From: Octopus bimaculoides
Lineage: Eukaryota
Reading direction: 5' to 3'
Length of the DNA stretch: 63,131 nucleotides
NCBI RefSeq assembly: GCF_001194135.2
Contig: NC_068984.1
Coordinates: 91,935,569-91,998,699 of the forward strand
This document shows positions 1 to 63,131 of the stretch, piece after piece (positions within the stretch are counted from its first letter, which is position 1; every line of letters begins with the position of its first letter). Under the pieces are notes generated by a model. That model was given only the letters and a program-made list of their open reading frames with translations. It did not search any database and had not been told where the DNA came from. The translations under genes were made by a program, and so were the position numbers.

Positions 1-19
1 TATATATAAGAGTATTCTT

Positions 20-200
20 TCATTCTTTTATTCATTTGACTGCGGCTATGCTGGAGCACTACTTTTAGTCGAGCAAATCGACCCCAGGACTCAATCCTTG
101 TAAGCCTAGTACTTATTCTATCGGTCTATTTTGCCCAACCACTAAGTTACGGGGACATAAACGCACCAATCTCGGTTGTCAAGCGATGGTGGGGGGACAA
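20..200 (-). mobile_element. SINE 3' portion (octopus-type)
   Basis: Same family as 13505-13635 and 24300-24410 (shared ...cgatagaataagtact...gcagtcaaatga motif on the element strand). Confidence 0.65.
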
Positions 201-229
201 ACACAGACACTCAAACATATACATACACA

Positions 230-261
<32 letters not shown>

Positions 262-265
<4 letters not shown>

Positions 266-1118
266 CATGAAAGAAATAAATAGACACCCTTATAATCATT
301 AAAATTTATTTAAATCTGAAATTATACATTCAAATTATTTGTTAGTTGTTATAATGTGGACATTTAATATTTAATAGACATGCTCTTTGCATTTTCCAAT
401 TCAAGGGCCCGGGAACTTCTTGCTAAGTTTCATGCAATAATTTCAAAAGATCTGGCTTTGAAGATGCTTTCTTGTTCTGTTTATGAAATGCCCTGTCCAT
501 TATGCCCCAGAAGTGTTCTATATGGTTCATATCTGGTGACTAGCTTGGCTATGGAAGCTTTCTAATACCATTGTTTTCCAACGAATCTTGGGTCATTTTA
601 ACCATATGACAAGGAATCCCATCTTCCAAAAATAGAGTCTTCTTTTCTCATTTCACCACTGGAGAAGTTTGGAAGGAGTCCTTTCTGCAATATGGACACA
701 TATTTATTTGAGTTTATCTTTCCCTCACACTCCACCAGCTCTGATCAACCATTGCTCCAGAGGTCTTGCAACGAGGATTATCCGCTACATTTCTCTTAGC
801 AAAGAGAAGGGTTCTGTCAGAGAGTCCTGGTTAATCTGGACAAGGGGATGTGTACTCCTTCCCCTCTCTGGTGAATTGCACAATCACTTTATTAACTGCG
901 ATTTCACGCTGACTATATCCACATTCAGAATGACCCACAATACGGCCTCTTTGAAATTCAGATAGTTCCAAGGCTTCTTTTGCACATGGCATGATTAAAC
1001 AGTCACATATAGAATCTGAAACATAAAAATGTCAATCAATAAGAAATATAAACCTTTACAAGTTAGAATAAACAGCAAACAATGTTTTATGGGGGTCTAT
1101 TTACTTCTAACATGTGTG
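262..1118 (-). mobile_element. Tc1 (DD34E) transposon, internally deleted
   Basis: 28-bp imperfect TIRs (262-289 vs 1091-1118, 23/28 match) next to TA tracts. Minus-strand translation gives an N-terminus [32 protein letters not shown] and catalytic remnant ...PCH...SPDMNHIEHFWGIM, with stops and frameshifts. Confidence 0.85.
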
Positions 1119-1200
1119 TGTATATATATACGAGAGAGTTCTTTTTGTTTCCGTCAACCGAATCCGTCAACCAAATACTAACCACACAGCCACTCCGGTG

Positions 1201-1298
<98 letters not shown>

Positions 1299-1301
1299 TA
1301 C

Positions 1302-1332
<31 letters not shown>

Positions 1333-1415
1333 TATATATATATGTATATGTATATATATATATGTATGTATGCATATATATATATGTATATATATATGTA
1401 TGTATATGTATATAN
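1201..1415. repeat. compound microsatellite (CT)n-(AT)n-(AC)n abutting an assembly gap
   Basis: Directly visible; N-gap 1415-1622 follows. Confidence 0.95.
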
Positions 1416-2511
1416 NNNNNNNNNNNNNNNNNNNNNNNNNNNNNNNNNNNNNNNNNNNNNNNNNNNNNNNNNNNNNNNNNNNNNNNNNNNNNNNNNNNNN
1501 NNNNNNNNNNNNNNNNNNNNNNNNNNNNNNNNNNNNNNNNNNNNNNNNNNNNNNNNNNNNNNNNNNNNNNNNNNNNNNNNNNNNNNNNNNNNNNNNNNNN
1601 NNNNNNNNNNNNNNNNNNNNNNATATATATATATATATATATAAATTCATGTTGGAAGTATGGAATTTCCTGCTTGCTGACTAGTGAACGGAAATTGTAC
1701 ATAAACTTACTTTTTCGGACACAACTGGAAACGGTCAAAGGGAGAAAATTCCATCTTGCCCAGGTTTTTCTCCTCGAAGAATTTCGTTTCAGGGATCTTT
1801 TCACTACCTTGCTGACCAAGACTGTATTATTTCCTCCATCAATAAGGGTGCTATACACCTCAGCCCAGCAGGTTTGGTACGTCACCTGTATTGTTGAGCA
1901 ATAATAGAGATGACACCAATGCTAGCTTTCTAACTAGCCATAACAAACGACCACATTAAACATTACTGCTCCCAAAATTTTTCAGAGTGTGAAATTTTTT
2001 CGGACTTATAACTGACCGATCATATATTGTCTGTTCTCTTGCTCAGTCGGTTCAGATTTTCTATTTCTCCTTTGCATCACCCTTTCTGTTAGTTATTTAT
2101 GCTGTAAATGTATAATTATTTTCCTCTTGTATAGCCGAAAGGCATCTTTCTGTTGTATATGTATAATTCTTTTTCTGTTGCACTTGTATTATTTCATCCC
2201 GTTGTATTGTATACGCATTTTTTTTAGCTTTCTTGTTTTTGTTTTTGTTCTTGTATACATTCGTTCGTTTTTCCCAGAAGCTTACTCACTCTGGTGCTTG
2301 CCTGAACCGAGCAGCCTCGATATTAAAATGCGCGAAACTGCTAGAACATTATGGACATTGACTGAGGAGGAAATCGGCTGCGAATGTTCTGTGTGTCTTA
2401 TTTTTGTCCAGTTTCCGTTTCTTATGTTTTCGTCTATTTTTCCTTATGTTGTTTTTTGTTGACTCTTCGCTTGCTGTGTTTTCTACTTGTGTTTTTTCTG
2501 TTCAACCCTCG

Positions 2512-2560
<49 letters not shown>

Positions 2561-2707
2561 TTAATATAAACAGCTTGGCACAATGTGGTGCCATAAAGGA
2601 GCTCCATGACTAGAAATAAGAGTTAAAATACTCTTAATGCTGTAAAAAGAGCACAAATATATACATATACTGACAAGCGAGGTAATCGCCTCATGACCAT
2701 CTCTAGG

Positions 2708-2760
2708 ATCACCGGACCAGGCCTAGTTTCGCCTATATCGTAGGCATTGTCAGTGGTAAC
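2708..2760 (-). ncRNA. degenerate type I hammerhead ribozyme
   Basis: Minus strand reads GTTACCA-CTGACAA-T-GCCTA-CGATA-TAGGC-GAA-ACTAGGCCTGGT-C-CGGTGAT: stem I, core, 5-bp stem II, GAAA, near-palindromic stem III, GUC cleavage triplet. G8 to A core change. Confidence 0.7.
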
Positions 2761-2846
2761 TGCTCAAACGGTTGATGGTGGATTATTCCAGGTGCCAGCA
2801 TATATATATGTACCATAGAAATTTATGGATGATTTAGCTAATTAGT

Positions 2847-3438
2847 GGATCTATTTTAAAACGGGGGCCACATTTTTCATTAATGTTTTACGTAGTGTTT
2901 TTGGTACGGAAAGACTTTCAAACTTTGTATACTTATCTATTTCGTGTTATAGAACAGAAAAATATTTTTGTATTAGAATTTATTTCATGTAAAAAATTGT
3001 CTTATTTCGATAATTTCAACCAATCACTGACAAGTATTCAGTTGTTTATATTTACTCCTTTGGCTGATTAAGCGATGTAAAGCGTATTTAATCTCCATAC
3101 CTTCGTTTTATTTGCTTTTTTCATTTTAAATTTGCTTTAACCCTAACCCTAACCCTAACCCTAACCCTAGGGTTAGGGTTAGGGTTAGGGTTAGGGTTAA
3201 TTGTTTCAGAATCGTTTGTTTATGTAGTCGGCACTTAATGTATATCGGCTGAATGGACGTCAGTGATTGGTTGAAATTACAGAAATATGACAACTTTAAC
3301 ATGGAATAACTTATGGATTTCTTTTTTTTTAAAGAAGACTAAGAGAAAAAGATGTTTTATATGACACATTCTACCAGTGTTCCAAGTTTCAAAGTGTTTC
3401 GTTAATGAAAAATGTGGCCCCCGTTTTAAAAAAGATCC
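2847..3438. mobile_element. MITE with ~37-bp TIRs and 8-bp TSD (Merlin-like)
   Basis: TIR GGATCTATTTTAAAACGGGGGCCACATTTTTCATTAA and its reverse complement (1 mismatch). TSD TAATTAGT at 2839-2846 and 3439-3446. GG...CC termini with 8-bp TSD fit Merlin better than hAT. Confidence 0.85.
3137..3200. repeat. perfect 64-bp palindrome of telomeric repeats, (AACCCT)n-(AGGGTT)n
   Basis: TTAACCCTAACCC...CCCTAGGG...GGGTTAGGGTTAA, centred on 3168/3169. Confidence 0.95.
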
Positions 3439-4299
3439 TAATTAGTTTATTAAAAATTAATATAAACAGCTAGGCGTAATGTGATACCATAAAGGAAAAA
3501 TTTAATCATCACTAAGCGTGACTTGCACATTCTCTAGATGAATTCAAGTTTATCTACAGCGTACCTATACATATGCATACACCAATTCACATATACACAA
3601 GATATTAATGGCTTAAGTTGTATTCGGCGGCGATATATATCATCTGTTGTTCATGAAGCACAGGTCTCAGCTAACTATGAGAACGGGTAGAAGAGAAATC
3701 AAGCCGTCGTGTATATATATGTATGTGTGTGTGCATCTGTGTGTCTTTGTGCCAGTGTGTGTGTGTGTGCGCGCCTGTGTGTGCATGTGTGTGGTGTTTA
3801 CTCTGCTCATTGGATCAAACCAAAGTGGAGTGGGAAGGGGCGTCTATATCCTCTTCTTGCCTCAACCCACTCTTGTTCTTATAGCATCAGATATTGATTT
3901 GACAGATTTTCGTAATGAGACTCAATCACACCATCCACTGAGTCATCAAAGCTTGCATCCTTTGTCGGTGTAGAAAACCTGTAAAGTTATATTAGAGTGT
4001 GGCCGTGTTTTTGCAAGCATTATTATCTGAAGGGTTTCACCTCACCCCACGACGCGATTATATTAATCAGCTGTATTCATAATGTTGAACCTTTTCCATT
4101 AGTCTTTAACTGTAAGTTTATCTTCCTCATTAACTACTTTCATCAATTTTTAAAAAGTTTCTCGGAAATAAAATACCTGGAAATTAACTGATTTGATTAT
4201 TTGGCCCGAGTAAATAAATTGCACTCTACTCTCGCATTATCAAAAATATTTAAGTTGGGGAACTGTAAGGAAAAATACATTGTTGGAACTATTACATCT

Positions 4300-4740
4300 G
4301 TTGTTACATCTTTTGACAGCTGAGAAAAATAAACCATGTTGGAGAAGGATTGTAGTTATTCAAAACTTATTTGAATGCTGAATCAGAAATAAATTAAAAT
4401 ACTTATCGTGGCCTCTGAAAATTCTTGGATTTTCGGAAGCATTTCCTCGTAGGCATGCGCTTCCAGAAAACCCCAGCTTTATCAACATAGAGTACAACAT
4501 GGCACACATTTTTTCTGGCTCGTCAGATTAATTAACAGCAGCCTCTCTATCAGTACAGGCAGCTTCACCGGTCATTTTAAAGCTATACAAAATAAGGTAT
4601 TTCATAAAATTTTGAAACCAGCTTTTACAAACCGAAAAGGTTTTGCGTCAGGAGTTGCACTTTACTGTTTCTGAAAATCGATGCATAAACTTAACCTTCG
4701 TTTCAATGACCATTATGTTTATTGGCACGTGTGCATTAGG
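4300..4740 (-). mobile_element. Tigger/pogo-type transposase remnant
   Basis: Minus-strand pieces KSWFQNF...KMTGEAACTDREAA and YVDKAGVFWKRMPTR match the Tigger motifs KGWF..F, GEAASAD and NVDETGLFWKRMP. Confidence 0.75.
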
Positions 4741-4864
4741 AAAATGTCAAGAAATCTCCCTTAAATTATATCTACTGTTTTAAGTGTGTATGAGTCAAGC
4801 AATAAAGGCCTGTATACGGTAATACTACCAGCTAGAAATCATCTCCAACTCACATGTTACTGTC

Positions 4865-4867
<3 letters not shown>

Positions 4868-4910
<43 letters not shown>

Positions 4911-4912
4911 GA

Positions 4913-4962
<50 letters not shown>

Positions 4963-4967
4963 GACTG

Positions 4968-5051
<84 letters not shown>

Positions 5052-5125
5052 CCTTGTCTGTCTGTCAGTGTGTTTGTTTGTCTGCCTGTCTGTCTATCTG
5101 TCTGTCTATCTGCCTTTCTACCTAT
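4868..5125. repeat. (TATC)n/(TGTC)n microsatellite
   Basis: Directly visible. Confidence 0.95.
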
Positions 5126-5244
5126 CTGTTTGTCAGTTCATTCATCCACCCATCTATCCAAACACACACACATACCTCACGGTCATGACCAGACTAACGG
5201 ATGTTGTTATACAGCGCTGGTCACAATGCACTTCGCATTATTGA

Positions 5245-5410
5245 ACTGAACGCCAGTCGGTCACAGAGTAACCCATTTATAGCTGAGTGGACTGGAGTTA
5301 TGTGAAATGGAGTGCTTTGCTCTAGAACACGACGCACAGCCTGTGTGGGAATTGAAACCACGATCTCGCGATCGTGAGTGGAGCACCATAGCCACTAGGC
5401 CACGCACTTT
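5245..5410 (-). mobile_element. tRNA-derived SINE with CORE-like segment
   Basis: Minus strand has an A-box (TGGCCTAGTGG), a B-box (GGTTTCAATTCC), then gtgttctagagcaaagcactccatttcac. Confidence 0.7.
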
Positions 5411-5485
5411 CATACACGCACACGCACACGCACACGCACACGCCTGCATACATATATACATACATGCACACACGAAGACACACAC

Positions 5486-5562
5486 ACGCATGCATACACA
5501 CGTATGCATACACACGTATGCATACACACGTATGCATACACACGTATGCATACACACGTATG

Positions 5563-5570
<8 letters not shown>
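5486..5570. repeat. 14-bp tandem repeat (CACACGTATGCATA)n within an (AC)n tract
   Basis: About 5 visible units. Confidence 0.85.
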
Positions 5571-5601
<31 letters not shown>

Positions 5602-5733
5602 ACACACACACACACACAATGGTATGCATATATTTCAGTGAAACAAAATATTATTTTAGATCATATTCTGTTTTATCCACGTTCCACAACTACAATAATC
5701 GTATTGTTATGTATCTTTTTCTTTGTATCATAG

Positions 5734-6308
5734 CATGTCAGAGGACCATACCAACGGATGTCATGTTCATGGTCGGTAACCATCAGTTTGGCAGTCACAG
5801 GACTCAAATTATCTTCGAGGGTATAAAAGCGGCGATGAAGAAAGTCAATACTGGAAAAAAGTTTCAATTTGGAACAGTATTTGAAGACTGTCTGCCTAAC
5901 CAGGATGTTAGGATCGGAATAACTGGAGAAAAAGAAATCATTAAGAAAACTACCAACTTCTTACACGGTGATTTTACATCTCTTTTCCGCAAACTGAATT
6001 TTAATAATTTCTTGCCAAAAAGAAACATTTTTATGCGGCATTTCGGAATGGTATTTATCGACCGTACTGTGAATTTGAACAGTCCAAAAATTACACATGA
6101 AATCCAAAGAATTTTGAATGATGTTATACTTTTATTTTATGTTGTAATTGGAGATGGTGTGAATATGTCTAAAATTCCTGGCATATCACCTAAGATGATT
6201 ATCAAAATACCTTCCTATGAAGCCTTAGTTACAACTTTTCCAGTATTGCTTTCAGATACAATATGTAAATCAGCAGAAAACTCAGGTGGCAGACCAGACA
6301 TTTCATAA
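5734..6308 (+). CDS. exon encoding a degenerate MIDAS-less VWA domain of a two-VWA matrix-protein-like gene (paralog 1); upstream exons not found in window
   Basis: Pyrimidine-rich acceptor ...tcatag|CA at 5732-5733 (phase 1), then ~190 open codons: CQRTIPTDVMFMV...FQFGTVFEDC...HFGMVFID...LFYVVIGDGV...IIKIPSYEAL...DTICK, which follows VWA strand order. Clear homology to 24501-25009. Confidence 0.8.
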
Positions 6309-6520
6309 TTTCTTTCTTTTATGTGGAAATACGATTTATGTTTTTTAAAAAATAAACGTAACTTACTGGAAACATTCCAAACACTTATTCAGTGTAAACC
6401 TTTAACAATCATTCACAAAATACAGGCCGTCATATCCTCGAGGACAAAATCTACATAAGTTCACTCATCAATTTATTTAATAAAAAGAGATTTTCTTTGT
6501 GCCTTAATTTTTTCAAACAG

Positions 6521-6552
6521 AATTGCCATTAATGGAAAACCTTCCATGTTGA
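6521..6552 (+). CDS. candidate short terminal exon (ELPLMENLPC*) of paralog 1
   Basis: Good acceptor ttttctttgtgccttaattttttcaaacag; in phase with a weak donor TCAG|gtggca at 6286; AATAAA at 6648-6653. No transcript evidence. Confidence 0.25.
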
Positions 6553-7299
6553 GACCATCAACAACTGAATGATTGATAGTTATATTCAGTATAGAATTAG
6601 AATATTTTGCTTTGATAAAATTGACTTATAGTTATTTATAACTCAGGAATAAAACGTTTATCTTCAGTTTTGAAGTTTTATTAAGATATAATTATTTATC
6701 GTTTACAAATACCAGAAAGTATAGTAGTCTCATTGTTTTTGTTTTCTTTAAAACATTTCTTCAGATTGTTATTATTTGTTATATGTATAAAAGTGTTTTT
6801 CACAAAAATATTTAAAATGTGTTTAATATATCATACGAATTTACTTTTGTCATAATAGAAAATTCAGTTTATCTCTTGCAATAAATATTTATATGTAACA
6901 GTATTTTTGAATATATGAAATTATGTTTACTTATCTAAATTATATTTTTCTTCTAATCTTTCCAGCATCAGATTTTAATTGAATTCGGTATTTACTTGTT
7001 TGGGCGCAATGCTGTATGTTTGTGAATGTGTCTCTATGTATATGTAGTGTGTTGAGACTAACGTCACACAAGCACTATAGCTTATGAAAGAGTAATAAAG
7101 TATCAGAACGTAATATACATATATACTTTACTGGAAAGCAAGTATGTTAGGAATAAAGAAGTTAATCGTAAATATCAACTGTTAGCTCATGCAATCTAAT
7201 ATATATCTATGATATTCAGATATAAGACTCGACTAATTAAGTACCATATGATAATTAGTGCTGCACTTTAGTAAAAATTGATAGATAATGCTGCAGTTT

Positions 7300-8525
7300 A
7301 GTAAGAATTGATATATAATCATTGTAAATGCAATATCTAAACTATTTGTAAAGTTGTTTCAACATTTCATGGTCTCTATATTGACTTGTTAATGGCTGCT
7401 TTTTCGTCTGTTTTCTTAGCAAAAGTTTATAAAATGTTAAAAGATTATCTACTAAATCACGTACTCGAAAAATTTCAGTCAATCAAAATTTTCTATTTTG
7501 TCGGAGAAAGAAAACAAAAACCTAGGAGGGAGATAAATTTAAGGAATTAGAAATTTATTTAACAAAATTTATTTAGAACCTTAGGGAAAAGTTGACATTT
7601 GTGGGCAAAGTAACAATTACGACCATGTTGCGATCCTTTTACACTTCATCATCATTTCATATCACAGTCTACTTAAAATTGCTTTGAAAATTTGTCGAAG
7701 GTTATTTTTTGTGTTAAGCATAGAAACAGAGTTACGAATAAGACTTAATGTTGTCAGTGTTTTGCTTGAAATATTGTTAGTATTTTTGTTTTGTCTTGCA
7801 AAGATACATAAAAAGCTTATGTTGATATAAAATTGTTTTCGTTTGTTTTAATAAGAAAATTATGAAGTTGCATATTGTTGACGGTATGCCACACAATAAA
7901 ATTTGAAGTTAGTGAAGTTATTGATTTTGTTGCTATTTCTGTATGTACGTGGTTTTTAAAAATTTCTTTGATTTCAAATTAAGATATTGTGTTTTTAAGA
8001 TGCCGTTATAAAAGTGTTCTGGGTGTTGCATATGCGATTGATGCTTGGAAGGAATTTTTCTTGTAGTGGTAAGGACTGTGAGAATTAGAACTGAATTTTG
8101 TTGCGCTAAATAAATCTGCCTCTCGCAGATTTGACTGGTCATTCAGTCTTAGTATTTTTGTTTTGTAGTGTAGGTATACTCGTACAAGGGGATTTAATAA
8201 GTTCCTTGTGAATGAAAAGACGTGCATGTTAGGAGATCTCGTGATTTGGTGTACGATTCTTGACAGTTGTTTTCGGTAGGCAAATGATAAATTACAAAAT
8301 TTGACGCTTTTAACCATGTTTAGTATCCCAGATTCAAATTTATCGAGCAAAGGGTTACAAAGAGTTTTATAAGATTTAAGCTTACAAGAGCGACGTTTAT
8401 GTTTGGATACCTCTTTAATGTCGAAGAAGAAAACGTGCAACCTCATTTTTCTTAAGCCATTAGTCTTCTGAAGAAGAGGTAATAGATATGATCCGAGGGG
8501 GAATGGAATATCCTTAAGTGAAATA
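7300..8525 (-). mobile_element. Penelope-like retroelement remnant (N-terminal region clear, RT core decayed)
   Basis: Minus strand SLKDIPFPLGSYLLPLLQKTNGLRKMRLHVFFF...LLDKFESGILNMVKSVKF...NMHVFSFTRNL resembles PLE N-termini (S.KNIPIP...MRWKAFFF...FE.DL..M...I.F...ADKT.N). A possible YRDD relic (QYRDH) lies near 7370. Only 8200-8525 is well supported. Confidence 0.6.
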
Positions 8526-8654
8526 TTAAGGGATTGCCTGTCTATATTGTGTAATGCTTATTATTTGTGTTCTTGAGCATGCATACATACAAACATACAT
8601 ACATGCATACATACATATATACATTCATACATACTAGTTTTAAATGTTGGCACA

Positions 8655-8847
8655 AGGTCAGCAATTTCGGAGCAGGTAAGTCGATTACATCGACAACAGT
8701 GTTCGATTGATATACTTACTTTATCGATCCCGAAAGGATGAAAGGCAGAGTTGACCTTGGAGAAATTTGACCTCAGAACGTAAAGACAGACAAAATGTCG
8801 CTTAGCATTCTGCCCGGCGTGTAAACGATTCTACCAGCTCGACGACT
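8655..8847 (-). mobile_element. tRNA-derived SINE, family A (head GGCGGCGAGCTGGCAGAATCGTTAG)
   Basis: Matches copies at 47270, 54762, 58935, 59425 and 59690; A- and B-box-like motifs on the element strand. Confidence 0.85.
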
Positions 8848-9772
8848 TAATACATTCATACACATTGGTATACAGAAAATATGGATAACTCTAACACTGG
8901 AGAAAGGTTTACTCTTACTTAAGGAAAGCAAAAATATGGGACCACTTTATCTTGAATATTTTGTATGTATGTAAGTAAATCTAGGGCAAGTTGGCAAATT
9001 GGCGGAATCATCAGGACGTTGGTTGAAATCCCTCGCAGCAAGTGCCAACTCTCTGCTCTCTGTGTTCAAATGTGTCGAAGTCAATTTGGTCTTTCATCTA
9101 TTGGTGTTCAATAAAAAGTACCAATCCGGAGTGGTGAATTGTCAGAAGTTAGAACATCAGATGAGATGTCTTGTAGTACCTGTTCCCGTTTATTTCATTC
9201 TGACAACAATAACGCCTGCATCAATACTAGTGCCAAGCTCTATCTGCTCTTATGTGGAGGACCTTCCCTTAGATAACATCGGTAGCGTGAAGAAGGTAGA
9301 TAATACATAGATTATAGGCAGTCTTCCTTTAAACCAAAACCCAGTGCAAACGTTGCAAATATACGGTTAACTCTAATCGGCGCAGACCCCTAAGAAATGG
9401 AAAATGAAAACCTATCACTTTCTTTCAGAGACCTGCAATAATGAGTACAATTTCTACACATCTGCTTCTTATCCACAACTCATATGCATGCAAGATTTTA
9501 TTGATTTCTTGTATTGAGATAGCAGCCAAATCTCTCTTCTATAAGAGAGGTAATATTTATCACCATTTAAACGTGGATGTTCTGTTAGAGCAAACTATAC
9601 CGCGGTAGTTACCATGAGAAACCCTCACATTGGCTTTTGATGCAAAATGCACTCTTTTTTAAATAAACAAAAAATACAACAGCAAATAAAGCAAAAACAA
9701 CAACAACAAAAAACGAGTACATTTTACACCAAATGCCAGTATGAGAGTTTCTCTCATGGTATCTACTGCAGT

Positions 9773-10158
9773 GTGGAGGCGCAATGGCCCAGTGGTTAGG
9801 GCAGCGGACTCGCGGTCATAGGATCCCAGTTTCGACTCCCAGACCGGGCGTTGTGAGTGTTTATTGAGCGAAAACACCAAAAGCTTCATGAGGCTCCGGC
9901 AGGGGATGGTGGCGAATCCTACTGTACTCTTCCATCACACCTTCCTCTCACTCTTACTTCCTGTTTCTGTTGTACCTGTAATTCAAAGGGCCAGCCTTGT
10001 CACAATGTGTCACGCTGAATATCCCCCGAGAACTACGTTAAGGGTACACGTGTCTGTGGCGTGCTCAGCCACTTGCACGTTAATTTCACAAGCAGGCTGT
10101 TTCGTTGATCGGATCAACTGGAACCCTCGACGTCGTAAGCGACGGAGTGCCAACAACA
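9773..10158 (+). mobile_element. full-length tRNA-derived SINE, family B, with 12-bp TSD
   Basis: tRNA-like head GGCCCAGTGGTTAGGGC...GTTTCGACTCCC, (CAA)n tail, TSD ATCTACTGCAGT at 9761-9772 and 10159-10170. Confidence 0.9.
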
Positions 10159-10189
10159 ATCTACTGCAGTCTAATCAGCTGGCAAAAAT

Positions 10190-10360
10190 TAGTAGTACCT
10201 GTATTTCAAGGGACCAACCTTGTCACATTCTGTGTCATGTTGAGAACTACGTTAAGGGTACACGAGTCTGTGGAGTGCTAAGCCACTTGCACGTTAATTT
10301 CACGAGCAGACTGTTACGTTGATCGGATCAACTGGAAACCTCGTCGTCGTAACCGATGGC
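10190..10360 (+). mobile_element. 5'-truncated SINE family B copy
   Basis: Repeats the 3' half of 9773-10158 (gtacctgta-ttcaaagg...gatcggatcaactggaa). Confidence 0.85.
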
Positions 10361-10823
10361 GTATCAGTTTTTCTTTCCACCCCAGGATACTCTGTTCTAA
10401 CAGAATATTTACGTTTAAGTGGGGATAAATATTACCTCTCGGTATTAATACTGCCTCTGTCGCTATAAGAGTTTGGAGTACTGATATATCTTCTATAAGA
10501 GTTATGAGCACAGATAGTACCTTCATTATCATAAGCAACTCGGGCGCACTCGGTAACCATCTTACACAAAAGCATGTTTGTATATATACATTTATAAGTG
10601 TGCGCGTGTGGTGTTTTCAGTTTGAGTGTGAGTGTGTGCGAATGTATACTTGTTTGTCAGTTTGTATGTATGTATGTATGTATGTATGTATGTATGTATG
10701 TATGCATGCATGTAAGCTTTTCATTGGGGTATGTTCTCATAATTCAAGTTAGTCATAATATAGAGACAAGGGTTCTTTGTCCGAATCAAAATTGTTCGAG
10801 AGATGTGAAGATGTGGATGTATG

Positions 10824-10884
<61 letters not shown>

Positions 10885-11484
10885 NNNNNNNNNNNNNNNN
10901 NNNNNNNNNNNNNNNNNNNNNNNNNNNNNNNNNNNNNNNNNNNNNNNNNNNNNNNNNNNNNNNNNNNNNNNNNNNNNNNNNNNNNNNNNNNNNNNNNNNN
11001 NNNNNNNNNNNNNNNNNNNNNNNNNNNNNNNNNNNNNNNNNNNNNNNNNNNNNNNNNNNNNNNNNNNNNNNNNNNNNNNNNNNNNNNNNNNNNNNNNNNN
11101 NNNNNNNNNNNNNNNNNATACATACATACATACACACACATACAAACGGGGAGAGAATTGCAAGTAACTTGTATACATACAAAGGCGTGCAACATTTTGT
11201 AACATATGAGCGTATGTGTGATTATGCGTGCGTGTGCATACAATATATATGCATGAGATTATATGTAAATATTCATTCTAGGAATGTCAAATGACGAAGT
11301 TTGGAATGCTTCAAAATTCCTCACCCTACCACTACTCGGGTGGATTTAGTGAATGCTAGACAATATATTTATTCTTTCTTGTTTGTTTAATGTAAATCTG
11401 TTGTTAGATAGCCCTATGCAACAATCATCATAGGTACAACTGAGAATCCATAGCCAGTATATCCCGTATTATATGACCATAGGT

Positions 11485-11541
11485 GTCTTTCTTTCTGTCT
11501 TTCTTTCTGTCTTTCTTTCTCTCTTTTTCTCTTTCCTTCTC

Positions 11542-11585
<44 letters not shown>

Positions 11586-11705
11586 TCACTCATTCATTCT
11601 TTCTTTCTTTCTTTCTTTCTTTCACTCATTCATTCTTTCTTTCTTTCTTTCTTTCTCTCTTTCTTTCTTTCTTTCTTTCTTTCTCTCTTTCTTTCTTTCT
11701 TTCCT

Positions 11706-11745
<40 letters not shown>

Positions 11746-11810
11746 TTTTCATTCATTCATTGTTTCCTTCTTTCTTTCTTTCCTTCTTTCCTTCTTTGTT
11801 TGTTTGTTTG
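11485..11810. repeat. (TTTC)n pyrimidine-rich microsatellite
   Basis: Directly visible. Confidence 0.95.
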
Positions 11811-11840
11811 TTTCTGCTTCTTCCTTTGATGGCAGTAATA

Positions 11841-11884
<44 letters not shown>

Positions 11885-12325
11885 TGAGGGCTGTCTTTAT
11901 TGACATGTTTTTTCCAGTATCTCTTACTTTTAATGTTGTGGATACATTCTTGCTGTGGTGTGCCGTTTTGTATCATTGTTAGGACAACCATTGTTGACGA
12001 TCTTTGCTGTACGTATGTCTCTTCTGTATTTAATCATTTAAATTCTTCCGCCAAAGAAGGTGCTGATTTCTAACAAAGATGCAAAACTCCATTGTTGGAA
12101 TGCAGATAATGAAAACAACGGTACATTTTAGACCTGAAAAAGTCTTGCGTAGTTTTACTGTTTTGCTTACAGTTTGTATTTGTAATGCGCAAATCAGTTG
12201 GTTGATTTCTTTTTCTGAAAATCCAAGCTTCACTTACAAAATCAAGTGCTCCCATTACTATTAGCATAGATGTAAATTTGTAATCTGGGTATAGAAGCTG
12301 GAGGTTTCGAAGCAGTTGTCCATAA
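11885..12325 (-). mobile_element. R4/Dong-like retrotransposon 3' end
   Basis: NYGQLLRNLQLLYPDYKF...IVMGAL and KLGFSEKEINQLICALQIQTV, homologous to the C-terminus at 30046-30320. Confidence 0.75.
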
Positions 12326-12512
12326 TTATGCATGTATGTATGTATGTATGTATGTATGTATGTATGTATGTATGTATGCATGCATGCATGTATGCATGTA
12401 TGTTTGTGTATATGTATGCATGAAAGTATGTATTTACCACTCTGTTTCTCTATCTCTCTTTCGTTATGTATATAAATATGTATAATTATAAATATGTATA
12501 TGCGTGTTTGTA

Positions 12513-13462
12513 TCAGGTCATCCCATAAACAATGTCCAAAATATATATGTAATTTCTATCAAATTTTTACAGTATTCTATATATAATGTCGAATGGTATT
12601 GATTGATGCTCATATAAATTTGGAAACATTTAACGTTACATAATTTCTTTAAAGAAGTTGCAGCAGATGGTTTGCAAAGTTGCCCTCTTCAACAGCCTGG
12701 AACGTTGCCCAAACTCGGAAAATGGGCTCTCCTTGATTTGACAGAAGCCAACTGAAAATCACGAGTGGATATCTGTTCATCTCTTCACTCTCGTAAACGT
12801 ATCTCTCCATTTTTGGACAGATTAGTGACTGGTGATGAAAAATGGATTTTTTATGAAGATGTCAAGTGATGTGGAGAACAGGTTAAACCACAACCCAAAA
12901 AGACTTCCATGTAAAAAAGGAGGTTCATTCTGTTTGTGGGGAATTGTATTAGAGTCATCCACTTTGAGCTGCTACCAACTAATGTAACAATTACTGCTCA
13001 CACCTATTATCAACAACTGGAATATTTGGATGCTGCTTTGAAGAAAAAAGACCTGCTTCGGCGGATCATAAGGGAGTGGTGTTTCATCATAATGATACAA
13101 GGCACCACACTGCAAAGACTGCATCAGTAAAAAATCGAAGAACTTGGCTAGGAAAAAATCCCTCCTCCGCTTTATTCTCCGAACTTCGTTCCTTCTGACT
13201 ATCATTTGTTTTGAAGCTCACAGAATCATTTAAGTGGTTTAGTACTCAAAAGCCCCAAAGAAATCGAAACTGATTTCTCTTCCCTCTTCTCATCAAAACC
13301 AAAAGAGTTTTCACCAGTGGAATTAAAAACCTGATGAGTAGACGGAAAGAAGTCCTCGAAAATGATGGAAATTATATACAGGATTAAATTTCGATAAAAT
13401 GTAAAATTAGATCAGTTTTTTTTCTTACTCAAAATTCGGATGTTGCTTATGGGATGACTTGA
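12513..13462 (+). mobile_element. mariner (DD34D) element, internally deleted and inactive
   Basis: TIRs TCAGGTCATCCCATAA / TTATGGGATGACTTGA with TA flanks; remnants FLDRLVTGDEKWIFYED, HFELLPTNVTITAHTYYQQL and YSPNFVPSDYHLF with stops. Confidence 0.9.
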
Positions 13463-13504
13463 TATATATAGATATGTGTGCGCGTACATATATCTTTTAG
13501 CTAT

Positions 13505-13635
13505 TAGTTTTTCAGCCATTGGAATGCGGCCATGCTAAAACACCGCCATGAAGTATTAAGCCGAACAAGTCGACCTCAGAACTTATTTTATTGAAGCATG
13601 GTACTTATTTCATCGGTCTCTTTTCCGAACAGCTA
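13505..13635 (-). mobile_element. SINE 3' portion cut by an assembly gap
   Basis: Similar to 20-200. Confidence 0.55.
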
Positions 13636-14929
13636 NNNNNNNNNNNNNNNNNNNNNNNNNNNNNNNNNNNNNNNNNNNNNNNNNNNNNNNNNNNNNNNNN
13701 NNNNNNNNNNNNNNNNNNNNNNNNNNNNNNNNNNNNNNNNNNNNNNNNNNNNNNNNNNNNNNNNNNNNNNNNNNNNNNNNNNNNNNNNNNNNNNNNNNNN
13801 NNNNNNNNNNNNNNNNNNNNNNNNNNNNNNNNNNNNNNNNNNNNNNNNNNNNNNNNNNNNNNNNNNNNNNNNNNNNNNNNNNNNNNNNNNNNNNNNNNNN
13901 NNNNNNNNNNNNNNNNNNNNNNNNNNNNNNNNNNNNNNNNNNNNNNNNNNNNNNNNNNNNNNNNNNNNNNNNNNNNNNNNNNNNNNNNNNNNNNNNNNNN
14001 NNNNNNNNNNNNNNNNNNNNNNNNNNNNNNNNNNNNNNNNNNNNNNNNNNNNNNNNNNNNNNNNNNNNNNNNNNNNNNNNNNNNNNNNNNNNNNNNNNNN
14101 NNNNNNNNNNNNNNNNNNNNNNNNNNNNNNNNNNNNNNNNNNNNNNNNNNNNNNNNNNNNNNNNNNNNNNNNNNNNNNNNNNNNNNNNNNNNNNNNNNNN
14201 NNNNNNNNNNNNNNNNNNNNNNNNNNNNNNNNNNNNNNNNNNNNNNNNNNNNNNNNNNNNNNNNNNNNNNNNNNNNNNNNNNNNNNNNNNNNNNNNNNNN
14301 NNNNNNNNNNNNNNNNNNNNNNNNNNNNNNNNNNNNNNNNNNNNNNNNNNNNNNNNNNNNNNNNNNNNNNNNNNNNNNNNNNNNNNNNNNNNNNNNNNNN
14401 NNNNNNNNNNNNNNNNNNNNNNNNNNNNNNNNNNNNNNNNNNNNNNNNNNNNNNNNNNNNNNNNNNNNNNNNNNNNNNNNNNNNNNNNNNNNNNNNNNNN
14501 NNNNNNNNNNNNNNNNNNNNNNNNNNNNNNNNNNNNNNNNNNNNNNNNNNNNNNNNNNNNNNNNNNNNNNNNAGAGAAAAAAATTGTAGTTTAGAATCAG
14601 TAGTTCTTTGACTGCTATTTCTAAATTCTCAGTATGTTGGAGAAGCAACTCATGCTAATCCCTGTATTTTATGAGTATATATATATATATATATATATAT
14701 GTAAATAATTAGAAAATGGAGAAAAACATAGATTAACCAGCACATCGATTGGACCCCATTTTAAAGCTTCTTTATTGATACAATGCAAGACATAACAAAG
14801 CTCTGCACACCATTGCCCGGGGTTAACACAGATAACGGATACTGATAGTATATACGGATATTTTATCCCTTAGTCGGTTACTACAACTGTTAACTCTACT
14901 TACACACACACACACACACACATTTATGG

Positions 14930-15090
14930 AGGGTCTCTGTTCGGTTTCTGTGTATCAATTCTACACACAAGGCTTTGGTTGGCCTGGGACTACAACAGAA
15001 GACACTTGCTCAAGGTGCCACGCAGTGGACTGAACTTGGAACTATATGATTGGGAAGCAAGCTTCTTGCTGCATAGCCATGACTGCGCCT
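14930..15090 (-). mobile_element. tRNA-derived CORE-type SINE, family C
   Basis: Reverse complement matches 45783-45940 (ggcaccttgagcaagtgtcttct...ccaaagccttg). Confidence 0.8.
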
Positions 15091-15101
15091 AAAATATGAG
15101 C

Positions 15102-15169
15102 CTCCCGGGTGGGGAGTCACACTCCAGTATCCTGCGTGACAGTCAGGGATACTTACCACTACGCTACCA

Positions 15170-15170
<1 letters not shown>
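15102..15170 (-). pseudogene. tRNA-Asp(GTC)-derived sequence (pseudo-tRNA or SINE head)
   Basis: Minus strand GGTAGCGTAGTGGTAAGTATCCCTGACTGTCACGCAGGATACTGGAGTGTGACTCCCCACCCGGGAG aligns to the eukaryotic tRNA-Asp consensus. Anticodon loop CTGTCAC kept; T-loop and 5' acceptor strand degraded. Confidence 0.7.
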
Positions 15171-15217
<47 letters not shown>

Positions 15218-15961
15218 TTCTTCATAGAATCAGGTACTTAAAAGAATATGCACCAGGTAGGGTTGGATAAAACTGTGGTCACACAGAGAAAACCACCCGT
15301 ACGGGTGTTAAGCGCCTAGGGTAGCAAAGCCGTATTCCAGCAGCAGATACGGGTGCAAACTGTGCAGCATGGAGCGGCATGAAATATTAAAGCAACTCAA
15401 TAGTGGAAAATCTAATCAATAATAAACTGAACCTTCCTCTTTCGTGTATCTACAAGCTATCCCGTACTTTCAAATCCTTTAAGGACATTACATAGTCTCT
15501 ATTCTAGGTCTTAGCCCGCGGCAAAACAACCTCAGTCCCACCACCTGTCTCTTATTGATCTACTTAATCGTCTGAGTTATCTTTTCCTTTTTTCTTTCTT
15601 TTTTTTTCTTTTTTCTATACATCCTATCACTTTTAACTTTTAAAACTTGTTAACATTACTTGAATAGTATGTGATTTAGAATGGTATGCGATATTGAAGG
15701 AACTATTCTTCTATATAGTTTTACCTAGTATTACGCATTTGCGATTTACTGTATCTAACCCATAAAACAGCAGCTCACACGCCTTAGCAAGTCTCTTCCC
15801 TATTCGACTAAATAAGTAATCCTCATACCAAGTAACTGTTATTTGTGTGGCACACGATAATGAAGGTACATATCCAAACTACTTACCCATGACTATCGGT
15901 CATAATTCATTATTTGGCATTTTCTCAGCACAATTATTAGCAAATAAAACAGGTATTGTGT

Positions 15962-16002
<41 letters not shown>

Positions 16003-16750
16003 NNNNNNNNNNNNNNNNNNNNNNNNNNNNNNNNNNNNNNNNNNNNNNNNNNNNNNNNNNNNNNNNNNNNNNNNNNNNNNNNNNNNNNNNNNNNNNNNNN
16101 NNACGCACACGCGGGCACACGTACACACACTCACGCACACGCACACACATATTTATAAGAGAATAAAACATGAACAGGAAGTCTTTGATAGCATATTTAT
16201 ACAAAAGTGAGAGAGCAAAAATATATATCAATATAGAAGAAAACCAAGGAAATCCGGAGTGCGAAAGGTTATAGTAATTCGGCATAGACATGTACAAATC
16301 AAGTAAAATCATCCAATAATGTTATTGATAATATAGAAGTGAACTCGAAGGACTTTCCGAATTCTCTTGTATCTCATTAACGACATTTTGTATGATGTTC
16401 TTGGATTTGTACCCATCTAGCCTGAATCACTATAGACTCTCACTCCACCGGATTTTCCTGATTTCCTGTTGTATGTATATATATTTTGCTTTCTGATGTC
16501 TTGCATCTTATAAACGACATTTTCAAGTCTTGCAACTGCCTGTTAATTTTTTATTCTATCAACATCAACTCGGTCGCTACATTGCCTATAGACAATATTC
16601 ATTTTTACGGATCCTCTATCCCTGCGTTTAACGTCGGAGTGTAATTATTTGGTAGGGTCTTCTTTGGCATTTTTCACCTATTACTTATATATATCTACTA
16701 CAAAAATGAGAATTTATGTGGTTATGGATGTGAGTCTAAAGATTTAACCA

Positions 16751-16827
<77 letters not shown>

Positions 16828-16829
<2 letters not shown>

Positions 16830-18072
16830 TAGTTTTATTTTTATAACGTGCTTTCACTTCACTACCGAGCGCAGCTCTGTGCGCCTTGGGTATGTGCTGT
16901 GGTTTGCTGTGGTGCTCTTATGTTTACTGTATTGAAAGTGTTTTGCGTAGAATGTGTGCAGTACCCAGTAGTGCAATTTTCTGTATGTTATATATATTTG
17001 TAAGTCCTGGTGTTTTTGTTATGTATTTGTCTGAATATTTTTTTATTATACCTAAGGCACCTACNNNNNNNNNNNNNNNNNNNNNNNNNNNNNNNNNNNN
17101 NNNNNNNNNNNNNNNNNNNNNNNNNNNNNNNNNNNNNNNNNNNNNNNNNNNNNNNNNNNNNNNNNNNNNNNNNNNNNNNNNNNNNNNNNNNNNNNNNNNN
17201 NNNNNNNNNNNNNNNNNNNNNNNNNNNNNNNNNNNNNNNNNNNNNNNNNNNNNNNNNNNNNNNNNNNNNNNNNNNNNNNNNNNNNNNNNNNNNNNNNNNN
17301 NNNNNNNNNNNNNNNNNNNNNNNNNNNNNNNNNNNNNNNNNNNNNNNNNNNNNNNNNNNNNNNNNNNNNNNNNNNNNNNNNNNNNNNNNNNNNNNNNNNN
17401 NNNNNNNNNNNNNNNNNNNNNNNNNNNNNNNNNNNNNNNNNNNNNNNNNNNNNNNNNNNNNNNNNNNNNNNNNNNNNNNNNNNNNNNNNNNNNNNNNNNN
17501 NNNNNNNNNNNNNNNNNNNNNNNNNNNNNNNNNNNNNNNNNNNNNNNNNNNNNNNNNNNNNNNNNNNNNNNNNNNNNNNNNNNNNNNNNNNNNNNNNNNN
17601 NNNNNNNNNNNNNNNNNNNNNNNNNNNNNNNNNNNNNNNNNNNNNNNNNNNNNNNNNNNNNNNNNNNNNNNNNNNNNNNNNNNNNNNNNNNNNNNNNNNN
17701 NNNNNNNNNNNNNNNNNNNNNNNNNNNNNNNNNNNNNNNNNNNNNNNNNNNNNNNNNNNNNNNNNNNNNNNNNNNNNNNNNNNNNNNNNNNNNNNNNNNN
17801 NNNNNNNNNNNNNNNNNNNNNTGTTGTTTCTTCTTCTTCTTCTTCGTATTTGTTAGGTAGATTGATTTCTTGTTTGTATTTGTCAGCTTCCTTAAATACT
17901 GAAAACAGTTTTTTGTTTTGCTCGTGTTTTGTGGCTATTTGTATTAGTTTCCCTTGCTTCTGGAGTAGGTATTTTTGCAGTCCTATGGTGGTTATTTTAT
18001 AATAGTTTTCTAGCTGTATAAGACCCCTGCCACCTTCTGTGCGTTGTATATATAGCCTTTCTATGTCTTTCT
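16828..18072 (-). mobile_element. 5'-truncated R4/Dong-like element spanning a gap, (AAT)n tail
   Basis: DIERLYIQRTEGGRGLIQLE right of the gap; GALGIIKK...IQKIALLGTAHILRKTLSIQ* plus 3' UTR left of the gap; tail at 16757-16827. Confidence 0.8.
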
Positions 18073-18081
18073 ATGCCTTTC

Positions 18082-18135
<54 letters not shown>

Positions 18136-18136
<1 letters not shown>

Positions 18137-20120
18137 TATGGTTTCCTTTCATTATAACTTTATTTCAGCTGCTTAGTACCAGGCATCCTCCAGAGGCCAA
18201 AAGTAGCAAGGGCACTTTTGTTTTACTATGCATGCTAAAATTATCACTACATTTATTCCATTTCAGATGGAGAGCGCTTTCCGTAGTATATGGGATGTAC
18301 CCATCAAGGTTATCTTTTGTAGTTCACCGAGATTAGAGTTACCAGGGAATTGCTTAATATACTTCTCAGTTCACTTCTTTATCATTCTCAGCGCATCAAT
18401 TACTACTGGTATTATCGTAGTACTAAGCTTCCACATTTTTGTGATTTCAATTTGCATATCTTTGTAGTGAGAAAGCTTTTCGTATTCCTTTCTTGAGACA
18501 TTTTGATCTTGTGGGACAGACATATCTATTCACTGGTTAGTTCCTCTGTTATAGTCCTTGATCACAATATCTGATCGACTGAAGTCAATTTTTCTGTCTG
18601 TTTGTATTGAGAAGTTCCAAAGGACGGTGACGCCCTCGCTATTTATTACATCCTCTGGGGTTTAATTATGTAGTATTTACAAGCATTCCAGTGGATGTAC
18701 TGCCATAGTCTGTTATGTCTTATGAAGTACTACTTTTCAGCGAAGACTGGGCAGCCAGAAACATGATCAATTGTCTGTGTAAATTTTCCGCAAATTCTGT
18801 ACGAGGGATCAGATCCATCTTTAAGGACGTTTGCATGGAAGTTTCTGGTAGGTAAGCTCTGATCTTGCGCTGCAATAACAAAACCTTCAGCTTCCCCTTT
18901 CAGACCTGTCCCTTGTAGCCATTGGTGTGTTAAATTTTGATCAATATCCGGATTGGACAGGAAGTTCGGATATTTTCCATGCAGGAGTTTGCCTTTCCAG
19001 TTGTCTTCGATATTATTCATGCAAGCCTTCTTTGCTTTTTGTTTGATGTTTTTTTGCATCAATGATAGGTTTGTCACTATTTGGATCTCGTTGGCCTTTC
19101 TGATCGTAATATCTAAATCAGGAGAAGCAACGGTATGTCTGTCAGTATTTGGGTGTCTTTGATCATTCTTATTGTTAACTTGTAGGCCAAGAAACTTTTT
19201 AAATTTCTTACTAAGCTTCATGACTGAAGCTTGTTTGGAATCTTCATGCTTCAGTGCAGTTCGTAAGAGCACATCACGTTTCAAGGTCTATTATTGCTGA
19301 TTTGAAGGATTGTTCGAGCTGTATCAGGCCTCTTTCAACTATTTTTCGTGTGAGATAAATCCTGTGTACATCTGATTTTGGATGGTGCATTTTACGGACC
19401 TTTCTATCCATACCCTGCATGTCAGTGAGACTCCACTTAATGATACTGAGGCTATATGTGGTTACTGGTTTGGCCAAAAAATTGATCGCATTAATTCTGT
19501 TAGCAGCATTTAATTCTGAATTTAGGCCCATTCCTACCCTTGGGGATTTTCTCATTCTAGAGTGCTGGATACCGCCACCTTCATTGGTTCCCAGATATTT
19601 GTATACTTCAGACTGGTCTAGGTTTCGAATAGCTGTGGTAGTATCAAGATCTATGTTTTCTACCCTAATGAACTTCCCTGCCTTGAAAGTAGTCTTTGCA
19701 CATTTATCATGTCCGAATTCCATACCTATATCAGAGCTGAATTCTTTGACGATATTCAGGAGCTCTTCTAATTCTTTGTTGTTTTTGGCAAACAGTTTTA
19801 GATCATCCATATAGAGTAGATGATTAATTTTCTGGTTAAAGATCTTATACCCTCTCTAAGCATTATTCAGTTGCATAGATAAGGGGATCAGAGCGAGGCA
19901 GCATAGTAATGGTGATAATGAGTCACCTTGAAAATACCACAGGCGATATTGATGTCTAGTGAGGTGGTATATCTTTGTGTATGGCTTAAAATGAGGGTGG
20001 TTCTCCACGAATTTATGATTACTTTTAAAAAGTTCACAATTGTTGGAGCTATCTTGTAAATTTCCAGGACTTTGATGATCCATGCATAGGGGACACTGTC
20101 AAAAGCCTTCTTCTAATCTA
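18136..20120 (-). mobile_element. R4/Dong-like element (RT, CCHC and RLE region), disrupted
   Basis: FQGDSLSPLLCCLALIPLS, YMDDLKLFAK, YKYLG, RICGKFTQTIDHVSGCP and ELQKITLMGTSHILRKALSI*; (AAT)n tail at 18083-18135. Confidence 0.9.
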
Positions 20121-20403
20121 TCCAAACGTGAATTATCCAAACACCAAAGAATTCCGCTCAACGTATGGCTATGATGCTCCCCCACTACTTGTGCTCGTGA
20201 TCAGAGATGCACATATCGGCAGCGACTCATAGACATACTCAACTGGTTAAGGTTAAGCAACTGACAAACAAATCTGTGGTATTGAGAAGAATATTTGCTG
20301 TAGCCCATCTTTTATACCAAGACAAAACAATGTACATAATAACACTTCCAATCAATTAAGGTCAAAAGCCACGAGAGCCATTGCCTGGCACTGCGTTAGG
20401 GCA

Positions 20404-20405
<2 letters not shown>
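20120..20405 (+). mobile_element. non-coding interspersed repeat, 3' half, ending in a (TAT)n tract
   Basis: Shares ccaaacgtgaattatccaaac.ccaaagaattcc.ctca.cgtatggctat with the reverse complement of 51275-51550. Confidence 0.7.
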
Positions 20406-20477
<72 letters not shown>

Positions 20478-20499
20478 TATTATTATAATTATTATTATA

Positions 20500-20558
<59 letters not shown>

Positions 20559-20565
20559 AATTATC

Positions 20566-20609
<44 letters not shown>

Positions 20610-20849
20610 AATTATTNNNNNNNNNNNNNNNNNNNNNNNNNNNNNNNNNNNNNNNNNNNNNNNNNNNNNNNNNNNNNNNNNNNNNNNNNNNNNNNNNNNN
20701 NNNNNNNNNNNNNNNNNNNNNNNNNNNNNNNNNNNNNNNNNNNNNNNNNNNNNNNNNNNNNNNNNNNNNNNNNNNNNNNNNNNNNNNNNNNNNNNNNNNN
20801 NNNNNNNNNNNNNNNNNNNNNNNNNNNNNNNNNNNNNNNNNNNNNNGTG

Positions 20850-23150
20850 GTACAAACCTTTTTTGTTTTCAAATTTCTTCGAAAAAAGTAAGCATTGAAA
20901 GTGGCGACGAAAAGCGGGAGTGAGGAAAGAAGGTGGTACGGTACTAGACAGCAGGAAGAAAAGAAAGAAAGAAAGAAAGAAAGAATGAAAGAAAGAAGAA
21001 GAAGAAGAAGAAGAAGAAGAAGAAGAAGAAGAATCTAACAAAAATGGAATTAGCGGCAGGAAAGAGATTTTTGGAAATATCACTGCAGCTAAGGAATTGG
21101 TTAACATCACATTGGAGAACAAAATAGAAAAACTAAACAAGGTAGCAAAATATATGAAAATTAATGGATGGAGGGCAGAATTGACACTTCCAAGCGATGT
21201 GCTTGAAGCAACAGCCAAACGAACAGTTGTCTACAGGTGAGTGAACACTAAGATAAGGAAATTCGAAAATTCTAAACGCGAACAGGTGGAAAAAGCCTTG
21301 AAAGATATATAACAGGATATCCACCACATTGCAGAAGCGAGACATTATGGCAGAGTAGAGGTCCTTTTTAAGACCGAGGTGCAGGCGATACAGAGCTCGG
21401 TGATCACGCGTGGCACCGCGGAAATCGCTCTCTTCCCAACGTACATAGGAAGAAGGGCAGTACAAATTACGATATCTGGTGTCCCGCCAGGCTTGGATTT
21501 ATGATGGATTCTCGCTTGTATTTGTATGGAAGGACCGGGGAAGAATCTTCTTGATGACAAAAGATCGAGGTGGGAGAATTGGGTTGAGATTACCTTGGAG
21601 GCTCTTCTCCACGTGAAGCCAGACCAGTTAGAGAAAGTCCCTCTCGATTTCCCTCTCGAATGGAGTAGAACTAAAGGTGAATGTGGAGGGCAGAAGGCCG
21701 AGGTGCCACGATTGTGGTTCAACGGACCACTTACGGTTATTCTGCCCACAAAACCAGAAAGAAGGGCAGAAAGAAATGTTCAAACGAAATTACCACAACC
21801 CATGAATCGACAAAAACAACAAGAACAACAACAGCAACAACAAAAACAACAACAAGAGAACCAGAACAAACAACACCAGAAAAAACATACTAGACACGGA
21901 CCCCTCCACGTATCCAAGTGATGATCAGAGGGAATCCTAGAAGGCCAGAAAACCAAGAAAGAGACACAGAAAAAAGGGAGAAATCCAAGAAACGATAAAC
22001 AGAGACACACTGATGACAACACCAACACCATCACAAACATCCACAACAGAATCAAAAATACAACAAACTTTAAAAAGAAAAATGTCACTACAACAACAAC
22101 CATCCACGCAGCAGCGGAATTTTGTGCTAGTGAGGATGGCCAATGAAAAGAGGATGGCTCTCATAGCACAAAACAAGAACATTGGGACAAAGCGGGTGAT
22201 CTGCAGCCCCAACACTTTTAGAGAATCGGAGAGCCTAATGATGGTGTGAATGACAGACTTATGTGAGCATTAAGCGGAGCTACCCCGTATGACATTGGAT
22301 CTCACAGGGTATTGGCCTGCAGATGGCTTTTTCGGGGGTTTCCAGAGGAATNNNNNNNNNNNNNNNNNNNNNNNNNNNNNNNNNNNNNNNNNNNNNNNNN
22401 NNNNNNNNNNNNNNNNNNNNNNNNNNNNNNNNNNNNNNNNNNNNNNNNNNNNNNNNNNNNNNNNNNNNNNNNNNNNNNNNNNNNNNNNNNNNNNNNNNNN
22501 NNNNNNNNNNNNNNNNNNNNNNNNNNNNNNNNNNNNNNNNNNNNNNNNNNNNNNNNNNNNNNNNNNNNNNNNNNNNNNNNNNNNNNNNNNNNNNNNNNNN
22601 NNNNNNNNNNNNNNNNNNNNNNNNNNNNNNNNNNNNNNNNNNNNNNNNNNNNNNNNNNNNNNNNNNNNNNNNNNNNNNNNNNNNNNNNNNNNNATACGGT
22701 CGGTCTTCCTGGACCCGGAAAGTAAGTCGGTGGACGTGGACGTGAAAGATAACGTCGGAGTCCATTGTGAAGACCGTCTTGCCTCCTTCCTTTGGCCGGG
22801 AATGGAGAGTAATTTTTCTCTGTCAGATAGCTATGGCAAAAGAGTTTGTGTGGTTGGCGCAATTGAAAGGGTTAAAGACGGGTCCCTTCCACTTTGACCA
22901 AGCCTCATTGACTTTTTCAGGTTCCATCTGAAAAGGAAAGTGAGGCTGGAGAAGGAGGTACTGTCACCCGGTAAGTTCGTTGAAAGGTGAGTGAATATGG
23001 CAAAAATGGTCCGCGTGAATGGACCTACTCTAGGTGTGCGCCTGTAGGCTGGATAGAAGGGAGCGACATAAAAGCAGCGACATAAAGGCAAAAGCAGATA
23101 CGAAGGAGGAAATAACCAGAAACAAGTAGGGACCGAGGACGACGATACTA
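20850..23150 (+). mobile_element. L1/Tx1-like non-LTR remnant (ORF1 with CCHC knuckle, ORF2 fragments), contains a gap
   Basis: ORF1 remnant ...HYGRVEVLF...PTYIGRRAVQITISGVPP... then VEGRRPRCHDCGSTDHLRLFCP (CX2CX4HX4C, ~21672-21750). APE-like SVFLDPE and ORF2 C-terminus-like FFRFHLKRKVRLEKEVLS follow the gap. Confidence 0.7.
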
Positions 23151-23319
23151 TGAGCTAGAAAATTAGAAAAACATGCATATGCCTGAATATGTACTTAAGT
23201 ATATGCTTGCATGTATGTTATTTGTGCGTGTGCGTGCTTGTGTGTATGCTTTTACACGTCTGTATTTACATATATATCTGCATGTATATATAAATATGCA
23301 CATGTGCACATATGTACGG

Positions 23320-23896
23320 TGTAAGAATAAAATTACTGGTATTTTGTTTCTTTTGGCCACATCTTCGAGCATTTTAAAGAACGAATTGAATTTCGAAAGC
23401 AGTTAAACGTTGTTGAAAATATCGTACGTAGTTCGTAGCTGTATCTCTACTTAAACACAAATATAAACCTGTTTGTTGTGATAGTAACAACAAAACGGAA
23501 CTTATTAGATGGATTGCAAAGCATCTAACATATAGGTGGTGGTACTAGAACTGGTAATACATTATAAGAATGCAAGGTATGATTTTTTTAATCAAATGTA
23601 GACTACATCAAGACTTAAAGTTGACCGTGTTGTTGTTGCGTTTACTGATGGTCACTCGAGTAATGAGGAAATAATGAAGAAGGAAGCAAAGTCTCTAAAA
23701 AATTCCGGAGTGAAAATATTTATAGTTGGTGTCAGTCCTGCTCTTAAAAGTGAAATGTTACAAGATATTTCGAGTGAACCACACGAAGAATTTGCCCACA
23801 GCTTCGCAAGTTTTGACGTTCTCCTTGCTAAATATGGACTCTTCACTTGTAAGACCTGTAGAAGAGTTCAAGAAGAAACCACTTTTACAATACAAG
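23320..23896 (+). pseudogene. VWA domain 1 exon of pseudogenised paralog 2
   Basis: Frameshifted pieces CKNKITGILFLLATSSSI, FRKQLNVVENIV, LDGLQSI*HIGGGTRTGNTL*, and DRVVVAFTDGHSSNEEIMKKEAKSLKNSGVKIFIVGV...FASFDVL...CKTC. Phase-1 donor CAAG|gtaaag at 23897. Confidence 0.9.
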
Positions 23897-24299
23897 GTAA
23901 AGTTTTCTTGTTATTTGCTAAAAAATAACTCATTCTTCTTTTGTGCAAACTATTTTATAACTATTGTTGATGAGGAGATATTTATGAATGCTATAAATGT
24001 TAATTCTGTGGAAACTAGATGGATAAGATCGGCTATACCACCTTTCTCAACAAAATTAGCTTCATCTCTATATAGATACCCAAGGCAGCCAAAATGACAC
24101 TTTTAACTAAGATTTCCAATAACTGTTTTATGATCTTTGTGTAATTATTAATTTAAAAGGTAGTTTTTTAAAAATTGATTATACACTTAAAAGTTCAGCA
24201 TTCTCCCCAATAATTGCTTTTTCTTTGATTTCCATTTTCTTCTTTTTTGCATTATGTATTATCCCCCACCGCTTGAAAACCGGTGCTGGTTTGTTTTCT

Positions 24300-24410
24300 T
24301 TCCTGTAACTTAGCAGATCAGAAATAAAACCGATAGAATAGGTATCAGACTTAAGTAGTGGGTCCCCAGCATAGCTGCAGTTCAATGACTGAAACAAGTA
24401 AAAACTAAAG
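24300..24410 (+). mobile_element. SINE 3' fragment in the pseudogene intron
   Basis: ccgatagaatag...ccagcatagctgcagttcaatgactgaaacaagtaaaa, same family as 20-200. Confidence 0.7.
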
Positions 24411-24500
24411 GATTACTTATCCAATCAAATTCTGGTAAGGTTATAGTAAATAAATCTACCGATCGTCTAACTGCACTATTGCATTTTTTATTGTTTCCAG

Positions 24501-25009
24501 GCTGCAGAAATGCTTCTTCAACAGATATTTTATTCACAACTCGGATATAATAAAACTAAAACAATACAGGACGGTGTGGAAGAAAGTCTTACGTCTTACA
24601 GAATTTGACACTCGTCACAATATAAGCTTCGGGATCTTATTAAAGGATTGCTTTCAAAGTTTGGGTATTTCGGTGGGATCAATTAAGGACAGTGAAGAAT
24701 TCATAAAGAAAGCCAAGGCCTCGGCTCGCTACTAAGTCAAATAAGTTTAGATAAATTTATATCGAACAGTCATAGATTTCCTCAAAAATTTGTGATTAAA
24801 GAAGCAACCTGAATAATCAACAGCTTCGGCAAGAAATTAAAAGCCTTTCCAATGAAAATATCGATGTAGTTGCAGTACTCATTGAAAGAACTGTAAATAC
24901 GAATGCTTTAACTTCCTTAGCAATTTCCCCAAAATACATACTGAGCATTCTCTCTTACAAAACATTTTCTTCGTCGTTAGCAGAATTATTTTATAGCAAA
25001 GTTTGTTAG
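24501..25009 (+). pseudogene. degenerate VWA domain 2 exon of paralog 2
   Basis: Acceptor ttgtttccag|GC (phase 1). GCRNASSTDILF, QLGYNKTKTIQDGV, ISFGILLKDCF and LNNQQLRQEIKSLSNENIDVVAVLIERTVN...ISPKYILSILSYKTF...KVC* align motif by motif with 5734-6308, with frameshifts and stops. Confidence 0.88.
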
Positions 25010-26139
25010 GTTTTAGACTGGATTACTGAAAAATTCTCACTATCAAAATCAATTCGTTTTAGTGTATAAAACAGTTTCTTTGCTTACATATTTAAAACGA
25101 TAATGTTGACTACTAATTGCTTTCTGGCAGCTTTCGACAATGAAATAGAAGCGAAAATGTAAAGAGCACGTATTTTCTGATAATGATAAATCAATTCATA
25201 TTTATTCTAAATACTTACTTTTATTTCATTCGACTTTTCGTACAATAATTGTCAATCATAATTTTCAATGCTGAAATTGTTTGGAAATTAAAAAGTAAAA
25301 CAAATGCATTTTTAAAGGGGAAAAACTTTAAATTTCTACCGTAAAATTATTTCCCTTTAAATCTGTCCGTTTTGAAAATCCATTAGAGGACTTTTTTCCA
25401 TGCATGTACTATAACAGATTTCAAGAACCCTTGATTTCAAAACCTTTTCAGAATATCAGGTTCTCTGGGCCAAAATTTCACAATATGTTCTGGACCAATT
25501 AAATATATATATATCTACTATTCCTCTAGTACACTTTGCATAGCTAAACCATTAAACAAAATATTGCATGATTAAATGAAATACATGAATGCATGTAAAT
25601 TTATTCAAACAGTCTGTACCAATGAAACATAATTTTTAATTAAACGCGATCTGAATCATTTAATGAAATAAACTAAATATTAGTCACAAAGGTCTGGAAT
25701 TGGAGAACTGTAAGTATTACTACCTGTTTCTAGATAACATTTTCTTTATGGAAGGTTCAGAATTTCCAAATATAGGCTTAGTACTTCGGCACATTCTAAT
25801 AAACATGTTATACAAGCAAAATTGCTTCAGATGCTTTCCTGCATAATTTTTACATGTAGCAAATGAAAATTGATTATCCTTTGTTCCGGTACTTATCGCC
25901 GAAGTCAACTTTGTCATTCATCCATTCGTGGACGATAAAACAAAGTACCTGTTATATATTGTGATCATGTAACTACAGTAGTCCACATTTGATTCCCTGT
26001 TGCATTTGATGTGTGTTCGCTTCAAGTGAGTTTTGTTTTTGTTAAATTGTTGAAGGTCTACTACACCTAATTGTTATATTACTGAATTGTTGAATTTATT
26101 ATTACCCGAATTTTTGCTTTTCTTCCCCATTTATGGGTG

Positions 26140-26890
26140 AAGTTGTGGATAATATTATGTAAAGTAAACCAGTACCAGCAGGCAGTTACGCTTCAGTGAC
26201 TGGGAAAAGTCTAACCGCGGATGTCTTGAAAGTTAGAAAAGTTCAATTGAACGAAACAAATTTCAAGAAGTTCAATGAACTGTTGAGAAAGGAAGGAGAC
26301 AGCCTGAGGCTGACGTCGCCTAACGAAGTTATAGAAAAAAACAGAGAAAGACAATAATATATAGAACGCTGTCTATTGCAACAAAAACAGTGGAAATTGC
26401 AGCAGTAGAGGTGGTCGAAGAATGCTTGAGAGAAGTCAAAGATCTAACGACGTACTACAACAGAGGAAAGAAGTACGGTACAGTGTAGGTACGCTTCGTG
26501 AGTGAATGAAGAAGCGATAAAACACTCCACTGCGTCTTTGAGATCAACTGAGTGGATACTATTACGAACCTACTGTGGCAAACGTGCGGCCAGAGTAAGG
26601 ATTGGTAGAGTACCCCCAGAAATTGATGAGGCGTGGCTGGTGGTAGCAATCTTCTATAATACAGAGGAGGACACCAAAATACTAAAAATTACAAGAACTA
26701 CGGAAGTAAACTGAGGGGATACGGCCTCGAGATGTTGGTTCACATCAGTTTGCCAGACCTTTCACAAAATTGCAGAGGAATTGGTGTTGCCGAACGAGAC
26801 GAGAATTGTAGTGGAAGGAAGACCTTCCGTATGCTATCAATGTGGAGTATGGGGACACATAACAAAATAGGTGATGCAACACACCTTACG
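26140..26890 (+). mobile_element. second L1/Tx1-like ORF1 remnant
   Basis: RTYCGKRAARVRIGRVPPEID and VVEGRPSVCYQCGVWGH, homologous to the ORF1 at ~21000-21750. Confidence 0.7.
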
Positions 26891-27109
26891 GTATTTATTT
26901 ATACCAAAATGCTGTCCATAAATAAATGCGAGAATAAAGTTCTTCATCTTCATAGGGTATTCGAATTAAGGCGATGGATTTTCATTAGAGTAAAAAACAA
27001 GAGGGAAGAAGGAAAAGGATGGAAAACATGGCCAACACAAAACATCTAGAAGCCCAAAATGTTAAAAAGCATATAATTTACCATCAAGGGGGTGCTTATT
27101 TAAATTTTA

Positions 27110-27755
27110 TTCCTGATAAACTTTTGTTTATTCTGTTGTTACCCATACCTTATGAGCATAATGTGCTTGCATACCAATACCCAGGGATGGCATAGGTAAA
27201 TAATACCGATAGTAAGAACAGATACTATTATCCTTCAGACAGTTATTCCAACCGCTAACTCTGCTTACCTTATATATTTCTAATAAACGTAAAGTTAATA
27301 GTATAACGTTTATAATGTTAGTTTAACCTAAAACTTCGATAAGATAAGTATTGCATTTATTTTCAATAATATTGTTAAACGTTTTTCTTTTATTTATTGG
27401 TAAAATAAGTATTTTTATAGAAATTCATTTGTTATATATTGTTAGCTGATGTTCTAATAAACGCTAAATTAATAGTATAACGTTTAAATTTTAGTTTAAC
27501 GTTTAAATTTTAGTTTAAACTAAAGCTTCAATAAGATGTGGTCCAATCGATGTGTTTGTTAATCTGAGGTTTTCTCCATTTTCTAATTATTTGCATTGTT
27601 CCTGATAAGCTCGATCTTGTTTATCCTGTTGTTACCTACACTCCACGTGCATGGAGTACCTGCATACCAATGCCCGGGGATAATACGGGTAACGGATACC
27701 GATAGTATATTCGGATATTTGATCCCTTAGTCGGTTATTATAACCGCTAACTCTG
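27110..27755 (+). repeat. diverged local tandem duplication of an interspersed repeat
   Basis: 27110-27345 and 27457-27752 share blocks. The block ccaatgcccggg...gataccgatagta...ccgctaactct also occurs at 14812-14898. Confidence 0.7.
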
Positions 27756-27850
27756 TTAAGAAAAGGATAAAGATAGAAGATATAAGATATATATGTTCAT
27801 ATATATATATAACATATGTATGTGTATATGCACACACACACACACACACG

Positions 27851-27882
<32 letters not shown>

Positions 27883-29019
27883 CACACGCGCACACCATAT
27901 TGATACAATGGAAGCAATGGTCTCATGCATAACCAATTTGATATAACATATACAAGTGAGTGCAAATCTAACGGCGCAGACATGTATTGTTTTAAAGTGA
28001 TTTGTCATTGCAGGTAGGTTAATCCCCCTTTCATCTTTGTTATGTTTAAAGATGAAAAGGGTTAAGGTCGAATTCTCCTTAAGATTCTACTATATGTATG
28101 TATCTGTGTATCTGTGTATGTATGTATGTATGTATGTATGTATGTATGTATGTATGTATGTATGTATGTATGTACGTACGTGAAAATACATGCACACACA
28201 CGCACAATCACATATATCTACATACATATATGTATGCACACGCACATACACGTAAGCGCCCTGAATGTGTCTATGATACTGGTAAACATTCCACAGAATT
28301 GTAGAACTAGATGAATCAATAGAAATATGACAAAGATACATTGTAGCTGAAAATCACTTTTGTTTGCACAGAATTGTCAAAGTATTACCATGTCAATGCC
28401 GAAATCTAAATTAGCATACAATATACTTCTTGAACAATTTAGTCGTTTATAATCCACCTTTTACAATCTTGCATGTCATGATGTTTTCTACGTCGCACTT
28501 TCCACTAAGCTCTCTCTTTCTCTACTTCCTTTTTTGTTTGTTTGTTTGTTTCTTTCTTTCTTTCTTTCTTTCTTTCTCTCCCCCTCTCTCTCTATTTATC
28601 TCACTCGTTGTAATTAGGGCTACATTCTATTACATTATACTATATTATCTCACTCTCTTTCCCATCTCTCATTTTCGTTTCCCTTTATTGAATGAATATA
28701 TTTCAGTTATTTCTGTCAATGTTGTTTTATTTTATTTTATTTTTAAAATGGTTTACTTTCACTATATAAATCATGTTCAATTTTAAATGCTATTCTTCAT
28801 GTTTGTAATTGCCTGTAAAACATGTATGTTTAAATTGTCTGTTTGGGCTATTCACTGCTTTATACAAATTGCTGGTTTAATGTAAATTTCTCAATCTGGA
28901 AGTTGGCCACAGCGTACGTGAGTCACAGTCCCTTAGTTTCCCTTTCGACATCTTTGTACATACATACATACATACATGCATACATACATCCATGCATACA
29001 TCTCCTATATCTGACGAGG

Positions 29020-30505
29020 AATGTTACAGGTATCTAGGGGTGGATGAATACATATCTTACAATGGCATTTGTAACAAAACACGTATCACTAAAGAGTATT
29101 AATGCTAAAAAACAAAAATTGGATCTCAGAACTCTCTGCATTCAATAAAACAGTGGCCCACAATGTGTTTGTTATGCTAGTACTCATACCAACATTTGGG
29201 CTACTTGATTGGGCGCTTGATGAGATCTGAGCCATTGGTATGAAAACTCGAAAAATACTAACAAGCACACATAATTTCTACATAAACAATGATGTAGACT
29301 GCCTCTACCTGAAATGAAAACAAGGCGGAAGAGGCTTAACATCGATCCAAAATTCCTTTGAACGTTGTATCATATCCTTTCAGTCGAATGTCGAAGTGCA
29401 TCCCTTGACTTTGCAGACATGAAGCTGATAACATCATCAGACTTGGAAGGCAGCACCTTGAGAAACATTCTTTGTCTGATAATCTAGAATACATGCTCAA
29501 AGAAGTTACACGACTCTACTGCAACGTATCATCAAATGAAAGGGTGAGCCTATATGAGCAGAAGACTATGCAGGAATATGTTAGTAGAACGCTCCATGAT
29601 GATAGCAACATCGATCATCAAAGCAGTTTATCATGGACCAATAGCCGGATTACTACCTCCCACTTTGAAAGGTATGCATTTGCAATCCAGGGACAGGAAG
29701 TATCAATCAAGTACCTGATGCATAAAAGGGACAGAGATGCAGGAAAAGCAATAAAATGTGGTAACCAATGCAGACTTTGTGGAGTTAACACCGAAGATAT
29801 CACCCACATCATATACAGTTGTCCGAAAATGTCGCCACGGTATTATCTACTGATGAGACATGATGTTATAGCTAGGACAGACAAGCCCGAGGACAAGGAA
29901 ATAAGAGCCCACAGTATGGTAGAATCCATAGCCACTCATATTAAAATGGAATACTGCTGGAATGTTCCTGTGAAAACCTCAATAAAATATGAACACAACA
30001 GACCTGATATAATGATTTGGGACAGAGAAGAGAAACTGTAAAGTTGTGGAAATTAGCTGCCCAGCAGATGTTAACATCAAGCTGAAGATCAGTGAAAAAG
30101 AGAATAACTACGCTGAACTATTACTCTATCCCGATTACAAGTTCAGGGTTATACCTGTAATTATTAGGGCCCTGGGGTATATAACACACTGCCTAAATAC
30201 CAATCTTGAGAAATTGGGCTTCTCAAAATCAGAATAGAGAAAACTAATTCGAAGACTACAGATCCAATCCATCACTGGAGCTGTAAAAATCTGTAAAACT
30301 TTCCAGAAGTTTATGCATGATAATACATACAAAAAAGCAAAACATACAAATCTGCACATATACATACATACATACATACATACATACATACATACAAGCA
30401 AAAATACCTGTTGTTGATGTTGAAATTCCAGTGAAAGAGCTTTGGATCTAGATTAGAAAGCGGCTCTTTATTGGCAAGAAATCTTGAAATAAAACTGACC
30501 AATAA
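29020..30505 (+). mobile_element. R4/Dong-like element, (ACAT)n-associated family, copy 1 (5'-truncated)
   Basis: YLGVDE...QGGRG, CRLCGVNTEDITHIIYSCPKMSPRYYL.MRHD, HNRPDIMIWDRE, EISCPADVNI; 3' UTR ends aaataaaactg followed by (ACAT)n. Confidence 0.88.
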
Positions 30506-30550
30506 CATACATACATACATACATACATACATACATACATACATACATAC

Positions 30551-31385
30551 ATAACTGTCACTTTGATGGATATTCCTTTAACATCCAGGAACAGGAAATA
30601 GCAACCAAATTCCTGATGCACAAAAGGGACAGAGATGCGGGAAAAACACCAAAATGGATAACCGATGACTTTGTGAAATTAACAACGAAGATATCACCCA
30701 TGTCACAAGCAGATGTCAAAAAATGTCATCACGTTATTATCTACTGATGAAACATGATGTTGTTGCTAAGATACTGTATAATAAGATCCAGTGAAAGGAT
30801 AATCTTGAGGCCAAAAAGTTACGAACCGACAGTATGCTTGAGGTCATAGCCACTCATAATCTGAACGAGTACAGGTGGAATGTCCTAGTGAAAACCTCAA
30901 TAAAATGTCAACGTAATAAACCAGACAGAGTTGAGATAGGAAAGAAAGACAATGTACGGTAGTGAATCTCAGTATCTCAGCGGATGTTAACAAAGCTAAA
31001 GATCAGCGAAAAAGAAAACACCTACGCTGAACTATTGAGGAACGTACCTGGATTAGAAGTTCAGGTTTATACTTGTAATCTTTGGGGCACTGGGATGTGT
31101 AACACACTGCTTCAGAACCAATCTTGAGATTCGAAGACTATAGATCCAAGCCATCAATGGAACTGTAGAAACTGGTAAAGCTTTCCAGAAGTTTAGTATT
31201 TAAGTATATATGCGCATGTCTAGACATGCAACTGCATACATGAAAATCCTCACATAAAACAACAAATATACACAAGCATGCACTAATATCTTGTTGTTTA
31301 AACTCTAATAAGGAGCCTTGGATCTAGGTTAGAAACCAGCTTTTTCTCTACTGGCAAAAAATCTTGAAATAAAACTGAATAATAA
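30551..31385 (+). mobile_element. (ACAT)n-associated R4/Dong-like copy 2, head-to-tail with copy 1
   Basis: Colinear with 29680-30505, including the 3' UTR ggatctag.ttagaa...gcaa.aaatcttgaaataaaactga and an (ACAT)n tail. Confidence 0.88.
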
Positions 31386-31759
31386 CATACATACATACAT
31401 ACATATAAATGGTGTCGAAGTCAGTTCCGTTGGCATTCATGTCTCTGCAAGGAAAGATAAATGGAACTTTTGCCATTAATAATAAGCCTGGCAGATAAAA
31501 CTTATCTTTGCATAAATACAAAGAAGCACCTTTCTATAGAAGAATCAGTGTTAAAAATTAACTGAAACACAGCACGTGAGATTACTACTTAAACTCCATG
31601 GCTGACAGGAAGCTGTGGTCAGCCTTCGTAGGAAGTTGAACTATTGAGAGAAATACCGGTGGACATTTTAACTGAATCAAAACCTGTATCAATTCTATAA
31701 AAAGTTAGGGAATATCCCTCGACAAGAATAATAACCTCTCCTGCTCCTGCAATAAATAC

Positions 31760-32310
31760 ATCACACCTCACCTTGAAGTCTATCGAAGAACAGGAGATAG
31801 CCACTAAATACCTCATCAAAAAAAGTGATACAAAGGCCTCTAAACATTAATACTGTGATACAATATGTCGGTTATGCCATGCCTGTGTGAAAGGACTCAC
31901 TCATTTCATCAGTAGCTACCCCAAATAACTATAAAATACTCCTTTGCCATGAGACACGACATCATTACCAAAATTAATTAGGATGCTATACACAAGCAAG
32001 AAGGATTGTTTTGACGGCCCTGCCGAAGGTACACAAGTACCAGAACCAATGAGTATCTACAACTTTAAAAATAAAGAATGCTGGTGGAAGATACCAATAA
32101 AAACAGTGACTTGATTTAAGCACAATAGGTCAGATGTGATTGCATTGGACAGGGAGCAAAAGTCACGCATTGTTCTAGAGATCAGCTTCCAAGCAAATGT
32201 GAATATCTCTTAAAAAATCATGGGAGAAGAGAACATCTATAGAGAACTGATGAGAAATCTACAGCTCATATAGCCAGGCTACAGGTTTTCATTTGTTCCA
32301 ATTACACCGG
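31760..32310 (+). mobile_element. more diverged third copy of the same R4-like C-terminal region
   Basis: EEQEIATKYL..., MRHDII, CWWKIP, HNRSDVIALDREQ, LEISFQANVNI remnants; ends where the Chapaev-like element begins. Confidence 0.65.
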
Positions 32311-32319
32311 TTTACAGAG

Positions 32320-34360
32320 AGATTGAGGCAAACAAAACTAGTCGTTGTAACCTAATTTTGGGGTGCTGATTTCAGATACAAAACCAGTTTTCACTCATCG
32401 CTTCTAGATTTTGAGACATACATTATTATGCTTTTGTGACAATTCACGTAACCGTATCTATGATCAATTTTTATTTTGTTTTCCAGATTTTAGTGATACA
32501 TATTATACATATCTCTACAATGGCTTCAAGCACTTCAAAACACCGAGGATGCATCAGTAAGGCAAATTCATTCTGCTGCATGTGTGGAGGGATTTCTCGA
32601 CAGTTGCACAACGCCGAAAATTTACTTCTCTCTTGAGAACCGCTTACTTTTATTATTTTAACTATAAAATTGGACAAATCCTGGGCCTCACACATCTGTT
32701 ACAAACCCTTCTACATTGAACTAACTGTATGGTTTAACGGCAAGAAAGCAGCCTTCAACTTTGCTGTCCCGATGGTCTGGAGAGAGTCACGAAGCCACGT
32801 AAATGATTGTTATTTTTGTCTAACAAACACAACAGATTTCAATGCTTCTTCTAGAAAAAGATCAAATATCCCAACCTTCCTTCAGCTATGAGACCTGTTC
32901 CCCACTCAGATGATCTCCCTGTCCCTACACCCCCAGCAAATAAGGATCTTCTTCCTTCAACAGATAAAGAAATGCCTTCAGGGGAAGATTCTGCGAAGTC
33001 GATCTCTTCTGAAGACAATATCTGTTTATTCAGAAGTAAGTGGCAATGAGCCCCACTGGATCACGCAGGAAGATCTGAATGACTTTACCCGTGTTTTGTA
33101 TCTATCTAAGTAGTAGTCAGAACTCCTGACATCCCGGCTTAAGCAGTGGAACCTGGTCAAAGCAGATGTAAGGATCGTCTTCATTCTTCGAAATGGAAAA
33201 CAGGTTGTGTTAGTGCACAAATGTCTGGCTTGTTCACCTTCCTTGGTTTCCTACACAATCTCTCAGACTGGCGTCTTTTCATAGACTCTTCCAGTATTAG
33301 CTCAGTATTCCCATTGCCTACTCAGTCCATCTGAAGGAGTCGTACGACAATATAGAGCTCCATTTGGAAGCTGTTAGGTACAATAAGTACCAGTAGAGTC
33401 TCTGCAGGGTCCTTAAGATCATTGGGCCTCTTATGAGTATGCAAGCGGGCTTCACAAAGTACTGTTGCTTTCTATGTTTCTGGAACAGTCGTGCTGTATC
33501 CAAGCACTACAAGCAGAAGGACTAGGGATCTAGGATCACTTTGGTGACTGGTGAACACAGCATCCGAGAAAATCCTCTGGTGGATATGAACAAGGTGCTT
33601 CTTTCTTCTCTTCATATCAAGATTGGTTTAATGAAGAATTTTGTGAAGGCCTGGACAAAAATGGCGCTGCCTTCCAACACTTGTGCACTTTGTTCCCAGC
33701 TCTGAGTTCTGCTAAGCTCAAGGAGAGCTTCGTCGGATCTCAGATTCGAAAGGTGCTGAAGGAAATGACTTTGAAGAGCTTCTTACCTTAAAGGAAATGA
33801 GAGCATGGGAAGCATTTAAGTCAGTCTGCCATGGCTTCCTTGGTAACACACGGGTACTAGATTACAGAATGTATCGAGAAGTTGCTACAGTCTTATGAGG
33901 ATATGGGATGCGGAATGTCACTCAAAATTCACTTTTCCCCCACTCCCGCCTCAACTTCTTTCCTCCGAAACACGGAGCAGTGAGTGATGAGCATGGAGAA
34001 AGGTTCCACAAAGATATTACTTAGATGGAAAGCAACTACCAAGGCAAATGGAACCACGGCATGAGGGAGGCACTTTTGCTGGATGCTCTTACGTGACATC
34101 TTGGAGGAAAAGTACACAAGATCGTCCAAAAAACTCACTTCTAACTGTCTGCTGTACTATGATTTGTATGTATTGTATTATCCAAGTAATTTAGTTCCAT
34201 CAATGTTCTGTGTCTATGCTGTTTTTTTTTCTGTAATATGCTTTTGTTAGGAATGAAATAAACACATTTTATTTTGAATTTACATGCAGTATAATTAAAA
34301 CGGCATACGTGAAAGCAAAAAATCTAGAGGTTATATCCGGGTGTAGAAAATTCTTTTGTA
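32320..34360 (+). mobile_element. near-full-length decayed DNA transposon, Chapaev3-like (CMC superfamily)
   Basis: Transposase remnant 32520-34140: NSFCCMCGG, PMVWRE.RSHVNDCYFC, SAMRPVPHS, WRLFIDSS, KYCCFLCFW.SR, LHIKIGLMKNFVKA, GCGMSLKIHF, AVSDEHGERFHKD. Subfamily label is from recall; exact termini not resolved. Confidence 0.7.
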
Positions 34361-35015
34361 TGATCCTTTTTATTTTTCGGCCAGACAGAGCCTGCACCTC
34401 CGTCTGGTGTAAAGCATACACTTTTCAGTATCCTTCACTTGATGCGGTAATGCGCAGAGTTTTCCTTCTATGTCCATATATGCCTTACTCGAGATGAGAC
34501 ATTTCACCTCTTACTATTAAATGCGGACTTGCGGTTGTTAATCCTGATCCTGAAGACGGCCTCTGTCGCACCCACATGCATTTCATTTTCGCACGTCCGT
34601 CGCTCCAGTGGAATCCTTTGAAACTACCCCTGCCTTATGCATGAGTTTCTGTATTGCAATGGCCGTTAAGTGGACATGTGATGTTCTGCATGGGCGATCT
34701 GCCTCTGTTTCAGCTTTGGGCTTACTAAAAGACACTCTCAAGCTGTGTTCATTAAATATTTTTCTGTATCTACGGTTTTGAGGAAAGTGTTTAACGATTA
34801 AGTGAAGGAATATTCTTTACAACAGCCTTAAGTCCCAACAAACCGGATATGGCNNNNNNNNNNNNNNNNNNNNNNNNNNNNNNNNNNNNNNNNNNNNNNN
34901 NNNNNNNNNNNNNNNNNNNNNNNNNNNNNNNNNNNNNNNNNNNNNNNNNNNNNNGTAAAGTTATAAACATGATTAGGAGTATCAGATTCAAACTTTACCT
35001 ACAATAGAATAATTA

Positions 35016-35090
35016 ACAGGCGTGGTTGTATGGTAAGAAATTTGTTTTCCAGTCACATGATTCTAGGTTCAATAATGTTTTTTTCGTTGA
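35016..35090 (+). mobile_element. SINE family C 5' fragment
   Basis: caggcgtggttgtatggtaagaa...cacatgattctaggttcaat resembles the head at 45783. Confidence 0.55.
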
Positions 35091-35205
35091 TAGTGTTCAA
35101 TCGAAGTAGACTAATTGCAAATTTATTACTCAATACAAGTGTAAAAGCTATCTAGTTTATTCAAGATATTATCCGATGATCGTTTTTACATGTGTCTGTG
35201 TCTGC

Positions 35206-35241
<36 letters not shown>

Positions 35242-35260
35242 TTGTTTCTATATATGTATA

Positions 35261-35420
35261 TACTGGGTTGGCCAAAAAGTTCGTTCGCTTTTTTTAAGGA
35301 AAATATAAAACTTATTAAATATAAAACGACTTATTCAATCAATTATATAATTGCTGTTTAGTTTCAATACCTTCAGCCATCTTGCTGACTGATCCATTAT
35401 TCTGCCCTCAAAGAATCTCC
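35261..35420. mobile_element. mariner-like terminal fragment
   Basis: TA-CTGGGTTGGCCAAAAAGTTCG TIR-like start; no matching second end found. Confidence 0.45.
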
Positions 35421-36040
35421 TCTCTTTAGGGTGATTTCAATCACACAAACTACAACCTGTCTAGTCATATGTGTGTATCGAACTACATTAGTGTATCAGG
35501 TATCTCACGAGTAGGCATGCGATAAAGATAAAAGGGAATGCTATCAAGTATCTAATGAGTACGATGCGCAAAGGAATGAGCATAATTTTTAAACTGCGTC
35601 CGGTAGTGGGTCCCTGGTACGGGAGTTCCAGGGTTTTGAGGAGTGGGGAACCATCTCTTAACAACTATTCCAAGTCTTCTCTAACCTGGAGTAATCACAC
35701 CCATTAAGGCTCCAACTATGGATTAACTAGCATGAGAATGAAGGACCTCTTAGTTCTCTTTCGAACTTCCTTTTAGAAGAAGGTAAAACTCGCAAAAAAA
35801 CCTGAAGCGAGTTACTTTCTGTTCGTCTGAACCTTTGTTGTGCCAGTGGCGTTATGATTGCGTTAAAAAGTGAGTTCAGTAGAGTACAGTACTGTCTCCA
35901 CTGAAAACAAATTCATGCGCAGGGACTTTTTAAACTCTTGTAAAATTTGCATGTACTTACTGAGTTTAGGAGGTGTTTTTACTTGGTCACGAATTGACTT
36001 CCGTAACATACATACATACATACATATAAACATACATACA

Positions 36041-36104
<64 letters not shown>

Positions 36105-36107
<3 letters not shown>

Positions 36108-37059
36108 ACTAGACTACCCGTGACCCGTTGGGTCAACGGGAAACTCTGAGTTTCCCACCAACGGAGTTTTGTTTCTTGGGTTTCGTTCCTACTTTTCCTG
36201 GTTATTTCGCATACTTTCAACGAACGTGACATCGAAATCATGCGTAAACGGCTTCTTTCTCCCCAAAAGAAACATTTGGCTGTTATTCCATGCACACCCT
36301 TCTACCACGTAACAGGTATTTCGGGCCCTTTATCACAAATAGCTGTTACTTAGCCGCAGGGCGTGCTAGAAATAGCAGCCAAATCTTTGCAGCGCTGAGA
36401 CACATTGAATGTACTCGAAAAAACCTCTGGATAAAAACTATTTCACATCGAGGTTACGAACAGATCTTTTACGAAATATTTACCGTTTTTTAAAAGTAAT
36501 TTTCACTTTAAAATATTTTTCAAATGTGCAAATAAATTTTTTAATGGTATTCACTTGAAAATAATAAAAAAAAACATTAAAATATTGTCTGTTTAAAGAA
36601 AGCTAAATTAGAAATACTTACTGTACAAACAACTTACTGTTTTGAAATCACATTCACTTAAAAGATATTTCTAAATGATTAAAATGTGTTTAGCAAAAGA
36701 GAAAATAGAAACGTTCTTTCTACTATAATAACTATACTCTTGTGTTTTTCTCCGTTACAACATATGAATGGGAAAGGAAGGGGTGATAGATGTATAAGGT
36801 GGAAGGGGTGATAGATGATTGAGAAAGGAAGAGATGATGGCAAAATGTGAATGTTTTTATGTGTGAATGAACATTCAACGCTGAAAAGAAATATCAAATA
36901 GCGTTTCAACTCTGTGTGAGTATATGTGTATATATGTGTGAGTATATGTGCATGTACAAGGGAAGTATGTGATTGTTTGTATGTGTGATTATTATATACC
37001 TTATCTATGTATAAAATACTACAATTAGCTGTCATTTTTGGCGGCACGGGGTCAGCTAG
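36105..37059 (+). mobile_element. non-autonomous Helitron-like element
   Basis: Begins after (TATC)n with ACTAG and a GC hairpin (cccgtgaccc gtt gggtcaacggg); ends ggcacggggtcag-CTAG|t; no TSD. Confidence 0.65.
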
Positions 37060-37416
37060 TTTATTGTAAAGAACGAAATGTATTTATTCGTTAAGTCACT
37101 GTGTCTAATCGAAAGATAAGAGTTTCTTTCCTTTCAGGATAAAGATTATTTTCGGAGAATTTTCCTATTATGNNNNNNNNNNNNNNNNNNNNNNNNNNNN
37201 NNNNNNNNNNNNNNNNNNNNNNNNNNNNNNNNNNNNNNNNNNNNNNNNNNNNNNNNNNNNNNNNNNNNNNNNNNNNNNNNNNNNNNNNNNNNNNNNNNNN
37301 NNNNNNNNNNNNNNNNNNNNNNNNNNNNNNNNNNNNNNNNNNNNNNNNNNNNNNNNNNNNNNNNNNNNNNNNNNNNNNNNNNNNNNNNNNNNNNNNNNNN
37401 NNNNNNNNNNNNNNNN

Positions 37417-37481
<65 letters not shown>

Positions 37482-37535
37482 GATTGCATCATTTTGACAG
37501 ATGATAGCCGTCCCATCAACACACACCACACCCCA

Positions 37536-37735
37536 TCACACAGCACAATAACTCCATAGAAGAGCCCTCAGATGACTTTTAAGACCAGCTGCTGACTGAC
37601 AGGGTTTAAAACACAAGTGAGAGATATTCAAGTTTCTTCTATATCTTTGCCCTTTGGAATCTGATTCTGAAGGAATGTTTTTGTGAACTACCATATGTCT
37701 TTTAAGTGCAGATATTGTCTTACAAGTTTTGGGGC
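37536..37735 (-). mobile_element. fragment with two C2H2-like zinc fingers, probably a LINE terminal region
   Basis: CPKTCKTISALKRHMVVH and HLCFKPCQSAAGLKSHLRA, adjoining (ACAT)n; first Cys may come from the microsatellite; no splice context. Confidence 0.5.
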
Positions 37736-38027
37736 ATACATACATACATACATACATACATACATACATACATGTATATATGAATGTGTGCGTATGTGTG
37801 TGTACGTGTGACAGAAGTGGGGCGGTATTTAAAGCCGTTAGCAGCACCTGACATTACCCGGGTTCATGCAATCAGAAAAAGTCAAGTGACATTATCCCTT
37901 CGAAAAGCTTAAGCTACCTAGGTGCAAAACAGTGGACGACAACATGGAACATTGATAATCACGTATATACATACGTTTGAATTCCTTTAAGTTTCTGAGA
38001 AATTCTTTGTAAAAAAGATTTATTGTT

Positions 38028-38069
38028 TGTCCGAGAATGTTGTCCGAGAATGTTGTCCGAGAATGTTGC
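38028..38069. repeat. 13-bp tandem repeat (TGTCCGAGAATGT)x3
   Basis: Directly visible. Confidence 0.9.
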
Positions 38070-39956
38070 ATAAATCTTCATAAGATTGTTCAAGTTAACT
38101 TTTTAAAAAATGTGTAAATGAATAAAGGAGTAAATATAATTACTAAAGCAAAAGACCTTACGTTGTGCTCACACCTTTCACGAATATAATAAATACATAT
38201 GCTCTAGAAACAAATACATAACATAAAAAGAAATCAATAGAAATTTGTAAATTACTTCAAATATATTCTATTTCCAATATCTATTGCCGCTGTTGAATGT
38301 ATACAGTATTAGAAGTACCAAAGAATTTATGTATGTGTATGTGAGCATGTGTGTATATGCATGTGTATGTTCATGTGTATGTGTGTGCATGTATACATGA
38401 ATACGTGTATATACGTATATGTGTGTATACGTTACAATACCCATTATCTTGTTATCGGCTTAGACTGTATATCAACGTCTATTTTTTAAAATGAATACAT
38501 TATTTTAATGTACCTGTTCTATAATAACATATAGTTTGACCTGTGTGTGTGTGTGTGGAGGGATGCAGCAATTGCTTATTTTATTCTTTCTGCAGCTTTT
38601 CTGTTTCTGCATTTTTTCTATCTCACTGTTATACTGTCTCTCCTGTGTCACTTTTTGTCTTCTCCTTTGCTTTATCTCTCTAGAATTGTCTGTCTCTCCC
38701 TCTTCTCACTGTGACATCAGCATTAATTCAGCAATCCTAAGTTGTACACACCCACACAGACAATTACAATTATAAAATAGATATCATCTTGCCGAAACGG
38801 ATTAGGTTTTGATTACTGGAAATTAATGATCCTCATACAATGTTTTAAGAAAATTAGGGCAATCAGCTATGAAAAAGGAGAAAATTAACTGGTAACAGCA
38901 GATATAGTACTAATAATTATCTATGAAATAAGACTTCACGCTATTAGTAAAGAACCAAAGGCTGAAATGTTCTCCATTTAGGAGCACTTCTCCCAAATAG
39001 TAACAATATTAGCAATAGTCTCTGTGAGTTCACGGTATGCTAGCAGTAACAGCAATGATGACAACATTAGCAATTGTACAGAAAAGGAGAAAACTTAATA
39101 GAAATGAAAAAAAGTGGAGTCCCCTATTTGCCACAGATGAGGCATCATATTACGAAAATTTTTCTAAACACTAAATCTTATACCATTCATATGACATAGC
39201 GATGTATCAAATTGTTAATGGCTGTTTAATGATGCTGCCGGTGTTATTGTTGTTTTTGTTTAGCTATGACTGAAGAAAACATTCGTACCGTGATCAACCA
39301 ATCGTTTAAAATGTACCTAGGAAGACTGTAGGGTTGGAACTTCAAAGATTTTACGGATATATGCTGATCCATCGACCTCATTGACTCGTCTGTTGAATAT
39401 GGTCTAAAGTCTTCCATAGGAGACTTTCGACTGCTTAATTCGGCAGAAAGCAACTTTGAGCTAATCTTTACAGGATTGACCAAACTACTAGAAATAGCAG
39501 CGAAATTACATCCTTCAGTCTTAAACATTGATGCACATATAATCTGGTCCTGGATGGACACCGCTTAAAAAAAAAAAAAATGAAATGACCAAGGCTTTAA
39601 CGCCTTTGATCATAAGGCTGACTTGGTTTAAATTAACAACAGAATTTTACAGTTGTTCAAAATGGTAAGAGGAGGTGAGAAAAAGAGGCAGCCTTTCTAA
39701 CATATCAAAGAGAAGTAACCTGTCTTGAAAATGACAATTTCACTTATATACATCAACAGAATGAAAGACTCATATTAAGCTAGATAGAATTAGAAGTCTG
39801 CAAGAGAATCATATAACTTTCTTTGGAGAAAATTGAACTTTCCAAATGACATTTAATACATTTGACTACTCTCAGGAATGCGCAGAAATCAAACTCTGTG
39901 CAAATACCAACATTTTTTCCTTACTTTTCTTTTCCTCTTTTTCTTTGGGAAATAGA

Positions 39957-40030
39957 ATTACATTATGTATTTATTACATTATGTATTTATTACATTATGT
40001 ATTTATTACATTATGTATTTATGTATTTAT
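39957..40030. repeat. 16-bp tandem repeat (TACATTATGTATTTAT)x4
   Basis: Directly visible. Confidence 0.9.
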
Positions 40031-40804
40031 ATTGCATTAAAAAAATTGTGGTTGTAAAGTCCAGCAACCTATCAATGTTTTCTGAAACTTTATTCTTATT
40101 CATTCTTTAATACAAATATCTACCTGCAGCGGCTAGAAATTGAAAACAAGTACATGCTATTAGAGAAACGTGTTTTCCGCTCGTGTAGGTGGAAAGTATA
40201 AGGAAGAAAAGAAAGATCAGGATAAGAATGAATTCCTCCTATCAATAGCTTCTTGACTGACACCCATTCAGCTCATAAAAAGTCAACAGTGGGTGGATAG
40301 ACCGACAAAGTAGTTGGCAAAGAGAAGGGGTGGGTGGCAAAACGGCTCTTATCACTAAACATTCACCGACAGACTGACTGATTGTTGAAATTATTGTTGC
40401 TCACTAAAAATTCACAATAAACACAACAACAACAACAACAGCTAAACCTTTCCCACGTTTTAATAAGTAATACAAAGCAAGGTGACGTAGTTTACTATTT
40501 GTATGAGTTAACCTGACAATAAACATCAGTGATACAAAAGTTGTTTTACACATACTAAGTATTAAATTCAACATCTTAAACATAGTAGCAAGAACAGCAG
40601 AAACAGATTCTAGTTTTAGTAGTTTTTCTTTTTTACATATAACTGAAAAACTCCCAAGCTCTGATAGTTGCTCTTTTTTCCTTTTCCTCCACCATATTCG
40701 AAGTCGGAAAATATGGCACAGAAAAGAACACTAATCTATTGTTGGATATTAACATTTGTGTCACTGGTGGTAAGTATCTGTTGTATTAGTTTTAATTAGT
40801 GAGT

Positions 40805-40868
<64 letters not shown>

Positions 40869-42592
40869 NNNNNNNNNNNNNNNNNNNNNNNNNNNNNNNN
40901 NNNNNNNNNNNNNNNNNNNNNNNNNNNNNNNNNNNNNNNNNNNNNNNNNNNNNNNNNNNNNNNNNNNNNNNNNNNNNNNNNNNNNNNNNNNNNNNNNNNN
41001 NNNNNNNNNNNNNNNNNNNNNNNNNNNNNNNNNNNNNNNNNNNNNNNNNNNNNNNNNNNNNNNNNNNNNNNNNNNNNNNNNNNNNNNNNNNNNNNNNNNN
41101 NNNNNNNNNNNNNNNNNNNNNNNNNNNNNNNNNNNNNNNNNNNNNNNNNNNNNNNNNNNNNNNNNNNNNNNNNNNNNNNNNNNNNNNNNNNNNNNNNNNN
41201 NNNNNNNNNNNNNNNNNNNNNNNNNNNNNNNNNNNNNNNNNNNNNNNNNATTCTTTTGATCCTTTTTAGAAAATGCACGTATATCGCATATTTCCATTTT
41301 TGTATATGTTTCATAAAATTTTTGCATACGCTTTATAAAAATTATAATGTTAGCTGTTCATTTCAGCAATTTATGTACAGAGTTCATTTGCTGCATCAAT
41401 TAATGTTGTCATCAATATCATGTTATTGATTCCATATCGCAATTAGTTATAGTTCTTTATAACTCTAAGCTGAATGACCGCGATAGGGAGGTGCCAAGTT
41501 TTCTTTCCTCTACGCTCTCTGTGCAACCCCAACTCGAATCGACTTTGCCACCAATCTGGGTTTCTATAATAAATACCAGTAATATTCTGTGGTAGACTTA
41601 ATCGCTTATAATTTTTCCCGTAAAAATTTGCCCAACATCTAACATCAGACAAAAGAAATCATTATCTATCAATATAAATCGCCTATTTAAAAATAACTTT
41701 TATCAGTTACTTCATCGCGTTCCAACTTATTGCAGTGATGATACAATTGTCGGGACTTCTAATTGAAAATTTTGCGTTTACATGAGTAAATTGAAACCCT
41801 AATATCAAAATATACCATATCCACAGCATATGTAATACTTCTGTCTTCATTCTCCTCCTCTTACTACTACTAGATCCTCTACTACTGTGCGGTACGACCC
41901 ATTAAAATGTGGTACAGGCTAAGTAGGGATAGACAAACTGTCTACGCCGTGAAGTTTCTGATTAAACGCTGTGTTGTTGACAATAATGATTACAACGAAA
42001 AATGATTACATCAGAAATTTGATAACGATGACGACGATGATGATGATGATGTGTAAAACTTCCTGACGGCTAAAAATAGAACGTATTAACGAATGTCAGA
42101 AATCAAATGTTTCATTTAGGTATGTATCTGTTTGTGTGTATGCGTTTTGCATGTGAATATATATACATATATTTAGATATATGTATGTATGTATGTATGT
42201 ATGTACACGTATGTACGTATATATATATATATACATGTATGTATGTATACATACACACATACATACATGTATGTGTGTATGTGTGTGTGTGTGAATATAT
42301 GTATTCACATATACACAAAGAGCATATACCAATATTCACATAGGGGCACAAAAATGTGCGTGTGTGTGTGTGTATATATATATACACATACACAGATAAA
42401 TACATATATAATAAATATACATATGCATACGTACACATACACAGAGACACACTGCTCACACATACATACACACAATATTAGATGAGACATTTAAGTATAG
42501 GCCCTCCCACGGGACTCAATAGCTATATCTATCGCATTCCAGGCGACCACATTTGCAGTTTATATGTATGTGTATATGTACACACACATTCG

Positions 42593-42625
<33 letters not shown>

Positions 42626-43350
42626 GTGCATGGAGTTGGTATTTTTTGATAAATCAGGACAGGAAATGAATATTATCTGGAAAAAAAATGACTAACAAAC
42701 TAAAGTATAAACATTTTATTAGAAATATATGCTTATGTGTTTCCCTCTAATTTACATTTGCAAATACGCGCACCCGCTCGCTTGTACAAACACAAACACA
42801 CATACACACACTAGTGCATACCGATAATGTCCTCGAGCAGGCCACTCACCTTCTTATTGCACCGGTCTATTCAACTTGATAGACGCATAAAATATACTCA
42901 CAGAAATAGGTAAATTTTTGATAATTTTCTGTATATATGTGTATACAACTATTTATATGCATACGGAAAATTTAGGTAGAATATGTACGTTAATGCAGAT
43001 TGTACATGTGAGGAACCGCATATTATGAGTGCATTCCATTTTATAGCAGAATCAGCTGTAAGTTAATGAACTTCATTACATAATANNNNNNNNNNNNNNN
43101 NNNNNNNNNNNNNNNNNNNNNNNNNNNNNNNNNNNNNNNNNNNNNNNNNNNNNNNNNNNNNNNNNNNNNNNNNNNNNNNNNNNNNNNNNNNNNNNNNNNN
43201 NNNNNNNNNNNNNNNNNNNNNNNNNNNNNNNNNNNNNNNNNNNNNNNNNNNNNNNNNNNNNNNNNNNNNNNNNNNNNNNNNNNNNNNNNNNNNNNNNNNN
43301 NNNNNNNNNNNNNNNNNNNNNNNNNNNNNNNNNNNNNNNNNNNNNNATAA

Positions 43351-43626
43351 TTTTATAAAAAACATATCAGTACCGGTTTCAGCCATTGGAAAACAATTAA
43401 ATTTTGGAAAAATTGAAAGAAAAGTTTTTTAAAACAATATTTGCATAGTATTCAAATACAAGGGGTATTTTCCTTGTTTCTACCTATTTCTGTCTCTCGA
43501 ACCCACAAGAGTATTTGAATACTATGCAAATATTCTTTTAATTTTTCCAAAATTTAATTGTTTTCCATACTTACGGTTGAAAAAGTCTCAATGACTGAAA
43601 CCAGTACTGAAATGCTTTTTATAAAA
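43351..43626. repeat. long nested inverted repeat (foldback/MITE-like)
   Basis: Outer arms 43351-43388 / 43589-43626; inner arms 43388-43460 / 43510-43567. Confidence 0.85.
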
Positions 43627-43740
43627 TCATTTTAGCATTTTCTACCTTGACTTTTTTTTCCATATATATCAACTCGTGTGTTCCTTTTCAACCTTCCACA
43701 CACGCACACACGCACATACACATATATATACATATATACA

Positions 43741-44638
43741 CGAGGGGGTACCCAAAAGAAACCGTATTTTGCAATATTATTTTATTCTCTTAGTTTTACA
43801 TTTACACTTTTATCGCCTTCAAAGTATTCTCCATTTGAAGCAATGCATCGGTCTAGGCGCGTTTTCCACTATTTGAAGCAGTGCTGGATCTTTTGCGGAG
43901 TGATTCTCTTAACGCCTCCATCGTTTTTTTCTTCACCTCTTTCACATCTGCAAATTCCATAGCATCAGCTTTCGTCACCAGGGATGACCTTCGAAAAATG
44001 ATCCGGATCAATTTCCAGCTGTTCTTTCAGTTCGTGACATGCATTCAGTCGTGACTGCTTTAGATATTCCGTAAGCAATCCAAGCACAAATTTTGCTGCA
44101 TCTCTTTTCATTCGCAATTCCTCGCTCAGAATTCGTTGGAAGGAGTTTCAAGAAACGCCAGTCATATCAACAAGTTCGTCAGTTGTTCAGTGACGGTGCT
44201 CCAATATCAGTTCATGAATTTTCATGTTTTCATTCGTTCAGGAGATCAACGGTCGACCTGAATAAAATTGGTCTTGAAGCGACAAGTGACCATTCCTAAA
44301 GCGTGGAAACCACTCGTAAGATTGTATTTTGTTCATGGCAGCGTCCTTGTAAGCTGTTTGAAGCATGACAACTGTTTCGGCCGCCGTTTTCTCAGCAGAA
44401 AACGGAATTTCACGAAAGCACACTGTTCTTTCGTTTCACCCATCGTAAAAATCGACGAACAGGGAAGAAGCACTGCAAAACAAAGACGCACCATGTGGCA
44501 GTAGGACGCAACGTGAAGACGCCGGTTGGCAGACTGATGGTTGAGGGTCGCATCAAGTGGCTTCTTGCGGCGAAAGTCTGAACTACAAAGAGTTTGTCCC
44601 ACAGAGAACATTTCTGGTTACTTTTGGGTACCTCCTCG
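43741..44638 (-). mobile_element. mariner element, internally deleted
   Basis: TIRs CGAGGGGGTACCCAAAAG / CTTTTGGGTACCTCCTCG; minus strand MGETKEQCAFVKF..., KTAAETVVMLQTAYKDAAMNKIQSYEWFPRFRNG...SGRP. Confidence 0.9.
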
Positions 44639-44646
44639 TATATATA

Positions 44647-45265
44647 CAGGGTGCGATGGGTAAACTGTCACCATTTTTATTTCGCGCATGCTCATTGTTT
44701 GTTTTGATTTTGTCGACTACACAGTATAGTAGGCACAGTCTGCTAGAAAAACAGCACCGTGATGCAATTCACTCTGCCAGAAATTTGGAAACGACAAGCT
44801 GTACTGCTTGGCATTTGCACCGGAAGCTCTAATACGAACATTTCATAGTGTTTGGGTGTCAATCTGAGGAGAGTGCAGAGGATTCGAAAAGAGTTGGATG
44901 GGTCTAATGGTGATTACGAAGGTACGGCAGCTCGGAAAACTCACTCTGATCGTCCTGATAAAAAAAAAACTCATGAATTTGTTGGTGAGATCCAGGCCAT
45001 GATTGACAACGATCCCTCCAAGTCAAACAGGTCCATCGCCAGGGACATGGGAATGTCTGAGTTTCTTATCAAGCATGAAGACATTCGGTATTCCTCATGC
45101 AAGATGAGAAAGGGCCAATTTTTATCTCAAGCCATCAAGGAGAGGAGAGAAGACCACCCTACGAAGTCTTTGAACAAAATCAAGCATCTCCTCCAAACCA
45201 ACATACTTTGGTTTTTCTTAGACGAGAAAGATTTCTGCCAGGATCAGGTGGTGAACATACAGAAC
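44647..45265 (+). mobile_element. DD37D/maT-type transposon 5' half
   Basis: TA|CAGGGTGCGATGGGTAAACTGTCACC start; ...QAMIDNDPSKSNRSIARDMGMSE...KMRKGQFLS...WFFLDEKDFCQDQVVNIQN, truncated after the first catalytic Asp. Confidence 0.8.
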
Positions 45266-45267
45266 AT

Positions 45268-45320
45268 GTACCGAGAGTGGTACATGTTCCGAGTGGTACA
45301 TGTTCCGAGTGGTACATGTT
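45268..45320. repeat. 16-bp tandem repeat (GAGTGGTACATGTTCC)x3 at the transposon breakpoint
   Basis: Directly visible. Confidence 0.85.
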
Positions 45321-45782
45321 CAGATAGTGACAGTGGAGACATACAAGGAAGCCGAACGAAAACAAACATAGAGGCTCTTTTGAAAAAAATATTTCTCACA
45401 GCGTTCAATATTTTCCTCTCGTTCTGTTCTAACGATCCTCCATGTTTGTTTTCGTTCGGTTTCCTTGTATGTCTTCACTGTCATGTTTTTGTTCCCAATT
45501 TTGACCTTCCATAAATCCTAAATTTTATTTTAGAATTCATGGGAGCAACTGTCATTGAATACTCAAAATGGGGAGTAGATAGACAGCCGACAACTGATGA
45601 AGGGTCCATTCTCTGTGTTTACTTGACCTGTTCTTCATTTTTTGTTTATGTTTTTCTTGCTGTTTGAACCGTCGGTGACGTCCTGTACCCATATATGCAT
45701 GTGTGTGTGTGTGTGTGTATTATATATTATTTAATTGAACACCACGCATCCATTTCCAAGTAAGTTTATATATATATATATA

Positions 45783-45940
45783 CAAGCGCAAACGTGGCTG
45801 TGTAATAAAACGTTTGCTTCTCAGCACATGGTTCCGGGTTCCGTCCTGCTGTGTAGCACCTTGGACAGGTGTCTTCTACTATAACCTTGGGCCGATCAAA
45901 GCCTTATGGGTGGATTTGGTTGATGGAAACTGAAAGAAGC
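45783..45940 (+). mobile_element. CORE-type SINE, family C
   Basis: gcgcaaacgtggctgtg...ggttccgggttc...gcaccttggacaggtgtcttctactata...gaaactgaaagaagccc. Confidence 0.8.
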
Positions 45941-47164
45941 CCATCATATGTTTCGTTTTCCTGTCTTGTTTTTCGTCCGCCACTACCCTCCACGAAAACA
46001 ATTTAATTTGTGTTCGTGGGAAGAACCATTTTAACGATGCGTACTGCCTTAATTCTTCGAAACGCCGGAGTTTTAATGGTGGCAGCTGATGAAGAGGATG
46101 TTTCTGTGTGGCCTGTTCGTTTGTTGCACCTTGTTTACCATTTTTGTCCTTGTTCTTTTGCCACGTCATGTACCCAGTTATGTATCTATATGTATATGTA
46201 TATGTGGATGAACGTATATACATACATGTACATATATAGGCATATACTCATATATTGTTTGTATCACGACAGAACGCACGCGTTACCTTTATACAGTAAG
46301 TTTTTTAACTATTTTTCTAACGCGACTCTCTCTATTTCTATCTCCCCCTCTCATTCTTCCCTCTACTGTTCTTCGCCTCTACCTNNNNNNNNNNNNNNNN
46401 NNNNNNNNNNNNNNNNNNNNNNNNNNNNNNNNNNNNNNNNNNNNNNNNNNNNNNNNNNNNNNNNNNNNNNNNNNNNNNNNNNNNNNNNNNNNNNNNNNNN
46501 NNNNNNNNNNNNNNNNNNNNNNNNNNNNNNNNNNNNNNNNNNNNNNNNNNNNNNNNNNNNNNNNNNNNNNNNNNNNNNNNNNNNNNNNNNNNNNNNNNNN
46601 NNNNNNNNNNNNNNNNNNNNNNNNNNNNNNNNNNNNNNNNNNNNNNNNNNNNNNNNNNNNNNNNNNNNNNNNNNNNNNNNNNNNNNNNNNNNNNNNNNNN
46701 NNNNNNNNNNNNNNNNNNNNNNNNNNNNNNNNNNNNNNNNNNNNNNNNNNNNNNNNNNNNNNNNNNNNNNNNNNNNNNNNNNNNNNNNNNNNNNNNNNNN
46801 NNNNNNNNNNNNNNNNNNNNNNNNNNNNNNNNNNNNNNNNNNNNNNNNNNNNNNNNNNNNNNNNNNNNNNNNNNNNNNNNNNNNNNNNNNNNNNNNNNNN
46901 NNNNNNNNNNNNNNNNNNNNNNNNNNNNNNNNNNNNNNNNNNNNNNNNNNNNNNNNNNNNNNNNNNNNNNNNNNNNNNNNNNNNNNNNNNNNNNNNNNNN
47001 NNNNNNNNNNNNNNNNNNNNNNNNNNNNNNNNNNNNNNNNNNNNNNNNNNNNNNNNNNNNNNNNNNNNNNNNNNNNNNNNNNNNNNNNNNNNNNNNNNNN
47101 NNNNNNNNNNNNNNNNNNNNNNNNNNNNNNNNNNNNNNNNNNNNNNNNNNNNNNNNNNNNNNNN

Positions 47165-47220
<56 letters not shown>

Positions 47221-47269
47221 CGTGTATGTTTGTGCTGTGTTTGCACGTATACTAAATACTGATTTCAAA

Positions 47270-47475
47270 TTTTGGCACAAGGTCGGCAATTTCGGGAAGG
47301 GTTAAAGTCGATTACATCGAACCTAGTACTCAACAGGTACTTACTTTATCAACCTCGAAAGGATGAAAGGCAAAGTCGACCTCGACGGAATTTGAGCTCA
47401 GAACGTAAAGACGGACGAAATGCCGCTAAGAATTTTGCCCGGCGTGCTAACGATGCTGCCAGCTCTCCGCCTTAG
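47270..47475 (-). mobile_element. SINE family A
   Basis: Close to consensus: aaaggatgaaaggcaaagtcgacctcg...cagaacgtaaagacggacgaaatgccgctaag...gccagctctccgcc. Confidence 0.9.
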
Positions 47476-47899
47476 GTGTCTACTAAATTTTTGATAAACG
47501 TGTTCAATACACCATTCTTAGAAAATCTAAGATAATCTCTTCGTATATAAAATCATAAGAGAGATTCTCCTGACAGGACATGTGGTGCATTAGAGACCGA
47601 GTACCCTCTCATCTTTCTGTCTGCGGAGCGAATTGATAGAAAAAAAAACGAATGAAATTAAATCAACAAACCATAACCTGGCTATAATAGCTAGACTGAT
47701 TTGGATATTGCGCGCTAGTTAATGGCATGATTAAATGATAAATAAACACAGCTTTTATTAGGAAAGCTAAGATAGTTTAGCTACTTCACTTTTCTTTATA
47801 TGAAAAGAATAGCTAGATATTTTCATATCTCTTTAAAGTTCCGCCGTAAAAGGCATTAAAAACCGCTGCTTAACTACTTGAAATTTATGTTTTAATTAT

Positions 47900-48670
47900 T
47901 TCAAATTTATCTTGGCTTAAGGAAGTTACACTGAGGATTGCAGTAGCTTACATGAAATTTTCGATATCAGCTGTTGTAACTTTCTGAAGCGTTTACATCT
48001 TAGGGCCAAAGTGTTTCCCTTTTCTATGAGAAAAACTGACAGTATATTTTTAAATGCCATGTACGCTTTTGACTTAATAGGATCGGTTATACCTCGAACA
48101 AAAAGAGCATGACCAAATATCTCCAGACGAAAAAAGTGCAGCTCCTGCAGTCAAGGAAACTCTAGTTAACTATAAAAATAAACAAAGCTTTAAAAGCATT
48201 TTCAAAGATCTCCCAAAATTAAGTGAAGCTCTCAAATAAATTATCCAAGAAACACGATCACCACTGAATGAAGCAAGAATCTCAGAGAAAACATATCTCG
48301 ACGGTTGTAAGCCTTGTTTAGTGAACCAGCAACGGAAGTCCCACAAGACCAACCTACCAAAGACTGCCCATCACATGTATATCAGTTATGTTAACTTGAT
48401 TGAAATCATAATGAAATGGAATCGTGATTTAATGGTAATGACCAAGACATACTGTTAGATGTTTGTTGCATCTCATTGTAATGTTTATCTGGTTCTCCTA
48501 TAGGTAGAAAACAGAAGTTCTTCACGGGCCATGCCCAATTGCGGCTGATGTTACTAAAACTATTTACAACTATTCATGGCATAATGCTAGTCTCCAGAGA
48601 AATTGATTGTAACTTCTACTAAATCCTGCTCTGGTGAGAGCTCTTTCAGTAGCCTAAAGTGAATGGGGAC
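47900..48670 (+). mobile_element. hAT transposase C-terminal remnant
   Basis: MTKYLQTKKVQLL (~48107) and KSCSGESSFSSLK (~48620-48658), matching the hAT dimerisation motif S..ERSFS.LK. Confidence 0.6.
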
Positions 48671-48885
48671 ATGCCTAAATTAATTTTGTCAAAAATATTA
48701 ACAAAATAATTAACATTTTTTCTGCAAAGGAAGCTAAACAGCAATATTGCAAAAGACGCAGAACAGTTAGATTTTACCATGTTTTTTGTCGATTGATGGA
48801 TAGATGCTTTATTAGAAAACGGCATTTGTATTTTTATTTAAGCAAAATTTCGAGTAAATCCGACCTCTGGTGCCTTAAGCTTAAC

Positions 48886-48929
<44 letters not shown>

Positions 48930-49636
48930 GACACTCATGCATATATATATAGATTTATACGTATATATATCTATATGTACACATGAACATTTGTAACAGT
49001 TTACTATGATGTTATCACTCTAGTCTTTGGACATGGTACCTTCCTAAATTACTTGATTGATTTATACGCTTGTATAAATGTGCGTGTGTGCATATATATN
49101 NNNNNNNNNNNNNNNNNNNNNNNNNNNNNNNNNNNNNNNNNNNNNNNNNNNNNNNNNNNNNNNNNNNNNNNNNNNNNNNNNNNNNNNNNNNNNNNNNNNN
49201 NNNNNNNNNNNNNNNNNNNNNNNNNNNNNNNNNNNNNNNNNNNNNNNNNNNNNNNNNNNNNNNNNNNNNNNNNNNNNNNNNNNNNNNNNNNNNNNNNNNN
49301 NNNNNNNNNNNNNNNNNNNNNNNNNNNNNNNNNNNNNNNNNNNNNNNNNNNNNNNNNNNNNNNNNNNNNNNNNNNNNNNNNNNNNNNNNNNNNNNNNNNN
49401 NNNNNNNNNNNNNNNNNNNNNNNNNNNNNNNNNNNNNNNNNNNNNNNNNNNNNNNNNNNNNNNNNNNNNNNNNNNNNNNNNNNNNNNNNNNNNNNNNNNN
49501 NNNNNNNNNNNNNNNNNNNNNNNNNNNNNNNNNNNNNNNNNNNNNNNNNNNNNNNNNNNNNNNNNNNNNNNNNNNNNNNNNNNNNNNNNNNNNNNNNNNN
49601 NNNNNNNNNNNNNNNNNNNNNNNNNNNNNNNNNNNN

Positions 49637-49827
49637 ATATAATGAAATGAAATATTAAAATATGTAATATGCACATATGAAAATAACAATAAAATAAGTA
49701 AACGTAAATAATAATTTATTAATAAAAATTAATAAAAATAAAAATTATAACAATATTCAGACTATGGTAAGTTAAACAGACATAAGTAAAATAATAAAAA
49801 TAATAATAATAGGTAATAAATATCATA

Positions 49828-49896
<69 letters not shown>

Positions 49897-50160
49897 AGGT
49901 AATAAATATTATAGAATAATATAAGTAATAATAAGCGGTAATAAATATCATAAAATAAATAAAAATTAATTTAAAAATAAATGAAATAAAATGAAAATAA
50001 AAATGAAATGAAAAATATATAATATAAATAGAAATATATGTGGGTAAGATAAAAAATAATAAATATAAAAGTAAAAATAAGAATAAAAATAAAATTAAAA
50101 ATGAAATAGAAATGAAATAAAGTAAAGATTCAAATTCAAATAAAGGGTTTTTATTTTTGT
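49637..50160. repeat. extremely AT-rich low-complexity tract including (AAT)n
   Basis: Directly visible. Confidence 0.9.
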
Positions 50161-51191
50161 GTGTATATTTGAATAGTGTTATTTGGTTTGAAATAGCACA
50201 ATAGTTAACCAATGTTTAGAATTCCATGTTATTCCTTGTACACTCACATTTCAATCAAATATTGAACGTTCTTCGACTTTAGTTTGGTATCATATATGCT
50301 TGAAAAATTCATAGAGCGTACATTCGATATCAAAAGAAAACGGGAGCGTTTGTGTAAGTGTTTTTATTAATCGTATGCGTGTTTCAGTAGCAAATTCTGT
50401 AGTGTGCGATAATTGTTACGTGAGCGATTACATAATAGGGGTAGAAATGCCAGATTTTCAAAAAACTCATGTAATTAATTTATGTATTGTATAACAACAT
50501 AAGTTGGTTGACAGTGAAAATACGACTGTATGCAATCTTCACAGAAAATTCTTTCTATAGCAATTAAGAAAAGAAATGTGTAGTTTTACATTATTAATGA
50601 AATAAAAAAGGAAAAGTAGTCTTTATATCTCAGAGTAAAAGAAAGTCAACTATTCAAACTATTATAGTTCAAAGAGATCACTAAGTTAACCATGGGAAAT
50701 GGTTTTGAAGGTGGGTGTTGTAAGATACGGTGGTATATTAATTAGGGAAAACAGGTTGAACATATACATACACTTACGCATACACGCTCGAGCACGCACT
50801 CACAGAGAAGCACACATATACGCACAAACATAATATTTTATCTATCAACATCCTTCCGTATGTATATATACATTTACATACGTATAATCATACACATATA
50901 CGAAAGGCCGTATAAGTTCAAATACACACACACACACAAACACACACACGCGCACGCACGCACGCACACATACGCGCGCGCACGTATATTTACATGGACA
51001 GTTGATATTTATCTTCACATACTCTACAAGTATACACACGCAATCCCGATTCTAAACAAGAAATCAAGCTGCAAGTTTCTCGATGGTTATCGAGTCAGGT
51101 TGGAAAATGAAATTAAAAAACTTAGTCATTTGGTTTTAAGATATGACAAGTATTCTTGTTCATATATCAGTCTAGTTCGTGAGATTAAATT

Positions 51192-51263
<72 letters not shown>

Positions 51264-51274
51264 AAATAATAATA

Positions 51275-51550
51275 ATAGCCATACGCTGAGAGGAATTCTT
51301 TGGAGTTTGGATAATTCACGTTTGGAAATGTGGGTGTTTCGTTCATCATCCTCAAACAACCCTTATTTAGGGACCTTTTGAGCACGGTCATGCGCTGTTT
51401 ATCTTGATATGAGATCACCATGTCGCGCTCATATGGTTGTGATGTATGTGCCTGGTGTACCCTTATCAAACGGGTAGTCATGATGGGTACTCTGGACTTG
51501 GTATAGTTTACCCCAGTGTCCCTTTGATGGCATGCACTGCTCTCTCACTC
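51275..51550 (-). mobile_element. 5' half of the non-coding repeat also seen at 20120-20405
   Basis: About 50-bp overlap of near identity; flanked by (TAC)n/(AAT)n tracts. Confidence 0.65.
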
Positions 51551-51600
<50 letters not shown>

Positions 51601-52379
51601 CAACAACCACAATAATAATGATTAAATTGTACATGAATCATTTTTATGAAGAGGATAAGGTAATGCTATTCGACAGTCATTCGAAAAGTCTTTATATATG
51701 TATCGTAGAGTTGTATCTTGCTCACTATATTTATTAGTATCGAAATTTGAATCTCTTGAGAGCGTAGACTCTACTATTATTTACCTAATCTCTACAGAAT
51801 TCTTTCGTAAAATTTAAACTTCAGAATTCTATGTTTACAGTAGAATAAAAAAAAACTTTCTTTTTTTTTAAAGGTGAAGTAGCAGCGATTTAGTAGACCG
51901 TAGTTCATATTCTTTCCTACTAATGCTGTAAGAAGGATCTGTTGCTATGATGTCTTAAATTAGTTCATCCTTAGTATTCGAAGAATTAAGCTTAAAAATG
52001 TAATTAGCAAGTCTAGTCGAATTACGTAATTTTTATTGCCACAGCCATGTGTGTGTATATTAAAGTGGTGTTTAAAAGAACTCAATGTAGATCCTATATA
52101 ATAACAAGTATCTGTTGATGTAATGACACTACCTGTAGATCTCCTTGAGTGACAAGCAGCTACCTTAAAGGGAACAATTTCAAGTCGTGGCAGTTGGATT
52201 CAACTTTATTATTCAATTTTTGAGTATCTTTTATGTTATTACTGTTTTAAACTCCGTGGTTATGTGCCTATTCATACTACAGAAATTTAATTTTGTTAAA
52301 CTTGTTAGATTTATTATAGCTCTCTGCGTTATTTACCTAGCGATAACCTCTCATGTGGACTCGTGGTGCATATTTCTAA

Positions 52380-53830
52380 TGCTAAACCTACTCGAGGAAT
52401 GTTTCTTGTCTACAAGAAGATAAGCAATTAGAAAGCAGCTGAACCTGGAAGTGTTCAAGAGTATTAGATACAGAAGCTGTCAAGCTGCCATAAAAGAATA
52501 GCAGAAGAGCTTAATGCACTTATCAGCGGAAATGAAGAGATTCCTGTGACGGTAATTACCGGATGAACAATACGACATTTAAAGGATGCTTAAAAAATGG
52601 AATACTGTGGTTAATTAATGATCCATATTATGTCTCACACTGATGTGGAAGCTGTTCACAGGAAGAATCGCTGATGAAATATATACATTTCTTGATGATA
52701 ACAAAATTATCCTTGTTGAGGTGAAGGACTGTAAACGGAATTGCAAGGAACTAAATACCATTTACTAACAGACACAATGGGAAGATAGTAAACGAAAGGT
52801 GACAATATTAGCGATGGCCTAGATAAATTACCACAAGGCTTATGACATGATACCATATTCATGGATCATTCAAGAGTTTTTTGCGAAAAGAACATGGAAA
52901 GTTAGAAGACTGAGTTCACATCTAATGGACAGAACCTTGAAACTTAAGAATCAAGAAAAGAATTTTCAAGGAGAATGTGTTTTCTTTACAATTTGTTTTA
53001 TATATGATTCCATCAAGATTGTTACTGAGAAAAGTAACAACTGAATACGATTTTAAAGAAAAGCAGCCAAAGACCAACTATTTATTATTCATGTATGATC
53101 GCGAGCTGCAAGGTAAGGATAAAGCTCAAGTCTTCTTTAGTATGCGCAGATCGTTGCTTTAGCAAGGACATCAAAATGAAATTTGATCTACAAGAAAATG
53201 TGAAATATTCCTGACGAGAGGGCAAGCCAACAGATATGAAGGTATAGAACTACTATCAGGGGAAATCATGAAAATGATTAATGATGCTGGGTAAAAAAAA
53301 ACTGAGCATATTGGAAGTGAATGAAGTGATGGAAGAAGAAATGAAGAAAAACTTTACGCAAGAGTATCACTGCAAAGTTAGACTCGTGTTGCACTCAAAA
53401 ACAATTAAAACAATTAATACACAAGCGATTGCATCATTGAAGTATAATATAGGTATTCTCAATTGGAGAGAATAGAAGTTACAGAGGCTCGACCAGAAAT
53501 CGAGAAAACTACTCAAAATGCACCGAGTATTCCAACCAAGGATCCTGTTGACAGGCTATATTTAACCAAGCACAAAAGTATGCGAGGGCTAATCCACTGT
53601 GAAAGTTGCATATGTACAGAAGAAAATAGCTTGCACGTGGTATATTAAGAGTGCCATAGATCCCCTGCTGGTTCAGATGAGAATATTTGGTAGAGTCAGG
53701 ACAACTGCTTGCGTGGAGACAGAAGAGTACAAAGAAACAAAGCGTCGAGAAGACGAAAGAAAATGGAATACGGAAACAGCAAATAATATTGACTGATTGC
53801 CGATAAAGGAAGTTTTGCTTCCAAGTAAGT
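52380..53830 (+). mobile_element. highly degraded R4/Dong-like RT region
   Basis: INYHKAYDMIPYSWI, VDRLYLTKHKSMRGLIHCE and related remnants, with many stops. Confidence 0.7.
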
Positions 53831-54761
53831 TCAGAGTTACTTCACTTGGTATCTGGAGCTGAAGAGAACTAAAGAGTTCGAAATGCAGCCATTAGTCAAA
53901 GAGAGAATGCACTGAGCTGTCTATGTACTCTTACACATTTCTCCAGGACAAACTGCAATGAAAACCCGTCATAGATTTTAAAATCCCTCAAACATATTTG
54001 AACTGCTCTTAAATCTGTTTATTTCCCGTCATTGCTTCGCACATCTAATCACTATTTTGTTCCGGGCTGGCAACCAATCAGTCAGTTTCTCATAAAAAAT
54101 GCATCGCTTCCTAATCAGTTCAGAGTTATGAGGAAATGGCCGCTTGGTGCCAGCATACAACGGAAAAGCTAATGGATGGAATCAGGAAGGCAAACATACT
54201 ACGGGACTTTGATTTCTAGACAGACAGACCGACAGACAGACAGACAGACAGGGTGTTAGACACCGGAGGCCGGATGAAGTAGCCTTTAGGAGGAACACGC
54301 AGGAGTGCCTTATAATTGACATGGCAGTGACAGGAGATCAATATATTACTTTTACACAGTTACAATTAGTAGATAAATACACTTCAAATCATGACCTGCC
54401 ATCTGAAGAAATGAAGGATACATCAAAATATGTAGCCCTCAATCATTGGTTCCCAAACGTTGCAGCTTACACTTTTCAAAGTTTAAGTTTTTGAAAATTC
54501 ATACTGAAACATCAGCGTACTACCCTTCCTCTATGATTAAACTATGAAAAGATTTACAGCTTTGACCGTAATTTTCACCAATGCGAGTTTTTGTTCCCTT
54601 ATGTTTTAGTTCACATACCTTAACTGGACAGTAACCTTTGGGATTAGGATCGAGAATGTTGTCTGAAGCCAATCTTGCTATAGATACTTTCAGTAATACT
54701 GTCGTCCCTTAAAGGTCAATTCTAGATGTTCACCCAGTATTCTCTCTGTAAATATTCTTAC

Positions 54762-54900
54762 TGGCGGTGAGCTAGCAGAATCGTTAGCGCGTGGAACAAA
54801 ATTCTCGTGGTATTTCTTCTGGTCTTTAAGTTCTGAGTTCATATTCTTCTAAGGTCGAATTTGCCTTTCATTTTTTAGGAATCGATAAAAGAAAGTACCA
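54762..54900 (+). mobile_element. SINE family A (diverged)
   Basis: ggcggtgagctagcagaatcgttagc...ttctgagttcatatt...aggtcgaatttgcctttcat. Confidence 0.8.
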
Positions 54901-54974
54901 ATCTCGTACGGCGTCGTTGTATTCAACAAACCTACATCCTTTGAAAATGCCGAACTTGTACCAAAATTTGAAAT

Positions 54975-55023
<49 letters not shown>

Positions 55024-55204
55024 GTCTACTGCATCCAAATATTGAGAAGCTCATTTTCACATATGAAACGCAAATATAAAAAATCTATTGTTTTAAAATA
55101 GATCTCTGATATAGAAATGCTATACACAGGATAAACAACATGTTCTTTATTCCCAGTGATATCCACTGGTGTGAAGGTGCATTATTTTATATTGCTCCAG
55201 TCTA

Positions 55205-55405
55205 CTCAGCTGGCAAAATGAATAGTACCTGTAATTCAAAGGGCCAGCCTTGTCATATTCTGTGTAACGCTGAATCTCTCTGAGAACTATGTTAATAGTA
55301 TGTGTGTCTATGGAGTGTTCAACCACTTGCACTTTAATTTCTTGAAAAGGCTGTTCAGCTGATCCGATCAACTGGAACCCTGGTCTTCGTAACCGACGGA
55401 GTGAA
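55205..55405 (+). mobile_element. SINE family B 3' portion
   Basis: gtacctgtaattcaaagggccagccttgtca...gatccgatcaactggaaccct...cgacggagtg. Confidence 0.8.
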
Positions 55406-56999
55406 TGCCGGTTATTCACTGAACCCGTCAGATTTACAAACTTTGCAAGTGGTCAAAATTCCTGTTGATCAATATGCGTAGATTAGGTAGAATGCAAAGC
55501 GTGAACAATACCAAATATTTTCCAATGTCAGTTAACTAACCAGTTGTATTTACCATATCTCTATAAATCTATGAACATTTGAAAGCTACACAATTTCAGT
55601 GCATATCAGCATGATATCCTGATACATACCGTGTTTAATAAGATTCAGAAAAAATCCTCATAAAAACTATTGCTATTTAGGTGATTGACTTTATGAAAAG
55701 CCTACGCCATCTCGCTATTGTAGCTTAGAAGTTGAAGATTGTTTCGTATACATCTCTTTGGAACAGTGTATGCTGACGTATGTACCACAACGACACCCGT
55801 GACAAGCATCTTGGTTATATTTTAGTGGCAGAATTAAGGATGAAAAATTATCTTCAAATATTTTACTCATGCAACTGTTTCCTTGAAAATATACATTATG
55901 CTGTGTATTGTATTACTAATTCTGTATTCTGATGCTCTATTTTCATCCTTCTTAACTGAAATTCTTCTGCTTAATTATGTTCAAGAGCTGGACATATGTT
56001 TTAGGAAATAAGATATACTAACGCATCACTTTTTGAAGTAAAATTGCAATGACCTACTTTATAGTAAGTCTACATTTTATGCAGTAAGTTGTTGACTTCA
56101 ACAGCTTATAAATGATGTTAGACTTTTAAATTCTTCTTGTAAAATCAAAATAGATATAGTATATCTAAATAATTACTAAGTGTTAGTGGCTTACATTTTA
56201 CTCTTTGTGTTCATTTACACATCTTTTTCGTTTTGAAGCTAGTTCTAAACGATTATTTTGAACAGAATGTATTGCTCGTAACAAACATGATATCTTAAAA
56301 TCAAGAAATATGCATTGAAATGAAAAATAAAGTTTTCGAAGTTTTAATTGAAATGTCTCGCCTTATATTTTTTTATAAATATAAATATGCAAACTAAAAA
56401 AAAAAAGTTATGTACATATAGTAGATATGTTCAGAGTGTATTGACAGTTGTTCCTTTTGTGTGTCCCAGTGCGTTTGTTTTCAAACAAATGAATTGAAAT
56501 TTTATCTCATGCCTTCTCTGATGTCTTTGATATTTGTACAATACGTCAACTTGTAAATATGCAGAAAATGTAAGGCTCTTGGATTCATTTCATTCCAATC
56601 TAATATGTAATACATATTTTTGCATATTACAGTCCATCAGAAACACATTTCAATATTTCAATATTTACTTATAAATTACTTTATAAGAGATGAATTGTAT
56701 TACGTTTTATCATTATAGTTATAAGATTATTCAGAAATAACCTTAATAAGTTCTCTTAGCAACTGAAAGTCAGAAAACAAGATTAAAGACTTTGCACCTT
56801 AACTTCCTGATGCTGAAAACTCAGCAGCCAATTACATCTACATCTAAGTGTTTTAGCAGAGTACACCTCTATAAAAAAACACTAACAAACAAAACAAAAC
56901 AAAGAAAACTAACAAAAAGCGAGTGTTTCATTAAATTATTTTGATGAACTTAAGACTTCCAATGAGTATGGTAATGATAATGAGAAACTATTTTCAGTA

Positions 57000-57800
57000 A
57001 CTTCTTGAGAACCAATGTCTCAATCTTCGCAACACTTATTCTTATAAGCGAACTCATTTAGTACATACCAAGTATCACCAATTCGTCTGCATATATCAAT
57101 CGACCAATTATATACCCACCGATCTTGATGCCACTGCCATTACGTATGTGCTTCTCAATCCAGTTCATTTTGTCACTTTTCCTTTGAGAAGTGATACTTT
57201 GCATCTCTCTGACGAAGACCAACATCTAGGTTGAAAAGCTTCGACTTTGCACAATTTACCCAAGCTCAAATATTTGGTTACTCGTATAGGAACTTCACGG
57301 TAACTAGAAATTACCCACTGATTTCATACTCCCGCAAAAAACCTTCCACATTATATCCTGCAGCACGCGTCCATATGCCTTTCCGTGGTCTACTAAGCAA
57401 GCATACACCAGTTGACAATATTCACCCGATTTCTCGATGATTTGCCATAGATTGAACATTTGCTGCCTCCAGTACAAAATCCACACGGTTCTTCAGCTAA
57501 CTTGGTTCGACAATGTCCCTACATTCCTTTTCCAGACATCTGGCGTAGTCTTTCCTGGAGAGGTTCAACAAAGTGTTTCACCTATAATTAGAGCTCTTGC
57601 TTTCTCTTGACGACCTTTAAAAAATTGGGATTAATATTCTCGGATTGTCGTTGCTTTTTGCTTTTCCAGAGGTCCATGTTACCTGGAATACACGAGTAAG
57701 CCTGATTAATAGCTCCCCTATTTAAGGCTTTTAACATCTCAGACCGAATTAAAGCCTCCTCAGCGTCCTTATCACATTTGAGCTTAGTTTTCGTCCCTAG
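57000..57800 (-). mobile_element. RTE-clade LINE RT remnant
   Basis: IRSEMLKALNR and QQMFNLWQIIEKSGEYCQLVYACLVDHGKAYGRV match the RTE motifs EIRPEMLKAL and DQIF.L.QI.EK...FVDL.KAYDRV. Confidence 0.7.
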
Positions 57801-58587
57801 ATGCATTGCGTGTCTACGAGATTTTATTGTAGCTGGATTTAGATCAACAGAGTAGTCTCTCTATCTTAAGAGTGTTCTTTTCTGTGAAGAGAAGAACCCC
57901 AATCGAGTTTTTAATGGCAGGGAGAGTATTTCGTTACGAAGTTGATGGTAGTACAATTGATGTAATTTCTATTCACTAACCACGCAAAGTGGAAATGACA
58001 CGTATCCTATTTCTGAAAAACGATACGGTCTTTTGAAAAATCGTTATTTGTGCCGTGTACAGCAAGATATAGAAAGATTATTCTCGTATTTATTTTTCTT
58101 ACATCTGGGCAAGTTCAAACGCAAAATAAAGTGGTTAAAGTAGTGTACGTCATGGGAGAACAGCTTCTCTCTTCTACGACGTTAGTGTCCAACACACTTG
58201 GCTTACAGTCGCACGGAATTCTGTTAAAACACCGATGTCCCAGAATCCCGTATGTCATTGAGCCGAGAGTGTCGTTGTAAAAAGAGAGACGTTATTCTCC
58301 CCACAGCTTACACAACAGCAATCAGCATCGTCTTGTATTCAGATATTTAATTTAATGAGATTAAAAAATCTAATTGGAAACACTTATGAGGAAGCCAAAC
58401 TGATGAGGAAAAACTAACATTAGCTTCGATAAATATTGTTCTAATAACTGCATCAAATACAAATTTCAATCTTATCAGCGGCACAAAAGTTGTATTTAGT
58501 AAAGTAGGGATAAAAAAAATCGTGAAATAGACGAAATAGCGCACAAAAGGTGTGGAAACTCACATAGCAATAATAATAATAATAATG

Positions 58588-58661
<74 letters not shown>

Positions 58662-58729
58662 CAAACAAACAAACAAACAAACACACACAACAAACACACA
58701 AAAACAAAAACAAACAAACACAATTTTCT

Positions 58730-58895
58730 TATGGATTCTTAAACATTCTCTAGAACAACACTATGTACAAATCCAAATATATGGTACCCTAGGCATAACA
58801 CCTACATGAACTTCTAATTTGTTATCTCTTGAGGTCTCTGGGTGAGACTTGGATCCAACTTGTACAAATGCAAAACAAAAGTCAAACATAAAATA
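58730..58895 (+). mobile_element. R4-like 3' UTR fragment with (AAT)n tail
   Basis: ttgaggtctctgggtgagacttgg...aagtcaaacataaaataataat. Confidence 0.4.
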
Positions 58896-58934
58896 ATAAT
58901 AATAATAATAATAGCAACAGTTTATTCTATAGGT

Positions 58935-59120
58935 AGAAAGCCTGAAATTTTCGGGGAGGGTAATAGTCGATTACATCGACTCCAGTACTCGACTGGTACT
59001 TAATTCATCGACCCCGACAGGATGGAAGGCAAAGTCGACCTCGGCGGAATTTGAACTCAGAACGTAAAGACGGACGAAATACCATGAAGCATTTTGACCG
59101 GCGTGTTAACGACTCTGCCA
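58935..59120 (-). mobile_element. SINE family A
   Basis: Consensus match, followed by (AAT)n. Confidence 0.9.
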
Positions 59121-59134
59121 ATAATAATAATAAT

Positions 59135-59400
59135 ATGCGAACATTAAAGGTCATGCCTATCATAATTTGGGCGCTGAGATCAGTAAGCCAAGATATAGAC
59201 AAATGGCTGAGGGAGATCGAAATGGAATACCCGGTAGAGCTCCTGTAGAAAGTTTGTCTCTTAGGGAGAGCAAGGATTATCAGGAGGATCCTAAGCACTT
59301 GTAAGACTGCCGAAAACTCGTGGATACCTAAGATTACAGGTAGTAACCCGCTATCCACATAATCTCTACCAGGAATAAGGCCGAATCTGAGACAAACCAG
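59135..59400 (+). mobile_element. R4/Dong-like 3' end
   Basis: KVMPIIIWALRSVSQDIDKWLREI...ELL*KVCLLGRARIIRRIL plus 3' UTR and (AAT)n. Confidence 0.75.
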
Positions 59401-59424
59401 AATAATAATGATAAAAATAATCCC

Positions 59425-59610
59425 TTCTAAAGGCACAAAGCCTGAAAATTTGGGAGAGGGAACTAGTCGATTAAATCGGCCCCAGTGTTTCACCGGTACT
59501 TAATTTATCGACTCCGAAAAGCAAAGTCGACCTCGGTGAAATTTGAACTCAGAACGTAAAGACAGACGAAATACTGCTCAGCATTATGCCTCGCACAATA
59601 ACGATTCCGC
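59425..59610 (-). mobile_element. SINE family A
   Basis: Consensus match. Confidence 0.88.
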
Positions 59611-59614
59611 CTTG

Positions 59615-59664
<50 letters not shown>

Positions 59665-59689
59665 ACTAATAATAATAATAATTCGTTAA

Positions 59690-59890
59690 ACTATAGGCAC
59701 AAGGCTTGAAATTGTGGGGGAGGGGGCTAGTCGACCATATGAACCCAAGTGTTTCACTGGTACTTAATTTATTGACCCCAAAATGTTGAAAGGCAACGTC
59801 GACCTCGGCGGAATTTTACCTCGAACGTAAAGGTGAACGAAATGCCGTCTAGCACTTCTTTCGGCGTGCTAACGATTCTGCCAGCCCGCA
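59690..59890 (-). mobile_element. SINE family A
   Basis: Consensus match. Confidence 0.88.
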
Positions 59891-59904
59891 ACCTTATGAT
59901 GATC

Positions 59905-59987
<83 letters not shown>

Positions 59988-59988
59988 A

Positions 59989-60038
<50 letters not shown>

Positions 60039-60047
60039 CTACAACTG

Positions 60048-62540
60048 CTAGATTGTTATTAGCGCAGGAACGGAGCAGTGGTAGCTTATTTGATGAGAGA
60101 TAAATAGATGATCTGAAAGAAGACGATAAAACTAATGGTGACATGACAGATGAACAAAAGGAAATCTACGGCAGAATAAAGGCAAGACTACAAGAGAACG
60201 ATAGCGATATTATTTGCAACCTTAAAAAGGTTGATCGGTGGAAATTGAACCAAGAAAAGGAAAAGGTCAATGAAATTCTGAAATACATCACAGAAACAAA
60301 TAATTTGATCAAGGCAACAAGTATTGTTGTAGCAGAAAACGTGTGTGTTGATGTCAAGAAAAAGAAATATAATGAAAGTGACAGAAGAAAGATCCATGGT
60401 GGAAAAGAAGAATACAGGCATGGTTAGATATGTTCTCGAAGGAAATTTCTGTCTTAGACCGAAAAGAGAAAGGAGAGCTTAAAAGCGAACAAAAATGCAG
60501 GGTACTGAAAAGGAAGTATAACATTGAAAGAAAGGGCCTGAAAGTGGTAATGGAGGAAATAAAACAGCACCTCGTTACAAAGAAAGCAGAGAGGGTAAGA
60601 TACGACCAAAAAAATGAGAGGTTACCAACAGAATGGGTTATTCCGAGTAGATCAAAAGAGATTCTACAAAGAAATAAATGGAGAGTGTACAGATGAAAAG
60701 TTGATACCAGATAGCAATGAAAGTCAAATGCTTTGGAGTGACATATGGAGCAAAGACAATGAGCACAAAAAGGATGCTGAATGGTTGCAAGAACTGAAAC
60801 AAACAGTAGTCTGTCCAAAACAGGCAAAAGTAGTTATTTCAGTTAGGGAAGTGAAGGAAATTAGCAAAAAATGGGCAACTGGAAGGCCACGGGACCAGAT
60901 GGTGTTGAAGGCTACTGGATCAAAAGATTTGGTGAATGTCATTCAAGAATAGCTGCGCATCTCAACACCTTGTTAAATGCCGACCAAGTAACTCTAGAGT
61001 GGTTGACATTTGGTAGGGCAGTGCTGTGCTTGAGAAACATCGAAAAAGGCAATACGGTAGACAATTACAGGCCGATATCCTTTTTGCCACTTATGTGGAA
61101 GTTATTGACTGGAATAATCACAGAGTCAACGTACGAAAATCTGGAGAAAAATGGAGTCCTGCCACATGAGCAGAAGGGATACAAGCGTAAGTGCAGAGGT
61201 ACAAAGGATCAACTTCTGATAGACAAAACTGTACTTAGAGATTATTGTAAGGTGTACGATATGATCCCACATTCTTGATATTGAATCGAATGTTGAGGGA
61301 TTGCTTGGAAAAAGTATGGCGAATTGGAGGACGGATCTGACAGCATACGGAAGAAGTTTAAGGACAATAGAAATCAAGAGGGGCATTTTCCCCACTGATC
61401 TTTGTACTGTGCTACTAATACTGATTCCGCTAACACTGATTCTGAGGAACGCAAAAGCTGGTTATGTATTCAAAAGCCATCAACAAAAAGTCAACCATTT
61501 GTTATTCATGGATGACCTCAATCTTTATGGTAGAGATGAATCCCTCGCTGATACGGTGTATACTTTCAGTGCTGATATCAGAATGGAGTTCGGACTGAGA
61601 AAGTGTGGTGTGTTAGTCTTGAAGAGAGGCAAAATTAAATGTATGGACGAGCTAATGATACCATCGGGGGAGGTTATGAAGCAGATAGAAGAGACGGGCT
61701 ATAAGTACTTGGGGATTTTGAAAATGGATAAAATGATGGAGAAAGAAATGTCAGAAAAATTTAAGGTGGTGTACTTGCGCAGACTGAGACTGATCCTTAA
61801 GTCTAAATTAAACGGACGGAATAAGATTGAAGCTATCAACACCTGGGCGTTTCACTCCTTAGATATGGAGCAGGGGTAATCGCATGGACAGTAGACGAAC
61901 TAAACAACTTAGACAGAAAGACAAAGAAATTGCTAACTAGATATGGGACACTCCACCCAAAAAGTGACACAGACAAACTGTATGTACCAAGAAAAAGAGG
62001 GGAAAGAGGACTTATTGGATGCGAACACAGCATTAGAGCAGAAAAAAAACGACATAGCATGGTATGTAAAAAGTACCACAGAACCACTATTATTAGAAGT
62101 AAGAAAGTCAGGCTTGTGTAGGATGAAAGATTTCAAAAATAAAGCACTGTAGAAGCAATTGAAAGCGAATGAAACTGAAAATAGGTGGGTAAAGAAAAGA
62201 ATGCATGGTCAATTTCATAGAGATATTGAAGATCAGACAGACAGAAAAAAAAAAGATGGTTGTGGATGACTAAAAGTGATTTAAAACCGGAAACGGAGGC
62301 TCTAATCTGTGCTGCCCAAGAGCAAGCAGTAAGAACGAATTACATAAAATACAGAATAGACAATACATCAGAAAGGAATAACTGCAGAATTTGTGGATAA
62401 AATGGTGAAACCATATGGCGTATTACGAGTAAATGTACGCCACTAGCCCAGAAGGAATATAAGAGACGCCACGACAATATAGCAAGGATTGTCCATTGGA
62501 CACTTTGCAACAAGTATGGACTTGAGAGAACAAAAATTAG
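60048..62540 (+). mobile_element. R4/Dong-like element, 2.5-kb internal region (RT through CCHC), frameshifted
   Basis: [94 protein letters not shown]; (AAT)n on both sides. Confidence 0.92.
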
Positions 62541-62544
62541 TACG

Positions 62545-62578
62545 TCCAGCGTGCTAACAATTGTGCCAGCCTACCGCC
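62545..62578 (-). mobile_element. SINE family A head only
   Basis: Reverse complement GGCGGTAGGCTGGCACAATTGTTAGCACGCTGGA. Confidence 0.6.
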
Positions 62579-62585
62579 AATAATG

Positions 62586-62635
<50 letters not shown>

Positions 62636-63131
62636 TATTATAATAATAATAAAAATAATATTAATAATAATAATAATAATTTCAAATTCCATTAATTTTT
62701 ACGTATTATAAAAACATAATTTATTGAATGAAAATTTAAAAAAATACCCGTATAGTTTTGTAAAAAAAATTAAAAAGTGATTTTGTTGTTATGGCTGTTT
62801 GGAACGCTATAAGCCTTACAATAGTAACTATCCAGACCGATTTTGGCCATTTTCATTTTTAACTTAAAAACCATGGGAGGAGCCTTTTCGGTAAAAACAA
62901 ACAAACAAAAAAACAAAACAAAACAAATTGTAAACATTCCTAGAGGAAAAGGTGAACAATTCAAGGGAGGTTTCGTTGTTGTCTCTAACACAACCCAAAC
63001 CACCCTCCCTTTGGTCTCTCACGTGTATTGCTGTTTATTCAATATTTTTCTCTCATTAAACACATTTTATGGAATGATGATGCCGAAATAACAAACGCGT
63101 GGTCTATTGGTGTAAGAAAAAATAACAAAAT

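Follow-up and report, generated by a model that had tools for sequence, protein, structure and literature searches.

The window analyzed here is a stretch of 63,131 nucleotides from Octopus bimaculoides chromosome CM046604.1 (~91.94-92.00 Mb), and it contains an open exon at 5734-6308 and a broken stretch resembling it downstream. This raises the question of whether the two are copies within one gene family, and of what kind of gene the open copy belongs to. The initial annotation had read them as tandem genes for proteins with two von Willebrand A (VWA) domains, one intact and one pseudogenised. We consider it very probable that 5734-6308 is the last exon of an annotated, secreted three-VWA gene, that a decayed, frameshifted partial duplicate (copy 2) lies 17 kb downstream, and that this is an ordinary gene-family locus. 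The window holds the following features of the intact gene, copy 1:

1-5733, plus strand: 3' part of the last intron of LOC106875254, containing an N gap (1415-1622) and a compound microsatellite (~5330-5620).
5734-6308, plus strand: terminal coding exon of LOC106875254, phase 1, 190 aa plus TAA, encoding a third VWA-type domain without a MIDAS.
6351-6356, plus strand: AATAAA, a candidate polyadenylation signal 43 nt past the stop, read from the sequence.

The exon matches the C-terminus of the RefSeq gene LOC106875254 with 100% identity (XP_014778808.1, isoform X1, 729 aa; UniProt A0A0L8GS37), and it is 100% identical to residues 425-615 of XP_052823210.1 (P0003). Its acceptor AG occupies 5732-5733, the exon begins at 5734 in phase 1, its first two bases completing a split codon, and the reading frame CQRT...PDIS runs over 5736-6305, followed by the TAA at 6306-6308. 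The initial annotation had supposed that the locus might be poorly annotated and that the ORF track showed almost none of it, but the gene is already annotated under the accessions above, and the ORF list includes the exon within ORF 5307-6308. The LOC106875254 accessions found no match in literature searches or in one skin-mucus proteome supplement.

Only the last exon falls within the window, and the remainder of LOC106875254 lies upstream. A gene map built from genomic sequence L003 gives at least six coding blocks over 37 kb, and the product is laid out as a signal peptide (read by eye), VWA1, a Thr/Ser-rich, mucin-like linker of ~110 aa, VWA2 and VWA3; it thus has three VWA-type domains rather than the two first proposed. 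Window position 1 corresponds to position 40744 of L003, where the VWA2 exon ends at 37211 and a gap of 3199 N follows at 37545-40743. With the 208 N inside the window, the last intron carries two gaps, and the join between exons 5 and 6 was taken from the RefSeq model and orthologs across this gapped sequence.

We compared the exon with its ortholog on L001, a genomic octopod contig that uses the same acceptor and likewise has an AATAAA after the stop. Identity was 88.7% in the exon and 82-85% in the flanks, and there was a single, in-frame indel in the 575-bp exon, with 11 in ~600 bp of flank. The dN/dS ratio was 0.37 (Fisher p=3e-4). This pattern of divergence indicates that purifying selection has kept the exon open.

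What the databases miss in this gene is its third domain, a cryptic VWA domain that Pfam-based annotation also overlooks in its relatives. Pfam found VWA1 and VWA2 in the full LOC106875254 protein and missed VWA3, and the exon alone (190 aa) matched none of the Pfam families at E<=10 and did not reach the gathering score of the Pfam VWA HMM. The MIDAS (DxSxS...T...D) is also missing from VWA3: residues G14-N15-H16-Q17-F18 align with the D-S-S-x-S that VWA1 and VWA2 carry, the DxSxS metal-ion site has given way to the family motif FMVSNNxFGxxKT, and the strand-D Asp (D109) is the sole MIDAS residue kept. VWA domains typically have a MIDAS but can do without one.

Taken by themselves, the missing Pfam match and the missing DxSxS motif could mean that this domain is not VWA and that the motif resemblance is superficial, but at the level of the family the evidence points the other way. 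Twelve of the 17 aligned family members match Pfam VWA (PF00092; best E=2e-21), and relatives that have a partial MIDAS (DSAxxG), namely those of Haliotis and Potamilus and P0024, match it directly (E=7e-20). Profile-profile comparison with hhalign connects the VWA3 family, over the whole domain length (175-181 columns), to the family's own VWA2 and VWA1 (98.3% and 98.8% probability). When the 17-member profile was searched against the PDB with hmmsearch, all matches were VWA: PTMP1 (4cn8, E=4e-10), the C-terminal VWA of collagen VI alpha2 over its full length (7e-8), VWF A2 and integrin I-domains. The AF2 model of the exon domain (pLDDT 80.9, pTM 0.80; pLDDT 36 from a 2-sequence AlphaFold input) has a beta-alpha-beta layout of strands alternating with helices, and the best 50 Foldseek matches of this predicted model in the PDB were all VWA or I-domains (TM 0.58-0.70), led by VWF A3 (1fe8, TM 0.68) and then PTMP1 (TM 0.64). 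Given that profile-profile, PDB profile and Foldseek comparisons all point to VWA, we reject a domain unrelated to VWA as scarcely credible. VWA3 is best read as a strongly diverged VWA domain with a predicted alpha/beta fold and conserved cysteines at both ends (C1, C177), an assignment that a VWA HMM search with the single sequence, named in the initial annotation as a possible refutation, does not give and that is reached only transitively, through profile and fold evidence. The family also has an extra invariant cysteine, Cys52.

The C-terminal domain has a cephalopod signature (FMVSNNxFGxxKT ... FGxxFxxC ... FxD ... SYxxL ... C), and its family comprises only 23 cluster representatives in 1.84 billion proteins at E<=1e-3. 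The MIDAS-less domain is always the last in secreted proteins of 2-4 VWA. We raise, tentatively and as the less probable case, the idea that it forms a mollusc-restricted, MIDAS-less VWA subfamily unrecognised by domain libraries, with a possible metal-independent binding role in cephalopod matrix, mucus or adhesive secretions.

Downstream of copy 1, an unannotated pseudogene fragment adjoins LOC106875254. It consists of:

23320-23896, plus strand: VWA2-type exon remnant of copy 2, from frameshift-aware alignments to five family proteins; Pfam VWA.
23897-24500, plus strand: intron of copy 2, 604 bp, phase 1, with GT at 23897-23898 and AG at 24499-24500.
24501-25009, plus strand: VWA3-type terminal exon remnant of copy 2, with at least three frameshifts (~24585-24627, 24694-24718, 24798-24810), ending in TAG at 25007-25009.

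The motif pairs that the initial annotation had listed between copy 1 and copy 2 are all present, spread across three frames in copy 2, and the resemblance exceeds chance. In-window tblastn gave a sum E of 3e-6, the family HMM search scored copy 2 at E=4e-28 and 5e-11 (5e-11 and 6e-6 for the fragments), and a frameshift-aware alignment of the VWA3-type exon scored 109, with a maximum of 45 among 30 shuffles. The VWA2-type exon groups with the VWA2 clade, with 33-44% identity vs 20-28% for VWA1. The two copies are therefore what had been proposed in one respect, a tandem, same-strand pair of one VWA-domain family, of which one is intact, with its sequence under purifying selection, while the other has become a pseudogene.

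The upstream exon of copy 2 had been described as a canonical VWA exon, and this holds for its 3' half (23602-23896), which is open and matches Pfam VWA (E=1e-12 on 23602-23898). The 5' half (23320-23601) carries ~4 frameshifts (~23374-23389, 23430-23433, 23510-23534 and 23565) together with a TAG at 23599-23601. Ala stands where the MIDAS Asp would be, and the VWA core has lost ~10 residues. No AG acceptor is present at the homologous start of this exon. One might still suppose that copy 2 works as a gene, its frameshifts being errors of a gap-rich draft assembly, given the assembly's many N gaps and the 108 codons (23602-23925) that are open and score as VWA. At least seven frameshifts and an internal stop in ~1.1 kb are hard to reconcile with this, as are the lost core residues, MIDAS Asp and acceptor; moreover, in the same assembly copy 1 shows no flaw and matches RefSeq exactly, and a search with the VWA segment of copy 2 returned only the window's own ORF. 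We regard assembly error as highly unlikely and read copy 2 as a pseudogene.

The intron is exactly as initially described (604 bp, GT-AG, phase 1). It precedes a Cys codon and sits at the family's VWA2/VWA3 junction, which has the same position and phase in LOC106875254; XP_014771109.1 and Argonauta GAB1606721 likewise have one intron between their VWA2 and VWA3 exons. Copy 2 lies amid retrotransposon fragments, and neither a signal-peptide nor a VWA1 exon was found for it in the readable window sequence, as might be expected of a processed (retrotransposed) pseudogene. Because the parental intron position is retained, however, a retrotransposed origin is ruled out, and we give it virtually no credence. 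Copy 2 instead resembles the unprocessed pseudogenes of tandem families, which likewise keep their intron-exon structure, adjoin their family on the same strand and carry many frameshifts and a stop. It would have arisen by DNA duplication within the family and then decayed through frameshifts, a stop and loss of the MIDAS Asp. With 27-44% identity to all relatives, and not being sister to copy 1, copy 2 is best read as an old, unprocessed, apparently 5'-truncated pseudogene of the VWA family, too old for its parent paralog to be identified. An old duplication had been expected from the low identity, and our comparisons agree.

The transposable-element setting also stood up, with SINE-like repeats between and around the copies and the following fragment:

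18730-19810, minus strand: reverse-transcriptase fragment of a non-LTR retrotransposon, between the copies; Pfam RVT_1 E=8e-6 (ORF 19274-19810).

This fragment is 32% identical to an RT-like ORF at 61301-61879. The N runs within 5734-25009 (10885-11117, 13636-14572, 16003-16102, 17065-17821, 20617-20846 and 22352-22693) all fall between the copies, the closest ending 627 bp upstream of copy 2, so that neither 5734-6308 nor 23320-25009 is interrupted and the reading frames of both copies' pieces are independent of any gap. Because of these N runs, the 17 kb between the copies can only be approximate, and further exons could be hidden in the ~2.6 kb of unread sequence, including the missing 5' exons of copy 2.

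A third paralog, XP_014771109.1, which shares the strand and the exon plan, lies ~261 kb past the end of the window. In Argonauta hians, GAB1606720 is intact and lies 12 kb downstream of GAB1606721, the LOC106875254 ortholog, on the same strand. We conclude that the locus belongs to an old, loose tandem cluster, which Octopus and Argonauta share and whose arrangement is older than their split. The fast turnover first envisaged is not supported, the paralogs being ancient. Members of the family are transcribed, as P0010 shows with a 646-aa ORF that runs without interruption on a 2.3-kb Logan contig.

The Argonauta arrangement suggests a refinement of the pseudogene reading rather than a competitor to it, namely that copy 2 is the decayed ortholog of GAB1606720, a lineage-specific gene death and not a dead-on-arrival duplicate. 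The two match in relative position, strand and spacing (12 kb in Argonauta vs ~17 kb here), and since copy 2 does not group as the sister of copy 1, it would predate the Octopus-Argonauta split. Yet GAB1606720 consists of VWA1 and VWA3 without a VWA2 exon, while copy 2 has VWA2 and VWA3 without a visible VWA1, their VWA3 identity is only ~26%, and trees do not pair them. We consider this orthology conceivable but rather doubtful. If the MIDAS-less subfamily and its secretion role are real, births and deaths in the cluster could track lineage-specific secretions, because the Argonauta neighbour is intact where the Octopus neighbour is dead.

By analogy with PTMP1, collagen VI, matrilins and VWF A1/A3, the intact LOC106875254 product probably acts as a scaffold in an extracellular matrix, in mucus or in an adhesive. 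VWA1 and VWA2 would bind partners via a metal-dependent MIDAS, and VWA3 may serve as a metal-independent protein-binding module, for example one that binds collagen. The significance beyond annotation is small and no open question is touched, but the work provides a defined family and domain model to seek in cephalopod extracellular, adhesive or mucus proteomes.

Two-VWA relatives of the VWA3 domain occur in Haliotis (abalone) and Potamilus (freshwater mussel). A more distant relative is PTMP1, proximal thread matrix protein 1 of the Mytilus galloprovincialis byssus (PDB 4cn8/4cn9/4cnb), also a secreted molluscan tandem-VWA protein. The initially suggested likeness to PTMP1 was borne out: no other solved structure matches the VWA3 family profile better in sequence, and in fold PTMP1 ranks second for the predicted model, with an identity of ~15%. 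Unlike LOC106875254, PTMP1 lacks a mucin-like linker and has just two VWA domains in tandem, and its MIDAS is occupied (title of entry 4cn9), whereas octopus VWA3 has none.

NCBI names family members collagen alpha-5/6(VI) chain-like, cartilage matrix protein-like and COL22A. The C-terminal VWA of collagen VI alpha2 does align with the VWA3 profile over the full domain, but triple-helix repeats, EGF and coiled coil were not found in the family (Pfam: VWA families only), and these names reflect VWA similarity only. In VWF, the A1 and A3 domains carry a terminal disulfide and need no metal ion to bind ligand. They share only ~10-14% sequence identity with octopus VWA3, but terminal cysteines occur in both, and by this analogy we infer a terminal disulfide in octopus VWA3.

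The initial annotation described two tandem two-VWA matrix-protein genes, one apparently intact and one decayed. Both are on the forward strand; below, copy 1 stands for the exon 5734-6308 and copy 2 for 23320-25009. The observation was correct and well read, and its interpretation stands as regards the VWA family, the tandem arrangement and the pairing of one live with one dead copy, but not as regards architecture, annotation status and turnover. The locus is ordinary, and what we add is small: a third, cryptic VWA domain and a pseudogene that lacked annotation.

In copy 1, the acceptor AG occupies 5732-5733, two split-codon bases open the exon at 5734, and the open frame runs over 5736-6305 (CQRTIPTDVMF...GGRPDIS) into a TAA. 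Exhaustive HMMER searching across 1.84 billion representatives recovered 23 relatives at E<=1e-3; word-indexed protein searches yielded two proteins with the family profile and a single match, a Logan ortholog, with the exon itself. The top HMMER relative is a 615-aa protein whose C-terminal 190 residues match the exon exactly. This is XP_052823210.1, the X2 isoform of "uncharacterized protein LOC106875254"; the X1 isoform is XP_014778808.1 (729 aa; UniProt A0A0L8GS37, "VWFA domain-containing protein"). Given that the exon is the C-terminus of XP_052823210.1, the gene was already annotated, and the suggestion that it might be poorly annotated does not hold. We placed isoform X1 on L003, the overlapping assembly locus (91,894,826-91,951,876 of CM046604.1, GCA_001194135.2), to which window 1-16308 is 100% identical, gaps included, with the following result.

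Coding blocks of LOC106875254
L003 10001-10051: signal-peptide exon
L003 ~15514-15657 and 19565-20008: VWA1, two exons
L003 30727-31107: Thr/Ser-rich repeat exon
L003 36614-37211: VWA2, single exon, phase 1 at both ends
Window 5734-6308: terminal exon, VWA3, residues 540-729 of XP_014778808.1

Instead of two VWA domains, the protein thus combines three domains of VWA type with a mucin-like linker; of its gene, the window covers no more than the terminal exon and 5.7 kb of the intron before it. The N-terminal leader is hydrophobic, as judged by eye. The VWA1-VWA2 linker (residues ~222-335 of protein P0026, encoded by L003 30727-31107) is made up of nearly perfect (T)TAST(T)/TPSTT repeats, and from this composition it looks mucin-like and O-glycosylatable. 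It is also Thr-rich in a Sepia relative and almost absent in the Argonauta ortholog, and its length therefore varies strongly among species. The last intron measures ~9.3 kb, an as-written length only, since two gaps lie inside it: one of 3199 N (L003 37545-40743), which ends directly before window position 1 (L003 40744), and one at window 1415-1622.

Whether the terminal exon encodes a VWA domain at all required closer attention. Alone, it had no Pfam match even at E<=10, and Pfam reported only VWA1 and VWA2 on the full protein; taken literally, this single-sequence result speaks against a VWA assignment, but it is overturned by four independent lines of evidence. First, 12 of the 17 members of the VWA3 alignment match PF00092 individually (best E=2e-21). 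Second, searching all PDB sequences with the profile of this alignment placed VWA proteins only among the top matches, led by PTMP1 (4cn8, E=4e-10) and including the collagen VI alpha2 C-terminal VWA (7e-8, whole domain covered), VWF A2 and integrin alphaX. Third, hhalign matched VWA3 to the family alignments of VWA1 (98.8%, E=1.4e-16) and VWA2 (98.3%, E=1.5e-14) over 175-181 columns across the two comparisons. Fourth, an AlphaFold2 model built with the 17 sequences had VWA-like beta-alpha-beta order (pLDDT 80.9, pTM 0.80; pLDDT was 36 with an alignment of 2 sequences only), and the first 50 Foldseek matches of the predicted model in the PDB were all VWA/I-domains, with VWF A3 (1fe8, TM 0.68) and PTMP1 (4cn9, TM 0.64) in the lead. 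Where VWA1 and VWA2 carry D-S-S-x-S, the third domain has G14-N15-H16-Q17-F18, and the MIDAS site has therefore been lost in VWA3. Its family-invariant positions are G19, T23, G46, C52, D109, G139 and C177; the first Cys, kept in nearly all members, probably pairs with C177, by analogy with VWF A1 and A3.

We next consider conservation of this exon in another octopod, from which a genomic Logan contig (L001, SRR11869391) aligns with window 5588-6758 at 82% identity and has the identical acceptor (cag followed by CATGTCAG) and the same upstream microsatellite. The exon is 88.7% identical and its flanks 82-85%; the 575-bp exon carries one indel, of 3 nt, compared with 11 in ~600 bp of flank. Exon dN/dS is 0.37, with a synonymous excess (Fisher p=3e-4). 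Together, the better conservation, the scarcity of indels and the low dN/dS indicate, at the level of sequence comparison, that the reading frame of 5734-6308 is under purifying selection. The microsatellite is compound, (GTATGCATACACAC)n followed by (AC)n, at ~5330-5620 in the window, ~110 bp 5' of the acceptor, and L001 has an AC-rich tract at the matching position (1-30).

The leader, the Thr/Ser linker, the combination of two MIDAS-bearing VWA domains with a MIDAS-less third, and the nearest structural relatives support a putative role for the LOC106875254 product as a secreted scaffold with several VWA domains in matrix, mucus or adhesive secretions. By analogy with VWF A3 and PTMP1, VWA1 and VWA2 would bind partners in a metal-dependent manner, and VWA3 could bind independently of metal. 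Family members are transcribed, judging from protein P0010, an intron-free 646-aa ORF on a Logan contig of 2.3 kb. The skin mucus of O. vulgaris is enriched in type-A VWF domains (PMC10138644); gene and protein accessions of the LOC106875254 family are absent from the supplements of that study, and a literature search on the gene and protein accessions and SRA runs found nothing.

Copy 2 also belongs to this family. Every motif pair noted in the initial annotation was found in it, distributed across three frames. Within the window, tblastn gave a sum E of 3e-6, the family VWA3 HMM matched its fragments at E=5e-11 and 6e-6, and a frameshift-aware alignment with copy 1 scored 109, compared with shuffles that averaged 32.6 and reached at most 45. 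Most alignments of its VWA3 part with eight relatives required 2-4 frameshifts, recurrently at ~24585-24627, 24694-24718 and 24798-24810; some of them also needed one at 24536-24555. Every alignment stopped at the conserved Cys right before TAG 25007-25009. The upstream exon, previously taken as a canonical VWA exon, is so only in part: 23602-23896 is open and matches the C-terminal half of a VWA domain well (Pfam E=1e-12), but the 5' half, starting at ~23320 (CKNKITGILFLLATSSSI versus CKNKVADIWFLLDSSSSI in copy 1), has ~4 frameshifts (~23374-23389, 23430-23433, 23510-23534 and 23565) and ends in an internal TAG at 23599-23601. This exon is also missing ~10 core residues, its MIDAS Asp has become Ala, and no AG acceptor is left at the site homologous to the parental exon start.

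The copy 2 intron is as originally reported (23897-24500, 604 bp, GT-AG, phase 1), with junction and phase identical to LOC106875254; a single VWA2/VWA3 intron is likewise present in the paralog XP_014771109.1 (~1 kb) and the Argonauta ortholog (~1.2 kb). Since an intron is retained at the family junction, copy 2 is an unprocessed pseudogene, and a processed origin as a retrocopy is ruled out. Neither tblastn nor three family HMMs run over six-frame fragments of the whole window found a VWA1, linker or signal-peptide exon of copy 2 or a third copy; a weak match at 20201-20356 (E=0.04), adjoining TE sequence, was inspected and dismissed as chance. Copy 2 is either 5'-truncated or has its 5' exons in gaps. 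The window, which is AT-rich (36% GC), contains 13 N runs, and the six within the range of the two copies all fall in 10885-22693, between them, leaving 5734-6308 and 23320-25009 untouched; both reading frames are thus gap-independent. The copies lie ~17 kb apart as written, including ~2.6 kb of unread gap sequence.

How old is the duplication? The VWA segment still open in copy 2 clusters with the VWA2 clade (33-44% identity, versus 20-28% for VWA1); in an NJ tree LOC106875254 is not its sister but pairs with its own Argonauta ortholog. A word-indexed protein search with this segment returned the window's own ORF only. The VWA3 part is 19-32% identical to each relative, and NJ trees failed to assign copy 2 a parent paralog, with a long branch of unsettled placement. 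The low identity to all relatives and the lack of a sister relationship to LOC106875254 bear out the proposed old duplication, and because the duplication is old, "fast turnover" is unsupported.

O. bimaculoides has a third paralog on the same strand: XP_014771109.1 ("collagen alpha-6(VI) chain") occupies 92,260,047-92,282,613, ~261 kb past the window end (within locus L004, CM046604.1:92,250,047-92,292,613), and has the same exon plan. In Argonauta hians, an intact paralog, GAB1606720 (signal peptide, VWA1 and VWA3, without VWA2), lies 12 kb downstream of the ortholog GAB1606721 on the same strand, with a further member, GAB1606718, on the same contig. Copy 2 matches GAB1606720 by position; orthology is not established by domain content or sequence. 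In the Argonauta ortholog, the intron between VWA2 and VWA3 holds a 34-codon piece (20558-20656 of the Argonauta locus, L006) that shares 88% identity with residues 387-420 of the same gene's VWA2 exon and appears to be a small stretch of exon sequence duplicated internally. Outside cephalopods, the VWA3-type domain is the second domain of two-VWA proteins of Haliotis rubra and Potamilus streckersoni, relatives that fit the earlier comparison with PTMP1.

The description of the genes as lying among TEs is fair, given the reverse-transcriptase (RT) fragments and interspersed repeats in the window.

Transposable elements and other features of the window
18730-19810, reverse strand: non-LTR reverse-transcriptase fragment (Pfam RVT_1, E=8e-6)
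29472-30041, forward strand: non-LTR fragment ORF, weak zf-RVT match
61301-61879 within 60614-61879, forward strand: RT-like ORF of a non-LTR fragment, FMDD motif, 32% identical to the 18730-19810 RT
44852-45514, forward strand: ORF of 220 aa, no Pfam match at E<=0.01
8628-8849, 47253-47474, 54763-54974, 58949-59120, 59432-59611, 59696-59896: 170-220-bp repeats, family one
9969-10148, 10192-10362, 55225-55403: 170-220-bp repeats, family two

Five other long ORFs (44852-45514, 59005-59493 and 60614-61879 among them) had no Pfam match at E<=0.01. The two 170-220-bp families (73-85% identity, some of them locally arrayed in tandem near 59 kb) look SINE-like; ARAGORN found no tRNA-derived elements, including no tRNA-like part in these repeats. 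Overlapping the zf-RVT ORF, two adjacent direct segments of ~850-900 bp (29661-30525 and 30559-31405) are 70% identical and represent either an internal tandem duplication of a TE or a pair of nested copies. A 207-bp element at 58707-58913 recurs at 94.7% identity upstream of LOC106875254 (L003 5468-5672) and is apparently a young interspersed repeat.
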